Source: a virus
IMG/VR virus record: IMGVR_UViG_3300025646_000012
Coordinates: 56,964 to 120,963 of that record
Strand: one strand, 5' to 3'
DNA: 64,000 bases
In this document: positions 1-64,000 of the stretch, piece after piece
Layout: each line of letters starts with the position of its first letter
How positions within the stretch are numbered: the stretch's first letter is position 1
Position numbers and translations under genes: made by a program
The notes under the pieces: model-generated
Seen by the model: the letters and a program-made list of their open reading frames with translations, nothing else
Told to the model about the DNA's origin: nothing
The model's database searches: none

Positions 1-21
1 TACTATCAATTTCGTCCTTGG

Positions 22-273
22 TTGGTATATCAAGATAAAAAAGACTATTTCCAAGTATTAAATGCTGATCATATTATTGCGGAAGCAACACCTGCTGATG
101 AACTTCTTGTACATTATTATAGAGTAATAAATGATACTGATGAAAATGAAAAAGAATTGGAAGATAAAATTGCTAAATTGGAAAAAGTATTAGAAGAATA
201 TATGTCGGATAAAACATTTAATGATAGTGATTCAAATAATCTAATCCAATTTCCGGGCAGAAAATTACATTAA
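22..273 (+). CDS. Hypothetical phage protein, probably 5'-truncated by the window edge
   Basis: ORF whose stop overlaps the next start (TAATG); C-terminal NLIQFP motif common in T4-like small proteins. Confidence 0.6.
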   Translation: MVYQDKKDYFQVLNADHIIAEATPADELLVHYYRVINDTDENEKELEDKIAKLEKVLEEYMSDKTFNDSDSNNLIQFPGRKLH

Positions 274-932
274 TGATAAGAACTGATCAAGAAGCATGGG
301 AACAATATCCCCATCACCACAACTGGTTTAACAAGCTATGGGTATCTGAGAAGCTAGGATATAAATGTGGACCGGGCGGAACAGCACCCAAGACTAGTGG
401 GTGGTATGTTGTTAGACCCACATATAATCTTTCCGGTATGGGTGTAGGCGCTAAGAAAGTATTCATTGAGGCTGGCGACTTGAAAGCTGTTCCTGCCGGC
501 TACTTCTGGTGTGAATGGTTTGAGGGAACTCATTACTCTGCCACATTCAAGTTTATTCATGATCACAAGCCTAGATGGGATGTTGTTTCTTGCTGGGAAG
601 GACTTTCAAATCCAGCTATGTTGCAACAATTTAGAGAATGGTATCGTACAGAAGAAGTTCCTTATGTTCCTTGGGCATTAAATGAATTATCTGATGTAGG
701 AATTATAAATGTCGAATTCAAAGATGATAAAGTGATTGAGGTTCATCTGAGAGATACACCTGATCCTGACTATGATCATATTATTCCCACATGGATGTCA
801 GATCAAGCCAATGGAAAAGTTCTTTCCGAACGTAATGATCGGTTGACAAAAGATGGTTATAGATGGGTATCTGACTATGATGATGCCGATGGCCAACTTT
901 CTGATCCTCGTACTGGTTTCTGGGTAAAGTGA
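273..932 (+). CDS. ATP-grasp-like hypothetical protein
   Basis: YVVRP-x-YNLSGMGVG, WCEWFEG and INVEF...IEVHLR resemble ATP-grasp motifs. Confidence 0.5.
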   Translation: MIRTDQEAWEQYPHHHNWFNKLWVSEKLGYKCGPGGTAPKTSGWYVVRPTYNLSGMGVGAKKVFIEAGDLKAVPAGYFWCEWFEGTHYSATFKFIHDHKPRWDVVSCWEGLSNPAMLQQFREWYRTEEVPYVPWALNELSDVGIINVEFKDDKVIEVHLRDTPDPDYDHIIPTWMSDQANGKVLSERNDRLTKDGYRWVSDYDDADGQLSDPRTGFWVK

Positions 933-963
933 TATACCACCCATCTCTAACATGTACTATGTT

Positions 964-991
964 ATTATATCAACATTTCTAATCTTGTAAA
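964..991 (-). promoter_or_regulatory. Sigma70-like promoter, antisense to ORF 273-932
   Basis: Minus strand TTTACA-N16-TATAAT with extended -10 TG. Confidence 0.5.
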
Positions 992-1004
992 CAACTATTT
1001 TTTG

Positions 1005-1033
1005 TTTACATATCAATATTTTTGTGTTACAAT
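1005..1033 (+). promoter_or_regulatory. Sigma70-like early/middle promoter
   Basis: TTTACA-N17-TACAAT upstream of gp55. Confidence 0.65.
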
Positions 1034-1057
1034 ATAAAAAACAAAATGGATTTTATT

Positions 1058-1657
1058 ATGGCAAAAGAAAAACGAGCAAGCATTCATTATGTAAACAATA
1101 AGGATTTTTCCGAAGCAGTGGTAGAATACTGCACTCTAATTGCTGAAGCAAAAGAGAAAAAACAACCATTACCTGTTGTACCGGATTATATTGCATTATC
1201 TTTCCTACGAATTGCCGAAGGTCTTTCACATAAATCTAATTTCATTAGATATACTTACCGTGAAGAAATGGTAATGGATGCAGTTGAAAATTGTTTAAGA
1301 GCAATTGAAAATTATAATATTGATGCTGCAACAAGAACTGGTTTACCAAATGCCTTTGCTTATTTTACCCAAATTTCCTGGTATGCATTCCTTCGTCGAA
1401 TTGCAAAAGAGAAAAAGCATCAGGATGTCAGACTAAGATATCTCTCTCAATCTGGTATTGAGGATTATATTGTATCAGGTGATCTGGATCCAGTATCAAT
1501 CCAAGCAATGCAAAGCTTTATTGACACACTTAAGGATCGTATTGATAAGGTAAAAGAAAAAGATGATGATCTAAAAGAATTTGTAAAAAAAGAAAAGCAT
1601 AGAAAAAAATATCAACTTTCAGTAGATTCTGATTTAATGGACTTTTTTGAAGAATGA
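1058..1657 (+). CDS. gp55: Late-transcription sigma factor gp55
   Basis: HYVNNKDF, NFIRYTYREEMVMDAVENC, NAFAYFTQI motifs; position upstream of gp47. Confidence 0.95.
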   Translation: MAKEKRASIHYVNNKDFSEAVVEYCTLIAEAKEKKQPLPVVPDYIALSFLRIAEGLSHKSNFIRYTYREEMVMDAVENCLRAIENYNIDAATRTGLPNAFAYFTQISWYAFLRRIAKEKKHQDVRLRYLSQSGIEDYIVSGDLDPVSIQAMQSFIDTLKDRIDKVKEKDDDLKEFVKKEKHRKKYQLSVDSDLMDFFEE

Positions 1658-2715
1658 AATTTGCAATTTTGAATGATACCCATTGTGGTGTTCGTAATAG
1701 TTCTGATATATTTCTTGATAATGCAGAGAAATTCTATAAAGAAATATTTTTTCCTTATTTAATTGAAAATGGAATTAAGCATATTCTCCACCTCGGCGAT
1801 TACTATGACAATAGAAAATTTATTAACTTCCGTGCATTGAATCGTAATCGTAATCATTTTCTTAAGAAACTAAGAGAATATGGAATTACAATGGACATTT
1901 TTGTAGGTAATCATGATACCTATTATAAAAATACTAATAATCTAAATTCATTAAAAGAATTGTTTGGACATTATACCGATGTGGTGAATATTATCCATGA
2001 GCCAACAAATGTCCAATATGGTGATGTAACTTTTGCTTTGATTCCTTGGATTAATCAGGAAAATGAAAAGACAACCATGCAATTTCTAAAAGAAACCAAG
2101 GCAACACACGTTGGTGGACATTTTGATATTATTGGTTTTGAAATGCTAAAGGGTGTTGAAAGTACACATGGTTTGGATCCATCAATTTTTGAACGCTTCC
2201 AAGCCGTATATACTGGTCACTACCATGTAAAATCATCTAAGAATAATATCCATTACCTCGGATCCCAAATGGAATTTTTCTGGAGTGATGCACATAACGA
2301 CAAATATTTCCATGTATTTGATACAGAGACCCAGGAACTTATCAAGATCCGAAATCCACACACACTGTTCCATCGTATTCATTATGATGATACAAATTTT
2401 AATTATTTGGAATATGACTTCTCTTTGGTTGAAAATAAATTTGTAAAAATTGTTGTCATAAACAAAAGTGACGTGTTTACATTTGACCGGTTTGTTGATA
2501 AGATACAATCATGTAAAATACACGAGCTTAAAATCCAAGAGAACTTTAATGAGTTCATTGGTGAAAAAGTGGATGATGACACAATTCTGCTAGAAGATAC
2601 CACGTCACTCCTCAATAGTTATATTGATGGTGTTGATACCGAACTTGACAAGGATCGGATTAAACTTCAAATGCATGAACTAATGACTGAGGCACAGACC
2701 CTAGAAGTAGCATGA
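1654..2715 (+). CDS. gp47: Recombination endonuclease subunit gp47 (Mre11/SbcD-like)
   Basis: Metallophosphoesterase motifs DTH, LGD, GNHD, GHYH. Confidence 0.95.
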   Translation: MKFAILNDTHCGVRNSSDIFLDNAEKFYKEIFFPYLIENGIKHILHLGDYYDNRKFINFRALNRNRNHFLKKLREYGITMDIFVGNHDTYYKNTNNLNSLKELFGHYTDVVNIIHEPTNVQYGDVTFALIPWINQENEKTTMQFLKETKATHVGGHFDIIGFEMLKGVESTHGLDPSIFERFQAVYTGHYHVKSSKNNIHYLGSQMEFFWSDAHNDKYFHVFDTETQELIKIRNPHTLFHRIHYDDTNFNYLEYDFSLVENKFVKIVVINKSDVFTFDRFVDKIQSCKIHELKIQENFNEFIGEKVDDDTILLEDTTSLLNSYIDGVDTELDKDRIKLQMHELMTEAQTLEVA

Positions 2716-4427
2716 TTATATTTAAAAGTTTGAGATGGCGCAACTTTTTGTCCACAGGCAATAATTGGACAGAAGTTGATTTTCTTACCCATAAAACACA
2801 TCTGGTTGTAGGACACAATGGTGCCGGAAAATCCACTATGTTGGATGCATTGGCATTTGCTCTATTTGGTAAACCGCATCGTAATATCAATAAACCACAA
2901 CTTGTAAATTCAATTAACAACAAAGATTGTTCCGTTGAGGTTATTTTTACCGTTGGTGGTTTTGAATATAAGATTATCCGTGGTTTAAAACCTGTTGTAT
3001 TTGAAATTTATAGGAATAACGTCCTATTAAATCAAGAGTCACATAATAAAGAATACCAAAAGATTCTAGAACAAAACATTCTAAAACTTAATCACAAAAG
3101 TTTCCATCAGATTGTTGTTCTAGGTTCATCTTCGTTTATTCCGTTTATGCAATTGCCTGCACAACATCGTAGGGATGTCATTGAAGATCTATTGGATATT
3201 GGTATCTTCTCAAAGATGAATATTATCCTTAAAGAGAAAAATTCCAATCTCAAAGATAAAATCCGTGATGTGGAATATCAAATTGAGGTTCTAAAAAATA
3301 AAATTGAAACTCAAAAGAAATACATTACCGATATTAATAGGATTAATAAGGATCTTAGAGAACAAAAAGAGGCACATATCAGAACTCTTAGAGATGAATC
3401 TGCGGAACTCAGCCGTCAAAATGATGAGTTACTTATAAAAATTAGTCATAATAATGCGGTTTGGCCATTTACACTTCAAAAACTACAAAAGAAACAATCT
3501 TTATTGTTCCAATATCAAACACAATTTAATACAGATATTAAAACTGTAGTTAAAGATGCTAAATTCTTTGAAGAGAATGATGATTGTCCAACATGTACAC
3601 AAAAGATTGATGAGAGTGTAAGACAATCCAAATTGGATTATGCTAAAAATAGAGCAAAAGAATTACAAGATGCTCTATCAAAACTTAACACAGAGATTGA
3701 AAATATTGCATCAGAATTAAAAACCGCACAAGATAGAATTACCGATATAAATACATGGCAGAATGAATTGAACAATAATTCACAAACCATTCATCGGATC
3801 AATTCTCAAGTTAATTTGATTCACGATGAAATAGAAAATCTTACAGATACAACCAGTGACATATCTCTGGCTAAAAATGATCTACAAAAATTTATTGATG
3901 AAAAAGACTCTAGGTTTGAGGAGAAGCTCAAGCATAGTGAACAATACCAATATAATGCAGCTATTGCAGAAATGCTCAAAGATACTGGTATCAAAACAAA
4001 GATTGTGAAGCAGTATCTTCCGGTCATCAATAAATTGGTAAATCAATATTTACAAACGCTTGACTTTTTTGTACACTTCCATTTGGATGAAGCATTTACG
4101 GAATCAATCAGATCTAGACATAGAGATAGTTTTTCGTATGATTCGTTCTCTGAAGGTGAAAAACAACGCATTGACCTGGCTCTACTATTCACTTGGCGCC
4201 AGGTAGCTAAAATGAAAAATTCAATTGCTACAAATCTATTGATTTTGGATGAAACATTTGATTCATCTCTTGACTATGAAGGTGTGGACAATCTAATGAA
4301 AATTATCTACAGCCTTGATGATAATACAAATGTTTTTGTTATTTCGCATAAAGGGGATATTCTGGACGGTAAATTTGAAAATAAAATTGAGTTTGTAAAA
4401 GATAAAAATTTCAGCAAAATTAAGTGA
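2712..4427 (+). CDS. gp46: Recombination ATPase gp46 (Rad50/SbcC-like)
   Basis: Walker A GHNGAGKST, CPTC zinc hook, FSEGEKQR signature, LILDE Walker B. Confidence 0.96.
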   Translation: MIIFKSLRWRNFLSTGNNWTEVDFLTHKTHLVVGHNGAGKSTMLDALAFALFGKPHRNINKPQLVNSINNKDCSVEVIFTVGGFEYKIIRGLKPVVFEIYRNNVLLNQESHNKEYQKILEQNILKLNHKSFHQIVVLGSSSFIPFMQLPAQHRRDVIEDLLDIGIFSKMNIILKEKNSNLKDKIRDVEYQIEVLKNKIETQKKYITDINRINKDLREQKEAHIRTLRDESAELSRQNDELLIKISHNNAVWPFTLQKLQKKQSLLFQYQTQFNTDIKTVVKDAKFFEENDDCPTCTQKIDESVRQSKLDYAKNRAKELQDALSKLNTEIENIASELKTAQDRITDINTWQNELNNNSQTIHRINSQVNLIHDEIENLTDTTSDISLAKNDLQKFIDEKDSRFEEKLKHSEQYQYNAAIAEMLKDTGIKTKIVKQYLPVINKLVNQYLQTLDFFVHFHLDEAFTESIRSRHRDSFSYDSFSEGEKQRIDLALLFTWRQVAKMKNSIATNLLILDETFDSSLDYEGVDNLMKIIYSLDDNTNVFVISHKGDILDGKFENKIEFVKDKNFSKIK

Positions 4428-4437
4428 GGAACATATT

Positions 4438-5112
4438 ATGCAGCTGAACGAACAAGCAATGCAAGTGCTAAAAAACTTTGCAACAATTAATCCTAATATT
4501 GTTATCGAACAAGGTAACGTCATTCGAACACTTTCCGAAGGTAAAAATATCTTTGGTAAGGCAATTGTAGATCTTGACTTTCCAGTAAAGTTTGGTATCT
4601 ACGACCTTAATGAGTTTTTGAATGTCCTTGGTCTTGTTGATGAACATTCACTTACCTTCAATGATAAATATGTTGTTGTAAATGACAACGTAGGTTTGTC
4701 AAAGGTAAAATATTTCTTTACGGATACGGATTATCTTACCACGTCCAATAAGGATATTGCAATGCCTTCGACTGAGGTTAGATTTAACCTCACAAATGAC
4801 ACTCTAAATAAACTCAAGAGAGCGGCTTCTGCTCTTGGTCATGATGTTGTTTCTATCCGACCAAATAATGGTGCAATTAGTTTGACCGTATTTGATAAGG
4901 ATAATCCGACCTCGAACTCTTTCACTATTGATGTTGATGGATCTTATGAAGGTTCTGATTTTGATTTTATTATTACAATTTCAAATCTAAAACTCATTCC
5001 TAATGACTATCAAGTGGAAATTTCATCTAAACTTATCTCACATTTTATTAACAAAGATTCTAAGGTTGAATATTGGATTGCCTTGGAAAAATCATCTAAA
5101 TATGGAGCTTAA
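4438..5112 (+). CDS. gp45: Sliding clamp gp45
   Basis: LKNFATIN, FGIYDLNEFL, YWIALE; synteny. Confidence 0.95.
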   Translation: MQLNEQAMQVLKNFATINPNIVIEQGNVIRTLSEGKNIFGKAIVDLDFPVKFGIYDLNEFLNVLGLVDEHSLTFNDKYVVVNDNVGLSKVKYFFTDTDYLTTSNKDIAMPSTEVRFNLTNDTLNKLKRAASALGHDVVSIRPNNGAISLTVFDKDNPTSNSFTIDVDGSYEGSDFDFIITISNLKLIPNDYQVEISSKLISHFINKDSKVEYWIALEKSSKYGA

Positions 5113-5114
5113 TA

Positions 5115-5330
5115 ATGGCAACTAAAATTGCAAATCAAGAAAATCATTCACAAATTTACGATCTTTCCAACCGTGTAGCACGTAGTACAATTGCAGTAAT
5201 TGATACTCTTACCCAACGTGGTGCATTTAAGGGTGAGGAACTTTCTACCATCGGCGGATTGAGGGATCAAGCTGCTCATCTAATTCAACTTGCAGAAGCA
5301 TGGCAGGCTGAGAACGCATCAAATAGTTAA
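5115..5330 (+). CDS. Conserved small T4-like hypothetical protein
   Basis: IDTLTQRGAFKGEELSTIG motif; GGAG RBS. Confidence 0.7.
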   Translation: MATKIANQENHSQIYDLSNRVARSTIAVIDTLTQRGAFKGEELSTIGGLRDQAAHLIQLAEAWQAENASNS

Positions 5331-6154
5331 TGATAAACGAAATTACATTAAATATTACAGAATTATGTAATCTTAAATGTGGATTTTGTCCTAGATCTAC
5401 ATGGTATCCGAATCAAAATTTAAATATGAGTTCGGATACCATTCATGCAATTTGTAACCAAATTTTAAAATTACCTAATTTTAAAGATTTTATTACCAAT
5501 GGAAGTTTAAGAATTATAGGTAGAGGTGAACCTACATTACATCCTGAATTTGATAAGATAATTGAGATTATATCATCATATAATATAGATAATATTGTTC
5601 TTTATACTAATGGGATAAAACTAAAAAAAATTAAACACATTTCCCATAAAATTAAACAAATAAGATGGGCAGTATATTCTGATAATGATGCAGATTTTAT
5701 AGAAGCAATTTCAGAAATAAAAACATATAATTCTAAAAATAAACTTGTTTTTATGAAACCCGATAATGAAAAAGAAGGTGGCACTGTCCGTCACTATTTT
5801 ATAAATGGAACCTTATTTTTAAATAGTAATTATCCCTTTCTTGATAATAGAGCAGGATCTATAGAAAATCCCATTTATGAAAAACATTTTAATTATAAAC
5901 ACGCAACCTATCACGATGGTAAAAAATGTTATTATATAGATAATAAAATTTACATAGATTGGAATGGTAATTATAATTTATGTTGTAATGATTGGTCGGG
6001 CAGAGTATTAGGTAACATATTTAAAGAAGATATTATAAGTTATTATGAAAAAAATAATATCCTAAAAAAATATAAAGAAGGCATAAAAAATAAAAAGCCT
6101 TTAAATCCTTGTAAAAGTTGTTCAATACTAACGTGCATAAGAAATAATGTATGA
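5330..6154 (+). CDS. Radical SAM protein with SPASM/twitch-like C-terminus
   Basis: CNLKCGFC, GRGEPTLHP, C-terminal C..CC..CxxC. Confidence 0.85.
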   Translation: MINEITLNITELCNLKCGFCPRSTWYPNQNLNMSSDTIHAICNQILKLPNFKDFITNGSLRIIGRGEPTLHPEFDKIIEIISSYNIDNIVLYTNGIKLKKIKHISHKIKQIRWAVYSDNDADFIEAISEIKTYNSKNKLVFMKPDNEKEGGTVRHYFINGTLFLNSNYPFLDNRAGSIENPIYEKHFNYKHATYHDGKKCYYIDNKIYIDWNGNYNLCCNDWSGRVLGNIFKEDIISYYEKNNILKKYKEGIKNKKPLNPCKSCSILTCIRNNV

Positions 6155-6167
6155 CGTAATAAATGAG

Positions 6168-6196
6168 TTTACAAGTATAAGAAAATGATATAAAAT
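6168..6196 (+). promoter_or_regulatory. Sigma70-like promoter for gp44
   Basis: TTTACA-N17-TAAAAT. Confidence 0.55.
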
Positions 6197-6230
6197 TGAT
6201 GTATGCACTATATAATGAAAAGGGCTTATA

Positions 6231-7157
6231 ATGTCTAATGATTTTCTTTGGGTAGAAAAATATCGTCCTCGTAAAATTGCAGATACAATTCTACCAAAAC
6301 CTCTTAAGGATACCTTCCAAAAAGTAGTTGATTCTGGTGAGATGCAAAACATGCTTTTTACCGGCACAGCAGGTCTTGGTAAAACAACTGTTGCCAAAGC
6401 CTTGTGTAATGAACTAGGTCTTGACTATATTATTATTAACGGATCCGAAGAAGGTAATATTGATACCCTCCGTGGTAAGGTAAAACAATTTGCCTCATCA
6501 GTTTCACTTCAAGGCGGCTATAAAGTTGTAATCCTTGACGAAGCTGATTACCTTAACCCTCAATCAACACAACCTGCTCTCCGTGGGTTTATTGAGGAAT
6601 TTAGTAATAATTGTCGCTTTATCCTTACCTGTAATTTTAAAAATCGTATCATTGAACCTCTCCATTCTCGGTGTGGTGTGTATGAATTCAATACCACCAA
6701 AAAGGAAATGGCAGAACTTGCCGCTCAATTTATGAAAAGAATTGAGTACATTCTTGATCAAGAGAATGTTGACTACGGTAAGAAAGATATTGCAAATCTT
6801 ATTATGAAACACGCACCAGATTGGCGCCGTGTAATTAATGAATTGCAGAGAAGAGTAAGTACCGGTGAATCGGCGCATAAAGAGGACATTAGCAATTATA
6901 ATGATCTGTTTATGTATCTTAAAGATAAAGACTTTAAGAAAATGCGTGGTTGGGTTGTAAATAATATGGATGTGGATACCGCTGCTATTATGCGTTCACT
7001 CTATGATAATATGTTCCAATATGTGAAACCACACTCAATTCCACAATTGGTTCTTATCCTTGCAGATTATCAATACAAAGATTCTTTTGTAGCCGATCAT
7101 GAGCTTAATATGGTTGCATGTATGACCGAAATTATGGCTGGGGTAGAATTTCTATAA
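6231..7157 (+). CDS. gp44: Clamp loader large subunit gp44
   Basis: LWVEKYRP, GTAGLGKTT, ILDEAD, SRC motifs of RFC-type AAA+. Confidence 0.96.
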   Translation: MSNDFLWVEKYRPRKIADTILPKPLKDTFQKVVDSGEMQNMLFTGTAGLGKTTVAKALCNELGLDYIIINGSEEGNIDTLRGKVKQFASSVSLQGGYKVVILDEADYLNPQSTQPALRGFIEEFSNNCRFILTCNFKNRIIEPLHSRCGVYEFNTTKKEMAELAAQFMKRIEYILDQENVDYGKKDIANLIMKHAPDWRRVINELQRRVSTGESAHKEDISNYNDLFMYLKDKDFKKMRGWVVNNMDVDTAAIMRSLYDNMFQYVKPHSIPQLVLILADYQYKDSFVADHELNMVACMTEIMAGVEFL

Positions 7158-7843
7158 TGTCAAATATAATTGACATAATGTATGAAAAAACACCAGAGAT
7201 TACTAAGGAATCAAATGATATAAGAGATAATCCTTTAAAAGGGTATCGTACACTTTATTTTGATAATAAAATTGATATAAGATTATGTCCTAAGAATGCA
7301 AATACATCTTTAAAATATGCATATAGTCTCTTACATTATGGTATAGATTCACCTATGACCTTTAGTAAAAGAAAATTTGTATATGATTTATTAATGGAAA
7401 AAAAAGAAATAGATGAAAAAAGTGGATTATTGTTATTTAGATATAATTCCTATAAAATTGCATTAAAAAGAGATCCTATTGATAGAGCATTATCTGCGGT
7501 AAAATACTTATTAGAAACTCGGCTGAATATAATAGAACCATCAATAGAATTAATAGAAGAATTTTTGATTAATATAAATTTGGAAATTAATGAGGTTGAT
7601 CACCACCTTTTACCCCAAACATTTTGGATGGGCAATTCCAATGTGTATGATAAAATTTATTATGTAAAAGAATTTAAAAATATGATAGAATATTTACAAG
7701 ATAATTATATTTGGTTCGATAGAATAGATAATATTCATAAAAATCCTTCCAAAAATAAGTTAAATACAAATGCTCTATCAGATAATACTATAAAAAAATT
7801 AAAAAAAATTTATGAAATTGATTATGATAATGGATGGTATTAA
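7157..7843 (+). CDS. Sulfotransferase family 2-like protein
   Basis: PKNANTSLK (5'-PSB), RDPIDRALSA (3'-PB), DHHLLPQ, IYEIDY. Confidence 0.75.
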   Translation: MSNIIDIMYEKTPEITKESNDIRDNPLKGYRTLYFDNKIDIRLCPKNANTSLKYAYSLLHYGIDSPMTFSKRKFVYDLLMEKKEIDEKSGLLLFRYNSYKIALKRDPIDRALSAVKYLLETRLNIIEPSIELIEEFLININLEINEVDHHLLPQTFWMGNSNVYDKIYYVKEFKNMIEYLQDNYIWFDRIDNIHKNPSKNKLNTNALSDNTIKKLKKIYEIDYDNGWY

Positions 7844-8448
7844 TGAACTACATATTTGATTTTGAAACACTATCAACCGATAGAATTAATGCACCCATTA
7901 TATCAATGGCAATTCTTGAATTTGATTTTGTCAAATTTACCGATAATAAACCTTATGAGTATTCAGAACTTTTGGATAACGTAGGGCTTATTAAATTTAA
8001 TGTTGAGGATCAGGTAAAAAATCATGGAAGAAAAATTAATCCTGATACCTTAAAATGGTGGGGAGAACAATCTGCTGAGGCTCGAGCTAAATTAAAACCA
8101 TCGACCAATGATCAATTGCTATCTGAGTGTATCCCTTTTATTAGTAAATACATCGGTAATACTAAAATAGATAAAGTATTTTCCCGTGGTAATACTTTTG
8201 ACCCTATTATTCTTGATTATATTGGTTTACAATATAGTCAAGTAATACCTTGGGAACATTGGCAAAATAGAGATACCCGGTCTTTTATTGATGGTATGGC
8301 TTGGGGAACAGATATTAAAAATTCTTTTATTCCAGAAGGATTAGAATCACTTTTTATTGCTCATGATCCCGCGCATGATATTACAATGGATGTTATGAGA
8401 ATGCAAACTTTGGTTAGAGCTTTAGAGTTTGGAGCTGTACAGGCATGA
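7843..8448 (+). CDS. dexA: 3'-5' exonuclease, DexA-like
   Basis: IFDFETL, SRGNTFD, RDTRS, HDPAHD (DEDDh). Confidence 0.85.
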   Translation: MNYIFDFETLSTDRINAPIISMAILEFDFVKFTDNKPYEYSELLDNVGLIKFNVEDQVKNHGRKINPDTLKWWGEQSAEARAKLKPSTNDQLLSECIPFISKYIGNTKIDKVFSRGNTFDPIILDYIGLQYSQVIPWEHWQNRDTRSFIDGMAWGTDIKNSFIPEGLESLFIAHDPAHDITMDVMRMQTLVRALEFGAVQA

Positions 8449-8825
8449 ATCCCTTTGAATATCTAAATTCAATTAATGATACCAAACAAGATATCATGCA
8501 CGATGATATTGCCGAAAAAGCATATAATCCTTTTATGACTAATCGTTCACTATCTTATTTTCAGGACACTGTATTCTTTGCCAATGAAATGAATCGGTAT
8601 CATCATCTTGACAAAAAACTACAATTTCACTTCCTTATAAATATTGTTAGGAAACGGAAACGTTTCTCTAAATGGAACAAACCTGAACTAGTTAGTGATA
8701 TTGATGTGGTTAAAGAGTATTATGGCTACAGTAATGAAAAGGCTCGCCAAGCTCTTACACTTCTATCGCCTAGCCAAATAGAAGAACTAAGAAAAAAGGT
8801 GAGCAAAGGTGGAAGAACAAAATAA
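8445..8825 (+). CDS. gp62: Clamp loader small subunit gp62
   Basis: YNPFMTNRSLS, ANEMN, KEYYGYSNEKA. Confidence 0.93.
   Translation: MNPFEYLNSINDTKQDIMHDDIAEKAYNPFMTNRSLSYFQDTVFFANEMNRYHHLDKKLQFHFLINIVRKRKRFSKWNKPELVSDIDVVKEYYGYSNEKARQALTLLSPSQIEELRKKVSKGGRTK
8636..8643 (+). promoter_or_regulatory. Possible T4-type late promoter within gp62, upstream of regA
   Basis: Exact TATAAATA; intragenic and could be chance in AT-rich DNA. Confidence 0.35.
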
Positions 8826-9219
8826 TATAGTACAATGGTCTCCAACTGATATGTTGGAAATTATACTGAACGAACCTGATGACTTTTTAAAGGTACGTGA
8901 GACGCTGACCAGGATTGGTGTTGCATCTCGTAAAGATAAAAAACTATTCCAAAGTTGTCATATTCTCCATAAACAAGGACGATATTTTATTGTCCATTTT
9001 AAAGAGTTGTTTTTACTTGATGGTAAAAAAGCAAACTTAGAAGAGAATGATATTAGCCGTAGAAATACAATTGCAACTTTGTTAAGTGACTGGGGATTAA
9101 TTTCCTTTGCAGTTAAAAAAGAATTAGAGTGTGCACCACTAAGACAAATTAAAATTATTCCTTTTAAAGAAAAATCAGAATGGGAGCTTTGTCCAAAGTA
9201 TAATATTGGTAATAGTTAA
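8809..9219 (+). CDS. regA: Translational repressor RegA
   Basis: DDFLKVRETLTRIG, QSCHILHKQGRYFIVHFKELF, KYNIG; GTG start. Confidence 0.96.
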   Translation: MEEQNNIVQWSPTDMLEIILNEPDDFLKVRETLTRIGVASRKDKKLFQSCHILHKQGRYFIVHFKELFLLDGKKANLEENDISRRNTIATLLSDWGLISFAVKKELECAPLRQIKIIPFKEKSEWELCPKYNIGNS

Positions 9220-9221
9220 AA

Positions 9222-10028
9222 ATGGATATAGTAGATCAAGTACTTTCCATACCAAAAAATATAGATTTTTATATCTACGCACCAGGTAGTGGTGGGGAAT
9301 TTTTTACATCTCTTATAGCTTTATCACACAAAAAAACAAGAGAAATATTAAAATTAAAATATTTTGATGGCTTAAAAAATGATGAAGGTTTAATGAGATA
9401 TAATAGACCGCAATATTTTACATATGATGAAAATTTTAAATTTCTAAATCTTAATATAAATAATGAGTTTTATAATGAAGTAGATCTACTTACAATGTTA
9501 GGACATCTCATGAGTCCATTAGATAGAATTAATTATTGTAAAATGTTATTATTTCAAGGTATTTTTCAATCTATGTTACCAAACAGAAATAAAGACGAGT
9601 TTAAGGAAAATATTAATATGTTTAAAGGTGTTAATATTATACTATCTACACACTGGATAGAACTTCCTTTATTAATTAAAACCAAAAATTTTGAATCTAA
9701 AAATTTTGGATTAAAATTATTTGAAAAAGAAAAATACTGGAATGTTATAAACTTAGACCCTCAAACTGAAAAAGGTAGAAATTTAGTTTTAAATTTTTGT
9801 AAAAAATATAAACTTATAACAAATGTTAAAAAAGTAGAGATGCAGTTTAATCACTCAGCATTTAGTAATATAAAATTAAAATTTCCTTTTATGGACTACA
9901 TGGCAACCGGAGATTTTAATTCAATAAAAAATTATATTACAAATCGTTATGGCCCTGATTTGGATTATGAATTTATTGATAAGGCACTTATTGATTATAA
10001 AAAACTAAGAATAGAGCCATATCTATGA
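9222..10028 (+). CDS. Hypothetical protein with sulfotransferase/P-loop-like N-terminus; paralog of 10585-11325
   Basis: IPKNIDFYIYAPGSGGEFF ... NRYGPDLDYEFID...IEPYL. Confidence 0.55.
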   Translation: MDIVDQVLSIPKNIDFYIYAPGSGGEFFTSLIALSHKKTREILKLKYFDGLKNDEGLMRYNRPQYFTYDENFKFLNLNINNEFYNEVDLLTMLGHLMSPLDRINYCKMLLFQGIFQSMLPNRNKDEFKENINMFKGVNIILSTHWIELPLLIKTKNFESKNFGLKLFEKEKYWNVINLDPQTEKGRNLVLNFCKKYKLITNVKKVEMQFNHSAFSNIKLKFPFMDYMATGDFNSIKNYITNRYGPDLDYEFIDKALIDYKKLRIEPYL

Positions 10029-10576
10029 TGTTTAATGAAAATGCCTTAAAATCAATAAGAAATCGAGAGATAGTTATAGGTTATACAACCCCAGACTGGA
10101 ACTATGATATGTATGATCTTATATCATATATGAATACTCAACCAGAGAAATTTAAAATATGGGAACCTAAAAATAGACGTTTAGGTTTAACCAAAATGGA
10201 AGCTCGGAAATCTACACCAGATTTTGCAAAAAATATTATAAAAGATTTAAAAAATACTTTTTATAAAAATCATATTTCATGTCATGCATATTGCGGTTTT
10301 ACTGAGTATAGTAAAAGTTTTGATATACACAAAGATCGAATGGATGTTCTATATCTTCAAGTTATTGGTAATATCGAATGGAGTATATGGAAATCCGATT
10401 CAAATAAAACAAATATAACACCAGATCAAGGTAGTTGTATTCTTAAGGAAAAATTTATGCCGGGTAAATGGATTTGGGTGCCAAGGGGTACATATCATTT
10501 AGTAGAACCTATAGACCCTCGAGTAGGATTTTCATTTGGGGTTGAAAATAATCCTGACCCATCAACATATATTTGA
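10025..10576 (+). CDS. JmjC/cupin-like Fe(II)-2OG oxygenase
   Basis: HKDRMD (HxD), LQVIG, VPRGTYH. Confidence 0.7.
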   Translation: MMFNENALKSIRNREIVIGYTTPDWNYDMYDLISYMNTQPEKFKIWEPKNRRLGLTKMEARKSTPDFAKNIIKDLKNTFYKNHISCHAYCGFTEYSKSFDIHKDRMDVLYLQVIGNIEWSIWKSDSNKTNITPDQGSCILKEKFMPGKWIWVPRGTYHLVEPIDPRVGFSFGVENNPDPSTYI

Positions 10577-10584
10577 GATTCTTT

Positions 10585-11325
10585 ATGTCTGAGAATTATG
10601 ACATTGAATTATTAAAAATACCAAAAAAAATTGATTTTTATAATTATGAGTGTGGCGCAGGTGGTGAATTTTTTCAAAGTATGATTACTCTTTCTTGTCC
10701 TAAAACAAGAAATATTTTATCAAATGATTCTCTTGTTACAAGAAAAATTGGTAATAATGATAATATTTTTTTTTCTAGAAGTGCATATAAACCTCCCATT
10801 AAAATATATTCTCAATTCCCTACAGTCAATTTATTATCGTATCAAAGTATAATAGATTTATATAAATGTCAAATAATTAATAATATGATATTTTTGGAAA
10901 AACCCTGGCCTTTATTTATTAATTATAAACCAAAAATTTATAAAAAATATAAAGATATCCTTTTTATATTTTCAAATCACTGGACAATTGATCCTGAAAA
11001 AATGAAAAAGTTATCTGAATATGAATATTGGAATTTTTTAGATTTAAATCCTGAAACAAAATTTGCAAGAAATTTAATTCGTAAAGTAAATAGAATTATA
11101 GGAATGTTTCCTGATAATATTTTAAACGAACCTCCTATTATTGAAGAGCAATTTGATAGATATCCATTTCTTGAAAATTTTCCATTTTTTGATTGTATTT
11201 TATATAACGATTATAATTCAATAAAATATTTTATTGAAAATAGATATGGATCTAATTTAGATTTTGATTTTATAGATCAATCATTAAAAATGTGGAAAAA
11301 AGTTAGAGTTGATCCTTATCTATAA
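10585..11325 (+). CDS. Hypothetical protein; paralog of 9222-10028
   Basis: IPKKIDFYNYECGAGGEFF ... NRYGSNLDFDFID...VDPYL. Confidence 0.55.
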   Translation: MSENYDIELLKIPKKIDFYNYECGAGGEFFQSMITLSCPKTRNILSNDSLVTRKIGNNDNIFFSRSAYKPPIKIYSQFPTVNLLSYQSIIDLYKCQIINNMIFLEKPWPLFINYKPKIYKKYKDILFIFSNHWTIDPEKMKKLSEYEYWNFLDLNPETKFARNLIRKVNRIIGMFPDNILNEPPIIEEQFDRYPFLENFPFFDCILYNDYNSIKYFIENRYGSNLDFDFIDQSLKMWKKVRVDPYL

Positions 11326-11329
11326 AAAA

Positions 11330-11906
11330 TTTACATTGTAATCTTAACATAATCCATCAAGTTATATAGATGCATAATATAGATTTTAATATATTACATG
11401 AATTACTAATAAATAAAAGACCTAAATTATTAGGAAATATAACTTTGTCAAAAGACAACTCATTTGAAGATATGACAGAGGTAATGGATTTTTTAAATAA
11501 TCTGGATAATTCAAACGATAAAGTTTATAGATCTGAAATTGATATGATTGAGGTCCATTTCTTACAAAAACAAAATAATTGCCCTCAAATAATAAAAAAT
11601 ATTTCAAAAAATTTAAAGAAATTTGAACCTTTTAAAAGTCGTGAGCTGAATGTAGTAGGATTCATAGGATTTGATAATGCAATTGGTTATAATTGGCACT
11701 ACGACGATTATCATTTAGTGGCAATGAATATTATAGGTAATACTACTTGGTATTTTAAAGATGGTAGTACAATTGAAATGAATCCAGGAGATTTAATGTT
11801 CGTCCCAAGTCCGATAGAACATAAGGTGGTAGGTACAACAGAAAGATTTACAATTAGTTTTTGTTGTCTCATCAATAAAAATAGGTTTACATTGTAATCC
11901 TAACAT
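11330..11906 (+). repeat. 21-bp direct repeat (11330-11350 and 11886-11906, 1 mismatch) flanking the cupin gene
   Basis: tttacattgtaatcttaacat vs tttacattgtaatcctaacat. Confidence 0.8.
11370..11897 (+). CDS. JmjC/cupin-like oxygenase
   Basis: WHYDD, MNPGDLMFVPSPIEHKV, RFTISF. Confidence 0.75.
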   Translation: MHNIDFNILHELLINKRPKLLGNITLSKDNSFEDMTEVMDFLNNLDNSNDKVYRSEIDMIEVHFLQKQNNCPQIIKNISKNLKKFEPFKSRELNVVGFIGFDNAIGYNWHYDDYHLVAMNIIGNTTWYFKDGSTIEMNPGDLMFVPSPIEHKVVGTTERFTISFCCLINKNRFTL

Positions 11907-11914
11907 GATATAAT
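11886..11914 (+). promoter_or_regulatory. Sigma70-like promoter for hsp20
   Basis: TTTACA-N17-TATAAT with extended TG. Confidence 0.7.
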
Positions 11915-11924
11915 GGAATTACTA

Positions 11925-11932
11925 TATAAATA
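11925..11932 (+). promoter_or_regulatory. T4-type late promoter for hsp20
   Basis: Intergenic TATAAATA. Confidence 0.65.
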
Positions 11933-11936
11933 ACAA

Positions 11937-11993
11937 CGAGTGCGGATACTCCGGCTCGAAATTTAATCTTGCTTGTAGAAGGAGATAACTATG
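11937..11993 (+). ncRNA. ROSE-like RNA thermometer in the hsp20 5' UTR
   Basis: AUCUU-G-CUU (11966-11974) pairs with AAGGAGAU (11979-11986, the SD) leaving a bulged G; upstream hairpin CGAG..CGGA-UAC-UCCG..CUCG. Confidence 0.7.
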
Positions 11994-12500
11994 ACAGGCG
12001 TTACATCACTATTTCCCCGTTCATCTTTTGTAGGGTTTGATCATCTATTTAATGAGCTCGAACATGTAGCTCGTCATGCTAATGATCACTATCCTCCTCA
12101 CAACATTCTTAAAACTGGTGAGACAGACTATCTGATCGAATTAGCTGTTGCAGGCTTCTCTCGAGAAGAGCTCTCAATAGAAGTTAAGGATCGTACTCTT
12201 ACAATTACGGGTGAACATACTAGCAAAGGTCGCGAATACATTCATCGTGGTATTTCTACAAAGAAGTTCAAACGCACCTTTAGGCTGTCCGAACACGTTC
12301 AAGTACACGGAGCAGATCTCAGAGACGGAATATTGTCAGTTGAATTGAAATATGTAGTCCCTGAAGAACTGAAGCCTCGTAAAATCGAAATCGGTCATTA
12401 CGAGGGATTATCAAATGACACAATTAGTACAGACACTAAACAACTACTCACTGAAACCCCTTGGATCGGCACTGGCGGGTCTTCTAGTACGGTTGGGTAA
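11991..12500 (+). CDS. hsp20: Small heat shock protein Hsp20 (IbpA-like)
   Basis: VGFDHLF, YPPHNI, IELAVAGF, YIHRGIS, DGIL, PRKIEI. Confidence 0.95.
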   Translation: MTGVTSLFPRSSFVGFDHLFNELEHVARHANDHYPPHNILKTGETDYLIELAVAGFSREELSIEVKDRTLTITGEHTSKGREYIHRGISTKKFKRTFRLSEHVQVHGADLRDGILSVELKYVVPEELKPRKIEIGHYEGLSNDTISTDTKQLLTETPWIGTGGSSSTVG

Positions 12501-12672
12501 TTTCTTTGTTATTCTCTTTAATGCTTATGTAGAAGCAAGAGAAAAACAAGCAGCTTATGAATTGGCAAGATATCTAAAACAAAATAGAGATTTTGCTAGT
12601 TACAGTGAGATTGATTTGTTCCATATGATTCTAGAACGTAAACTAGATTCTGAGAACAAAACAAAAGGTTGA
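12415..12672 (+). CDS. Small hypothetical protein with hydrophobic N-half, overlapping the hsp20 3' end
   Basis: ATG preceded by GAGGGA; ends just before a terminator. Confidence 0.55.
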   Translation: MTQLVQTLNNYSLKPLGSALAGLLVRLGNFFVILFNAYVEAREKQAAYELARYLKQNRDFASYSEIDLFHMILERKLDSENKTKG

Positions 12673-12689
12673 TCGCTTAATAGATCCGA

Positions 12690-12720
12690 GAGGGGCCAAC
12701 GGTTAGCCCCTCACTTTATT
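12690..12720 (+). terminator. Rho-independent terminator
   Basis: gaggggc-caacggtta-gcccctc followed by acttt. Confidence 0.6.
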
Positions 12721-12735
12721 AAAGTGAAAGGATAC

Positions 12736-12945
12736 ATTATGCAACTATCTAGATCTAATATGCTTGAAGTTATTCACGATCATGCCATGGCACATATTAA
12801 TAAACATCGCATGAATGTGGAGGTTTATCTTGCTAATCCAGTTGGCGTAGGTGAACACCCAGATATTATGGAAGCTATTGAAAAAGAACTTGAAGAAATG
12901 GCTAAATATCATGATCACATAGAGGTATTGAAAGAATACTTCTAA
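12736..12945 (+). CDS. Conserved small T4-like hypothetical protein
   Basis: NVEVYLANPVGVGEHPDIMEAIEKEL motif. Confidence 0.7.
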   Translation: MMQLSRSNMLEVIHDHAMAHINKHRMNVEVYLANPVGVGEHPDIMEAIEKELEEMAKYHDHIEVLKEYF

Positions 12946-12950
12946 AATAT

Positions 12951-13019
12951 AAACACACAGGAGAGTAAAAATGGCACACGTTCCGTACTACGGAGAAGAT
13001 CTCTCAAACACACAGGAGA
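12951..13019 (+). repeat. 14-bp direct repeat AAACACACAGGAGA (12951-12964, 13006-13019), each containing an SD before an in-frame ATG
   Basis: Exact repeat; inverted repeat TCCGTA-C-TACGGA between the copies. Confidence 0.85.
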
Positions 13020-13246
13020 AAAAAGAAATGGTTTACAACTTTAACCAACTCATTGAACACAACGTAAAGATGATGGATGCTTTTATTGATCTTAAGACTG
13101 AAGGCTGGAAGTCATATTCAAATGCACTCAATCAGTATACATTCAATTTTTTCAGTAAACAACTGAAGAGCATGGATGAATCAGTAGAAAAAATGTCAGT
13201 TGAAATGAAAGGTGCTATGAAGCCTTTCCGTGGAGTATGTAAATAA
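12971..13246 (+). CDS. Helical hypothetical protein (alternative start at 13028)
   Basis: Two in-frame ATGs, each with an AGGAGA RBS. Confidence 0.65.
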   Translation: MAHVPYYGEDLSNTQEKKEMVYNFNQLIEHNVKMMDAFIDLKTEGWKSYSNALNQYTFNFFSKQLKSMDESVEKMSVEMKGAMKPFRGVCK

Positions 13247-13464
13247 TGGCAAAGAATCCTTTTGAAATCCGTGCAGAAATGATTACTCTTGCAAAAGAGT
13301 ATCTTGACCAAGTTACTGCTCTTAATATTGAAGCAGCCACCAAGATGATGGAGCAGGGCAAGCTTCAAGTTGAAGAATACCAGAAAGCCGTCCAGATGTA
13401 TTCGATGGATGACCTAATGGCAAAAGCCAAAGAGATGTACACCTTCGTCTCTACCAAGGAATAA
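13246..13464 (+). CDS. Conserved small phage protein
   Basis: KNPFEIRAEM..AKEY...AKEMYTFVS motif; coupled start (TAATG). Confidence 0.7.
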   Translation: MAKNPFEIRAEMITLAKEYLDQVTALNIEAATKMMEQGKLQVEEYQKAVQMYSMDDLMAKAKEMYTFVSTKE

Positions 13465-13468
13465 AATT

Positions 13469-13491
13469 AGGCGGCTTCGGCCGCCTTTTTT
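13469..13491 (+). terminator. Rho-independent terminator with UUCG tetraloop
   Basis: aggcggc-ttcg-gccgcct-ttttt. Confidence 0.9.
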
Positions 13492-13492
13492 A

Positions 13493-13521
13493 TTTACATT
13501 GACTCGTTTGTATTATATAAT
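13493..13521 (+). promoter_or_regulatory. Sigma70-like promoter for gp43
   Basis: TTTACA-N17-TATAAT. Confidence 0.75.
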
Positions 13522-13558
13522 ATACACGAGATAGGTTTATGTATCATAGGTAGGACAT

Positions 13559-16051
13559 ATGAAATTTTTTACATCTGTAAATCGTTACGGTAGTCAGATT
13601 TTGTATTGCGGATATAATGAAAGTGGATACCGCATTGAAAATAAAGTTCACTTTAAACCAACACTTTTTGTAAAAGCAAATAAACCAACCGAGTGGATTG
13701 CACTTGATAACACACCGGTTGAACCAATCCAATTTGAATCCATGCGTGAAGCAACCGATTTCATTAATCGGTACGAGGAAGTCGAAGGGTTCAAGGTATA
13801 TGGTAATACAAATTTTGTTCAACAATTTATTACAGAGCGCTTTCCCAATGAAATTCCTTGGGACATTAACGATATTAATATTGTCAATTTTGACATTGAG
13901 GTTGCATCAGATGATGGTTTTCCACGACCCGAGGAAGCTTCACAACCTATTATTTCAATTGCATTAAAATCCAGCAAATCATCCATTTATCACGTTTGGG
14001 GTCTCGGTGATTATGACTACACCAAATGTGAAGTTGAAATGTATGGTGATCTAATCCAGTATCATAAATGTGCTACTGAAGAAGAGTTGCTTGCCAGGTT
14101 TCACAAATATTGGTGCGATAATCGTCCTGATATTATTACCGGTTGGAATTGTAGATTTTTTGACGTTCCATATATTGTAAATCGTATTCGTAAAATTGGA
14201 TCGGAGGAAGCGGCCAAAAGACTCTCGCCTTGGAATAGAGTAAATGAAAACAATATTACCGTTCAGAATAAAACAAACTATGGGTATGATATTGTAGGCA
14301 TTCAACAGGCTGATTATCTAGAACTATTCAAAAAGTTTGGTTATTCGTATGGTACTCTTGAATCATATAAGCTCGACCACGTGGCTAATGTGGTGCTAGG
14401 CGACCGTAAGCTCTCGTACGAAGAGGTTGGTAACCTATACACACTGTATCAAACCAACCACCAAAAATTTATTGATTATAACATCAAGGACGTTCAACTT
14501 GTGAATCGTCTAGAGGAAAAGATGGGACTTATCAGCCTTGCTTTGACCATGGCATATAAGGCTGGTGTGAACCTGGAAACCACATTTGGTACAACTGCCA
14601 TTTGGGATTCAATTATTTACCGTGAGTTGAATAAAAAGAAAATTGCACTTCCGCCTAATATACACACATCAAAAAGTGATTACCCAGGTGGTTATGTAAA
14701 AGATCCGCAGGTGGGTAAACACGAGTGGGTTGTATCATTTGACCTTAATTCACTTTATCCAAATCTTATTGTTCAATACAACATGTCGCCTGAAACATTG
14801 GTGGGTCAAACAGAGCCAGATAATGTTGATTATTATCTCATGCTAAATAAAAAGGTTGAAAGTGAATTTGCTGTAGCCGCAAATGGATCTACATATCGTA
14901 AGGATTTCCAAGGTATTCTGCCCTTAATCATTGAATCGTATTATGCCGAGCGGACAACAATTAAAAATGCCATGTTGTCGGCAAAACAAGAGTATGAAAA
15001 AAATAAATCAGTTGAATTAGAACGTAAAATCAATCAACTTGAAAATCGCCAAATGGCAATTAAAATTCTTTTGAACTCTTTGTATGGTGCTCTTGGTAAT
15101 CAGCACTTCCGATACTTTGACATTCGTTTGGCAAAAGGTATTACACTTTCAGGTCAATTGGCAATCCGTTGGGCGGAAAGAGCAATCAATAATGAATTAA
15201 ATAAAATTCTTAAAACAAATGATTTTGATTATGTTATTGCCATTGATACGGATTCGCTATATCTTAATCTAGGTCCGTTAGTTGAAAAACTCAAACCCAA
15301 AAATCCAGTTGCTGCATTGGATAAGATTTGTTCCGAACATCTTGAAAAAGTTCTATTGGATGCCTATGCCGATTTGTTTGAAAAGACAAATGCATATAAA
15401 AACCGGATGGTTATGAAACGTGAATCCATTGCTGACCGTGGTATCTGGACTGCCAAAAAGAGATATATCCTTAATGTTCATAACAATGAGGGTGTGCAAT
15501 ATGCCGAACCTAAACTTAAGATTATGGGCATTGAGGCGATTAAATCATCCACACCACAAATCGTCCGAGACAAATTTAAAGATGCCTTTAAAATTATTGT
15601 AAATGGATCTGAGGCTGAAACACAAAAGTTTATCCTTGAATTTAAAAATGAATTTAAACAATATCCTCCACATATGGTTGCATTTCCCCGTGGTGTATCC
15701 AATGTGAGTGATTGGTTTGACCGAAAGACAATTTACAAAAAAGGCACACCAATTCACGTCCGGGGTAGTCTCCTATATAATAACGAGCTGAAACAAAGAG
15801 GATTGGATAAAAAAATTATGCCAATCCAAAACGGCGAAAAAATCAAATTCTGCTATCTTAAAATGCCCAACCCAATCAAGGAAAATATTATCGCCTTTCC
15901 TGATTATCTACCTGCGGAATTTAAGCTTGAAAAATATGTTGATTATGATACTCAGTTTGAAAAAACATTTATTGAACCACTGAAACTTATTCTGGATGCC
16001 ATCGGATGGGAAGTAGAACCATCGGCAAGCCTTGACTCATTCTTTGTATAG
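13559..16051 (+). CDS. gp43: Family B DNA polymerase gp43
   Basis: FDIEV exonuclease, SFDLNSLYP, KILLNSLYG, IDTDS, C-terminal clamp-binding SLDSFF. Confidence 0.97.
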   Translation: MKFFTSVNRYGSQILYCGYNESGYRIENKVHFKPTLFVKANKPTEWIALDNTPVEPIQFESMREATDFINRYEEVEGFKVYGNTNFVQQFITERFPNEIPWDINDINIVNFDIEVASDDGFPRPEEASQPIISIALKSSKSSIYHVWGLGDYDYTKCEVEMYGDLIQYHKCATEEELLARFHKYWCDNRPDIITGWNCRFFDVPYIVNRIRKIGSEEAAKRLSPWNRVNENNITVQNKTNYGYDIVGIQQADYLELFKKFGYSYGTLESYKLDHVANVVLGDRKLSYEEVGNLYTLYQTNHQKFIDYNIKDVQLVNRLEEKMGLISLALTMAYKAGVNLETTFGTTAIWDSIIYRELNKKKIALPPNIHTSKSDYPGGYVKDPQVGKHEWVVSFDLNSLYPNLIVQYNMSPETLVGQTEPDNVDYYLMLNKKVESEFAVAANGSTYRKDFQGILPLIIESYYAERTTIKNAMLSAKQEYEKNKSVELERKINQLENRQMAIKILLNSLYGALGNQHFRYFDIRLAKGITLSGQLAIRWAERAINNELNKILKTNDFDYVIAIDTDSLYLNLGPLVEKLKPKNPVAALDKICSEHLEKVLLDAYADLFEKTNAYKNRMVMKRESIADRGIWTAKKRYILNVHNNEGVQYAEPKLKIMGIEAIKSSTPQIVRDKFKDAFKIIVNGSEAETQKFILEFKNEFKQYPPHMVAFPRGVSNVSDWFDRKTIYKKGTPIHVRGSLLYNNELKQRGLDKKIMPIQNGEKIKFCYLKMPNPIKENIIAFPDYLPAEFKLEKYVDYDTQFEKTFIEPLKLILDAIGWEVEPSASLDSFFV

Positions 16052-16059
16052 GAGAAACT

Positions 16060-16353
16060 ATGGAACTCGTTGAAAAAATTGCCCAATGGCACCGTGATCG
16101 TAATCTTATTGATGGCAGCACTGATAAGGACCAATATATGAAATTGATCCAAGAGGCAGGTGAACTATCTGATAGCATCTGCAAGGGTAAGGATATCCGT
16201 GACGATATTGGTGATATGATGGTTGTTCTTATTAATATTATGACCCGCAATAACCTATCCATGGAAGAATGTCTACAGGTTGCCTATGATGATATCAAGG
16301 ACCGCAAGGGTAGAATGATTGATGGAATTTTTGTAAAAGAAGCAGATTTGTAG
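16060..16353 (+). CDS. mazG: MazG-like nucleotide pyrophosphohydrolase
   Basis: KLIQEAGEL, DDIGD, AYDDIKDRKG. Confidence 0.85.
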   Translation: MELVEKIAQWHRDRNLIDGSTDKDQYMKLIQEAGELSDSICKGKDIRDDIGDMMVVLINIMTRNNLSMEECLQVAYDDIKDRKGRMIDGIFVKEADL

Positions 16354-16382
16354 TTTACATTTTTGCTAAATAATATTATAAT
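16354..16382 (+). promoter_or_regulatory. Sigma70-like promoter
   Basis: TTTACA-N17-TATAAT. Confidence 0.7.
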
Positions 16383-16406
16383 GGATCTATTCAATGTGAG
16401 GTTACC

Positions 16407-17351
16407 ATGGATACACAACCAAAATATCCAATTTATATCATTTCAAAAGGTCGGGCGGACTCTCGTCTGACCTCAAAAACACTTGAGGAAATCAATGTTC
16501 CATATCGGATTGTTATTGAGGAATCCGAATATGATGCATATGCAGCGGTCATTGATCCTAAGAAAATCCTAACACTTCCACCTGGGTTTAGAGAAAACCC
16601 ATTGTATGCACATCCAGATACCGAAGGACGTGTGGGTGGTTCTATCCCTGCACGAAACTTTGTTTGGGAACACTCAATCAAGGAAGGACATGCACGTCAC
16701 TGGATTATGGATGATAATATGAGATATTTCTATCGTTTGAATAGAAATAAAAAACGTCCAGTGACTACAGGTGCCGTCATTCGTGCCGTTGAGGACTTTA
16801 CTGATCGTTATACCAATGTAAAACAATCTGGTATGAACTATGCATTCTTCTGCCCTTCGGATATTAAACGACCACCATACTATCTAAATACTCGTATCTA
16901 CAGTTGTATTTTAAACTCTAATGATATTTCACATCGTTGGCGTGGTAAGTATAATGAGGATACCGATCTCAGTATTCGTATTCTAAAAGATGACTGGTGT
17001 ACATTCCTTTTCAACTTCGCACTTTGTGGTAAAGCCGCTACACACTCAATGAAAGGTGGTAATACTGAGGAAGTGTATAACGTTGGTAATAAGGATAACT
17101 TTGATAATCGTAGGGAATTTGCCGATTCACTTGCGGCACAACACCCAGATATTGTAAAGGTTACACAAAAGTGGGGACGTTGGCACCACCAGGTTGATTA
17201 TACTAAATTTATTCAAAAGCCCATCAAAAAAGAGGGTCTAAATATCCGTAAAGGTAATAATGAATATGGTATGAAACTTAATAAAATTACCGAGGAACAA
17301 TATTCTAAAATTTTCTTTAATAATGTAAGAGGAAAAAATGGGAGCGAATAA
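16407..17351 (+). CDS. GREB1-like / TET-associated-type glycosyltransferase (candidate DNA glycosyltransferase)
   Basis: YPIYIISKGR, ARNFVW, HWIMDDN, NEDTDLS, KGGNT motifs. Confidence 0.75.
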   Translation: MDTQPKYPIYIISKGRADSRLTSKTLEEINVPYRIVIEESEYDAYAAVIDPKKILTLPPGFRENPLYAHPDTEGRVGGSIPARNFVWEHSIKEGHARHWIMDDNMRYFYRLNRNKKRPVTTGAVIRAVEDFTDRYTNVKQSGMNYAFFCPSDIKRPPYYLNTRIYSCILNSNDISHRWRGKYNEDTDLSIRILKDDWCTFLFNFALCGKAATHSMKGGNTEEVYNVGNKDNFDNRREFADSLAAQHPDIVKVTQKWGRWHHQVDYTKFIQKPIKKEGLNIRKGNNEYGMKLNKITEEQYSKIFFNNVRGKNGSE

Positions 17352-17634
17352 CGTTGATAAAGTATCCCAAAATCTATTTTTGATTTTGGATGATGAAGAT
17401 AATACCACGCCGTATGATTGGGATGATATGCCTGAGTTTGTCCAAGAGGATAAAGAGGCATTTGAAGAGGTTACGGTTCGATTCCGCACTAAAGAGGATC
17501 TTGAGGCTTTTGCCAAATTGGTGGATCAACTTAATATTATACCACCTCGGAAACGTAAGAAATCAATTTGGTATCCAGCCATTGATCGTAATGCAAATAG
17601 TCTACTATTCTGGGTGGATGAAACCGAAGAATAA
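17338..17634 (+). CDS. Small acidic protein associated with the glycosyltransferase
   Basis: WDDMPEFVQED, VRFRTKED, KSIWYP; overlaps the upstream gene. Confidence 0.65.
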   Translation: MGANNVDKVSQNLFLILDDEDNTTPYDWDDMPEFVQEDKEAFEEVTVRFRTKEDLEAFAKLVDQLNIIPPRKRKKSIWYPAIDRNANSLLFWVDETEE

Positions 17635-17654
17635 TTCGGATTGAATTTTATATT

Positions 17655-18587
17655 ATGTATAGTATAACGATCTTTAAAAACATGTATGATAACAAGACGC
17701 ATCGTCGTCTTGATATTGATTCTTGGGATCAATTTACTAATTTTCTGTATAAACTATCACAGAGACCATTGAAAGGTAAAAAGGATGCGGAACTTATTTC
17801 TCCGGCTACTTATCAGATTGGAACCACACGGGCAAACAAAAATGTTATTGCTTGGGCAGGTTGGGCTGCTATTGATGTTGATAATCATGTTTTTCATGGG
17901 GATTTAAAAAATGAACTTTGTTCTAGGTTTGGTGATTGGGATTACATTTGTTATTCAACAGCTAGCAGTAATGAAGTACATCCAAAGTTCCGACTTGTTT
18001 TCCGACTTGAGAGAGATGTTAAGGGATCGGAGATTAAACATTTCTGGTATGCACTTAACACAGCACTTGATTCAATCGGAGATAGACAAACTAAGACCTT
18101 TTCAAGAATGTATTACATCCCTGCGAAATATGCTGATGCTTACAATTTTTTCTTCACTAATACTGGCCGGCCTATTGCTGTCGATGATCTTTTAGATAAG
18201 TATCCCTACGAAGATAAATCTACCAAAAACTTTCTTGATAGATTACCAGACGAATGGCGCAGACAGATTATTGAACATCGTAAATCGGCAATGGAAAATA
18301 CCAGTATCTATTGGAATGGTTATCAGGATTGCCCATTTATAAACAAAAAGATTATTAGAGACTGGAATTCAATTGCTACCATTGATGGCACCGGTCGTTA
18401 TGGTATGCTATATAAGATTATGGTGTCCATTGCAATGAATGCAATTAAAGAGAATTATCCTATTACATCCCAACAAATAGTGACCTTAATTCGGCAATTG
18501 GATATGGATACATCACGTAAATATGAAAACCGAGCCTTGGATGTTGAGGCTGAAAACGCATTGGAGTATGCATATAGAAATGTATAG
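17655..18587 (+). CDS. Primase-like (AEP/PrimPol-type) protein
   Basis: AAIDVD, YSTAS, PKFRLVF, SRMYYIP. Confidence 0.6.
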   Translation: MYSITIFKNMYDNKTHRRLDIDSWDQFTNFLYKLSQRPLKGKKDAELISPATYQIGTTRANKNVIAWAGWAAIDVDNHVFHGDLKNELCSRFGDWDYICYSTASSNEVHPKFRLVFRLERDVKGSEIKHFWYALNTALDSIGDRQTKTFSRMYYIPAKYADAYNFFFTNTGRPIAVDDLLDKYPYEDKSTKNFLDRLPDEWRRQIIEHRKSAMENTSIYWNGYQDCPFINKKIIRDWNSIATIDGTGRYGMLYKIMVSIAMNAIKENYPITSQQIVTLIRQLDMDTSRKYENRALDVEAENALEYAYRNV

Positions 18588-18601
18588 GATTAATATTAAA
18601 A

Positions 18602-19309
18602 ATGAATCGTTATATTTTTGATATAGATGGAACTTTAACACCATCAAGAGGTATCATAGATCCGGATTTTAAAAATTGGATGCTGGATTTTGCTAGTAAA
18701 AATCCAGTTTATTTAGTTACTGGTAGTGATAAAATAAAAACGCTTGAGCAAATTGGTACCTCTCTATATAATTTATGTCAGAAGGTTTATCAATGTTCCG
18801 GTAATGATGTTTGGGAAAAAGATAATAATCTTTATACAAACTCATTCAATATGGAAGAACATCTTTTAAAAGATTTAAAAAGAATTTTAAAGGATAGTAA
18901 ATTTTATAAGAAAACAGGTAATCATATAGAAATACGACCTGGACTTTGCAATTTTAGTATTCTCGGCCGAGGGGCAACACTGGAAGATAGAGCTATGTAC
19001 AAGCAGTGGGACGAGCATAAAAATGAAAGAGAAAAAATTGTATTTACATTAACTAAAATATATGATAAAATATATGATATTAAAGTTGCTGGGGAAACCG
19101 GAATTGATATTGTTATGAAAGGTTTTGATAAATCACAAATTATTCAAGATTTCAGCCCGCATGATAAAGTAATTTTTTTTGGTGATAAAATGAATCCAGA
19201 TGGCAACGATTACACCCTTGCTTTGGAAACTATAAATTCTGGTGGTGATATCCATCATATTAAAAATTGGCAAGAAACTTGGTCTATTCTAAGGAAATAT
19301 GTGCAATGA
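18602..19309 (+). CDS. HAD-IIB hydrolase / phosphomannomutase-like
   Basis: FDIDGTLTPSR, VTGSD, FFGDKMNPDGND. Confidence 0.85.
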   Translation: MNRYIFDIDGTLTPSRGIIDPDFKNWMLDFASKNPVYLVTGSDKIKTLEQIGTSLYNLCQKVYQCSGNDVWEKDNNLYTNSFNMEEHLLKDLKRILKDSKFYKKTGNHIEIRPGLCNFSILGRGATLEDRAMYKQWDEHKNEREKIVFTLTKIYDKIYDIKVAGETGIDIVMKGFDKSQIIQDFSPHDKVIFFGDKMNPDGNDYTLALETINSGGDIHHIKNWQETWSILRKYVQ

Positions 19310-19722
19310 AAATTGGTATTACATTTTCAACTTTTGATTTACTTCACGCTGGTCATGTGGCAATGCTTCGTGAAGCAAAAACCGTTTGTGATTATCTAAT
19401 TTGCGGTCTCCAAGTAGATCCATCACTTGATAGACCAGAGAAAAATAAACCCGTACAAACATTGGTTGAGCGCTATGTTCAACTATCAGGTGTAAAATAT
19501 GTCGATGAAATTATTTGCTACCAATCAGAAGCAGATGTTGTTGACATCTTGGAAATGTTTAATATTGACGTAAAAATTATGGGCTCTGAATATAGAGATA
19601 AGGATTTTACCGGCAAAGATGTTTGTAAACGTAAAGGTATTCAATTATATTTTAATAATAGAGCACACAGATTCAGTTCAAGTGATCTAAGGAAAAGAGT
19701 AGCGGAAGGGGAAAACAAATGA
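19306..19722 (+). CDS. tagD: Cytidylyltransferase, TagD-like
   Basis: FDLLHAGH (HxGH), ERY, FSSSDLR. Confidence 0.85.
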   Translation: MKIGITFSTFDLLHAGHVAMLREAKTVCDYLICGLQVDPSLDRPEKNKPVQTLVERYVQLSGVKYVDEIICYQSEADVVDILEMFNIDVKIMGSEYRDKDFTGKDVCKRKGIQLYFNNRAHRFSSSDLRKRVAEGENK

Positions 19723-19898
19723 CTGAAGGTCCTTTTAAAAACGCGTTTGACGCAGATATTAGAGGTGTTGTTCGTAGGGAAATTGTAACCTACAGAAAAC
19801 TACCAAATGGTTATATGAGTAAAGAAGTTACGGTTCGTGATTATTATGAAAGTGGTGATTATCACGATTCACAAACAACATTAATTCTAACAAAATAA
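19719..19898 (+). CDS. Small hypothetical protein, 59 aa (not in the ORF track)
   Basis: ATGA-coupled ORF MTEGPFKNAFDADIRGVVRREIVTY... Confidence 0.6.
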   Translation: MTEGPFKNAFDADIRGVVRREIVTYRKLPNGYMSKEVTVRDYYESGDYHDSQTTLILTK

Positions 19899-19901
19899 GT
19901 A

Positions 19902-19930
19902 TTTACAACAATGTATATTTGTGATAGAAT
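19902..19930 (+). promoter_or_regulatory. Sigma70-like promoter
   Basis: TTTACA-N17-TAGAAT with extended TG. Confidence 0.7.
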
Positions 19931-19956
19931 ACCTATATCACAACAAGGAATCCATT

Positions 19957-20916
19957 ATGTTTAAAATTGCAATTACCGGCGGTGCCGGGTTTATCGCTTT
20001 TCATTTGGCACAAAGTTTGCATGCAGATGGGCATGAAGTGATTGGTCTTGATAATTTTAATGATTATTATGATCCAGCACTTAAACGTGCTAGAGCCAGA
20101 AAACTTGCCGAAATTGGAATTGGTATTGCCAAATGTGATCTAAAAGATAAGAGTGATGTTCATGATTTTATGAAACTACATCATCCTGATCTTGTGATCC
20201 ATCTTGGTGCTTATGCTGGTGTTCGTCACTCACTAGAAAATCCACAAGTATACATTGATAATAATATTACCGGAACACAAAATCTTATTGATGCATGTAC
20301 CGCAAATAATGTTCAACACGTAGTTTATGCTTCAACTTCTTGTACCATGGCTGGTAATCAATTGCCTTGGAAAGAGGATGAAAAAACCGGCTACCAATTG
20401 AATCCGTATGGTTATTCCAAATCCACAAACGAATGTCAGTTTATGGCAAGTACTCTCAAAAATGCTATCGGACTTCGTTTCTTTACGGTTTACGGTCCTT
20501 GGGGTAGACCAGATATGGCTCTATTCACATTTACTAAAAACATTGTGGATGGTAAGCCAATCACTCTATATAATAACGGCGATATGATTCGTGATTTTAC
20601 ATATGTTGATGATATTGTCCAAGGTATTAAAATTGTCACATATCGTTGCCTTGACCAAAATAATGCTGGTGAAAAAGAAATTTATAATATTGGCTATGGT
20701 GATAAAGTTCCACTTATGGAATTTGTTGATCACATTGAAAAGAATCTAGGTCGGACTGCAATCAAGGATTATGCTCCTATGCATCCTGCTGATACACAAG
20801 CTACCTGGTCAGATACAACTAAACTACAGAAATTGGGTTATAAACCAACTACCGATATTGCAACTGGTGTTGAAAGGTTTGTTACCTGGTATAAATCTTA
20901 TTACGGAGTAAATTAA
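19957..20916 (+). CDS. NAD-dependent epimerase, UDP-glucuronate 4-epimerase type
   Basis: TGGAGFI, AGVRHSLENP, YGYSK, RFFTVYGPWGRPDMA, RDFTYVDD. Confidence 0.88.
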   Translation: MFKIAITGGAGFIAFHLAQSLHADGHEVIGLDNFNDYYDPALKRARARKLAEIGIGIAKCDLKDKSDVHDFMKLHHPDLVIHLGAYAGVRHSLENPQVYIDNNITGTQNLIDACTANNVQHVVYASTSCTMAGNQLPWKEDEKTGYQLNPYGYSKSTNECQFMASTLKNAIGLRFFTVYGPWGRPDMALFTFTKNIVDGKPITLYNNGDMIRDFTYVDDIVQGIKIVTYRCLDQNNAGEKEIYNIGYGDKVPLMEFVDHIEKNLGRTAIKDYAPMHPADTQATWSDTTKLQKLGYKPTTDIATGVERFVTWYKSYYGVN

Positions 20917-21749
20917 TGAAACTCGGAATTGTCGGTCACGGATTTGTTGGTAAAGCAGTTGATTATGGATTTTCACATCCATTGGTAGAAAAGTTTTATG
21001 TAGATCCTAATTATAATACCACCATTGATGATTTAATTAAATGGGAACCTAACGTTGCATTTATCTGTGCACCAACACCCATGCTTCCAAATGGTGCAGT
21101 TGATGCTACAATTGTACAAGATGCAGTATTGAAACTAGCACAGCATACTCAATGTTTGATTATTATCAAATCAACTGTAACTCCTAGTATTATCAAAAAT
21201 CTTATGGTCACGCTTAAATTTAAAGAACTTGAACATAGAGTAGTATATAATCCTGAGTTCCTTACAGAGAAAAATGCATTTGCAGAATTTGTACATCCTG
21301 ATGTTCACATTTTTGGTGGGACTCCAGAAGCAAATAATGCCGCTGTAACAATCTATAAACTCTTTTCCATGTGTAATATGGATAATATTTTCTTTACAGC
21401 CCCTGTTGAAGCATCATTTATCAAGTATGCAATCAATACCTACCTTGCAACCAAGGTAACGTTCTTCAATCAGCTCTACGATGCTGCAAGTGAACTAGGC
21501 GCAGGGTTCAACAATATCATTATGGGTATGGAACAAGATCCAAGGATCGGTAGTTCCCATATGAGAGTACCTGGTTTTGATGGTAAACGTGGATTTGGTG
21601 GTGCTTGTTTCCCAAAAGATACCGCTGCATTCTCAAAGGAATTTAAAGGGTTTACAATGCTGCAAGAAGTGATTAAAATTAATAATCAATATCGTCAGCA
21701 ATATGAACTTGATGATAGAGAAATTGCACAAAATATTAAATTTGGTTGA
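20916..21749 (+). CDS. ugd: UDP-glucose/GDP-mannose 6-dehydrogenase (short form)
   Basis: GHGFVG, IKSTV, NPEFL, GFGGACFPKD. Confidence 0.88.
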   Translation: MKLGIVGHGFVGKAVDYGFSHPLVEKFYVDPNYNTTIDDLIKWEPNVAFICAPTPMLPNGAVDATIVQDAVLKLAQHTQCLIIIKSTVTPSIIKNLMVTLKFKELEHRVVYNPEFLTEKNAFAEFVHPDVHIFGGTPEANNAAVTIYKLFSMCNMDNIFFTAPVEASFIKYAINTYLATKVTFFNQLYDAASELGAGFNNIIMGMEQDPRIGSSHMRVPGFDGKRGFGGACFPKDTAAFSKEFKGFTMLQEVIKINNQYRQQYELDDREIAQNIKFG

Positions 21750-21760
21750 AGGGATAAATT

Positions 21761-22816
21761 ATGAGTATTATGGACAAACTAAAAAAGAATAGTAAGGTAA
21801 AAGAGACCTCTGTTCTATCTGAATCCAAATTCTTTAATGAAAAGGATATGGTTCAAACCGATGTGCCTATGATTAACGTGGCTCTATCTGGTTCCGTTGA
21901 TGGAGGTCTATCATCTGGGCTTACTGTTCTTGCAGGTCCATCGAAACACTTTAAAACATCATTTGCCCTTCTTATGGCTGCAGCATATTTGAATAAGTAT
22001 TCTGATGCTGTTATGCTTTTTTATGATTCAGAATTCGGTTCACCGCAATCTTATTTCCAACAATTTGGTATTGATACGGCACGTGTGCTTCATACACCGG
22101 TTACTAATGTTGAGGAACTAAAGTTTGATATTATCGGTCAATTGGAACAATTGGATCGTAAAGATAATGTAATTATTGTTATTGATTCTATTGGTAACTT
22201 GGCATCCAAAAAAGAACTTGAGGATGCAATCAATGAAAAATCGGTTGCGGATATGTCTCGTGCAAAGGCTCTGAAAGGTCTTTTCCGTATGTGCACACCA
22301 TATCTGACTATGAAAAACATTCCGCTTATTGCAATTAATCACACATATAAAGAAATTGGTTTGTTTCCTAAAGATATTGTATCTGGTGGTACTGGTATCT
22401 ATTATTCAGCGGATAATATTTGGATCCTTGGTCGTCAACAAGATAAACAGGGCACTGAAATCAAAGGTTATCACTTTGTGATTAACGTAGAGAAATCTCG
22501 TTATGTAAAAGAAAAATCCAAGATTCCTATCTCTGTTTCTTGGGAAGGTGGTGTTCAACGTTGGTCTGGATTGCTTGAGGTTGCAATTGCAGGACAATAT
22601 GTTGCCAAACCTTCCAATGGTTGGTATCAACACGTTGACCGAGAAACAGGTGAGCTTACTGGTCAAAAATACAGAGAAAAAGATACTCTTACCGAAGAGT
22701 TCTGGCAACCAATTATGACTGGAACAGATTTTAAGGAATTCCTAAAGAAACAATACTCAATTGGTTATCAATCTCTAATTGATATGGATTCCATTGTTGA
22801 GGAGATTGATGAATGA
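21761..22816 (+). CDS. uvsX: RecA-like recombinase UvsX
   Basis: AGPSKHFKT, YDSEFG, DSIGNLAS, GGTG. Confidence 0.96.
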   Translation: MSIMDKLKKNSKVKETSVLSESKFFNEKDMVQTDVPMINVALSGSVDGGLSSGLTVLAGPSKHFKTSFALLMAAAYLNKYSDAVMLFYDSEFGSPQSYFQQFGIDTARVLHTPVTNVEELKFDIIGQLEQLDRKDNVIIVIDSIGNLASKKELEDAINEKSVADMSRAKALKGLFRMCTPYLTMKNIPLIAINHTYKEIGLFPKDIVSGGTGIYYSADNIWILGRQQDKQGTEIKGYHFVINVEKSRYVKEKSKIPISVSWEGGVQRWSGLLEVAIAGQYVAKPSNGWYQHVDRETGELTGQKYREKDTLTEEFWQPIMTGTDFKEFLKKQYSIGYQSLIDMDSIVEEIDE

Positions 22817-23064
22817 TTGAGTGTATGCTTTTAGCAGGATTATGGTATATAGCCGGTACTGATATTAATGGTGATAGATATTTTGTTAATATTGATATGA
22901 TTGTATCTGCAACTCAGAATATGAGTATTAGTGATATAGGAGGATCATCTAGAACTATTATTCAAACATTAAATGGCACTATTGTCGAAGATTTGGATAT
23001 TTTGGATGTAGCTATTGGTATTTCAAGGTGCGAGGATTTATATAATGAACTTAATGGAGAATAA
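22813..23064 (+). CDS. Hypothetical protein
   Basis: ATGA-coupled ORF with GGAG RBS. Confidence 0.55.
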   Translation: MIECMLLAGLWYIAGTDINGDRYFVNIDMIVSATQNMSISDIGGSSRTIIQTLNGTIVEDLDILDVAIGISRCEDLYNELNGE

Positions 23065-23323
23065 AGACTATCAATATATTCCTGTAAATAGAGATGGTAA
23101 AGAATCATGGGATATTCGTATTCTTGAAGGTGACTTTGTCGAAACAGTATTCTATTTTGATAAATTACAGGTAGCAGAAGATGGCGAACATCTGAAATTT
23201 AATTTCCATATTGTATCAACACCAAACCCTGATCTAAATGAGGACGACCAGGGTTTACAAGAATATGCTGGTATGGTATTATATAGTATATTAGAAAATT
23301 CAATACCAATGGATAAAGAATAA
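23054..23323 (+). CDS. Hypothetical protein at the gp40 position (possible head assembly chaperone)
   Basis: Between uvsX and gp41 as in T4; IRILEGDF, LKFNFHI. Confidence 0.5.
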   Translation: MENKDYQYIPVNRDGKESWDIRILEGDFVETVFYFDKLQVAEDGEHLKFNFHIVSTPNPDLNEDDQGLQEYAGMVLYSILENSIPMDKE

Positions 23324-23325
23324 GA

Positions 23326-24696
23326 ATGAATATTAATCTCGAGCAAACCATTCTAAGAAATCTACTGACCAACGAACCTTACATGCGTAAGGTTCTTCCT
23401 TTTGTGAAGCCTGATTATTTTGAGGGAGTGTATCGACTTCTCTATAAAGAGATCGGCAAATATGTTGCCAAATATAATAAATTGCCTCGGTTTGAGGAAT
23501 TTAAAATTGAATTAGATAATAGTGATAAGTTTAATGATGAACAATTTCGTCATGCCATGGAAATCATTCCTAATATCTTCACTAAAGAAGATGTAAATGA
23601 CCAGTGGCTTATAGATACTACAGAAAAGTGGTGTCAGGACCGTGCGGTCTATAATGCCATTATGGAATCAATTTCCATCATTGATGGTAAACACGAGGCC
23701 TTGAGTAAAAATGCGCTACCGGACATTCTTCAAAAGGCCCTGGCGGTATCGTTTGACACCAACATCGGTCACGACTATATTGAAAACGTTGAACAGCGAT
23801 ACGATTTCTACCATGAGCAAGAAGAAAGAATTCCTTTTGATCTTGACTATTTTAACAAGATTACGAAGGGAGGTCTACCAAACAAAACTCTTAATATTGC
23901 TCTTGCTGGTACTGGGGTTGGTAAATCTCTCTTTATGTGTCACGTTGCTGCTAATGCCCTAGTTCAAGGTAGAGCGGTACTTTATATTACATTGGAAATG
24001 TCCGAGGAAAGAATTGCCGAACGTATTGATGCCAATCTCTTGGATGTACCTATTGACCAATTGGAAACTCTATCCAAATCAATGCTTAAGGAAAGAGTCT
24101 CAAGTATTAGTCGTAAGGGTAATGGTAAACTTATCATTAAAGAATATCCTACTGGACAAGCAAATACCTCACACTTCCGTGCTCTACTAAATGAACTCAA
24201 ACTAAAAAAGAACTTTATCCCAAATATTATCTTTATTGACTATTTGAATATCTGTGCATCATCACGTATGAAAGGTATGGGAGGATCAATTAATTCCTAT
24301 ACATATATTAAAGCCATTGCCGAGGAAATGAGAGGACTTGCAGTTGAATTCAATGTACCGATTGTCTCTGCAACGCAAACGACGCGTTCTGGTTATGCTA
24401 ACTCGGATCCTGGGCTTGAGGATACGTCCGAGTCTTTTGGACTACCCGCAACGGCGGACCTAATGTTTGCTCTAGTTTCCAATGATGAACTACAGCAACA
24501 AGGTCAGATTATGGTCAAACAACTTAAAAATAGATATAACGATCCAAATATGAATAAGCGGTTCGTCATTGGTGTTGATAGAAGTAAAATGCGACTATGT
24601 GATGTAAATATGGGTGAACAAACATTAGTTGATGATACCCCAGCTTTTGACAAGGGTAATGTAAGTGAACGATTTAAGGATTTTAAAATTGAATGA
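23326..24696 (+). CDS. gp41: Replicative helicase gp41
   Basis: AGTGVGKS, ITLEMSEE, IDYLNI, SESFGLPATAD, KQLKNRY. Confidence 0.96.
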   Translation: MNINLEQTILRNLLTNEPYMRKVLPFVKPDYFEGVYRLLYKEIGKYVAKYNKLPRFEEFKIELDNSDKFNDEQFRHAMEIIPNIFTKEDVNDQWLIDTTEKWCQDRAVYNAIMESISIIDGKHEALSKNALPDILQKALAVSFDTNIGHDYIENVEQRYDFYHEQEERIPFDLDYFNKITKGGLPNKTLNIALAGTGVGKSLFMCHVAANALVQGRAVLYITLEMSEERIAERIDANLLDVPIDQLETLSKSMLKERVSSISRKGNGKLIIKEYPTGQANTSHFRALLNELKLKKNFIPNIIFIDYLNICASSRMKGMGGSINSYTYIKAIAEEMRGLAVEFNVPIVSATQTTRSGYANSDPGLEDTSESFGLPATADLMFALVSNDELQQQGQIMVKQLKNRYNDPNMNKRFVIGVDRSKMRLCDVNMGEQTLVDDTPAFDKGNVSERFKDFKIE

Positions 24697-25472
24697 AAGT
24701 ATTACTTTATCAATTTCATTTAAATCAAAGTAAATTGTCTTTTGCTACAAAAGACAAATATATTAATGATTATGGTGAATATTGGAAATTAAGTAGTAAT
24801 ACCTGTAAACTATATGCAGAAAAGTGGGGTTGGGATTATATTTTTGATAACCCAACGTCAGAAGAATGGGAACCTTTTTTTATACCAGAACCGCAATTTG
24901 AACAATTCCGTTGTATAAAATATCTAAAAGATTATGATGCGGTTTTATTTGTTGATAGTGACATTTTAATTAAACCAGATTCACCTAATGTAGTTGAGGA
25001 GTATAAAAAGAATAAAACGTCAATAGTAGTAAATACTTCAATTGGTAATAAACTTTTAGGTGAAAATGATTACTCAGTTATTGGTGTAAATACCGGCGTT
25101 GTAATATGGTATAAAGATTCAAATAATATAGCGAACCTTCCTTATATTAAAAATGACCAGTATTTTGATAATGGTGTATATTCACTTGGTTCTTTTTTAG
25201 AATCAAGAGGCAGCATAAAGTGGTGGAAAAATCTAGAAGATTTTGAGTCATTTATAGGTAAGTTTGAATCTGGGTTTCATAATGATGATAAGTTCTTAAC
25301 TTTTCTAATATCAATATATAATATTCCAGTAAGTCATTTACATTCCAAATATAATTATAGGTTTACAAATAGAACAAATAGTGATATACTATCTGATAAC
25401 ATACACTTTATACATTATATAGCAAATATGAAATCCTATATAAAACAGCATTACAATTTAATTATGGTGTAA
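24693..25472 (+). CDS. GT-A fold glycosyltransferase-like protein
   Basis: YAEKWGWDY, LFVDSD (DxD), NTGV, FIHY. Confidence 0.7.
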   Translation: MKVLLYQFHLNQSKLSFATKDKYINDYGEYWKLSSNTCKLYAEKWGWDYIFDNPTSEEWEPFFIPEPQFEQFRCIKYLKDYDAVLFVDSDILIKPDSPNVVEEYKKNKTSIVVNTSIGNKLLGENDYSVIGVNTGVVIWYKDSNNIANLPYIKNDQYFDNGVYSLGSFLESRGSIKWWKNLEDFESFIGKFESGFHNDDKFLTFLISIYNIPVSHLHSKYNYRFTNRTNSDILSDNIHFIHYIANMKSYIKQHYNLIMV

Positions 25473-26183
25473 TAATGTCTAAAGTATTAGTGTGTCAGTG
25501 TTATATTATACCAGACAATTATAATTCTAATCATTATGAATATTCTTTTGAAAGTGTAAAAAGATATTGTGATAAATTTGGTTTTGATTACCATAATGAA
25601 TTATATGAATCTAAAAATTATAAACCTTTTGCTTTAAATAACTTTTATTTTGAAAGATATAAATTTGTTGAAAAACTAGAAGAATATGATCACGTACTTT
25701 ATTTAGATAGTGATATTATAGTAAATAATTTTAATAAAAATATAATTGATGAATATAAGGATAAATTGGGGCTAGGTGTAAATTATTCAATAGTAAATGA
25801 TTATCTTGAAATAGATTCTTATAAATTTAATAGGCCACTAAATTCAGGTGTTCTTTTATTTAATAGGAAAACCAATAATCATATGTTCCCTTTGCATAAA
25901 TGGCCGAATACTTTTTATGATAAAACTCCTTGGTATAAATCATTAGATCAATATTCTCATCTTACTTATAGATGGCATAATAAATATCATCTTATTGATG
26001 ATGAACCTATGTTGGCAAGACTAATACCTATTATGCAAATACCAAGTTTTCATATAGATTATGAATGGAATACTTTTGCTACAAATAGAGATTTACATTC
26101 TTTAAAAAATTCATACTTTTTACATTACGGTATGAGTGAAGGTAAAAAACAACTTATTAAAAATCATTACAATTTAATTATGG
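25449..26183 (+). repeat. 19-bp exact direct repeat (25449-25467, 26165-26183) at the 3' ends of two tandem GT genes
   Basis: cattacaatttaattatgg twice; both proteins end HYNLIM. Confidence 0.85.
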
Positions 26184-26191
26184 AGCAATAA
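25475..26191 (+). CDS. GT-A fold glycosyltransferase-like protein; paralog of the upstream gene
   Basis: YCDKFGFDY, LYLDSD, NSGV, WN, FLHY. Confidence 0.7.
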   Translation: MSKVLVCQCYIIPDNYNSNHYEYSFESVKRYCDKFGFDYHNELYESKNYKPFALNNFYFERYKFVEKLEEYDHVLYLDSDIIVNNFNKNIIDEYKDKLGLGVNYSIVNDYLEIDSYKFNRPLNSGVLLFNRKTNNHMFPLHKWPNTFYDKTPWYKSLDQYSHLTYRWHNKYHLIDDEPMLARLIPIMQIPSFHIDYEWNTFATNRDLHSLKNSYFLHYGMSEGKKQLIKNHYNLIMEQ

Positions 26192-26192
26192 A

Positions 26193-26435
26193 ATGGCTAA
26201 AGGTAAAAAATCCAGCGGTAAAAACTACACATCAAAGGCTGAGCGTAAAAGTTCAATTAGTACAAAAATTAAAGATCCCGCGCTTACATTGCTTCGTAAA
26301 ATGGATGCACTCAGTAAAGGCAAGGATGTTTGGTTTACTATTGATAATCCAAATAAGAATGAAACTAATAAGCGGAAGATTCGTGTGAAACGTAGCGGTC
26401 GTGAATGGCTTAAGAGATTGGAAGGTAAAGTATAA
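26193..26435 (+). CDS. Small basic hypothetical protein
   Basis: GGAG RBS; TIDNPNKNETNKR motif. Confidence 0.7.
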   Translation: MAKGKKSSGKNYTSKAERKSSISTKIKDPALTLLRKMDALSKGKDVWFTIDNPNKNETNKRKIRVKRSGREWLKRLEGKV

Positions 26436-27100
26436 TGAAAGCTCGTCTAGTTGGATATACACAACCCGCAGAAGAATTTGAGGATGATTTTAGCAATGTC
26501 CAAGATCTCATCGCGTATTGCGCCCGTGTCTCCAATCCATCGAACCAACTTAACACGGAGACAGGTGAGAAACTCATTCGATACCTCGTTAAACACAAGC
26601 ACTGGTCTCCACTCGAGATGGCAAGCGCAACGATCGAAGTCGAAACGACCAGAGACATCGCAAGGCAATTCCTTCGCCATCGGTCTTTTAGTTTTCAAGA
26701 GTTTAGCCAGCGTTATGCTGATCCTACTTCTGATCTCGATTTTGTTCTGAGAGAAGCTCGTCTACAAGATCAAAAGAATCGTCAGAACTCAATTGAAACT
26801 GATGATCGCGAATTAAAAATGTATTGGGAAATTAAGCAGCAAATGGTTATTAATGCTGCTAAGGAAGCTTACAAGTGGGCCATAGATAATGGTATTGCTA
26901 AAGAACAAGCACGAGTAATTCTTCCAGAAGGTAATACGCTTTCAAGACTCTATGTGAATGGAACTCTTCGTTCATGGGTTCATTATATTGAGCTGCGCTC
27001 TGGTAACGGAACGCAAAAAGAACACATTGATCTGGCTCGAGCATGTGCTGAAGCCATTACAAAGATTTTTCCGATGATTGAGGAATTTGTACATGACTGA
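26435..27100 (+). CDS. thyX: Flavin-dependent thymidylate synthase ThyX
   Basis: HWSPLEM, RHRSFSFQEFSQRY, AKEQAR, TQKEH. Confidence 0.96.
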   Translation: MKARLVGYTQPAEEFEDDFSNVQDLIAYCARVSNPSNQLNTETGEKLIRYLVKHKHWSPLEMASATIEVETTRDIARQFLRHRSFSFQEFSQRYADPTSDLDFVLREARLQDQKNRQNSIETDDRELKMYWEIKQQMVINAAKEAYKWAIDNGIAKEQARVILPEGNTLSRLYVNGTLRSWVHYIELRSGNGTQKEHIDLARACAEAITKIFPMIEEFVHD

Positions 27101-27770
27101 AGTAGTTATTCGTAATAAAAATCTTTTAAATAAATTAAATGCATTTGTTGATGAATTTTTTTCAATTGATGGATATAACAATAATTCTTATCATACCTAT
27201 GATGGGGAAAAAGCATTAACTGATCCTGAATACTATTGTGACCGAGAATGGCTTGATCAGATGTTGTTAAATTGGAAAACTCATAGTGGATTTCCTGAGC
27301 AACATTTTTCACAACCAATTTCACGTATGGCTACAGCAAATCCTGAAAAGTTTTTAGGATTACGGAATAAAGTAAGACAAGATTTTACTACAGAAATTGG
27401 TGCTACACACGCAGCACTTTCAAATTATTATCCACCTAAGGGTTTTGTAGGTTGGCATACAAATTGGAATGCCAATTGTTATCAGATTCTTTTTACTTGG
27501 TCTAAAACAGGTAATGGTTACTTTAAATATTATGATAAACAAAATAATAAAATTGTAACTATTCAAGATGTACCAGGATGGCAATGCCGACATTTTTATT
27601 TTGGTCGTAAGGATGAACCAGAGCACCATTGTTGGCATGCTGCATATGCAGGAGAGGATCGTATTACACTAGCATATAAGTTTGCAAATAATAGTCTTAA
27701 AGATCCAATGGATGTAAATGCACGGATGCTAAGAGACCAGTTAATTGAGGAAATTGAATCGGAGGAATAA
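27093..27770 (+). CDS. Hypothetical protein, 2OG-Fe(II)/cupin-like
   Basis: YYPPKGFVGWHTN, CWHAA, RITL. Confidence 0.6.
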   Translation: MTEVVIRNKNLLNKLNAFVDEFFSIDGYNNNSYHTYDGEKALTDPEYYCDREWLDQMLLNWKTHSGFPEQHFSQPISRMATANPEKFLGLRNKVRQDFTTEIGATHAALSNYYPPKGFVGWHTNWNANCYQILFTWSKTGNGYFKYYDKQNNKIVTIQDVPGWQCRHFYFGRKDEPEHHCWHAAYAGEDRITLAYKFANNSLKDPMDVNARMLRDQLIEEIESEE

Positions 27771-27772
27771 AC

Positions 27773-27988
27773 ATGGGTAAAAAGATATCTACATACTATT
27801 CTGATTTTGGAAAGGGTTATTGTGAACTTCATGTAGATTATAAACAAGAAATGTTTTATCTTAAATATTTTGACAACAACGGTAAACAATTTTTTGTAGA
27901 AGATTTTCCTAATAAATCCATGCGATATGTAGAAGATGCAGCAGAGAACTGGGCACTTGGTATTAAGAAACTCGAGGATATAGAATAA
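27773..27988 (+). CDS. Hypothetical protein
   Basis: GGAGG RBS; KSMRYVEDAAENWALG. Confidence 0.7.
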   Translation: MGKKISTYYSDFGKGYCELHVDYKQEMFYLKYFDNNGKQFFVEDFPNKSMRYVEDAAENWALGIKKLEDIE

Positions 27989-27998
27989 TCTAAATATA

Positions 27999-28331
27999 AT
28001 GTCGATGTATGATAAGCTTCGAAGAGATATAAGAATTAGTAAAGGGTACACTGATAGTAATCCTTGGGTACCAGATTGGGCATCAGGAGAAAGTTCAATG
28101 TTTACAATTGAAATGGAGGATGATGAATCCTTAATTACCATTTTGGATGATACAGGAGAATTGGATGACGTTTCAATTCTCCTGTATGATGATTATTGTC
28201 ATATTCGACAGTGGAATGAAAAAAAACAATTTTGGGAAATAGTTACTCTTACATCTACAATGTATCTTGAACTTATGAAAGCTTGGAATCTACCACAAGG
28301 AACTTATAAAATTGTTAAAACAGATGGATAG
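27999..28331 (+). CDS. Hypothetical protein (alternative start 28098)
   Basis: ORF in operon context. Confidence 0.6.
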   Translation: MSMYDKLRRDIRISKGYTDSNPWVPDWASGESSMFTIEMEDDESLITILDDTGELDDVSILLYDDYCHIRQWNEKKQFWEIVTLTSTMYLELMKAWNLPQGTYKIVKTDG

Positions 28332-28821
28332 CGATTTTTTCTATAAAGTAAAAATAAAAGAACATGAATTTATTAAGGAATGGTTTCTTAGTGAATATGA
28401 TGATTATATAAAACAACTTCCTATGAAACCTTCCAAAACTGATTATCAATTAAATATTAAAAGAAAATCGCCTTATTCAGATGAATGGAATCGTCTCATT
28501 CGACCTTACATAAAAGATTTTTGTAAAATTTTTGGAGTTGAAAATTATAAACTCCAATCATGGTTTGCACAGTATGATACAAATGTAGATCACCATTGGC
28601 ATATCCATTCTGGATCACATTTCGGTGTAGTGTATTATATGGAATTACCTTATAATGAAAATAGTACAGAATTTTGGAAAAAAAATTTTCCCGCGGATGA
28701 AGGTGAAATGGTTTTCTTTCCTTCATGGTGGATTCATAGATCCACCCCCAATCTATACGATAAAAGAAAAACAGTAATTGCAGGTAATTTAACTTTTAAA
28801 AATCATGCTTTTCTTCCATGA
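28324..28821 (+). CDS. Putative 2OG-Fe(II) oxygenase
   Basis: WHIH, VVYY, EGEMVFFPSWWIH, RKTVIAGN. Confidence 0.75.
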   Translation: MDSDFFYKVKIKEHEFIKEWFLSEYDDYIKQLPMKPSKTDYQLNIKRKSPYSDEWNRLIRPYIKDFCKIFGVENYKLQSWFAQYDTNVDHHWHIHSGSHFGVVYYMELPYNENSTEFWKKNFPADEGEMVFFPSWWIHRSTPNLYDKRKTVIAGNLTFKNHAFLP

Positions 28822-29578
28822 AATAAAACAAATAGAGATTAATCCGACAGAATTATGCAATCTTCAATGTGTATTTTGTCCTAGATCACTATCATATCCT
28901 AATTTAAATGAACATATGTCCCTTGATGTTGCAAAAGAAATCAGGGATCAAATGGTATCAGCTAAATTTTCTGGAGTATTATCAATAACTGGTAGAGGTG
29001 AACCTACATTACACCCACAGTTTGAAGAATATGTTTCCATATTTGTAGGTTACAATTGGAAATTAAAAATGCATACTAATGGTAAAAGATTTAAGCAATA
29101 TGAATCTTTTATTTTAAAGCATTTTCATGATATTCATTATAATTGCTATGATTGTAATCCACAGGATATTTATGATAAGTATGGATATTATAAAAATATA
29201 AAGATTATAGCTAAAGATTTAAATGAATGGTTTCCGAATGCTACAAATAGAGCAGGATCATTTCCTACCAATAAATATCCAGAAGATGAACGATGTGATG
29301 TAATATTCCATAAAATGTTTATTGACATTGATGGAACATATAGATTATGTTGTGAAGATTGGAAAGAAAAAATATCTCTTGGTAATATCTACGAACAAAG
29401 TATAGTAGATTATATTGAAGATAATGAACAATTACACAAATATCGTAAAAGATTAGTCAATGGTAACAGAGATTTATTACCTTGTATTTCTTGTAACTAT
29501 AATATAAGTTGTGACAAATATAATAGAAAACAAGATTTACAAAAATATTCAAAATTAGTAGAAATAAGGGACCTATAA
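28805..29578 (+). CDS. Radical SAM/SPASM-like protein; paralog of 5330-6154
   Basis: TELCNLQCVFCPR, GRGEPTLHP, NRAGS, LCC, CISC. Confidence 0.85.
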   Translation: MLFFHEIKQIEINPTELCNLQCVFCPRSLSYPNLNEHMSLDVAKEIRDQMVSAKFSGVLSITGRGEPTLHPQFEEYVSIFVGYNWKLKMHTNGKRFKQYESFILKHFHDIHYNCYDCNPQDIYDKYGYYKNIKIIAKDLNEWFPNATNRAGSFPTNKYPEDERCDVIFHKMFIDIDGTYRLCCEDWKEKISLGNIYEQSIVDYIEDNEQLHKYRKRLVNGNRDLLPCISCNYNISCDKYNRKQDLQKYSKLVEIRDL

Positions 29579-29594
29579 CGGTCCCTTATTTTTT
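29562..29594. terminator. Bidirectional terminator between convergent genes
   Basis: aaataagggacc-tataac-ggtcccttattt-ttt. Confidence 0.8.
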
Positions 29595-29599
29595 AAATA

Positions 29600-29935
29600 T
29601 TATTCAGATGAATTTCTCTTATTAAGAGCATCAGCACCAAAGAATGCAGAAACTAGAACTGCAATTGATGCAAAATAAGTTGGAGCAATATCAGCAATAA
29701 GTTGTGCTGCAGTATCCAAACCTAATAAAGATGTAACAGCAATACCAATTGGATAAATCAATAAACCTATTAAAGCAAACCATGCCATCTTACGAATGGC
29801 ATCTCTTTGAGCGTCTTTATCTTCTAAAGCTTTTCTTTTAAACTCTAAATGCATCGCCATCTCTTCTTTTGAGATGTGACCGTCACCATTTAGGTCGATA
29901 CCTTCGACCGCTTCTTCATCTATAGTTTTTACCAT
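29600..29935 (-). CDS. EF-hand-containing two-TM membrane protein
   Basis: Canonical EF loop DLNGDGHISKEE; two hydrophobic helices; AGGAGA RBS. Confidence 0.75.
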   Translation of the reverse strand: MVKTIDEEAVEGIDLNGDGHISKEEMAMHLEFKRKALEDKDAQRDAIRKMAWFALIGLLIYPIGIAVTSLLGLDTAAQLIADIAPTYFASIAVLVSAFFGADALNKRNSSE

Positions 29936-29999
29936 AATTCTCTCCTATACTGAACTTAACAAAGTCATTATATAGGAATCACTTAACTCAGAGTATATA

Positions 30000-30007
30000 T
30001 ATAAATA
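30000..30007 (+). promoter_or_regulatory. T4-type late promoter for the exported-protein cassette
   Basis: Intergenic TATAAATA about 65 nt upstream of ATG 30072. Confidence 0.7.
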
Positions 30008-30071
30008 GTAAAACGACTCGAATATTCTTTATATTATGCAATTAAAATTCTATAGTATAAAGGTATATTAT

Positions 30072-30647
30072 ATGCTAAGATCTATTATTATTCTTATAGC
30101 ATTATTTGTTTCCACAGCAGTATACGCACAAAACACTCCAGAATGCCCTGCAGGGTTTATATGTACTGAATCAAATACTAATAGTAATGTTAATACTACT
30201 GGTAATATGGAAACAACAGTGAATTCTCCCCCACCATCTGCAATTGCTCCTAATATTAATACATCAAACTCTGATATTTGTACCGTTGGTGTTTCTGGTG
30301 CCGTACAAACACAAATTTTAGGTTTGGCAGCAGGAGCTACAGTTCGTGATATGAACTGTGAAAGATTAAAATTAGCAAAGACTATGTTTGACATGGGTAT
30401 GAAAGTTGCTGCCGTTTCTGTTATGTGTCAGGATGAAAGAATCTTCCAGGCTATGATTGATGCTGGAACACCTTGTCCATATGAAGGTTTAATTGGTTCA
30501 CAAGCAAGAGATGCATGGGAAGCAGATCCAGATAGAATACCTGGCTCTGAAAGTAATCAAAGATTGGATTTAGAACTTGACGATACTCAAAAGAAGTGGC
30601 TTGGTGGTGGCGCTGTTGGCAGCCTCCTCCTCTTATTGCTACTCTGA
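30072..30647 (+). CDS. Exported Cys-rich protein with C-terminal hydrophobic anchor
   Basis: Signal peptide ending AVYA; six Cys; ends GGGAVGSLLLLLL. Confidence 0.7.
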   Translation: MLRSIIILIALFVSTAVYAQNTPECPAGFICTESNTNSNVNTTGNMETTVNSPPPSAIAPNINTSNSDICTVGVSGAVQTQILGLAAGATVRDMNCERLKLAKTMFDMGMKVAAVSVMCQDERIFQAMIDAGTPCPYEGLIGSQARDAWEADPDRIPGSESNQRLDLELDDTQKKWLGGGAVGSLLLLLLL

Positions 30648-31488
30648 AGTTATAAACGGATTAAGTAATAATGCTGCTCAAAATGGCTTGAGTTGGCAAA
30701 TGACTCCTTTATTACCACCGGAAACAGGATTAACGGTTGGTGGTGTATTTTATCGTTATACAATTGAAAAGGATCCCACCACAGATTCACAGGTCCATAT
30801 TCAAAATCAAGATGCAATAAATGGTGGGCTATTATATCGTAATACAGATGATTGGTCTGGTCTTCCTGGTAATACCATTATTAATAGATTTAACTTACCG
30901 GATATACCATTAGAATATTTTGGTACCGGATCTATTGAAGTTGAAGGCGATGGAGTTATAAAGGATCCAGTAATAATTTATTCATATACTTATGATACGT
31001 GCGATAATCCTATATCAGATCCATCTTGCCCTGGTTATTCTTTAGCAATGTATCAATATTTACTTGATAACGGTTTATTGAACGAAGCATCAATATGGAA
31101 TCCTCTTGATGATGAATTTGTACAAGCAGCCCTAAATAGAAATGTTGATCGAGATGATGAAGAAAGTGATGATACAGAAAAAAAGGACGAAGATGAAGAT
31201 GAAGAAATTGATTTACAAGAGGCATTAGCTGCTGCTGATAATGCAATTGCAATTGGAGAAGGTGCTGTGGATTTGGCATCATTAGCAGCAACTGCAAATA
31301 TGAATCAATTTAATGCATATTTACAAATGATCATTCCTGGTGGAGTATATAATGATAGATTACAATTTGAACCTAAGGAAATACCAGAGAATAGACAGGC
31401 ATTGAGAGTAGGACTTGCTCAGCAATTATTACATGAACAAATGGTTGACTCTCAATATCAACTTGGTTATGCTAATACCAATGACTAA
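30577..31488 (+). CDS. Exported acidic hypothetical protein
   Basis: TTG start, signal-like N-terminus, CDNPISDPSCPGY, acidic linker. Confidence 0.65.
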   Translation: MTILKRSGLVVALLAASSSYCYSEVINGLSNNAAQNGLSWQMTPLLPPETGLTVGGVFYRYTIEKDPTTDSQVHIQNQDAINGGLLYRNTDDWSGLPGNTIINRFNLPDIPLEYFGTGSIEVEGDGVIKDPVIIYSYTYDTCDNPISDPSCPGYSLAMYQYLLDNGLLNEASIWNPLDDEFVQAALNRNVDRDDEESDDTEKKDEDEDEEIDLQEALAAADNAIAIGEGAVDLASLAATANMNQFNAYLQMIIPGGVYNDRLQFEPKEIPENRQALRVGLAQQLLHEQMVDSQYQLGYANTND

Positions 31489-31509
31489 TAACATTTTGGA
31501 GAAAAAGAA

Positions 31510-32010
31510 ATGTTTAAACCAATAACTTTTGCACTAGCACTTATTCTAACAAGTACTACTGCATACGCAACAACAACACCAATCGTAGGTACTGTGCAAT
31601 CTAAATGTACGATTGTCACTACCAGAACTGGTGTTTATGCACAACCAACCCCAGATGAATTAACTACGGCTGCTGCTGACGGAGGTAGAACTCCCATTAT
31701 ACGTGTCGATGTGTCACTTGCAAATTACTATACTGCAAAATTCTATACACCAACTGAGTTTTCATCGAGCCCAAGTTTAACCGATACGGTTACATGGACT
31801 GGTTCGGTATCAGTATCATCAGTATCAGCACCAGGAATGTCTGACTATGATACAAATAAAATTACATATAATAACGTATCTGAATATGATCTTCACACAG
31901 CAGGTTCAACTTGGTTTGAAATAGAATCATCAGCAACATATGGTGTTGATAAATCATTTCCTGGTGGTAACTATACTGCCGTTGTAACAGCAGAATGTAT
32001 TGCCAATTAA
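31510..32010 (+). CDS. Exported beta-rich protein, fimbrial-subunit-like
   Basis: Signal peptide (TAYA), GTVQSKC near the N-terminus, C-terminal PGGNYTAVVTAEC strand. Confidence 0.55.
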   Translation: MFKPITFALALILTSTTAYATTTPIVGTVQSKCTIVTTRTGVYAQPTPDELTTAAADGGRTPIIRVDVSLANYYTAKFYTPTEFSSSPSLTDTVTWTGSVSVSSVSAPGMSDYDTNKITYNNVSEYDLHTAGSTWFEIESSATYGVDKSFPGGNYTAVVTAECIAN

Positions 32011-32019
32011 GGAAAACTG

Positions 32020-32394
32020 ATGAAACATATTATTAGTGCTTTGATATTTGGGTTAGCTTGTGGGTCGGTATCGGCTCACGAGCTAACACCTACCTACCCA
32101 GAATTTCGTCCATCTTTTATGGATGGCATATCTGTAACATCTTTGGAATTATATAACGCCAGAGAAGAAATAGAATTTTATAGAATTAGTGTATATACAG
32201 AAAATTGGAATAGAATACCTTTTGCTACAAAAAATTCTACAATTAGGATTTTACATAATCAAAGACAAATATTTGATGTTTACATTAAAGATAGTGATTT
32301 AGATAAAGTCGAATATATTTGCACCGATTCACGTAATTTACAAAATGGTGATAGTACTACAATTACATCTAGAGTTTGTTCAAGAGTAAGATGA
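32020..32394 (+). CDS. Exported protein, pilus chaperone (PapD-N)-like
   Basis: Signal peptide (VSA-H), LELYNARE..FYRISV, YICT...SRVC. Confidence 0.5.
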   Translation: MKHIISALIFGLACGSVSAHELTPTYPEFRPSFMDGISVTSLELYNAREEIEFYRISVYTENWNRIPFATKNSTIRILHNQRQIFDVYIKDSDLDKVEYICTDSRNLQNGDSTTITSRVCSRVR

Positions 32395-32402
32395 GATGAG
32401 TT

Positions 32403-32813
32403 ATGAAATTATTATATGCAATACCATTTATATTTGTTGGTAGTATAGCGTTTGCACAAAGTAATACTTTAGGATTAGCATTACCAAGTGCTCCACAAAA
32501 CTATCAAAGTGATAGTGTTAGATCTGGTGATCTTGATTGCTCTAATGCAATTGGTGCGGCTACAAATTTGGAATTTGGTGTGACTGGATTAATTGATAAT
32601 GGACAATATGATTCATTTAATAATTATATAAACGGACCATCGGTAGGAAGTGTTGGTGTATATGCTAGAATTACCATACCTATTGGCGGACCAAAAGAAA
32701 GAGTAAATTGTAATGATCTTTATGAGCTGGAACTTCAGCGCAAGCGACTTGAAATAATGAGACTTGAAGCAGAACTACAACAACTAAGAGAATTGCAATT
32801 CACAACAGAATAG
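32403..32813 (+). CDS. Exported protein with C-terminal coiled coil
   Basis: Signal peptide (AFA), QSDSVRSGDLDCSNAIG, GVYARITIPIG, CNDLYELEL. Confidence 0.65.
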   Translation: MKLLYAIPFIFVGSIAFAQSNTLGLALPSAPQNYQSDSVRSGDLDCSNAIGAATNLEFGVTGLIDNGQYDSFNNYINGPSVGSVGVYARITIPIGGPKERVNCNDLYELELQRKRLEIMRLEAELQQLRELQFTTE

Positions 32814-32820
32814 GTAAAAA

Positions 32821-33282
32821 ATGCCATACGAGTATAATTGTACGATTAAAAGAATAGTTGACGGTGACACAGTTGACGTTGACATTGATTTAGGATTTAA
32901 TATTATTCTTTCAGGAGAAAGAGTTCGTATCATGGGTATTGATACCCCTGAATCAAGAACATCAGATCCAGTAGAAAAAATATTTGGTTTAGCAAGTAAG
33001 AAAAGATTACAAGAACTTCTAGGTGAAACCGCTATCCTTAAAACCGAAATAAGTCCAGACGGTGAGGATATGAAAGGCAAATTCGGTCGTATCCTTGGTG
33101 ACTTCTTAACACCAGATGGACAGAGAGTAACTGAGATACTTATCAATGAAGGTCATGCTGTTCGTTATCACGGACAGAATAAAGCTGATGTACAAATAGC
33201 ACATATGGCAAATCGGAATCTTCTTATGGAAAATGGCACTGTTGATAAAGCCGATGTGCAGAAAGCACAGGAAGAAAAATAA
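32821..33282 (+). CDS. Thermonuclease (SNase-like)
   Basis: IVDGDT, RVRIMGIDTPESRT, KFGRILG, EGHA. Confidence 0.88.
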   Translation: MPYEYNCTIKRIVDGDTVDVDIDLGFNIILSGERVRIMGIDTPESRTSDPVEKIFGLASKKRLQELLGETAILKTEISPDGEDMKGKFGRILGDFLTPDGQRVTEILINEGHAVRYHGQNKADVQIAHMANRNLLMENGTVDKADVQKAQEEK

Positions 33283-33900
33283 ATGTCTGAGAAGGATCTA
33301 GGTGAAGGTCTCGAGAAATTTGATGAAGAGATTGAAAACCTAAAGAATAAAGAGTTTCGACTATTCGGAATTAAAGTCACGGCTGTAACCATTGGTGCAG
33401 CCATGACTCTTATCAGCTCTGGTATTGGCGCTCTTTATGGTGCATTTGTTGTGTACCAGGACTATATGGATATGAAGGAACAAATCCAAAGCTATGTAGC
33501 TCCAGATCTTTCCGGATTTCAGGAACAACTTTCGGTACTAGATCAAAGGGTAAATGCAGCAGAGGATTCTGTTCTAGAAGCACGTGAATATACAAGAGAT
33601 ATTCGACTTGGTATTGCAGAGGATGTTACACAACTAGAGAATATTGTAAGTGCAACCGAAGATAGAATGAGAGAACTTGAAACCGATGTAAGGGATCAAC
33701 TCAGAACAAGTGAACAAGAGGTTCGTACTGAAATTAGATCTGCTGAGGAAAGATTTGATGCAATTCGTAATCGTATGATGTCCGACTTTGATCAGAAGCG
33801 TGATTCATTAGCTACAGACACAGATAGACAGATACGAGATCTAGAGACTCGTTTAGAACAAAGGATTCAACGAGCACTAGATAACCCACTTGCAAATTAA
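33283..33900 (+). CDS. Membrane-anchored coiled-coil protein
   Basis: Single TM helix near the N-terminus, long heptad region, ends ALDNPLAN. Confidence 0.7.
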   Translation: MSEKDLGEGLEKFDEEIENLKNKEFRLFGIKVTAVTIGAAMTLISSGIGALYGAFVVYQDYMDMKEQIQSYVAPDLSGFQEQLSVLDQRVNAAEDSVLEAREYTRDIRLGIAEDVTQLENIVSATEDRMRELETDVRDQLRTSEQEVRTEIRSAEERFDAIRNRMMSDFDQKRDSLATDTDRQIRDLETRLEQRIQRALDNPLAN

Positions 33901-33912
33901 TTAAATAAGGTG

Positions 33913-33941
33913 TTTACTTATAACAAGTAATGTGATAGAAT
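33913..33941 (+). promoter_or_regulatory. Sigma70-like promoter
   Basis: TTTACT-N17-TAGAAT with extended TG. Confidence 0.6.
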
Positions 33942-33971
33942 ATAATCATAAAAATACTATGAGGCAGTGAA

Positions 33972-34451
33972 ATGAATATCCTATCAAATACAATTACAGG
34001 ACTTGTAATGGTAGGTGCTGTAGTTGTGACCCTGGATTGGGCCAAGGCTTCAGTAGAGGTCCAATCACGTGACATCGAGTGTTTGGCTCTAAATATCTAC
34101 CACGAAGCTCGAGGCGAACCTGTTATAGGTCAAATTGCAGTAGCTCAGGTTACAATGAATCGAGTTGAACACGAATATTTTCCTGATGATGTTTGCTCTG
34201 TTGTATGGCAAAATGCTCAATTTAGTTGGACTCGTGATGGACGATCGGATCGTATTCAAGATTATGATAGTTATACTGTAGCTTTAAGTGTTGCCGAAAC
34301 CGTATATAATGATGAAGAAGATGACCCCACCGAAGGATCTCTCTTTTATCATGCCACATATATTAAAGCCCCAGAATGGACTGAGTATATGGAAGTTTCA
34401 ACAGAGATTGGCATTCATATTTTCTATAACTGGGATGGTAGTTGGAATTAA
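33972..34451 (+). CDS. Cell wall hydrolase, SleB/Hydrolase_2 family
   Basis: CLALNIYHEARGE, AVAQVTMNRV, QFSW, DPTEGSLFYHA, IGIHIFY; N-terminal hydrophobic segment. Confidence 0.9.
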   Translation: MNILSNTITGLVMVGAVVVTLDWAKASVEVQSRDIECLALNIYHEARGEPVIGQIAVAQVTMNRVEHEYFPDDVCSVVWQNAQFSWTRDGRSDRIQDYDSYTVALSVAETVYNDEEDDPTEGSLFYHATYIKAPEWTEYMEVSTEIGIHIFYNWDGSWN

Positions 34452-35551
34452 TCAAATCCGTAATCAATTACGCCAACATTACCTCTTTCAGGAAAATAAT
34501 CTACCATTGATCCTTCTCTATATAGATCAAGAGTAAGGCAATGTAAACCACCATCATGGAAGAATCTATGTCTCCACGGGATATGGATTCCTTCCATTTT
34601 GTGTTTTTTAAGAAATGCATTTACCTCTTTATTATTTGGGTTATTGATACAAACGTGATTTTCATCCAATACCAAAACATTTACATCAAACACAGTTTCT
34701 TCTACATAACCGACCCAGTTATCCAACCAATTTTCCACAAATAATGTGAATTCAATATTATCTTCTTCTCCTGGAACCCACCATTTTCCTCTTACATGTT
34801 GTTTTATTTGTAAAAATCCATCAACTTTATCCCAACTTTGATTTGGTAAGTAACATACATCCCATTCAGGAAAAGTTTTATCATATGTTTGAATTTCTCT
34901 TAAACTTATAATTGCACCTGGTTTTATAGTATGAAAACATGCATCGCTATGACCACCATGATGTAAATAATTTAATCTTATGTCTTTTGTTTTACTTAAT
35001 AGTTTTTGTTTATGAAGTTCAATAATTTTTAAATCACCTTGATCTATATAAAGATCCTTTCCAACCACAGTATAACTTGGAGCGTCGATTACATTATTAT
35101 CAAAATCTCGAGGTTTAATATTTATTTTTATATTTTTTCTTAAATCTATAACATCTTTATTATTATAATTATGCAATAATTTTATCCAATAATTTTTAAA
35201 TTCATTATTAGTATATACAATTCTATTTCCTAGTACAAATTGTGCATCTCTAGGAAATAGAGGAGGACGTGGTACACCACCTGAGCTACCCTTTAGTCTT
35301 CCTTTATTGTCAACATAATTCATAATATTATCATTCGGATCCATTTTAGGTCTTAAGACTTTACACCCGAAATCTTTTAATACCTTTTCAAAATACTCTA
35401 AATCTTCAAGAGTTTCTTCACATATTCTAAGAAGAACATCTCTTACGTTATTGTCCTTAATTCCATTATAGAATTCAGGCTTATAAGTATCACCAAGGAC
35501 AACGACCTTTAATGGATCCCATTTGTTCCAAATATTATAACGATTTTCCAT
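34448..35551 (-). CDS. Amidinotransferase (glycine/inosamine amidinotransferase-like)
   Basis: WDPLKVVVLG, PRD, GHSD, DVNVL, GGLHCLTLD; alternative start 35563. Confidence 0.85.
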   Translation of the reverse strand: MENRYNIWNKWDPLKVVVLGDTYKPEFYNGIKDNNVRDVLLRICEETLEDLEYFEKVLKDFGCKVLRPKMDPNDNIMNYVDNKGRLKGSSGGVPRPPLFPRDAQFVLGNRIVYTNNEFKNYWIKLLHNYNNKDVIDLRKNIKINIKPRDFDNNVIDAPSYTVVGKDLYIDQGDLKIIELHKQKLLSKTKDIRLNYLHHGGHSDACFHTIKPGAIISLREIQTYDKTFPEWDVCYLPNQSWDKVDGFLQIKQHVRGKWWVPGEEDNIEFTLFVENWLDNWVGYVEETVFDVNVLVLDENHVCINNPNNKEVNAFLKKHKMEGIHIPWRHRFFHDGGLHCLTLDLYREGSMVDYFPERGNVGVIDYGFD

Positions 35552-35561
35552 TGGAGTTCCC

Positions 35562-36002
35562 ATGATTTATTCCAGAATTAATTTAGAAAAGACAAACTAT
35601 AAAGATAATTTAGATTGGAAAAAATTAAATTTATGGCCGCCTCATAGCGATTTAAATTTTAATACACTTAATTCTATCTATACCAAATATTGTCGATATA
35701 AGAATTTTAAAAGTGTCATGCCCATATTTGACAGTGAATATATTGATATGTCAAATGATGTAATAGGATATTATTATAATAGAAAATTAGTTGCATTTAG
35801 TATTATTCGTAAACACGATAAAGAAAATATTGAGGCAATTCAATTTGCTTGGGACTATGAAAATCCAAAATTAAACTTGGGAATTAAAACTCTTAAGAAT
35901 GAATGTGCAGTATATAAGAGTAAAGGTTATAAGTACTTATATCTCGGTGAAGCTGCAGAATATAAAAAAATTAATGGTTATGAGGAATTAGGACCGATAT
36001 AA
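35562..36002 (+). CDS. Arginyl-tRNA-protein transferase C-terminal-domain-like GNAT protein
   Basis: KLVAFS, FAWDY..PKLNLG, KGYKYLYLG, YK, as in ATE_C/Bpt. Confidence 0.65.
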   Translation: MIYSRINLEKTNYKDNLDWKKLNLWPPHSDLNFNTLNSIYTKYCRYKNFKSVMPIFDSEYIDMSNDVIGYYYNRKLVAFSIIRKHDKENIEAIQFAWDYENPKLNLGIKTLKNECAVYKSKGYKYLYLGEAAEYKKINGYEELGPI

Positions 36003-36331
36003 TGGATGTATATACAATTTACGCTGATCATACCGAAAATGTAAATGCTCATGAATTTGTAGCATTTATGAAAAAATTTATGGATAAAATGGTAGAGATG
36101 GGTCGAATGGAAACCTATCGTATTACTCGTATGAAACTTGGATTTCGTAGTATGGATCTACCAGAATTTCGTATTGATATGGAATTTAAAAATATGCAAC
36201 AATTAGATGATGCTATGACTAGTGTTATTAGAAATGAACAAAATATTGAAGGTGAACATGTTGGCTTTAACCATCTTGTGGATGTAGAAACAATCCAACA
36301 TTTTCTATATAGAGACTTTCCTGATGAATAA
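36002..36331 (+). CDS. Hypothetical protein, dimeric alpha-beta barrel-like
   Basis: YRITRMKLGFRS, PEFRIDMEF, LYRDFPD. Confidence 0.6.
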   Translation: MDVYTIYADHTENVNAHEFVAFMKKFMDKMVEMGRMETYRITRMKLGFRSMDLPEFRIDMEFKNMQQLDDAMTSVIRNEQNIEGEHVGFNHLVDVETIQHFLYRDFPDE

Positions 36332-36824
36332 GGTTGCAGAACTACAGCATGATGTAGAGAACTGGATACACGATTTCGTAAGTGTGTACAATGAGCAATT
36401 GGAAAATATTCCATGTCCGTTTGCAAAACAAGCTGTGGTTCGGCATCAAATTACATATGAAATAGCTGAAAGCGTATCCGATTTAGATAGACTGTGTATA
36501 AAATATAAAAATCCTGCCCTATGGGAAATCAAGGAAGTGCTTGTAATAGGACTGGTACCGCAGCTTATAAGTGCTATGACACTAGTAGATACGGTAGAAA
36601 GGTTAAATAAAGAGATTCTAATTCCAGCAGGACTCATAGCACTTGAGGATCACCCTGATAATAAAGAAGTCATTTCCGATGTTGAAATGAATCAGGGCAA
36701 ATGGGCTTTGATTCTTATCCAGTCAAAAGATAAATTAAAAAATGCAAGTAAAATACTTGAACGCCAAGGTTACTATAAAAATTGGACTCAAGAACAATTA
36801 GATGAAGTTGTTACGTGGAGATGA
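36324..36824 (+). CDS. Hypothetical protein, DUF1415-like
   Basis: PCPFAK and DHP motifs. Confidence 0.55.
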   Translation: MNKVAELQHDVENWIHDFVSVYNEQLENIPCPFAKQAVVRHQITYEIAESVSDLDRLCIKYKNPALWEIKEVLVIGLVPQLISAMTLVDTVERLNKEILIPAGLIALEDHPDNKEVISDVEMNQGKWALILIQSKDKLKNASKILERQGYYKNWTQEQLDEVVTWR

Positions 36825-36837
36825 AAATATAATCTAA

Positions 36838-36866
36838 TTATTACAAAACTGTTACCTGTTTGTTAC
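36838..36866 (+). promoter_or_regulatory. Pho box (three 11-bp-spaced half-sites) upstream of pstS
   Basis: TTATTAC-aaaa-CTGTTAC-ctgt-TTGTTAC followed by a TATAAT -10 element. Confidence 0.75.
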
Positions 36867-36921
36867 AACCTCTAGATATATAATTTGTTAGAATTTTTTA
36901 CTAACAATAAAAGAGGTTCCA

Positions 36922-37905
36922 ATGAAAAATGTATTTTTACTAACTGCAGCACTTTCCCTTGCAGCAACTACCGCTTATGCTCGTGATAATATCCAAATTA
37001 CTGGATCCAGTACTGTTCTCCCATATGCAACTATTGTTGCGGAAGCATTTGGTGAAAACTTTGATTTTCCAACGCCAATTGTAGAAGGTGGTGGTTCTGG
37101 TGCCGGTCGTAAAAGACTTTGTGAAGGTGTAGGTACTAATACTGTTGATATTGCTAACAGTAGTTCTAAAATGAAAGAAGAAGAATGGGCAGCTTGTGAA
37201 GCAGCAATTGGTCCAATCACAGAAGTTCGTATTGGTTATGATGGCATCGTATTTGCCAGCCGTAATGAAAATCAAGGTTTTAATAACTTAACTCCAGCTC
37301 ACATCTACCTTGCTATCAGTGCAAGATCAACTGTTACTAACTGGCAAGAGGTTGACCCATCACTTCCTAACCGTGACATCTTAGTCTATATTCCAGGAAC
37401 CAAACACGGCACACGTGAAGTGTTTGATATTAAAGTAATGGAAGAAGGCTGTAAGATGGTAGGGACCTACGATCTTATTATGAGACAAAATGGTGGTGAT
37501 GCCAAGGCTGCTACTGCTGAATGTGTTACAGTTCGTACAGACAGTGTTGCAATAGATATTGATGGTGATTATACCGAAACACTTTCCAGAATGGAAAATA
37601 ATACCAATGGTATTGGTGTATTTGGTCTAAGTTTCTTACTTAATAACACATCAACTCTATATGCTGCTACAATGAACGGCGTATCTGCCAGTGCAGAAAC
37701 CATTGCTAGTGGTGAATATCCTGTAAGTCGTCCACTTTATTTCTATATAAAGAATGCACACCTAGATGTAATACCTGGTTTAAGAGATTACATTCAATTC
37801 TTTATGAGTGATGATATGGCAGGACCAAACGGACCTCTAGCAGAATATGGCTTGGTATCAGATCCTGAACTGGCTGAAACTCAGAAAATGTTATCAGGTC
37901 TTTAA
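36922..37905 (+). CDS. pstS: Phosphate ABC transporter substrate-binding protein PstS
   Basis: Signal peptide, GSSTVLPY, GGSGAG, IGYDGIV, HGTR, YPVSRPLYFY. Confidence 0.93.
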   Translation: MKNVFLLTAALSLAATTAYARDNIQITGSSTVLPYATIVAEAFGENFDFPTPIVEGGGSGAGRKRLCEGVGTNTVDIANSSSKMKEEEWAACEAAIGPITEVRIGYDGIVFASRNENQGFNNLTPAHIYLAISARSTVTNWQEVDPSLPNRDILVYIPGTKHGTREVFDIKVMEEGCKMVGTYDLIMRQNGGDAKAATAECVTVRTDSVAIDIDGDYTETLSRMENNTNGIGVFGLSFLLNNTSTLYAATMNGVSASAETIASGEYPVSRPLYFYIKNAHLDVIPGLRDYIQFFMSDDMAGPNGPLAEYGLVSDPELAETQKMLSGL

Positions 37906-37920
37906 TTTACCGAATAATAT

Positions 37921-37951
37921 AAAAAAGGCGGCATTTAGCCGCCTTTTCTTT
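37921..37951. terminator. Bidirectional terminator between pstS and the OMP gene
   Basis: aaaaggcggc-attta-gccgcctttt. Confidence 0.85.
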
Positions 37952-37974
37952 ATTTTTTACCGAATAAGGTAAAA

Positions 37975-38334
37975 TCAGAATGCTAGACGAGTACCGATAG
38001 TTACGTCACCGAACTCAAAGTCTGCATCAGCTGAAACTTCACCGTATACTTCTACAGCGCCATACTGATATGCGGCATCAAAATCCACACCAGTGAAAAG
38101 ATCATTGTCAGTGTTTAGGTCTAGAAGATCCCAAGTAGTTTCTGCATTGAAAGTTACGCCCCACTTTGAGAAGCCAGCGCCAGTAGTAAGATCCAAAGCA
38201 TAATCCTCTACACCAGTAGTGTAGTTAAAATCAACTTCGCCGCCGATGTTAATACCAGTGTCGCCAAGTTCCCAAGCTGAAGCAGCAGACGCTGCGCCAA
38301 AAAGTACTGCAGTTGCAAGAAGAATATTTTTCAT
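37975..38334 (-). CDS. Small outer-membrane beta-barrel/porin-like protein
   Basis: Signal peptide (ASA), amphipathic beta strands, C-terminal Phe (RLAF). Confidence 0.7.
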   Translation of the reverse strand: MKNILLATAVLFGAASAASAWELGDTGINIGGEVDFNYTTGVEDYALDLTTGAGFSKWGVTFNAETTWDLLDLNTDNDLFTGVDFDAAYQYGAVEVYGEVSADADFEFGDVTIGTRLAF

Positions 38335-38359
38335 TTTAGTTCCCTATTGTTTGAATGAA

Positions 38360-38663
38360 AGTGCAACTTTTCTGTTTCTAGGTAAGTTGCCAACCCACCA
38401 GCATTAGGCCGCTAGGGCGTAACCTGTAGGAGCAAAGTTATCGTTTGCATTTAGTTTAATTGACCGATACGAGGTCATCCGGTAAACTCCACTCTATCTT
38501 CACACCTGTCGATCCTAATTTCGACCCCATCAAAGATACACTGCCAAACGGCGTAAAGCCTGTCCCCGTGTAACTGAATACCCTAAACAGTGTATCTATG
38601 GTGGAGTCGCTGGGTACCGCCCCCAGGTCCAGAATGTGTCCACGTCGCTTCAACGTTTACAAG
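38360..38663 (-). ncRNA. ssrA: Permuted two-piece tmRNA, alphaproteobacterial type (outer ends approximate)
   Basis: Acceptor piece ends GACUCCACCA at 38599; intervening segment 38529-38598; coding piece starts GGGGUCGA at 38528; tag 38448-38404 = ANDNFAPTGYALAA*. Confidence 0.93.
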
Positions 38664-38732
38664 TATATTTAATCATATTACATGGTAAATGTAAACAACT
38701 AAATTTAAAAATTATTGTGTGTATTATTTATG

Positions 38733-39017
38733 TCACAATTGATTATCATGAATATAAAGTTGAATGATTGCATAGTGCAGAATCTTCATAAGATCCTTAC
38801 GAGCATCATCACGAGTGCCTTTATTTCCATAACGATTGGAATACTTATCGACATTTCCCATACAGAAACCTGTACCGTGACCACGGTCAATGATTACTTC
38901 TGTTGATTGAATCTTGTGTTTGGAATAGTGTTGTCCATATGTACTATCAATATATTCTTGAATCTCTTGAATATATTTGCCTTCATTAAATTTATAATCA
39001 ATCATTTCATTATCCAT
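38733..39017 (-). CDS. DUF3310-like small phage protein
   Basis: YIDSTYGQHY, GFCMGNVDKY, DLMKILHY. Confidence 0.7.
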   Translation of the reverse strand: MDNEMIDYKFNEGKYIQEIQEYIDSTYGQHYSKHKIQSTEVIIDRGHGTGFCMGNVDKYSNRYGNKGTRDDARKDLMKILHYAIIQLYIHDNQL

Positions 39018-39042
39018 AGATTAAGAGTAGTTGGTTGGCAGC

Positions 39043-39996
39043 TCACGCTGCCAACGCCATTTTTACTGCAAGCTCTGCGGCTTGAACCTTACGAGCCTGG
39101 TTTGAACCATACCATTGGCTGTGAAGCCGATTTTCTGCATTCCGACCTTGCACGTGATCCGTAATGTAGGTTACGGAATTGAATGCCTGCCACCAGGTAC
39201 CTTCAGCATATTGTGCACCAGGTTGTGTTTCCAAAACATCGAAAGCCTGACGAGCACTACGAGACAAAGTATCCTTTGTGAGTTCTTTACGCTTTTCCAA
39301 GCCAGAGGACAGGGGAAACACATTGTCATAGTACTGGAGCAAGGATTCAGCTGTAACTTTACGCGAACCAAGAAACTCAGCCATTTCCTTATATTTTGCA
39401 AATTTCTCGTGAGCAATGCCGAGAGTTACTTTAACCGAGTCAGCATCAAAAGTGGTACGATGACCAACTTTGATGGCACGATCCGATTTCATATTCAGAG
39501 ACATTGTCAAGGTATTGTTGCAAACCACTCGGATCGGAGTGAACCGAATATCAATTGCCTTACCGTATTGGTGAGGATTTGAGAAAAGCATAAAGGAGTC
39601 AACCTGGTCACCACCAAAAAGGTCAAAGGATTCTTTAACTTTGGCAAGAGCCCACACAACCTGTCCGCCTTTCAACGAACCAGCCGTATGCATTTCCATA
39701 TCACCAGCAAGAACATATTCAGAAAAGAATTCAAATGCGGTTTGGTTTTGAACCGGTTTCCAATCCTCACCAACGTTTGTAAGAATTTTACCATCGGTAC
39801 CACGGACCAGAGATTTCTGACCTGTGGATTTACGAACACCATTGAACTCGATGAACGATTCAACTTCATGTACTTCCCAATCCACGCCAGCCTTCTGCAT
39901 CATTTGTGCAGGAGTCAGATCATTGGATACCTTTTCACCAAGCCCGTGCCAGGGAAGTTCACCAGCATAAGCCATTGTTTCAACCATATGTGCCAT
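39043..39996 (-). CDS. DUF932 family phage/plasmid protein
   Basis: PWHGLG, PVQN, TAGSLKGG, TPIRVVCNNTL, FNSVTY..DH. Confidence 0.85.
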   Translation of the reverse strand: MAHMVETMAYAGELPWHGLGEKVSNDLTPAQMMQKAGVDWEVHEVESFIEFNGVRKSTGQKSLVRGTDGKILTNVGEDWKPVQNQTAFEFFSEYVLAGDMEMHTAGSLKGGQVVWALAKVKESFDLFGGDQVDSFMLFSNPHQYGKAIDIRFTPIRVVCNNTLTMSLNMKSDRAIKVGHRTTFDADSVKVTLGIAHEKFAKYKEMAEFLGSRKVTAESLLQYYDNVFPLSSGLEKRKELTKDTLSRSARQAFDVLETQPGAQYAEGTWWQAFNSVTYITDHVQGRNAENRLHSQWYGSNQARKVQAAELAVKMALAA

Positions 39997-40028
39997 AATG
40001 TAGGGTTCCTTTCATTTCCTATAGTAGT

Positions 40029-40057
40029 ATAGTAATACATCTAAAATGAAATGTAAA
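40029..40057 (-). promoter_or_regulatory. Sigma70-like early promoter
   Basis: TTTACA-N17-TACTAT. Confidence 0.7.
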
Positions 40058-40086
40058 CACTTTTTTTTAATTATTTGAAAAAAAAT

Positions 40087-40710
40087 TTAGTCCCATAGTG
40101 CTTCATAATACTTACCAAATAGTTGGAAGCCGTTGCTCATACGTTTTTGATGAGCTTTCATTCCTTCACGATCACATGATTCAAAGCTTCCTCCTAATGC
40201 TTTAGAATCATCTTCGATCCATTCACCGTAGTAATCACTTTCCCAATCACCACGGATCTTTTGCTCAAACGCCCAGATCATTTCATCAAGAACCCATTCC
40301 CAACGAGCGTGATGATTGTCGTCAATGTCACCATTCCAAAACTCTTTATCGTTGGGACTATTGTTTCTAAGATGCTCAGGAACATCTACATCGTCAACAT
40401 AAGGAGAACCATGCTTAGTCTCTTTCAGTTGCTTGAGCATCGGAACAACGATATGAGCAAGAGTGTGATCCATGCTCCAAGTATCTTCACGATCAATGCG
40501 AATATTAATTTTACGTTCTAGTTCTACCTTGTCGAGATACAGGTTGATGGTGTGGTTGTAGATCCACTGAAAAACATCTTCTACTCGTTCCCAAGCACGG
40601 TCTTCCCAGTCTTTGTTATCAGTCCACTCAAGACCATACTTCAACATCATATGACGATCGTGGATGGTGCTAATCCAACGACTACGATATGGTCCGATAT
40701 AGATTTTCAT
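40087..40710 (-). CDS. Conserved phage hypothetical protein
   Basis: DTWSMDHTLA, WEWVLDEMIWAF, LFGKYYEALWD. Confidence 0.75.
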   Translation of the reverse strand: MKIYIGPYRSRWISTIHDRHMMLKYGLEWTDNKDWEDRAWERVEDVFQWIYNHTINLYLDKVELERKINIRIDREDTWSMDHTLAHIVVPMLKQLKETKHGSPYVDDVDVPEHLRNNSPNDKEFWNGDIDDNHHARWEWVLDEMIWAFEQKIRGDWESDYYGEWIEDDSKALGGSFESCDREGMKAHQKRMSNGFQLFGKYYEALWD

Positions 40711-40719
40711 TTTGCTTTC

Positions 40720-40953
40720 CTATATTTGCGATGTTACTTGCATTTGAATAGGGCAATCAAGGTTGCTACAATAGTAACTCATCACGCCTTCCCAACGTAT
40801 TCCACATCTAGTGCACGTGGTGCTGTTTGACTTCAACGGTGTCATTGGAACAACTGGAGGCACATAGGTAATACGATCAAGCTTTGCTTCAAGGTCTCTT
40901 ACCTGAGCTTGCAGTTCCCAGATCTGTTCTTGAAGATCTTCAATTCCGCTCAT
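40720..40953 (-). CDS. Small coiled-coil plus Zn-ribbon protein
   Basis: Start MSGIEDLQ; CTRCG and CSNLDC. Confidence 0.6.
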   Translation of the reverse strand: MSGIEDLQEQIWELQAQVRDLEAKLDRITYVPPVVPMTPLKSNSTTCTRCGIRWEGVMSYYCSNLDCPIQMQVTSQI

Positions 40954-41078
40954 TTCAAATACTCTTTTAAATAAATTGCAATTACACGCCAAGGAATGTG
41001 GCCCATCTGCAATGGGCCTTGATTGGTTTCCTCAATCAGCCAGATACCATCATCATCAAAGTCTAATGTAATGCTCAT
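40950..41078 (-). CDS. Small hypothetical protein, 42 aa (not in the ORF track)
   Basis: MSITLDFDDDGIWLIEE...; ATGA-coupled on both sides. Confidence 0.5.
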   Translation of the reverse strand: MSITLDFDDDGIWLIEETNQGPLQMGHIPWRVIAIYLKEYLK

Positions 41079-41269
41079 CCCCAATCCTCAAGCGTATGCT
41101 TTAATTGTACCAAAATCTGATTCAGTTGTAAACGGTCTTGTTCACGAGTACAATAGATTTTTACAGGACGATGGGCGAATCCTTCGTCAGTTGTTTCAGT
41201 CTTATCCAATAGAACAAATAGCTCTTTGACAAGAACATCATATGCTTGTGCTTTACTTGTTAGGCTCAT
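41075..41269 (-). CDS. Small hypothetical protein
   Basis: Start MSLTSKAQ; LDKTETTDEG..RP. Confidence 0.6.
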   Translation of the reverse strand: MSLTSKAQAYDVLVKELFVLLDKTETTDEGFAHRPVKIYCTREQDRLQLNQILVQLKHTLEDWG

Positions 41270-41382
41270 TATAGTAACCACTTCCCTAAGTATAGTCCAA
41301 TTGCAAACGTTGTTAGAGGAAAAAGTTTAATTGAAGTCTTCGTGAACCCTTCCTTGAAACCTTTCCAGAAATGCTTAATCAT
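41269..41382 (-). CDS. Small membrane peptide, 37 aa (not in the ORF track)
   Basis: MIKHFWKGFKEGFTKTSIKLFPLTTFAIGLYLGKWLL; fills the gap, TAATG-coupled. Confidence 0.45.
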   Translation of the reverse strand: MIKHFWKGFKEGFTKTSIKLFPLTTFAIGLYLGKWLL

Positions 41383-41575
41383 TACAAATCTCTTCATCTT
41401 CTTCGTACGTCAAAAAGATTTTCAGAGTCTTACCATCATCTTGCAAGTCTGGCACAACAGCCTGAACGTTGTTTTTCACATAAGCACGACCGGTGTTGTC
41501 GATTACCTCAACACGATTTACTGCTTCAAAACTTGGATAGCCTTTTTCAAAAACTGGAGATTCAAACCGTGACAT
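41375..41575 (-). CDS. Small hypothetical protein
   Basis: RVEVIDNTGRAYV...QDDGKTLKIF. Confidence 0.65.
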   Translation of the reverse strand: MSRFESPVFEKGYPSFEAVNRVEVIDNTGRAYVKNNVQAVVPDLQDDGKTLKIFLTYEEDEEICND

Positions 41576-42002
41576 CTTCTACTACCTTTTCAAATTGACC
41601 ATTGACAACTTTCAGAGTTGCCCGAGGAACATTGATATCACCAACCAAACGAATATATGCTCGACCACCATCAATGCTTGTACCACCAACACTATAGAAG
41701 TCATGACGATGTTGACTGTAGTGCCACTGATCATTTACTTCAATCATATCAAACGTAAGATCTTCAACAATATCTGCATTGGTAATCATGATTTCGGCGT
41801 AGCCTGCATATGGATTACGATACAACCCGAAATAACGATTACCGAATTCAGGGTGTGGTTTCTCACGATAGAACACATCAACTGCCTGAGTACCACTACC
41901 AAGTGCAGTAGTGCAAACATATGTCACTGGAACTCCATCCTTTTCAGAATAGAGTTCACAAGCAGTTTGAGTATTAAATTGTGGGCGATGATGAATGTTC
42001 AT
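41562..42002 (-). CDS. Hypothetical protein
   Basis: PHPEFGNRYFG, YSQHRHDF, IDGGRAY. Confidence 0.7.
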   Translation of the reverse strand: MNIHHRPQFNTQTACELYSEKDGVPVTYVCTTALGSGTQAVDVFYREKPHPEFGNRYFGLYRNPYAGYAEIMITNADIVEDLTFDMIEVNDQWHYSQHRHDFYSVGGTSIDGGRAYIRLVGDINVPRATLKVVNGQFEKVVEDVTV

Positions 42003-42304
42003 CGGTTATCAAACCTCCAGTTACGGATATGTTCAAGCTTTTTCTCTTTTGACCACGTAGTCAGATAGTTATTGTCTTTATCAAATTGTTCTAGGATTTC
42101 ATCCTCAGTAAGAACATTATAGTCAACAATGAGTTCACCAAGGTGTTCCTGAGAGAATTCATCCACTTCATTCATTACAACACTATCACAAGCCCATGCA
42201 GGATCCACAGGCATATCTTCATTCATCTTTTGAAGATCATCCAACGGAATGCAATACCGCATACGATGGGTTGAAATGGCCGTAACCAAAACGTATTTAT
42301 TCAT
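41999..42304 (-). CDS. Hypothetical protein
   Basis: GGAG RBS; EFSQEHLGE. Confidence 0.65.
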   Translation of the reverse strand: MNKYVLVTAISTHRMRYCIPLDDLQKMNEDMPVDPAWACDSVVMNEVDEFSQEHLGELIVDYNVLTEDEILEQFDKDNNYLTTWSKEKKLEHIRNWRFDNR

Positions 42305-42504
42305 GTCAATTTCTCCAGCCAATAGAGTCGTACGTGTTCTTTCCATGATTTATTATAATCAAATGGACCAGAATTGTAAATATCTTTTTCAACCATATCT
42401 TCAAAGTCTGAACGAACAGGCTTAGCGTTAATGCGATCCAGCTCTGATTGAATAGCAATACGAACATTTAGTTGTTCACGCCATTTATTGAAATCGTCAC
42501 TCAT
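42301..42504 (-). CDS. Hypothetical protein
   Basis: ATGA-coupled ORF. Confidence 0.6.
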   Translation of the reverse strand: MSDDFNKWREQLNVRIAIQSELDRINAKPVRSDFEDMVEKDIYNSGPFDYNKSWKEHVRLYWLEKLT

Positions 42505-42677
42505 CTCCGATTCTTCCCTGCTGCGAGTTCATCTAAAATAAACGAGGTCACGCTTACACCTGAAATTTTTTCTTCAACAGGTCTACACACTATGACATGA
42601 CCTAACGGCGCGAACCGTATGTAGTTTATTGCTCGTCTAGTCAGAGGCCCATTTGTGATAATCAGCGTTTTGCTCAT
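42501..42677 (-). CDS. Small hypothetical protein, 58 aa (not in the ORF track)
   Basis: MSKTLIITNGPL...; coupled to both neighbours by ATGA overlaps. Confidence 0.5.
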   Translation of the reverse strand: MSKTLIITNGPLTRRAINYIRFAPLGHVIVCRPVEEKISGVSVTSFILDELAAGKNRR

Positions 42678-42985
42678 CCCCGGCCCTCCCCTGCCTTCTT
42701 GATGATCGCCGCCACTTCGGCAGGGTCGGATGCGAGGGCGCGGATGGCCTCGTGTCTTGCGTCCATATCTGCGACTACAAGGCTGCGCTCGCCGTGTTCT
42801 TCGACAGCGTATGCTCGCCCATCAAGCATCAAATTAGCCGCCTGAAACAGCGCCGCCGTCACGATAGCTTCTTCCCTTGCCTCCAGTTCCTCGATCCGAT
42901 CGGCTGCTTCTTCGAGAGTCTCCCACACCTGAGCATGAGACATGCTTCCTGTATTTCGCAGCCGCTTCACCAGATCGTCACTCAT
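42674..42985 (-). CDS. GC-rich hypothetical protein (MSDDLVKRLR...EAADRIEELE type)
   Basis: Motif common in alphaproteobacterial phage early genes; GTG start at 42994 also possible. Confidence 0.65.
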   Translation of the reverse strand: MSDDLVKRLRNTGSMSHAQVWETLEEAADRIEELEAREEAIVTAALFQAANLMLDGRAYAVEEHGERSLVVADMDARHEAIRALASDPAEVAAIIKKAGEGRG

Positions 42986-43052
42986 CACACTCACCGATCC
43001 TCCTCTGCTGCCTTCTTGATGATCGCCGCCACCTCTGCGGGGTTGGATGCGA
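42691..43052 (-). repeat. 45-bp direct repeat (42691-42735, 43008-43052; 4 mismatches) encoding a shared C-terminal peptide
   Basis: ASDPAEVAAIIKKA vs ASNPAEVAAIIKKA. Confidence 0.9.
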
Positions 43053-43203
43053 CACGGCGGATAGAATTAGCTGCATCCCACGCAGCAGAAGACTTAGGTG
43101 GGTTGGACAATAACATTGCGGTGTTACGCAATTCGTCTTCGCAGCATGTTACCGCCCTCTCCAGCGCCGCACGCACGATGGCTTCATGTAGCTTGTCACT
43201 CAT
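42991..43203 (-). CDS. GC-rich hypothetical protein
   Basis: GGAGG RBS, start MSDKLHEA. Confidence 0.65.
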   Translation of the reverse strand: MSDKLHEAIVRAALERAVTCCEDELRNTAMLLSNPPKSSAAWDAANSIRRVASNPAEVAAIIKKAAEEDR

Positions 43204-43276
43204 AGAAAACCTCCAGGATTGCTCCACCAACAACAAGGACCACAAGAAAGATTGCTACTGCTGCTACGGTTCCCAT
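43196..43276 (-). CDS. 26-aa single-TM peptide (not in the ORF track)
   Basis: MGTVAAVAIFLVVLVVGGAILEVFYE; GGAGG RBS, TAATG-coupled. Confidence 0.5.
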   Translation of the reverse strand: MGTVAAVAIFLVVLVVGGAILEVFYE

Positions 43277-43464
43277 TAGTTTGCCTCCACCCAATCATTC
43301 TGCATTTGAATGATCATTTTCATTTCAAGATTCTCTGCAACCTTCTCGAGGTTCTCAGCAGCAAAGATCAGCTCTTCAAGAATGCGCTGACGATCATGAC
43401 CAAAAGTATCAGCTCGACGAGCAATGCCACGTAGGCTTTTTGCAAATTCATAATATTCCATCAT
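43276..43464 (-). CDS. Small hypothetical protein
   Basis: Coupled ORF with RBS. Confidence 0.6.
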   Translation of the reverse strand: MMEYYEFAKSLRGIARRADTFGHDRQRILEELIFAAENLEKVAENLEMKMIIQMQNDWVEAN

Positions 43465-43661
43465 TTGTTGACTCCGGCCTTATAGATTTCCAATTTATAC
43501 AAAACTTCATATAAACTAGTACAAAAGTTCTCATCACTCCATATACCTTCACCCGAACCGTCATCCTTGACAAGCCAATAACCCCAGCCCGTGTCGTCGC
43601 GGTCAGCTTCGATCCTAACACCAAGTCCCTTGCCGATCTTGCGAAGTTCTTTGAGTTTCAT
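43461..43661 (-). CDS. Small hypothetical protein
   Basis: First ORF after an early promoter. Confidence 0.6.
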   Translation of the reverse strand: MKLKELRKIGKGLGVRIEADRDDTGWGYWLVKDDGSGEGIWSDENFCTSLYEVLYKLEIYKAGVNK

Positions 43662-43689
43662 GATATAACCTTCCATTGCCTATAGTAGT

Positions 43690-43718
43690 ACTATATCACG
43701 TCTAGTCGGGTATGTAAA
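43690..43718 (-). promoter_or_regulatory. Sigma70-like early promoter
   Basis: TTTACA-N17-TATAGT with extended TG. Confidence 0.7.
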
Positions 43719-43750
43719 CAACTTTGTTTTGTTTAAAAGCAATCACTTAG

Positions 43751-44581
43751 TCAAAAATGAAAAGAAATTTTGCCTTCGGTTCTATATGGAAAATTTCTAC
43801 TTTGCATGTACATACGTAGTGGCTTTTTATCATCGTCTTTTAACTGCCATTCTAAGGAATGATACATGAAAAAGACGTGTGGATCCAGTAATGGATATCT
43901 AAGCTGAATATCATGTTTGTGATAGTAGTGACTGGATTCTCTAAAGAATGTTGTAGCTAGTTGATAGTCTCGTGTATCAAGGTATTCATCAGCGCCGAGA
44001 CCTAAGAGCAAAGTCTTACATGTGTATTGTGCCAAACCATCTGCGGCAACCTCGTGTGCTTCTTTGGTATCATCATATTTATCAATAAGGATGCCTTCGG
44101 TTAACCAAAGTCTCTGATTTAGTACCTTCATATCCTCTACCGCTTTTACCGATAGAGTATTGAATTTTAAATCTTGACTGAGAGCCGATGCTACTATGGT
44201 ACCACTATCATGACCTGAACTCATAGTAATCCAAGGATCGTCTATACAGCGTAATTTTACAGCGTCGTCAATGGCTTGAAATAACTCATCATATGTACCT
44301 CTTACCTTTATACCTTGAGGTGGTTTGTAAAAAAGACTAGATATTTCTATATTTTCTTTATGATAGATTATTTCATTATTCTGTACAACCAGTGTAGAAT
44401 TTCTAGGTAATTTATTAAAAGTCTGAGTGCCAGCAAAGTCAGTAATATAGACGGTTTTATTTCCGTCTATAATCTCAATGGTATAATCACCTTTTATATG
44501 GTTATGGGTATAAAGACCTTCGGATAGATATATTTCTTTTATATCAAAAGGGCAGAATCCATGGACTTTAATATCAAGCAT
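43751..44581 (-). CDS. Asparagine synthase-like ATP pyrophosphatase (compact)
   Basis: MSSGHDSG, LLGLGADE, LRYPLLD. Confidence 0.7.
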   Translation of the reverse strand: MLDIKVHGFCPFDIKEIYLSEGLYTHNHIKGDYTIEIIDGNKTVYITDFAGTQTFNKLPRNSTLVVQNNEIIYHKENIEISSLFYKPPQGIKVRGTYDELFQAIDDAVKLRCIDDPWITMSSGHDSGTIVASALSQDLKFNTLSVKAVEDMKVLNQRLWLTEGILIDKYDDTKEAHEVAADGLAQYTCKTLLLGLGADEYLDTRDYQLATTFFRESSHYYHKHDIQLRYPLLDPHVFFMYHSLEWQLKDDDKKPLRMYMQSRNFPYRTEGKISFHF

Positions 44582-45143
44582 TTTCTAGTGGGTTACCGCC
44601 TTCATCACAAGGTGTTATTGATACACTACACTGAATTTCAAATGTAGTATCAAAGTATTCCCAACCAAGTTCTTCCACACCTTCTTCATTATTTTCATAA
44701 AAGGCTTCGGAAGCTTGTTCTGCCATGGATTCCTTTTCATCATAACTGAGTTCAGTTTTAAATGAATATGCAATCCAATCTTCCCAGATACCATCCCATG
44801 CTTCAATAACTGTTGCATTGGAATAATCATCTGTTACATCAACAAATTCATCCGATTCACTTGGTAGCAATTTACTTGTGATAATTTCAGCGTTGGTTTT
44901 GGATTCCATCTGATCCTCAAACCCATAATCGTTTACCCACTCCAAAAAAGTTTCATAACCCTGGTCACTAATATAATCATTAATTTCCTCGTCAGTCTCA
45001 GGTACTGAAAAAAGAAATGAACCCCAGCGCCAACCTAGTTCTCTTTTAAGAAAAATATAATTGCCATTTTCATCCTTCCTACGAAAGATGGTATTTTCAA
45101 TTACTGATTTTTTATGGGTCGGTTCAATACGATAATATTTCAT
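44574..45143 (-). CDS. Acidic hypothetical protein
   Basis: Long ORF with RBS; ELGWRWG. Confidence 0.65.
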   Translation of the reverse strand: MKYYRIEPTHKKSVIENTIFRRKDENGNYIFLKRELGWRWGSFLFSVPETDEEINDYISDQGYETFLEWVNDYGFEDQMESKTNAEIITSKLLPSESDEFVDVTDDYSNATVIEAWDGIWEDWIAYSFKTELSYDEKESMAEQASEAFYENNEEGVEELGWEYFDTTFEIQCSVSITPCDEGGNPLENA

Positions 45144-45152
45144 AATTATATC

Positions 45153-45707
45153 CTATGCTGCTTTAAACCATGAAGGAACTTCACGTTTGGTCCAGGTCAT
45201 TTTAAATCGTTCCTGTTTGGTTTGATAAAATGCACGATATGAACCAACAGGATCTTTGTGATTAATACACTGAGGTGCCACACCCATTGCCAATTTAAAT
45301 GGCGTAAGACCTTTCTGAGGAATATTTTTAGGTGGTGTTTTTAGAATATCACGAAGTTTTGTTTCTGTGCCGTGAATCTTACCATAACGATATGTATATT
45401 CATCACACAATGCTACAAAATGTTCATAGTGCCACATATAATTGGCAACTGATTCCATTGTCCAAATAGTGCAGGGATGTTTTGTGTGAACCGCTTTGTA
45501 AATAATACTATCCATGTTATCGGATAGTAGCCATCCGTCAACAGTCCGTTTACCGGATTTAGATGTAATTTTGGTTTTAGTACCATCCAGAATCCGATGT
45601 GCCGTGGATAGCATCTGAGCAGATTCAAGGATCATTTTTACAATATGCTTGTCACACTGCTGCTTGGCTGCAGCAACTGGATGGTAGTCAAGTACAAAAA
45701 TGTTCAT
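45153..45707 (-). CDS. Pyrimidine-dimer DNA glycosylase (DenV/Pyr_excise)-like
   Basis: MNIFVLD, CDKHIVKMILESAQMLSTAH, HPCTIW, EYTYRYGKIH. Confidence 0.75.
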   Translation of the reverse strand: MNIFVLDYHPVAAAKQQCDKHIVKMILESAQMLSTAHRILDGTKTKITSKSGKRTVDGWLLSDNMDSIIYKAVHTKHPCTIWTMESVANYMWHYEHFVALCDEYTYRYGKIHGTETKLRDILKTPPKNIPQKGLTPFKLAMGVAPQCINHKDPVGSYRAFYQTKQERFKMTWTKREVPSWFKAA

Positions 45708-45730
45708 AGTATTCTCCAAATCAACATGAT

Positions 45731-45759
45731 ATAATAATATATTTTGGATTAAATGTAAA
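45731..45759 (-). promoter_or_regulatory. Sigma70-like early promoter
   Basis: TTTACA-N17-TATTAT. Confidence 0.6.
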
Positions 45760-45840
45760 TCATTATTTTTTACTCTTTAACCATTTTGATAGATTCTTAC
45801 CTGTTATATCATCACAGGGATCGTCGCTATCGCTAGACAT

Positions 45841-46182
45841 TTAAATATTCCTTACTTGTTTTACTGCCCCAGCTATTATACTTGGGTATTTACCTATAAA
45901 AGTACCAGCTTTTAATGCGTCAAGTGTTATGAGATTTTTATGCCTATGTTCAATCTTATTCCAGTTATCAATCATTCGGTGAACCAAACGATCATACTGT
46001 GCGTCTGTAAGAATGGGATCATCTTCCACATAATAGGCATATGCTGCCATAAGAAACCAGGGTACTGTGAGATTAATGTTGGTTTCTATGGAATCAAAGC
46101 ACTTTTTGTCGCAATTTGTCTCGGTAGAGAAGAATTGTTCTAGACTCAAATTCGTATGCTTCCTTTTCCCAAGGTCGATCAA
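45841..46182 (-). CDS. Stand-alone NAD-dependent ligase domain Ia-like protein (start uncertain)
   Basis: AYYVEDDPILTDAQYDRL matches LigA YY..D.P.hSD.EYD.L. Confidence 0.6.
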   Translation of the reverse strand: MIDLGKRKHTNLSLEQFFSTETNCDKKCFDSIETNINLTVPWFLMAAYAYYVEDDPILTDAQYDRLVHRMIDNWNKIEHRHKNLITLDALKAGTFIGKYPSIIAGAVKQVRNI

Positions 46183-46510
46183 GGTATGCTACATTACTAT
46201 AGTCTTTACCTTCCCAGATAGTTTGATCGAGCCTTCCGTTTGCTGTTTGCTCAACATGTTTCATTTCATGGAACAAGGTTACTATCATTTCATCACGAGA
46301 TAGTTTATTATTTATATCCACATGGAAGCGGTGATAACCATCATCATCTTCTTCCATATCAACTGCACCACCACAGGAATTATCCTTATTGGATACAATA
46401 AAAAGATCTACCCAAACATTATTGGGTAGATCCAGATGATCAATTATAAAGCCCATAGCTTCATCTATGGTCTTTGAGTATTTTTTGCCGGTGTGGATTT
46501 CATATAACAT
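46094..46510 (-). CDS. Zincin-like metallopeptidase domain protein
   Basis: TLFHEMKHVEQ (HExxH), YLDRPWEKEAY. Confidence 0.7.
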   Translation of the reverse strand: MLYEIHTGKKYSKTIDEAMGFIIDHLDLPNNVWVDLFIVSNKDNSCGGAVDMEEDDDGYHRFHVDINNKLSRDEMIVTLFHEMKHVEQTANGRLDQTIWEGKDYSNVAYLDRPWEKEAYEFESRTILLYRDKLRQKVL

Positions 46511-46516
46511 AGTTTC

Positions 46517-46545
46517 ATACTATCACAACTAGACTATAATGTAAA
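46517..46545 (-). promoter_or_regulatory. Sigma70-like early promoter
   Basis: TTTACA-N17-TAGTAT with extended TG. Confidence 0.6.
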
Positions 46546-46548
46546 CAA

Positions 46549-47157
46549 CTATTTTTTGACTCTACTGGTATCAATGATGACGTTGTCTGGTATTTGAATT
46601 TTAATCTGATTATGTTTGTGATAAAGAACAAATTTTGTCTTTGGGAACTCTTTAAACATTTGTTCCCAGATTGGTCGCCAATTGCTGTTAAGTCTGTGGG
46701 TATTTAAAGGGCTGCGGTCAGAGAACAAATAAAGATCTGTGACACTACGGAGATTCATATCAAAGATGGAATCAAACCCATACATGTGTATTTCATCTGC
46801 TTTTAATTTGTTCGCCGCATAATGGACCGCCATATGACCACAATTAAATTCTGTGTAGTTACCTACGTATGATGGTAAATGTGTATAGAATTCTTTTACA
46901 TTCTTGGCATATTTCATGTAAAACTGTGGTTGCATCTCCATCCATTTCTTTGGTCTGAAACCTAGAATCCAATCATATGCATCCAGTTTTAATGACCCTT
47001 CGGCAAGAGCCTTCATCATTTTAAAATCAACCATTACCGTTCCATATACATCCGCAATATCAAATGCAGGCATATTACAAGTTAATTTAATTCCTGGTGC
47101 AGGTCTGTAGAATGTGGCACAATCACCATTACCAATAATATGTACAACTCTTCCCAT
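46549..47157 (-). CDS. Glycan-modifying enzyme-like protein (GT29/MptE-like Rossmann motif)
   Basis: HIIGNG, CN, NCGHMA, IHMYGFD. Confidence 0.5.
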   Translation of the reverse strand: MGRVVHIIGNGDCATFYRPAPGIKLTCNMPAFDIADVYGTVMVDFKMMKALAEGSLKLDAYDWILGFRPKKWMEMQPQFYMKYAKNVKEFYTHLPSYVGNYTEFNCGHMAVHYAANKLKADEIHMYGFDSIFDMNLRSVTDLYLFSDRSPLNTHRLNSNWRPIWEQMFKEFPKTKFVLYHKHNQIKIQIPDNVIIDTSRVKK

Positions 47158-47846
47158 TAGTGATACCAGTAGTCCTTAATCCAATTTTGAGGTTCATATG
47201 TCGCCAAAGGTGTTGTAACTGAATGTTCCAATGCCTGGACAATACTCGGCCGACCGTGAAAACAAATGATTGAGACATCTTTTTTCGGAGGGCCAGGATA
47301 TATATCATATTTGTAGGACTTTAGTTTACCAGGATATTCATGCTGTAGTAGTTTACGATGATATGGATTAATCTTAGTATTTAGATATTCACCATCGCCT
47401 CTAAATTTATTTTTTAGAATATCATAGTTCATTACAAAATCAGTATAGATGAAAGAGTTGGCATGGAAATCCCAAGCCATAACCCCAGTTTGTAGAACAT
47501 TTTTCAGATGCTGTTGCCATGGATTTACGGCACCAACATCCTCAATTCCCATGAACCAGAAATTCTTTTCAAATAGAAAATCAATATTACCAGTAATCAA
47601 CGTATCAAGGTCAAAATAAACCACGTGATCAGCCACGTGTAGTTTAGGATCAAATAGCTGAAGTTTATTCCACCAACCTTCAAATCCTGGTTTCAGTCTG
47701 ACGGTTTCAACCCCAGGAATAGCTCTATCACTATAGCAAACAAAACGGACTGGATCTGTCACATTTCGTTCTACCATTGCTTTTAGGTTATACACATAAT
47801 CTACAGAGAATTTGTTACCCCACCATACACAAACTACTGCTTTCAT
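47157..47846 (-). CDS. GT-A glycosyltransferase-like
   Basis: CVWWGNKF, GWWNKLQLF, YFDLD, GDGEYL, CFHGRP. Confidence 0.75.
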   Translation of the reverse strand: MKAVVCVWWGNKFSVDYVYNLKAMVERNVTDPVRFVCYSDRAIPGVETVRLKPGFEGWWNKLQLFDPKLHVADHVVYFDLDTLITGNIDFLFEKNFWFMGIEDVGAVNPWQQHLKNVLQTGVMAWDFHANSFIYTDFVMNYDILKNKFRGDGEYLNTKINPYHRKLLQHEYPGKLKSYKYDIYPGPPKKDVSIICFHGRPSIVQALEHSVTTPLATYEPQNWIKDYWYH

Positions 47847-47847
47847 A

Positions 47848-48504
47848 TTAGATTTCCTCTATTACATAATCTTTAGTATAGCCGTGTTTTGCCAAACAAC
47901 CTTTAGTATGCTGAATAGTACTAAATGAATCTTTACACTCTACTGGCCAAGGATAATATTCCTCAAGCCAAGGAAAGTTTTCAAGCCGAAGAAATACGTC
48001 AGTCGGTTCTGCATTATCTTTAGCATGTTTAATTAATGCTTTAGCTCCAGAAACCGTTAGCCGATATGCATGAGCACCTGGAAAATAAATCTTTGATGTA
48101 AGAGTATTTACGCCCACCTTTTTTGGCGTTTTAAATTTACCGTATGATGGTTTACCTAGATTAACACAGCCTTTAAAATTAATAAAATCTGGAATTCGAT
48201 CTACAACTACAGCATCATGTTCAAATACTGTAATTTCATGATTTAGTTCTACACACTTTTTCCAGGTTGAGTAATGTGAAAAGAATGCTGACATACAGTT
48301 TTCCAACCGAGAATATTGTTCATCAAAACGTGAAGGATTAATGCCTTCATCTTTAAATTTTTGTTGAATATTATCCTTTGGTGTAATTGCTTGAAAGTGG
48401 TGGCATTCGATTCCAAACCTAGTAGCCGATTCAATGCATCGCTTGGCTGCGGCTACAGATCGTTCATTGTCCATAATGGTAATAACATACGCCTGTGTTT
48501 TCAT
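47848..48504 (-). CDS. Glycosyltransferase family 25-like
   Basis: AYVITI, SHYSTW, VFEHDA, GAHAY. Confidence 0.75.
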   Translation of the reverse strand: MKTQAYVITIMDNERSVAAAKRCIESATRFGIECHHFQAITPKDNIQQKFKDEGINPSRFDEQYSRLENCMSAFFSHYSTWKKCVELNHEITVFEHDAVVVDRIPDFINFKGCVNLGKPSYGKFKTPKKVGVNTLTSKIYFPGAHAYRLTVSGAKALIKHAKDNAEPTDVFLRLENFPWLEEYYPWPVECKDSFSTIQHTKGCLAKHGYTKDYVIEEI

Positions 48505-48511
48505 AATATAA

Positions 48512-49414
48512 TCACTTTGTTGTGGTTGAAGCAGAGCCTTGAACTTTAGTAAAATAAGGAAAATAATGTTGCAACCAAGGAAAAAATTGCCGACACATTA
48601 ATGCATCATTTGGCCATATACCTATTTCAGAAGTTTTTTCCAGAAGTTTTTTAGCAGCCCATGGTTTAATAATATAAGCAGAATTACCCGGAAGACCAGA
48701 AGGTAATGGTATGTCACCAGGTTCATCAACATATGGGACTGTAGCAAGACCATTTTTTAATGGGTCTGATGTAGTTCCTATTGTGTGTTCAAGTTTCATA
48801 TGAAATATGCCGCTTTTTCTTGTAGCACCTCTAGGATCATTTATACCACAAATACCCCCAGTCCATTCTCCTACAGGATTTAAATTTGCAGATTCAATTT
48901 CATCATGTCCATAATATTGATTTCCATCTTTTTTACCACACATTGCTATTTTAATATATTTAAATTTTGTTATAAAATAGGCATCGTGTTCTAAAATTAA
49001 AATTGGTTCATCCAAATCAATACAATGTTGCCAAAGTTTCATATGACTTATTGAACACGCAGCAACTTTTCTCCAATCTGCTGCAGCATATGCTCTTTTA
49101 TAAATTCCAGTTGAAAAATCAATGCCATCCTCAGCCGGAGTTTTTGGCCAAGTATATCTTAGTTTTCCTGTTTTGTCATATAAAGTTTTAATATATTCTT
49201 TATTAAAATTACATATAATATCTAAATCAATTGTTTCAGGTGTTGTAGCAGGAACAATAAATGGTTGTATTTGTGATTTCGTAACATTTATAGAATGAAG
49301 TAAATTACGAGTTGTGTACTGTGCTTGAGAATTATTCATTAATGAAATAATAAATGCTTTTATTATAAAATCATTATGGCCATGATCAAGCTTATACATT
49401 ATTTCCTCTGTCAT
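48512..49414 (-). CDS. Glycosyltransferase family 25-like
   Basis: ACSISHMKLW, ILEHDA, GNSAYII..AAKKL. Confidence 0.75.
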   Translation of the reverse strand: MTEEIMYKLDHGHNDFIIKAFIISLMNNSQAQYTTRNLLHSINVTKSQIQPFIVPATTPETIDLDIICNFNKEYIKTLYDKTGKLRYTWPKTPAEDGIDFSTGIYKRAYAAADWRKVAACSISHMKLWQHCIDLDEPILILEHDAYFITKFKYIKIAMCGKKDGNQYYGHDEIESANLNPVGEWTGGICGINDPRGATRKSGIFHMKLEHTIGTTSDPLKNGLATVPYVDEPGDIPLPSGLPGNSAYIIKPWAAKKLLEKTSEIGIWPNDALMCRQFFPWLQHYFPYFTKVQGSASTTTK

Positions 49415-49415
49415 A

Positions 49416-49991
49416 TTATTTTTTCTTTAATACAGTATAACCAACATTTGTAATACCGCGTTCAATAATTTCCCAGTTATTTTCAGAGGCAAATTTTTTT
49501 AAGCATTGATAAAGAGAATCATTGGGTTTACCATTTATAATACTGGTATCATGAGCAATAATATATTTACGAACATTAGGCCCGTGAATATTTAATTCTC
49601 TTTGCATATGTGTCGGATGATGATAGGAATCAATAACCAACATATCCGTCATATTAATTGTAGCAACACTAGTTGAATCTATTTCTCTTACAATAAGTTC
49701 AATATCGTTCTTGTCACAAAAGTCTGATGCAATAGGTTCAAGAAACTTACGGTACCTTGACATATCCATATCAACAAGATATACTCGATTCGGTTTACAA
49801 AGCATGGCTGCAGAAGCGGTACCCCCTTGGTGTGTACCAAGTTCCATATAGCTTTTACACTCTTTCATATATTTTTTAATTGCATCATGAATTTGACAAT
49901 AATCGGCTCCGTGAGCTTCTTCTTGCTGTCTACGGATTTCACTGTTGAATTCCTTTAACGATTTTACATGACTTAAATCTGCATTAATCAT
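49416..49991 (-). CDS. Class I SAM-dependent methyltransferase (Methyltransf_24-like)
   Basis: MELGTHQG, LVIDSYH, IIAHDT. Confidence 0.7.
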   Translation of the reverse strand: MINADLSHVKSLKEFNSEIRRQQEEAHGADYCQIHDAIKKYMKECKSYMELGTHQGGTASAAMLCKPNRVYLVDMDMSRYRKFLEPIASDFCDKNDIELIVREIDSTSVATINMTDMLVIDSYHHPTHMQRELNIHGPNVRKYIIAHDTSIINGKPNDSLYQCLKKFASENNWEIIERGITNVGYTVLKKK

Positions 49992-50008
49992 TTCATATCC
50001 TCAAATGT

Positions 50009-50037
50009 ATAATATCAAATAACTTCTATAATGTAAA
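50009..50037 (-). promoter_or_regulatory. Sigma70-like promoter
   Basis: TTTACA-N17-TATTAT with extended TG. Confidence 0.6.
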
Positions 50038-50040
50038 TCG

Positions 50041-50868
50041 TTAACCTTCGTTCGGCCAATTTTTATTTACAGGTAGTTGCCATTCAGATACTGGTTTATT
50101 TGTAATTTGCCATAGAGATTCCTCTGGCCAATCATCTGCCGTTCTAAACATAATATGTACCAATTTAGTATTTGCGGTACGAGTATCATTCACAGTAGCA
50201 TTTGGGTGGGATCCTAACTTATGAACGTAAGAGTTCCAATTATTATCCAATGCTTTAAATTTAAAACCACGCATATGAATGAATGCAGAGAAGTAATCTT
50301 GGAATAGAAGATAAAATCTAGGGAATCCAGCTCTACGAACTACATTAACATATTCTTGGAATTTTGGCCAATTCTTTTTCATTTTAGCCAAACCATTTTT
50401 GGATATAATAACAACACCAGTATTATAAACCATGGGACGACCATCAATGTCACGTGAATATTCAATTCCCCATTGTTTCTTTAGAAGTGCAGCCCAATTG
50501 GAATCATTACTATTTGTAATACCAGCTACATTATAGATTTGTCTAAACTTTGGTTGCATAGGCTCGGTACAAATACCAGCATCTTCGCCATTTAGTTCTT
50601 CGAAGATATTCTGAGTTAAGCCTTCAACTGGAAATACATCAATATCAACCAAAGCAATATTATCATACTTATCAAAGAATCCATCAACAAGAGGATTTGC
50701 CGGTTCATAATAAATCGGAATATCTACTACTTGACTTGCCATTTCGATATTATGATCAAACCGATATTCAGCACCAATACGATCAGCATATTCTTTCATT
50801 AGCTTGGTACTTGCTTTCACACCAGGTTTCATTGGACCTTTCCAATATTGATAGATGATGTTTCTCAT
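50041..50868 (-). CDS. GT-A glycosyltransferase-like
   Basis: YADRIGAEY, VDID, YNTGVV, QD, WN. Confidence 0.7.
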   Translation of the reverse strand: MRNIIYQYWKGPMKPGVKASTKLMKEYADRIGAEYRFDHNIEMASQVVDIPIYYEPANPLVDGFFDKYDNIALVDIDVFPVEGLTQNIFEELNGEDAGICTEPMQPKFRQIYNVAGITNSNDSNWAALLKKQWGIEYSRDIDGRPMVYNTGVVIISKNGLAKMKKNWPKFQEYVNVVRRAGFPRFYLLFQDYFSAFIHMRGFKFKALDNNWNSYVHKLGSHPNATVNDTRTANTKLVHIMFRTADDWPEESLWQITNKPVSEWQLPVNKNWPNEG

Positions 50869-51875
50869 TTAAACCTCTTTCTAAATCTTTCTACTGTGGC
50901 CAATGCCGAATTAATTGCCTGATGCATATCGATGTAAACATACATACCACATCGACCTATAAATTCCATATTCTCTGTAGGAATGGCTTTATATCGTTCA
51001 TAAAGCTTTCTATTCTTTCCGTTAATATCTTTTACTGGATAATATCTTTCATAATTATTATCCACATAATCACAGGGTTCCTCGTATGTTAATGAGGTCC
51101 AATGATTATTTATCCCGTGATATGGAAAATTTTTCCATTCTGTGGTTCGAGTATATTTACTATCATTTGTATTATTTACAACGGCAGTCGGTAATACCTT
51201 TACCATAGGAATATCTATATGGTGAAATCTAATGGATCTATAAGGCAATCTACCAAAAATGTAATCATAGTATTCATCAATCGGCATAGAATTAAATGTA
51301 TAGTCAAATCCATATTCCATACCATCATCATAACTTGTGTTTAAATGATATGTGATATTTGGGTGATTTAGTATTTCTTTAAAGATAGCTGTGTAGCCAT
51401 TTTTTGGCATAAAGTTATACTTATCATTCGGAAAGTAATATTCATTATCATCATTACGGATAGGAATTCTATTTAAAATTCCTGGATCTAATTCCTCAAT
51501 GTCTTTATTCCACATTTTTTTAGTATATGGGCGATAAAAGGTATCTACAATATTTTCCTCACCAACAATTCTTTTTGTTTCATTATTTACAGGAATTGTA
51601 ACATAATCACCATTAGATAATTGTGCTTTTACTTTATGCTTATATTCTACCCACTCACCGAATTGGGTAATCCATTCTGCGGCTTGTTGTGAATTGGTGT
51701 GAAAGATATGCGGTCCGTACTTATGAACTCGAATGCCTTTATCATTTACATAATCATACGCATTACCACCAATATGATCACGTTGGTCAATAATTGTAAT
51801 CTTATGCTCATCTTTAGCAAGTTCATGAGCTATTACGGAACCTGAAAATCCAGCACCAATAATAAAAACCTTCAT
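50865..51875 (-). CDS. glf: UDP-galactopyranose mutase
   Basis: GAGFSG, HIGGNAYD, HKYGPHIFHT, YYPV, GRCGMYVYIDM. Confidence 0.92.
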   Translation of the reverse strand: MKVFIIGAGFSGSVIAHELAKDEHKITIIDQRDHIGGNAYDYVNDKGIRVHKYGPHIFHTNSQQAAEWITQFGEWVEYKHKVKAQLSNGDYVTIPVNNETKRIVGEENIVDTFYRPYTKKMWNKDIEELDPGILNRIPIRNDDNEYYFPNDKYNFMPKNGYTAIFKEILNHPNITYHLNTSYDDGMEYGFDYTFNSMPIDEYYDYIFGRLPYRSIRFHHIDIPMVKVLPTAVVNNTNDSKYTRTTEWKNFPYHGINNHWTSLTYEEPCDYVDNNYERYYPVKDINGKNRKLYERYKAIPTENMEFIGRCGMYVYIDMHQAINSALATVERFRKRFK

Positions 51876-51887
51876 ATCAAATTCCTG

Positions 51888-52490
51888 TTATATTGATTCC
51901 AAATTACCTGAAAAAGTAATTCTATATTCATCTGAGGTATAAAATGGCATTACCGAATGTTGTAATTTGGCGGGAAAAACACATATAGTTTTTTCCCATG
52001 TTTTATCAACCCTTAAAGTTAAACTCTCTACAGTATCTTCTAATTCGTAATGAAAATTAAAACATCCATTTATTGTTTTACTATCTAACTTGAAAAAAGT
52101 TTCTTCATCCTCCGCAATATATGGAATTTTATACCAAATTACAAAACTAAAATCGCCGCCATGAAGATGGATTGGGTTAAATTCATATTTTTTTTGATAA
52201 TTAATCCAAAATTTTTTAATTTTTAATGTTTCATATTTTGAATCAAGAAACATATCTAATTTTAAAGATAAATCAATAATATAATTATTAAATTCATGAT
52301 TTATTTTGTTTGTGTGATCAATTGTATATGATGAATTTAAATGACCTACTAATTGGCTTGTTAACTCATCGGTATGCCTCATATTTACATACAAATCCAT
52401 TAAAGAGTGAAATTTATCTGGCAAACTTTCAATAATATAGCCTGTTTTTCTATTTGGTGTTGGTAGACTCTTAAATTGAAATTTTTTCAT
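51888..52490 (-). CDS. Putative 2OG-Fe(II) oxygenase
   Basis: WINYQKKYEFNPIHLH, FPAKLQHSV, RITFSGN. Confidence 0.75.
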   Translation of the reverse strand: MKKFQFKSLPTPNRKTGYIIESLPDKFHSLMDLYVNMRHTDELTSQLVGHLNSSYTIDHTNKINHEFNNYIIDLSLKLDMFLDSKYETLKIKKFWINYQKKYEFNPIHLHGGDFSFVIWYKIPYIAEDEETFFKLDSKTINGCFNFHYELEDTVESLTLRVDKTWEKTICVFPAKLQHSVMPFYTSDEYRITFSGNLESI

Positions 52491-53161
52491 GATAAAATTC
52501 CAGAATTTACTAAATCTTTATAGTTTTGTATCTTTTCTCTTTTCGGTCCTTGTGGAGTAATTTTAGTACGGATATGAATAAATCCTGCCTTTTCCGGATT
52601 CGGTAGGAAACTACACTGACACCACTTTGGATCTAAGTAAGTCCCTTCAGGTTTTACACCTGCTCTATTTGCAAGGACGTGCATAATACCTTCATCTTCA
52701 AAATGATATAGTTTATTAAATTTCAGCATCCAAGATTGGTTTGTATTTAAACCACCACGTAACCTTTGTCTCAAGCTTCTATTCATCTTATAGATCGCAC
52801 CACCCCAGTATGGAGCGTTGATATTTCCAAGCATAGGGTATAATTGTACTAATTGCTTATGAAGTCTTTGTTGTACGGTATGATATAATCCAACACCAGG
52901 TAAATCAAATATATTTTCAGTCATTCCTTTTGGCGCAAACATATCAATATCAAGCATAAGCACATCGTCGTATGCATCAAATTCCTTTTCAATCATATAA
53001 ACCTTTTGACAGGGTGCTGTAAGATTTTGATTAAAAGGTTTGCCTTTTACTAATTTATATTCAGCATCTACCATTTGAGCATATTGCTTAATATTTTGGA
53101 TTGACAAATAATCCAATTCCCTTAGTTCGCCATCAAAGTGCTGAAGAATAATATTTACCAC
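52487..53161 (-). CDS. GT-A glycosyltransferase-like
   Basis: YAQMVDAEY, MLDID, DEG, FIH. Confidence 0.65.
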   Translation of the reverse strand: MVNIILQHFDGELRELDYLSIQNIKQYAQMVDAEYKLVKGKPFNQNLTAPCQKVYMIEKEFDAYDDVLMLDIDMFAPKGMTENIFDLPGVGLYHTVQQRLHKQLVQLYPMLGNINAPYWGGAIYKMNRSLRQRLRGGLNTNQSWMLKFNKLYHFEDEGIMHVLANRAGVKPEGTYLDPKWCQCSFLPNPEKAGFIHIRTKITPQGPKREKIQNYKDLVNSGILS

Positions 53162-53754
53162 GGCTTGGTCGCCTCTACCACCGCAGAATGAAGTGCGCGG
53201 ATTTGACCTGGAGTATCAATGTTTTTAAATGCAGGAAATCCACTACGCTGATATTCATATTCACGGATATTAGTAAAACCCTGTTCCGAGAATACATTCA
53301 TTAATTCTTGCTTACCCCAAAGATACTTATGTTCACCATTCTGATGTAGTAGACCCAAAGCGCATTGTTCTTGTTTGGACTTATGTTCATTGCCTGGCGG
53401 CGGAAACTTATGTCTCACTACATAAAACTCATAATAATGTTGTACGAAGGGGTGGTTGGATAGATCTTGTGGAGATCGTAACCATTCAACAAAATCCATA
53501 GGAGGCCAAACGGTACGAATTACACCTCCCGGCTTGAGTACTCGGTACATCTCTCGGATAAAGTTAATGCCTTCATCACGCTCAAGATGTTCAATAAAGT
53601 GTTCATTATAAACCCCACTATATGTGTTATCATCTACACCTTTCATGGGTAGATTACGCATATCATACACATAGCATCCTGGCATAGGAACATCACGGAC
53701 TGCATCCCAGTTTAACCCGCGTTTCTTTGATGCTGCAATCTCCAGTAATCTCAT
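53155..53754 (-). CDS. SAM-dependent methyltransferase (type 11-like)
   Basis: EHFIEHL, YRVLKPGG, VEATK. Confidence 0.8.
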   Translation of the reverse strand: MRLLEIAASKKRGLNWDAVRDVPMPGCYVYDMRNLPMKGVDDNTYSGVYNEHFIEHLERDEGINFIREMYRVLKPGGVIRTVWPPMDFVEWLRSPQDLSNHPFVQHYYEFYVVRHKFPPPGNEHKSKQEQCALGLLHQNGEHKYLWGKQELMNVFSEQGFTNIREYEYQRSGFPAFKNIDTPGQIRALHSAVVEATKPW

Positions 53755-54536
53755 TCTACTAATCTCATTAATTCTTCAATATTTTCACCTTCATTCGGAA
53801 TAATATCCTTATGAAAGAAATGTAGGAAATGGCACTGTTTCATTTTATCATGTGGAATGGCATTAAATAATCCATTCCATTTCCAATCCAAATGTTGTAG
53901 ATTCATCTTTTCTTCACGAATCCAAACATTTAATAGAGTCTGATCTGTTGACCATTTCCACGCACCTAACCCATCAATAAAGCCTTTGAATCTAGGCCGA
54001 CGAAGAAATTGCATTGGAGTTTCGCCGTTCAGATATTTGGCAATGGATTTATTCATTACCATCATACCCATATTAAAGAACTCAGCGCCGTATTGATTCC
54101 ATTTCCAATCAACATTCTTAATTGTCTGGTACTGCATTTTGGAATAACCAGTAATCTTTTTAAAGTAATTTGCTGTAAGAGGCATTTCTCTTTCAATCAC
54201 ACCAGCAAAATCTGTTTCTGGTTTTAATTCATCAAACACATTTGGTGCATCTGGACGGATCCAAATATCACCATCAATGATAGCAATTTGATCATAGTCT
54301 CTGAAATAGGCAAAAGCATTTTCTTTTTCATAGATTGGAAGATAGCCACCGTGTTTTTCATATGATTCTTTACTACGATTCATCTGAAATACATCTGGTT
54401 TGATCATAAGAATAGGTGTACGCTGACAAATATAATCAGCACCAATTCTTTTTGCATATGCTTCTACACTTGCTGTGCAGTGGTCATATAGTCGTTTACG
54501 CTTACCAACATAAACCTGATAGATTAATCTTTTCAT
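53751..54536 (-). CDS. GT8-like glycosyltransferase
   Basis: IIDGD, FFNMGMMV, DQTLLN, WN, FLHF. Confidence 0.75.
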   Translation of the reverse strand: MKRLIYQVYVGKRKRLYDHCTASVEAYAKRIGADYICQRTPILMIKPDVFQMNRSKESYEKHGGYLPIYEKENAFAYFRDYDQIAIIDGDIWIRPDAPNVFDELKPETDFAGVIEREMPLTANYFKKITGYSKMQYQTIKNVDWKWNQYGAEFFNMGMMVMNKSIAKYLNGETPMQFLRRPRFKGFIDGLGAWKWSTDQTLLNVWIREEKMNLQHLDWKWNGLFNAIPHDKMKQCHFLHFFHKDIIPNEGENIEELMRLVE

Positions 54537-54540
54537 AGTA

Positions 54541-55500
54541 TTACCTATAATCATTCAAATCAAAATTAGTTCCATGCATCTTATAAAGATCTCTGTCGTG
54601 ATTTGTATAAATCAAAACTTCTGGATCATCAATTAGAAAATCACAGGATTTACAGAAATCTGGATATTCACCCATCTCGTGTTGTTTTCTTAGTTGATTA
54701 TATTTATCACCATACCAAATCTTTTCTAATGGTTCTTCAGAAAGATGGCCAAGTACCGCTTCATCGTCTCGTCCCAATACTTGACAGCAAGGATGAATAG
54801 CTCCAGTGGCCCCATCAAGACCACCAGCACGGATAACCACATCAGGACTAAAAGGCCGCCCACAAGTTTTAATGGCACCCTTACGATCGTACTCAGGACT
54901 ATATACACCAGACCAATTATGCATTTTCCAAATCTCTGTTTTAACGCCAGCCGAATTAACAATCTTAAGGTATTGATCTCGTTCGTAATTGATCTTTTCA
55001 TTGTCGAGGATAAGATGGTATGTAGCAATCGTGCATCCTGACCCAGTTCTTTCAACATATTCTTGTGTTTCATGTAAGTTCTTCACCACTTTACTAAAGA
55101 ACGGACTATTCATCCATTTTGCATAGGTCTCTGCATTATATCCAATAATACTAAATCGAAAGAAATCCGCTCCAGCATCAATTATATCCTGCATAAATTG
55201 TCCGGACATTTTGAGTCCGTTGGAAAACATAAATGCCTTGGCCCCATATTTCTTTACAATAGCAATATACTCTGGAAGATTACTATTGAGTGTAGGTTCA
55301 CCAGACCCTTCAAGATTTACAACATTTAAACCTGCTTCTGCACATTGTGCTACTGCATCCTCAAATTCATCAAGAGACATTTTACGAAGCCAATTTTTAC
55401 CACGAGCTCCTGTTTTACCATCTGGTGTAGTTTGCGGACACATTTGACAGGTATAATTGCAACCACCGTTAATCTCAATTACTGCTCTATCAATTTGCAT
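54541..55500 (-). CDS. Radical SAM/SPASM protein
   Basis: CNYTCQMC, GSGEP, CGRPF, PCC, CKSC. Confidence 0.88.
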   Translation of the reverse strand: MQIDRAVIEINGGCNYTCQMCPQTTPDGKTGARGKNWLRKMSLDEFEDAVAQCAEAGLNVVNLEGSGEPTLNSNLPEYIAIVKKYGAKAFMFSNGLKMSGQFMQDIIDAGADFFRFSIIGYNAETYAKWMNSPFFSKVVKNLHETQEYVERTGSGCTIATYHLILDNEKINYERDQYLKIVNSAGVKTEIWKMHNWSGVYSPEYDRKGAIKTCGRPFSPDVVIRAGGLDGATGAIHPCCQVLGRDDEAVLGHLSEEPLEKIWYGDKYNQLRKQHEMGEYPDFCKSCDFLIDDPEVLIYTNHDRDLYKMHGTNFDLNDYR

Positions 55501-56290
55501 TATACCAATTCCAAAATTTTTCTTTATGTTTATTTGCTTTATAATGTATAAAATCATATACGGAAAGAAATTTTCCTTCATTTCTATATTTTGGACTATA
55601 CATATTATGTATTAATTTTTCAAAATTTTTAGTTCCCAAACGTAATGCATGTCTTGTATGATATGTGGTAATACGATCCTGAGATGAAACTATCATAGGT
55701 TTCATAAAATTTTTAGCTATATAATGCCACATTCCGTCATAACATATTATAAAATCGCAAGTGTTTATATGATATGTAGCTTCTCTAATAGGAGTTCTAT
55801 AACATAATTCTACTACATCATAACCCATAAAATTTAAAAATTTTATTAATTCATTCCAATAATCATTTTGAATTCTACGTTTCCAAAGTCTAGGCGGTTC
55901 TGCATTAAATGTAGGTCTCCAAATAACAACTTTATTTTCATCTATAGGTAAATTAATAGAAGGATCAAACATCCAATTATTGGTATTTTTATTTTCTCTA
56001 GGCTCTAACCAATCATATCTTTTATAGGTTTCCTTTAAATGATACTGATCGCTGTTAAAAATGTGATTTACTTGTACATCAGCTTTTAAATATAGTCCTA
56101 AAATATAGTCGGTTCTTTCAATAATTGTTTCCGGATCTTCTGGATGATGTAAATGATCTTTATCATGAAACCAATGTAGATTTAAAATTATGGGTTGTTT
56201 ATTTTCACATGACCATCTATGAGCACAATTCAATGCCATCATGACATCACCCATACCAGGTGTCATACCCCAATTTAAAATCTTAGTCAT
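55490..56290 (-). CDS. GT-B (GT9-like) glycosyltransferase-like
   Basis: GMGD N-terminal motif; YDGMWHYIA...KP. Confidence 0.55.
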   Translation of the reverse strand: MTKILNWGMTPGMGDVMMALNCAHRWSCENKQPIILNLHWFHDKDHLHHPEDPETIIERTDYILGLYLKADVQVNHIFNSDQYHLKETYKRYDWLEPRENKNTNNWMFDPSINLPIDENKVVIWRPTFNAEPPRLWKRRIQNDYWNELIKFLNFMGYDVVELCYRTPIREATYHINTCDFIICYDGMWHYIAKNFMKPMIVSSQDRITTYHTRHALRLGTKNFEKLIHNMYSPKYRNEGKFLSVYDFIHYKANKHKEKFWNWYNAN

Positions 56291-57723
56291 TAAAATACTT
56301 TTACTTTATATTCTTTTTCCCATGCCTCGGCATCCTTTTCATCATTGACCATAGGCATACCACGAATATTTAGTGATGTATTCAAAAGCATTGGAACACC
56401 AGTTCTTTCGTAATATTCTTCAAGGATCGGCCGAATAACTGACTTACAATCTTTTTTTACAATTTGTACTCTTGATGTTCCATCTACATGGATGACAGAT
56501 TTATAATCATGAAGAGCTTTTGCTGTATATTTCATATACTCACTCATCGGACCTTCAAAGTATTGATCAGCAAATTCTTCCATTACCGCCGGGGCAAAAG
56601 GTCTATATTTTTGTCTACGTTTTATTTGATTAACAGTATCCTTAACATCATATCTAACATCAGCAATAAGGCTACGATTACCAAGCGCTCGAGGTCCAAA
56701 CTCTGCTCGACCATTTGCAATGCCACAATAGGTATAATTAAGCAAATGATCAACAACTTCCTTGGGATTAATATTACGTTTTATATCATATCCTAGATAA
56801 GCATCTTTCCAATTAATATGATCTTTACCCGTGTTTTTACAATAAATATGAGCAGCAGCACCAAGAGCAGATCCAGCATCACTTGGTGCCGCGGGAATCC
56901 ACATATCATCAAATAAAGGTCTGACCAAAGAATTAGCTACAATATTTTCGGCTACCCCACCAGCATATACTAGTTTTGATCCATATTTTCTAGCTTTATT
57001 TGCCCATTCCAATATTTTTACTTCTGCCAGTTTTTGGACTGAAGCGGCAACATCTTCTTTTGGAGTATTAATAATTTTACGTTTTAGTATTCCAGCAACA
57101 CGTCTAATTACTGCAGCATATTCGGAATAGTTTTTAGCTATTTCCAAATGATCATATACTTTTAGAAAAAAATCAAATAATACAGGCTCTCCGTACGATG
57201 CCAGTCCCATCGTAACATATTCATCGTGCATAGGCTTTAATCCTAAAATACGAGTAACATGAGTATAGAAATTACCAATACTTTTGGGGGTATATTCTTT
57301 TTCTAAAAGATTAAAATTATAATCATAAATTCCCATAGTTTGCATCTGACCTTGACCATCTATAGTCATAATAACAGTATCTTCTTTTGATTGCCAAGGT
57401 CTTGTATAGAATGCATTTGCAGCATGACTAACATGATGATTGACTGAGTTGTCGTAATTAAAAGAACCAGGGATTAATCCTCTATTAGGACCTTGACTAT
57501 GACCGATAGCATGTTCTTTTTTGAATTTTATATCATTTAAATCTTCATAAAATATAGTGTAATCATCTTTACGAATCATTCTCCATAAATCATCGTGTAT
57601 ATGTAAGTCTAATTTTATTTTACTATATCTTTCTGCATGAGTAGCAAATTCAATATCACCTTGTTCAGTAATAAATGCAATTCCAGCATCATGAAAAAAT
57701 TCTGAAATACCACAATATCTCAT
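56290..57723 (-). CDS. Carbamoyltransferase (NodU/CmcH family)
   Basis: HD, AERYSKIK, HHVSHA, MGLASYG, AGGVAEN, EFGPRALGNRS, RPFAP, HVDGTSR, LNTSLN. Confidence 0.92.
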   Translation of the reverse strand: MRYCGISEFFHDAGIAFITEQGDIEFATHAERYSKIKLDLHIHDDLWRMIRKDDYTIFYEDLNDIKFKKEHAIGHSQGPNRGLIPGSFNYDNSVNHHVSHAANAFYTRPWQSKEDTVIMTIDGQGQMQTMGIYDYNFNLLEKEYTPKSIGNFYTHVTRILGLKPMHDEYVTMGLASYGEPVLFDFFLKVYDHLEIAKNYSEYAAVIRRVAGILKRKIINTPKEDVAASVQKLAEVKILEWANKARKYGSKLVYAGGVAENIVANSLVRPLFDDMWIPAAPSDAGSALGAAAHIYCKNTGKDHINWKDAYLGYDIKRNINPKEVVDHLLNYTYCGIANGRAEFGPRALGNRSLIADVRYDVKDTVNQIKRRQKYRPFAPAVMEEFADQYFEGPMSEYMKYTAKALHDYKSVIHVDGTSRVQIVKKDCKSVIRPILEEYYERTGVPMLLNTSLNIRGMPMVNDEKDAEAWEKEYKVKVF

Positions 57724-57905
57724 TTTCTACCTTCTATCTCTTTACGAAATTCACAATAATATTTCCAGGTATCGTATAGTGCAATAAAGGCAATTGAACC
57801 TATCATTGACATATACCAGATTTCAGCATTTAAAGCATAAAGAAAGGTACTCATAAGTAGATCGGCAATAATAAAAGCAAGTACCCAATCATACCATCTT
57901 ACCAT
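57720..57905 (-). CDS. Small two-TM membrane protein
   Basis: Hydrophobic 61-aa coupled ORF. Confidence 0.6.
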   Translation of the reverse strand: MVRWYDWVLAFIIADLLMSTFLYALNAEIWYMSMIGSIAFIALYDTWKYYCEFRKEIEGRK

Positions 57906-58096
57906 TAGGCTTTCCTTAGAATTTCCTGTGTGATTTCCACTGCGCGATCATACCCTGGACGGAAGCGATTACCTTTATGACCGCTTTCAATAAACGTTCT
58001 TAGATTATCTATAGTGCCTTCTTTACCGACAAATTTAAAGTCCCTTACCAGTTCTTCCCACTCACTACGCAACAATAGATATTGAAATACGTTCAT
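57905..58096 (-). CDS. Small hypothetical protein
   Basis: GGAGG RBS, start MNVFQY; GHKGNRFR. Confidence 0.6.
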   Translation of the reverse strand: MNVFQYLLLRSEWEELVRDFKFVGKEGTIDNLRTFIESGHKGNRFRPGYDRAVEITQEILRKA

Positions 58097-58097
58097 A

Positions 58098-58673
58098 TTA
58101 CCACCCTCCAGTAATGTATTCATAAATTTCTTTCCAAGTCTTAAACCGAGGAATACCTTCATGGTTCATATTAAACCCATGTTCCACAAGGATTGATTCC
58201 AAACCGAACTTAAGTCCGAGTTCAGCATTTTCAACTTTATCCTCAATCCAGTAATGTCCAGACATGGCATAAGGTTCAAGAGCTTCATCCTTATCAGCAC
58301 CAGTATCACAGAACACAAATTTTTCAAAAGCGGTCTCACCAAAGAGTTTCTTAGTATTTTCAATACGAAGTTCTTGAGCAGAAGGCTCAAGTGAAAGAGA
58401 TGTAATCATGTGAAACACGTAACCATGTTTACGGTGGAGAAGATCAACATAATACATTGCATCACGAAGGGGAGGAAGGAATCCAATGGCACTGGATTCG
58501 TTGAAGAACTTAACCAGTTCAGTCTTTTTACTTTTGGTTAAGCCGTAGCGCTCACCAATATCATAGTGTTGGTAACCATCTTTAACCATTTTATAGCCAT
58601 GGCGTTTCATCCATGTATTGAAGGCATATTCCCAGTTCAGAAGAACACCATCGCAGTCAGTCAGAATAATCAT
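58098..58673 (-). CDS. HAD-family 5'-nucleotidase-like protein
   Basis: LTDCDGVL, ITS, K, WIEDK. Confidence 0.8.
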   Translation of the reverse strand: MIILTDCDGVLLNWEYAFNTWMKRHGYKMVKDGYQHYDIGERYGLTKSKKTELVKFFNESSAIGFLPPLRDAMYYVDLLHRKHGYVFHMITSLSLEPSAQELRIENTKKLFGETAFEKFVFCDTGADKDEALEPYAMSGHYWIEDKVENAELGLKFGLESILVEHGFNMNHEGIPRFKTWKEIYEYITGGW

Positions 58674-58698
58674 AGTTCACTCCATTTTTCATATTATA

Positions 58699-58727
58699 AC
58701 TATATCACAACTGAGTATGGATGTAAA
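58699..58727 (-). promoter_or_regulatory. Sigma70-like promoter
   Basis: TTTACA-N17-TATAGT with extended TG. Confidence 0.7.
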
Positions 58728-58735
58728 CCCCTTTT

Positions 58736-59725
58736 TTACAAAATTTTGCCGTAGAATGACTCATAGTCATCTGCCAGCCGAATGTTACGCTCGGTATATG
58801 CTTTAATTTCATCCATATAATTATCAAGTATGGTATTTGTAGATTTAAAATCCAGAAATAAATCCTTATAATTAATTTCGTGTAAAATCATTTTAGTTTG
58901 TTTTTGTAAATCTCTTATTTCAAATAATTTTTTTAATTCAGTTTCCAAAGTTATATTTGCATTCATGTTATTTTTTACATGACAATTATTATTTTTCATA
59001 AAACTCAAATAAATTTCTTTATTAAATAAATCCCAAGATCTATTATTTTGTAACCAAATACCAAGATAATTTAAATTAAATCTAGAAAAAGAATATGCAT
59101 ATGGAAATTCTTTTAAAAAAATATTAAATTTTTTCCAAACATTAATCCATTCTTTATAATTCATTTGTTCATTTGCTAGAGTAATAATATTATTTGGTTT
59201 ACTGAGTTTTCCTCCATTTGTCATTGCTTGAAGTTTTAAACTATTAAATGATTTTTCAAATGTAACGGAGTTATCTAATTCAGAATATGCAATTATTGAT
59301 CTATAACCATTTGATTTTATGTGAATTAATTTTTTTAAAAAATCTAAAGTTTTTTTGTCATTACAAAATATAAAAAAACTTTCATTAATATTTTTGGAAT
59401 ACTCTTCAGGTGATATACCAATTCTACCTGAGCTTTGTTTATAAATGTTGAATCGTTTAACCATCCCAAAATCATCGTTTATTAACTCATGTTCATGTGT
59501 GATAATAGGATTTGTTATTTCTTTACCAGATACAATATTCCATTTTGAATTACCCCAAAATATTTCTTTTATTGGACCATTACTATCAGAAATTAAATAT
59601 TCTCTGTGAAAATATTCATTAAAGACTTTATCATAGTATATAAGAGTTTTATCATTATAATGTCTGGAAAGTAGTGTAGCTATAAAATTTTTTCCAGCAC
59701 CAGGTATGGCTCTTACTGCTATCAT
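58736..59725 (-). CDS. AT-rich hypothetical protein with P-loop/sulfotransferase-like N-terminus
   Basis: AIPGAGKNFIATLL; C-terminal INYKDLF...YTERN. Confidence 0.55.
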   Translation of the reverse strand: MIAVRAIPGAGKNFIATLLSRHYNDKTLIYYDKVFNEYFHREYLISDSNGPIKEIFWGNSKWNIVSGKEITNPIITHEHELINDDFGMVKRFNIYKQSSGRIGISPEEYSKNINESFFIFCNDKKTLDFLKKLIHIKSNGYRSIIAYSELDNSVTFEKSFNSLKLQAMTNGGKLSKPNNIITLANEQMNYKEWINVWKKFNIFLKEFPYAYSFSRFNLNYLGIWLQNNRSWDLFNKEIYLSFMKNNNCHVKNNMNANITLETELKKLFEIRDLQKQTKMILHEINYKDLFLDFKSTNTILDNYMDEIKAYTERNIRLADDYESFYGKIL

Positions 59726-60252
59726 TCCTTAACCCAAATGGAAAAAATTCTACGATCATTATCCCATTTCATATCAGTCACCTTGCATCCATTTTCACCT
59801 GCAAGTTGATGATTCCATACAAACGACCATGGAAAGAAATCAATATCTTCACATTCCTTATTTCCGTGATCTTGTCGCCCTGGATTTTGTCTCCAGATAA
59901 TTTTACCGCCAGGTTTTACAAATGTTACAACTTTTTCAACTTGAGGTCTAATAACAGAAATATCACCAAAATTAATACTACCTAGACAGAGAACTACATC
60001 CCACTGCTTACCCTTAGGATCAAAATTTTCAACATCAGTGAGTTCGTTTCCGTAATATAAGGCCGGATCAAAAGCATAAAGTCTATCACCCAGATGTAAA
60101 TGAAATGGATTATATCCGCAACCGACGTCGAGTACTTCATCTTCTGGTCCTATTAGACTTAAAATGTAATTTACACTAGTATAATAAAGGTTACCACCAG
60201 GAAGCCAAGATCTAGCAAAATATTCATAGATTTGTTTTTTATTTATAGACAT
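59722..60252 (-). CDS. Class I SAM-dependent methyltransferase
   Basis: VLDVGCGYN, LCLGSINFG, VKPGG. Confidence 0.8.
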   Translation of the reverse strand: MSINKKQIYEYFARSWLPGGNLYYTSVNYILSLIGPEDEVLDVGCGYNPFHLHLGDRLYAFDPALYYGNELTDVENFDPKGKQWDVVLCLGSINFGDISVIRPQVEKVVTFVKPGGKIIWRQNPGRQDHGNKECEDIDFFPWSFVWNHQLAGENGCKVTDMKWDNDRRIFSIWVKE

Positions 60253-60820
60253 AAACCGTTACATCCCGATTTTTATAAAATTCTGGTTTACCAATTGTAG
60301 TTAAACCAAGAGATTCTTGTAATTCAGTATTACTATGTACCCTTGTTACTCTCGTATTGTTATGAATAAAATCCATGATATCTCTGTTTTGCCAAACTAT
60401 GTGTCTATACATGGCATCAAGATCTTTATAATATGGTTTATAATTTGGATATGAAATTCCAAAACCACCAGCTTTTTTCCAATGCTCTAAACACTCAACA
60501 TCATTACGATGTACCAAAATGATTGGATAGTTATAAAAAACTAAGTGTTGTAACTCGTGGGCAAATGTATGTGATTTAATAACTCTAATACCATTACCTG
60601 AAAATGGTTTATCCCATTCTTCACGTTCAATACCGAATTCCATACCAGGATCCCAATAAGCACCAATGTGATGTGCAGGTCCATGATAGTTAGGAGAAAT
60701 ATATTCTCTTTCATTACTGGCATCACTACGATCCAATTCTGGACAATAACGAATATCACGAGCAACCGAGCTCCATTTGGAGCCCGGCGCACCTGTCATA
60801 AGAATATAGTTATTGTGCAA
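60239..60820 (-). CDS. P-loop/sulfotransferase-like hypothetical protein (start approximate, TTG)
   Basis: ILMTGAPGSKWSS, IKSH, ILVHR. Confidence 0.55.
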   Translation of the reverse strand: MHNNYILMTGAPGSKWSSVARDIRYCPELDRSDASNEREYISPNYHGPAHHIGAYWDPGMEFGIEREEWDKPFSGNGIRVIKSHTFAHELQHLVFYNYPIILVHRNDVECLEHWKKAGGFGISYPNYKPYYKDLDAMYRHIVWQNRDIMDFIHNNTRVTRVHSNTELQESLGLTTIGKPEFYKNRDVTVYVYK

Positions 60821-61850
60821 GTTCTGGTTTATAGACACTGGCAAGATCCAACGCTTCTGTATTAAATTGAACCAAATCCTGTAGTGCATCCTCTGTAATA
60901 AACGTCATAAGATTATCACGAAGGGCATTTGCATCATCACCAATTACCCATTCATATTTACCTACGTCCGCTTCAATTGCAGCAACACTCTCAGGATTAT
61001 TGGTCATTTCTTCAAGTGCAGCAACCAAACGATCACGATTTGGATTATCTGCACTTACCCACATGGCTTTTTGCAGAACATCTCTGAATGAACGAACCAG
61101 ATTATATGCTTCATAGAATTCACCACTTGGTTCTACACCCCATCTTTGATAGAAAAGACCTTCAAACAAAAACCCGGTATAATTAGGATCATCAACTCGA
61201 ACACCATCCAATCCTAAAATACCGTGATGGAACCAAACAGTGGCATTTTCATTAGGAGCTACGTGCTTGAGATAAGCTGCAGGATTCTCACGTGTTGCAT
61301 TCAGCTCACCACTTTGGAACGCCAGGCGACGATCTCCCCCGCTCATACCATTGACCCAAGTAACTTTTTCCTGGAAACATTCAATATACTCTTCTACAGA
61401 CATACCTGGACCACAAAGAAGCAAAGTCATAGCAAATGCCTCGGGTGTATTACCAGATCCAGCTGCAAAGCGTACACCATTCTCCATATCATCATTAAGC
61501 AATTTGCCTACAATAATATTTAGATTCATGAGTCCAATTGCTTCATATTCACGGTAATCATAATCTACTTCTTCTTGTAGAAATGATACAGCATTACCAC
61601 CATGAGATACCATGATAACATTCGGATCATTTAAACGATTATTATGAAATTCATTAAAGCCTGGAATATCACGAGCTCCAGGATAGTACTCAATAACAAT
61701 ATCTTCGTCAAGATATTTTTGAAGTTCAGCAGCTACAATTTCAGCCCATACAGATGTACCGCCACCAGGGCCTTGTGGAACTAACATAGTAAAGTCAGCC
61801 TTTGCCGTAGTAGCAAAAACTGCTAGTACAAAGGAAAGAATATATTTCAT
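60810..61850 (-). CDS. tctC: Tripartite tricarboxylate transporter substrate-binding protein, TctC/Bug-like
   Basis: Signal peptide, VPQGPGGGTS, PGA, adjacent to tctA. Confidence 0.75.
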   Translation of the reverse strand: MKYILSFVLAVFATTAKADFTMLVPQGPGGGTSVWAEIVAAELQKYLDEDIVIEYYPGARDIPGFNEFHNNRLNDPNVIMVSHGGNAVSFLQEEVDYDYREYEAIGLMNLNIIVGKLLNDDMENGVRFAAGSGNTPEAFAMTLLLCGPGMSVEEYIECFQEKVTWVNGMSGGDRRLAFQSGELNATRENPAAYLKHVAPNENATVWFHHGILGLDGVRVDDPNYTGFLFEGLFYQRWGVEPSGEFYEAYNLVRSFRDVLQKAMWVSADNPNRDRLVAALEEMTNNPESVAAIEADVGKYEWVIGDDANALRDNLMTFITEDALQDLVQFNTEALDLASVYKPELAQ

Positions 61851-61851
61851 T

Positions 61852-63288
61852 TTAAGAAAACTCCATTTCAGATTTACGAGTAATACCCCAAATGAATAGG
61901 GCAATGGAAAAGGCAATTAATGTTAGGAAAATTGGACGATCAAGTAATTGATCTATATTATATAGGGTAGTTAATTGTATTGTAAGAGCTTCAAATTTGG
62001 CAGAAAGAATAAATCCAATTAGGATTGCCGGTCTACTAAATTTAAATTTCTTGCATAGTAATCCGATGACTGTAAAAATAGCAAGCACTGCATAATCTTC
62101 CCATCCACCGGTATATTGTACACATGCCCATACAACAAAGGCAAGCAGAATTGGAAAATAATACTTATATGGAATTATAGCAATCATTGCAATATATTTT
62201 GTAGCAAACAAACAAATAATACCAGTGATTAATGTTGCCCACATAAATCCATTTGTCATACTATCAAAGAATCTAGCATCATTAATTAGATCACGTGAAC
62301 CTAAATCAAACCCTACACTTGCATAGATCCCCATAAGAATGGCGGCAAATGATGCTCCAGGAATTCCAAAGAGAACCGTTGGAATCATACTGGTGGCTTT
62401 CTGTGCATTATTAGATCCTTCTGGTCCAATTACACCACGGATATTACCTTTACCAAATGGAACGTCAGGATTCTTGGTAGTTGCTACTGCTTGACCATAA
62501 GCCATCCAATCTGCCATACCACCACCGAGACCTGGTAACGCACCAATAAATGCACCAATAAAACCACCACGGAGTGCTAACCATTTATGAATCCAAACCG
62601 CTTTTATACCATCCCAGGTTTGTCTTGCATTATCTTTAATTGCCGATGTTTTGTCTCTTTTTACAAGACCTTCTAACATTTCAGGAATTGCAAATAAACC
62701 GGCGGTTACAGCAATGAGTTGTAAGCCATCGGCAAGATAATACCAACCGAATGTATATCTATCAACATTGGTTGCTGGATCAACCCCGATAAGACCGATA
62801 AATAGACCAAAACACAGAGCAATAATAGATCGAAACCACCATTTATTACTTACAAATGCCACTGTTGCCATGGCAAGGACAGTAAATGCCCAAAGTTCTG
62901 GTATACGGAATACCATAATTAATTTTGCATACCATGGTAATAGAAAAAAGACTAACGAACCCCATAGGAGTCCGTTAAGAGTGGATGTAACCACTGCTGC
63001 TGTAATAGCATATGTTGCTTTACCCTGAAGTGCCAATGGGAATCCATCAACCATTGTAGCTGCCGCAGAGTTAGCACCTGGAATACCTAGAAGGACACTA
63101 GTATAAGTATCACCAGTAGTAGAGGCAGCGACCACCGCCATTGTAAATATAACCACCGCGTAAGGATCACCAAAATACGCAAGGAAACTATAAATAGCAA
63201 TAAGGCCAGTAGTAGCACCGGCCCCGGGAATGATACCAATAACCAATCCATAGAGTGTTCCCAGTATCAAATAATATAAATCATGCAT
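61852..63288 (-). CDS. tctA: Tripartite tricarboxylate transporter permease TctA
   Basis: GIIPGAG, LLGIPG..SAAATMVDGFPLA, EGSNNA, IPTVLFGIPG. Confidence 0.9.
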   Translation of the reverse strand: MHDLYYLILGTLYGLVIGIIPGAGATTGLIAIYSFLAYFGDPYAVVIFTMAVVAASTTGDTYTSVLLGIPGANSAAATMVDGFPLALQGKATYAITAAVVTSTLNGLLWGSLVFFLLPWYAKLIMVFRIPELWAFTVLAMATVAFVSNKWWFRSIIALCFGLFIGLIGVDPATNVDRYTFGWYYLADGLQLIAVTAGLFAIPEMLEGLVKRDKTSAIKDNARQTWDGIKAVWIHKWLALRGGFIGAFIGALPGLGGGMADWMAYGQAVATTKNPDVPFGKGNIRGVIGPEGSNNAQKATSMIPTVLFGIPGASFAAILMGIYASVGFDLGSRDLINDARFFDSMTNGFMWATLITGIICLFATKYIAMIAIIPYKYYFPILLAFVVWACVQYTGGWEDYAVLAIFTVIGLLCKKFKFSRPAILIGFILSAKFEALTIQLTTLYNIDQLLDRPIFLTLIAFSIALFIWGITRKSEMEFS

Positions 63289-63290
63289 AA

Positions 63291-63485
63291 TTAACTTTCG
63301 TAGTCAAAATCTCCTGGTGTTGTCATACCATGAGTATAGAGATCGTCATCACTATCCTCATACATCCATTCTTTTTTTCTACTACCTTTATTTGTTTCAT
63401 GAATACGAATATCACGTTCCAATGAACGATATTTGTTCCGACCGCTTTTCTTATTCCGTGGGTCAAAACGTCCATACTTAGCCAT
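63291..63485 (-). CDS. Small basic hypothetical protein
   Basis: AGGAGA RBS; MAKYGRFDPRNKK. Confidence 0.65.
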   Translation of the reverse strand: MAKYGRFDPRNKKSGRNKYRSLERDIRIHETNKGSRKKEWMYEDSDDDLYTHGMTTPGDFDYES

Positions 63486-63489
63486 AGTT

Positions 63490-63747
63490 TTAAAAATCTC
63501 CTTGTCCGTAATTGCCAAGTCCTAGGTTTTCAATTTCAGTGGTTAATTCATTATAACCACCAATGTATCTACTATCCCACATTATTTGAGGGATGGTTTT
63601 TGCATCAGGAAATAATTCCATAAATTTCATAAAATATTCATCATCTTGATCAATAGGATAATATGTGAAGGCTAATCTATATTCTCGACAAAGTGCTTTT
63701 GCCTTTTGACAATATGTACAATTATTCCTTCCATATATTTCTATCAT
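63490..63747 (-). CDS. nrdC: Glutaredoxin
   Basis: CTYC, TIPQI, IGGY. Confidence 0.9.
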   Translation of the reverse strand: MIEIYGRNNCTYCQKAKALCREYRLAFTYYPIDQDDEYFMKFMELFPDAKTIPQIMWDSRYIGGYNELTTEIENLGLGNYGQGDF

Positions 63748-63748
63748 A

Positions 63749-64000
63749 TTAGTATCCTAACATTTCTTTTGTCATTAAGTAATCTCTAACAAAATCAGAA
63801 CGAACAATATCTTCCCAATCAAATGTAATGGTTTTAAACTTTTTTAGTTGTTCGGCAATGGCAAGGAATTTATGGATCCCTTCCTTTTCATCATTATATT
63901 TAAAATCCGATTGCTTGTAATCCCCACAAAAGATAATTTTGGTATCTTCCCCTACTCTTGTAATAACAGAATCAAGTTCATGGAAGTTTAGATTCTGCAT
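63749..64000 (-). CDS. phoH: PhoH family protein, C-terminal part (runs off the window)
   Basis: QNLNFHEL..ITRVG, IFCGD..QSD, DIVRS. Confidence 0.9.
   Translation of the reverse strand: MQNLNFHELDSVITRVGEDTKIIFCGDYKQSDFKYNDEKEGIHKFLAIAEQLKKFKTITFDWEDIVRSDFVRDYLMTKEMLGY

Follow-up and report, generated by a model that had tools for sequence, protein, structure and literature searches.

We asked what a set of sugar-nucleotide genes does in the middle of the replication genes of a T4-like myovirus; the virus is uncultured and comes from freshwater, and its contig of 121 kb is rated 67% complete. The window analysed is a stretch of 64,000 nucleotides of this contig (positions 56,964 to 120,963 of IMGVR_UViG_3300025646_000012). 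The genes occupy window positions 16060-21749 on the + strand, between the left landmark of the slot, the family-B DNA polymerase gene gp43 (13559..16051, +; PF00136 2.6e-31, phrog_262 E=0), and its right landmark, the recombinase gene uvsX (21761..22816, +; PF21134 3e-13, phrog_97 9.2e-93). All eight genes that a preliminary description had listed in this interval are present, on the + strand and at the coordinates given below. Its placing of the locus at the T4 gp42/beta-gt position also agrees with the order gp43-imm.1-imm-gp42-ggt(TAGT)-uvsX in T6 and with the synteny of T4 beta-gt and the T6 TAGT gene (PMC13390438). A terminator-like hairpin (13469-13486) and a σ70-like site (13493-13521, 11/12 positions matched) precede gp43. 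Within the cassette, gaps and overlaps do not exceed 53 nt; the sole sizeable intergenic gap lies immediately 5' of the TAGT gene and holds a σ70-like promoter candidate (16354..16382, +; TTTACA-17-TATAAT, 11/12), a consensus match only, as the total number of σ70-like sites in the region was no higher than in shuffled sequences. A 59-aa ORF at 19719-19898 had zero tblastn matches in 80 related loci. The tight packing of the genes, together with their recurrence in related viral contigs, excludes a chance arrangement. A compact glycosylation cassette lies amid the replication genes, and it travels as a unit. The window also contains a second, typical glyco-cluster at 47848-57723.

The glycosyltransferase gene (16407..17351, +) encodes a GT-A catalytic subunit of 314 aa that belongs to the TAGT family. 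It matched PF20691 with 132.5 bits (cut-off 27.5; 2.5e-38) over profile positions 1-205/205, which was confirmed on the genome, and phrog_842 with 1.4e-41; the acidic DxD-type motif of GT-A enzymes was found as D102-D103-N104, invariant across 37 aligned sequences. The base-J enzyme JGT is a DNA-acting member of the TAGT family, and GREB1, in the same superfamily, is a reported protein glycosyltransferase. PF20691 includes the enzyme of T2/T6 that adds glucose to glucosyl-hmC in DNA (PMC13216743), and our TAGT is remote from the characterised T6 enzyme (hhalign probability 17%). Directly 3' of the TAGT gene, in 80/80 of the loci kept, lies a 98-aa ORF, p98 (17338..17634, +), for which a profile family search returned zero family matches. 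By hhalign, p98 aligned to residues 24-97 of the Aeh1 TAGT homologue (Aeh1p093; probability 97.5, E 5.6e-12), and it also matched the N-domains of the fused TAGTs of Kuja and GD1; judging from these alignments, p98 is a homologue of the fused-TAGT N-terminal domain. A complex model of TAGT and p98 scored 0.87 (best control, 0.01), a mark reached by 116/157 solved complexes and 2/215 mismatched pairs; across the model runs the contact agreement was at least 65% and the pLDDT of p98 at least 67. The model predicts binding of p98 to the catalytic piece. Alignments and model indicate that the TAGT is a two-subunit enzyme made of a basic 314-aa catalytic piece (pI 9.2) and an acidic 98-aa piece (pI 4.3). 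The small partner noted earlier beside the glycosyltransferase is, therefore, probably the separate counterpart of a domain that is fused in other TAGTs.

Could the remaining genes supply the donor? The protein encoded at 18602..19309 (+; 235 aa) is a phosphosugar mutase or phosphatase of the HAD-IIB type that resembles eukaryotic PMM (PF03332 6.2e-22, TIGR01484 5.3e-13) and carries a DIDGT motif at its N-terminus. It is followed by a TagD/HldC/ECT-like nucleotidyltransferase (19306..19722, +; the ORF was listed from a TTG at 19267 and the ATG at 19306 is the likelier start) with a HAGH (HxGH) motif and a PF01467 match of 1.6e-12. This protein scored below the cut-offs of both rfaE_dom_II (2.1e-21; 76 bits, cut-off 181.5) and g3p_cytidyltrns (9.8e-19; 68 bits, cut-off 165.4), and among solved structures it matched PDB 3elb (4.1e-22) and TagD (2e-14). 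Next comes an extended SDR (19957..20916, +; PF01370 2.3e-52), whose ORF was listed from a GTG at 19921 and more likely starts at the ATG at 19957. It reached zero NCBIfam equivalog cut-offs; its closest solved structures were PDB 5u4q (2.5e-79), 6zl6/6zld (2.9e-43) and MoeE5 (7e-32); 5u4q and MoeE5 are UDP-GlcA epimerases. The SDR retains YxxxK and, at an alignment position counted by hand, the equivalent of BcUGAepi Arg185. In BcUGAepi this arginine holds the UDP-GalA carboxylate (PMC12338863). The SDR is closest to the UDP-glucuronate 4-epimerases, with their signature kept.

The last gene (20916..21749, +) encodes a short, two-domain Ugd-like dehydrogenase of 277 aa that matched PF03721 and PF00984 only. 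The NAD-binding GHGFVG and catalytic-Cys GGACFPKD motifs are both present, and C231 and K234 were invariant in 20 sequences. The UDP-binding C-terminal domain PF03720 is missing from this protein and from the whole 121-kb contig, and the score against TIGR03026 (152.1 bits) was under the NCBIfam cut-off of 189.8. An AF2 model (pLDDT 92.7) matched UGDHs in Foldseek with TMq 0.77-0.81 and TMt ∼0.5, spanning only about half of the UGDH structures. The short form was found in 37/53 related ORFs, and full-length Ugd with PF03720 occurs in other relatives; the protein is thus a member of a large short-form family in metagenomes. Of the proposal that Ugd and the epimerase yield UDP-GlcA and UDP-GalA, the epimerase part stands, as this protein is near the UDP-GlcA 4-epimerases and keeps the arginine; because the UDP-binding domain is missing from the Ugd-like protein, its production of UDP-GlcA is inferred.

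Two other genes share the interval. The first (16060..16353, +) encodes a MazG-like all-alpha NTP pyrophosphohydrolase of 97 aa (phrog_715 1.2e-36; pI 4.6) that scored 20.3 bits against Pfam MazG, under the cut-off of 22, and in other relatives a PRA-PH-type protein takes its position. The second (17655..18587, +; 310 aa; phrog_9765 8.9e-48) is primase-like. It had zero matches in Pfam, and a sequence profile search against the PDB was also empty; its AF2 model (pLDDT 88.1) consists of a catalytic domain and a helix bundle, and the top Foldseek matches were RepB' 3h20 (6.9e-5) and the AEP domain of the S-2L PrimPol 6zp9 (1.3e-3, TMt 0.51). D74 and D76 of its DxD motif are invariant. The predicted fold is that of an AEP primase, which makes this a replication gene; an AEP primase is encoded in 31/32 complete gp43-to-uvsX intervals and in the isolate C48C1, which is without TAGT. 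The primase had been counted as part of the modification locus, and we remove it from there: it lies outside the sugar chemistry and shares the slot only.

We then asked how the cassette is distributed. A TAGT relative was encoded by 414/416 matched stretches in viral contigs. We kept 80 related loci, 32 of them with the complete interval; in these 32 loci, which were selected for TAGT presence, an SDR was found in 32, a Ugd-like gene in 31, a nucleotidyltransferase in 22, a MazG-like gene in 20 and a PMM-like gene in 11. The cassette is conserved. The interval varies widely in content and ranges from 4.2 to 10.1 kb, with a second TAGT paralogue, GT-B transferases, dCMP deaminase and PRA-PH pyrophosphatases among the additions. 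In G002, a relative to which CheckV assigns 100% completeness, the TAGT, its partner, the short Ugd, the nucleotidyltransferase and the SDR adjoin nrdAB, distant from gp43; this module was relocated intact, and therefore the cassette moves as a unit. The nearest isolate, C48C1, has the epimerase and Ugd without TAGT, and its slot is occupied by a Dam DNA methyltransferase. When three TAGT-positive genomes were compared with one TAGT-negative genome, the sole genes to follow the TAGT pattern were p98, the nucleotidyltransferase and two unrelated ORFs, and no oxygenase or other acceptor-forming candidate co-varied with it.

Which base, then, could accept the sugar? At E≤1, neither PF00303 (ThyA, dCMP hydroxymethylase, 5hodCMP synthase) nor PF12851 (Tet_JBP) was matched in this contig, in G001 (86% complete) or in G002 (100% complete), and in all three the TAGT was found without an associated base-hydroxylating or hydroxymethylating enzyme. 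The absence of a hydroxymethylase, TET/JBP or DNA methyltransferase, first noted for the window, thus extends across the whole contig, and the acceptor base is as unexplained in the complete relative as it was here. As 5hmC, 5hoC and 5hmU by any known route are excluded, the acceptor would be new, or else limited and site-specific. In G001, 12/54 6-bp palindromes had O/E<0.5 (TCTAGA was observed once, 28.7 expected), in G002 7/64 did, and GATATC was depleted in all three TAGT-bearing genomes; such avoidance is unexpected for fully protected DNA and argues against a blanket protective modification. The earlier proposal of a sugar-acid DNA modification for protection is therefore kept in part: the TAGT family, the T6 slot and the epimerase speak for it, and the avoidance of palindromes in relatives speaks against the protection being general. 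From family membership and gene position we infer that DNA is the probable acceptor.

Known systems resemble the cassette in part. The T2/T6 ggt gene (beta-glucosyl-HMC-alpha-glucosyltransferase) shares the PF20691 family and the gp43-uvsX slot of a T4-like genome. However, the T6 enzyme is a single chain of 261 aa without a p98-like domain, adjoins dCMP hydroxymethylase and takes host UDP-glucose, whereas here the enzyme is in two pieces, with no hydroxymethylase and with its own donor genes. The fused, solitary TAGTs of Aeromonas phages Aeh1, 65 and phiAS5, Tenacibaculum PTm1, Vibrio Kuja, Pectobacterium POP12 and Paraglaciecola GD1 are 40-47% identical in the catalytic part and carry the p98-like domain N-terminally, within proteins of 399-452 aa, not as a separate downstream ORF; sugar-nucleotide genes were absent near the fused TAGT in the Aeh1, Kuja and GD1 regions examined. 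Aeh1 and 65 are described as being without gene 42 and gene 56, and Petrov et al. regard phages without this network as probably unmodified (PMC2993671), so these carriers count against DNA as the acceptor. In Bacillus phage SP-15, whose DNA bears glucuronolactone-1-phosphate and glucose (PMC5977210), genes 146-155 include a Ugd homologue (29% identity), a nucleotidyltransferase/uridylyltransferase, glycosyltransferases and a phosphomannomutase among replication genes, as here. The SP-15 Ugd is full length (436 aa, compared to the 277 aa of the short form), though, its transferases bear the annotation group 1 or CDP-glycerol glycerophosphotransferase, not TAGT, and its acceptor DHPU comes from a ThyA-like hmdUMP synthase, of which there is none here. 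The arabinosyl-5-hydroxycytosine clusters of RB69 and DLP3 likewise place a phage NDP-sugar supply (isomerase, HAD phosphatase, nucleotidyltransferase) beside DNA glycosyltransferases, but with GT-B transferases and a ThyA-homologue 5hodCMP synthase (PMC13326640), neither of which was found here.

Taken as a whole, the reading we prefer, and on which we are evenly divided, is a self-supplied DNA glycosylation, probably with a uronic acid, on an acceptor without a recognised base-preparing enzyme. Its main competitor is a non-DNA acceptor, either host envelope glycans (LPS or capsule, blocking superinfection) or a phage or host protein, which we consider unlikely, though a serious contender. 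GREB1 is reported to glycosylate a protein, the window has its typical second glyco-cluster (47848-57723), C48C1 keeps the epimerase and Ugd without TAGT, the acceptor-forming enzyme was not found in this contig, G001 or G002, and TAGT-bearing genomes still avoid restriction sites. The same gene kinds (rfaE, UDP-glucose 6-dehydrogenase, glycosyltransferases) occur in related aquatic T4-like phages, the pelagimyophages, where Zaragoza-Solas et al. (2020) assign them to modification of the LPS O-chain in passages that do not mention TAGT (PMC7029224); ribosomal protein S21, listed there as pelagimyophage core, is encoded by relatives of our cassette too. On the other hand, the cassette occupies the T6 ggt slot, within the replication module and outside the hypervariable region, the characterised T2/T6 member works on DNA, Dam occupies the slot in C48C1, nucleotide-metabolism genes adjoin the cassette in relatives and the catalytic piece is basic. 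That the TAGT modifies DNA using a host donor such as UDP-glucose, with Ugd, epimerase, nucleotidyltransferase and PMM as independent metabolic genes that only have a plastic insertion hotspot in common and feed other transferases or deplete host pools, is improbable: T-even glucosyltransferases do take host UDP-glucose (PMC2993671), the epimerase and Ugd persist in C48C1 in the absence of TAGT and the interval content is variable, but five genes were relocated jointly in G002, nearly all complete intervals have the Ugd-like gene and all have the SDR, the nucleotidyltransferase tracks TAGT in the four genomes, and the cassette genes abut or overlap, which suggests coupled expression.

Under self-supplied DNA glycosylation, the cassette would be transcribed together with the replication genes. 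Activated donors would come from four contiguous genes: the PMM-like HAD and the nucleotidyltransferase would convert the phosphate of a sugar or of an alcohol to an NDP-activated form, and the short Ugd-like dehydrogenase and the SDR would yield UDP-GlcA and UDP-GalA. After replication, the TAGT would put a sugar of the hexuronic-acid type, or some other group activated by an NDP, on the phage DNA, as its T2/T6 relatives do with their sugar, and this may alter recognition by host nucleases. The MazG-like protein may tune nucleotide pools, and the AEP primase would merely share the slot. In its most specific form, to which we assign a low probability, the two-subunit TAGT would attach GalA or GlcA directly to DNA, on an acceptor that is canonical at specific sites or novel, not 5hmC, 5hoC or 5hmU, with no dedicated hydroxylating enzyme and with the donor coming from a new short-form UDP-glucose dehydrogenase. 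If true, this direct attachment of a hexuronic acid would be a new DNA-glycosylation chemistry in a widespread freshwater and marine lineage of T4-like phages.

The genes between gp43 (13559-16051) and uvsX (21761-22816) form a real, conserved and coherent cassette (16060-21749, + strand), which combines a split TAGT transferase, a GT-A glycosyltransferase of the PF20691 (TET-associated/GREB1-like) family, with a private supply of activated sugars. All genes of the interval lie on the + strand, where neighbours are separated or overlap by no more than 53 nt, and Pfam, PHROG and NCBIfam scans recovered every gene that the preliminary description had listed there. They encode a 97-aa MazG-like protein (phrog_715, 1.2e-36; Pfam just below cut-off), the 314-aa TAGT (16407-17351; PF20691, 2.5e-38), a 98-aa partner without a family match (p98, 17338-17634), a 310-aa primase-like protein (p310, 17655-18587) that matches the N-terminus of a PHROG 'DNA primase', a PMM-like HAD-IIB protein, a cytidylyltransferase-like protein, an unconserved 59-aa ORF, an extended SDR 'epimerase' and a 277-aa member of the UDP-glucose/GDP-mannose dehydrogenase family (Ugd). 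The true starts of the nucleotidyltransferase and SDR ORFs are likely the ATGs at 19306 and 19957, because the lengths then match those of relatives and the starts abut upstream stop codons. The MazG-like protein gave only weak matches in the PDB. Within the 3' end of its gene (16276-16352), stretches of 60-76 nt share 80-87% identity with genes of very distant Streptococcus, Brochothrix and Alteromonas phages, annotated as 'DNA-binding protein' or MazG, an odd nucleotide conservation at such a distance. Ahead of gp43, a hairpin with a perfect 7-bp GC-rich stem and T-runs on both strands (13469-13486) resembles a bidirectional terminator. A σ70-like site (11/12 positions) directly follows it, before gp43, and a second one (11/12) fills the gap 16354-16382 before TAGT; both only fit the consensus, and promoter-like sites in the region were in total no more numerous than in shuffles. 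The T4-late TATAAATA was absent between 12 and 30 kb.

The window spans positions 56964-120963 of a viral contig of 120,963 bp, for which CheckV gives a completeness of 67%. Pfam and PHROG scans of the window ORFs identified a T4-like myovirus, with gp23, gp20, tail and baseplate genes, terminase, uvsW/uvsY, a gp46-like SMC ATPase, gp45, gp44/62, regA, gp43, uvsX, gp41, ThyX, Hsp20 and PstS. By major capsid protein, the closest cultured phages are Phage C48C1 (69%), Methylophilales phage Melnitz (62%), Synechococcus phage S-SKS1 (62%) and Pelagibacter phage HTVC008M (60%), and sequence words of the region reappear in freshwater metagenomes of several studies and also in lagoon metagenomes. In two related loci (L061, 18422-18685; L078, 17766-18023) a gene for ribosomal protein S21 lies immediately 5' of uvsX; an excerpt of the pelagimyophage paper names S21 as a core gene of pelagimyophages. 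The window also carries an unusual auxiliary gene (61852-63288, -) for a 478-aa membrane subunit of a TctA-family tripartite tricarboxylate transporter (PF01970, 2.6e-97), which was unmatched in C48C1 and in the TAGT-bearing relatives G001 and G002. Three radical SAM/SPASM proteins are encoded at 5330-6154 (+), 28805-29578 (+) and 54541-55581 (-), the first two without a counterpart in the three compared genomes; one of the three genes sits between those of the sliding clamp gp45 and the clamp loader gp44.

A TAGT relative was encoded in 414 of 416 matched stretches of viral contigs. Among the 32 complete gp43-to-uvsX loci, all chosen for having TAGT, the transferase, the partner and an SDR were present in 32, the Ugd-like protein and the AEP primase in 31, the nucleotidyltransferase in 22, the MazG-like protein in 20 and the PMM-like protein in 11. 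The interval varies from 4.2 to 10.1 kb among relatives, with extras that include a second TAGT paralogue, GT-B transferases, an FkbM methyltransferase, small cupins, PRA-PH-type pyrophosphatases, a dCMP deaminase and a 2OG-Fe(II) oxygenase. In G002 (164,769 bp, rated 100% complete), uvsX directly follows gp43, and a block of TAGT, partner, short Ugd, nucleotidyltransferase and SDR is relocated beside nrdAB; the block therefore moves as a unit. When four genomes were compared, the TAGT pattern (present in the contig studied, G001 and G002, absent from C48C1) was matched only by the partner, the nucleotidyltransferase and two unrelated ORFs. C48C1 has the epimerase, a 320-aa Ugd and the AEP primase; exactly at the place of TAGT and its partner it encodes a Dam-family adenine methyltransferase (L085, 8101-8985), after which the primase, epimerase and Ugd follow.

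The p98 ORF lies directly 3' of TAGT in 80/80 related loci. We aligned a profile built from 37 partner ORFs to the fused TAGT homologues of cultured phages, which are 399-452 aa long (the TAGT protein alignment leaves out the mis-framed reference L046). The profile aligned to their N-terminal ∼100 residues (Aeh1p093 residues 24-97, probability 97.5, E 5.6e-12; Paraglaciecola GD1_80, probability 95; Kuja gp033, probability 89.7), so that TAGT is split in the cassette lineage, with the accessory domain coded downstream and not upstream. The T6 enzyme has no p98-like domain. The predicted TAGT-p98 complex scored 0.87 against 0.01 for the best control, with runs agreeing in at least 65% of contacts and a partner pLDDT of at least 67; the mark used for this score was reached by 116 of 157 solved complexes and by 2 of 215 mismatched pairs. 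The model supports binding of p98 to TAGT, and its pass may partly reflect domain packing, since fused forms exist. The invariant W-D-x-M-P-E-F-x-Q stretch of the partner falls within the predicted interface. The two pieces differ in charge, TAGT itself being basic (pI 9.2) and p98 acidic (pI 4.3), and their homologues follow suit with medians of 8.6 and 4.6. Searches of PDB sequences with the p98 and p310 alignment profiles found nothing.

The sugar genes would most plausibly supply UDP-GlcA/UDP-GalA together with a second NDP-activated group. The best solved relatives of the SDR were 5u4q (2.5e-79), the 6zl6/6zld group (2.9e-43) and MoeE5 (7e-32); we take 5u4q and MoeE5 to be UDP-GlcA epimerases. 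6ZLD is cited in the available part of a paper on the Bacillus cereus UDP-glucuronic acid 4-epimerase. The SDR retains YxxxK and, by a position counted by hand on the alignment, an equivalent of Arg185, the residue that holds the UDP-GalA carboxylate according to an excerpt of PMC12338863. Closest structures and both residue features thus agree with the name 'UDP-glucuronate-epimerase-like'. The earlier assignment of a UDP-glucose dehydrogenase stands as to family and motifs (GHGFVG and the catalytic GGACFPKD are kept), but the UDP-binding C-terminal domain (PF03720) is absent from the protein and from the whole contig. The Ugd-like model (pLDDT 92.7) overlays UGDH structures in their NAD-binding and central domains (TMq 0.77-0.81, TMt ∼0.5). 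The short form is no local accident, because 37 of 53 related ORFs measure 263-294 aa (the other 16 measure 392-403 aa, with PF03720 in 2/2 long forms scanned) and the best 120 of 5,916 relatives in a large protein database (E<=1e-10) are all 273-374 aa long with only these two domains. The nucleotidyltransferase has an HAGH motif and falls between HldC (RfaE domain II), TagD and ethanolamine-phosphate cytidylyltransferase, below every equivalog cut-off, and the HAD protein carries DIDGT, a motif of phosphomutases and phosphatases.

The primase-like gene is indeed present in the locus, but as a replication gene: we read p310 as a replication primase that shares the slot. Its AF2 model (pLDDT 88.1) best matched the RSF1010 RepB' primase and the AEP domain of the cyanophage S-2L PrimPol, the D-x-D pair D74 and D76 is invariant, and the AEP primase gene occurs in 31/32 complete intervals as well as in the TAGT-less C48C1. 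A PF13155 search for a T4-type gp61 primase gave no match here or in Aeh1, which presumably carries one, so that this is a weak test.

What does the transferase modify? DNA is the best-supported acceptor, a reading that we hold with evenly balanced confidence because of the enzyme family, the slot, the neighbours and the precedent of SP-15, in which uronic acid on phage DNA goes with a Ugd-containing cluster. The proposal that the cassette occupies the T4 gp42/beta-gt position is borne out by the T6 gene order (gp43, imm.1, imm, gp42 (dCMP hydroxymethylase), ggt, uvsX, gp40, gp41) and by T4/T6 synteny: T6 ggt is a PF20691 member, and the T4 beta-gt position is syntenic with the T6 TAGT (excerpt of PMC13390438). 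Excerpts of PMC13216743 describe TAGT as a GT-A enzyme that puts a second glucose on glucosyl-hmC and report solitary homologues in 288 of 753 phage genomes. With hhalign, the TAGT alignment matched T6 ggt only weakly, at a probability of 17%, and therefore we claim no orthology to it from sequence. Aeh1 and 65, listed among phages lacking genes 42 and 56 in the accessible text of Petrov et al., encode fused TAGT homologues.

A blanket modification in the T4 style is disfavoured by several results. No thymidylate-synthase-family gene and no Tet_JBP match was found in this contig, in G001 (86% complete) or in G002 (100%), so the earlier remark that no hydroxymethylase or TET/JBP is recognisable holds for the whole contig and both relatives. 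The former family includes the dCMP/dUMP hydroxymethylases and the RB69/DLP3 5hodCMP synthases (PMC13326640, in part); dTMP synthesis here proceeds via ThyX. PHROG and Pfam scans recognised no base-modifying enzyme among the unknown neighbours, nor was one found in the 150 of 221 G002 ORFs scanned (the other 71 are mostly structural or short). G002 does encode possible nucleotide-pool or base-chemistry proteins: one with a MazZ-like dATP/dGTP diphosphohydrolase N-domain (L094, 14283-14726), a nucleoside 2-deoxyribosyltransferase-like protein (L096, 17017-17613) and a divergent 301-aa ThyX-like protein (L096, 6792-7697). The oxygenases of the window, JmjC-like (10025-10576, 11370-11897) and 2OG-Fe(II) (28312-28821, 51888-52490), are rejected as TAGT partners, none being shared with G001 and G002. 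The two JmjC-like cupin proteins (+) lie between regA and Hsp20 and have counterparts only in the TAGT-negative C48C1. Palindromic hexamers with O/E<0.5 numbered 12/54 in G001, 7/64 in G002 and 2/56 in the contig studied; TCTAGA occurred once in G001 against 28.7 expected, and GATATC was low in all three. Fully protected DNA should escape such selection, yet palindrome avoidance persists, and therefore any modification is likely partial or site-specific.

The main rival is a non-DNA acceptor, which the accessible pelagimyophage literature assumes for such sugar genes; we consider it rather unlikely. A decaying or non-functional cassette is rejected because of its conservation among relatives. 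The window has a second, separate glyco-cluster (47848-57723, -) of the kind that characterises hypervariable 'LPS-like' regions in aquatic T4-like phages, with two GT25, a CmcI-like and another methyltransferase, UDP-galactopyranose mutase, a 2OG-Fe(II) oxygenase, a GT8, a radical SAM protein and a carbamoyltransferase. Immediately following gp41, the window encodes a pair of GT8-like or DUF273-like glycosyltransferases (24693-26191, +) that were absent from all related loci and compared genomes.

A literature search outside supplements found no description of the cassette. What the present analysis adds is that the partner is homologous to the N-domain of fused enzymes, that uronic-acid genes are linked to the transferase, that the Ugd belongs to a short family and that the block is mobile as a unit, together with the restriction-site evidence. 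Two protein-level points are independent of the acceptor: a split TAGT whose small subunit corresponds to the N-domain of the fused form, and a short Ugd family, lacking the UDP-binding domain, that is abundant in metagenomes. The cassette is, in addition, a compact gene set suited to bench tests in E. coli. If DNA is the acceptor, the finding would bear on restriction and CRISPR escape, on DNA behaviour in sequencing libraries and on the annotation of pelagimyophage-type 'LPS-like' sugar genes. In that case the DNA of hundreds of uncultured T4-like phages from aquatic habitats, represented by the 414 related viral contigs, would bear an acidic sugar whose route of formation avoids all acceptor pathways known so far.
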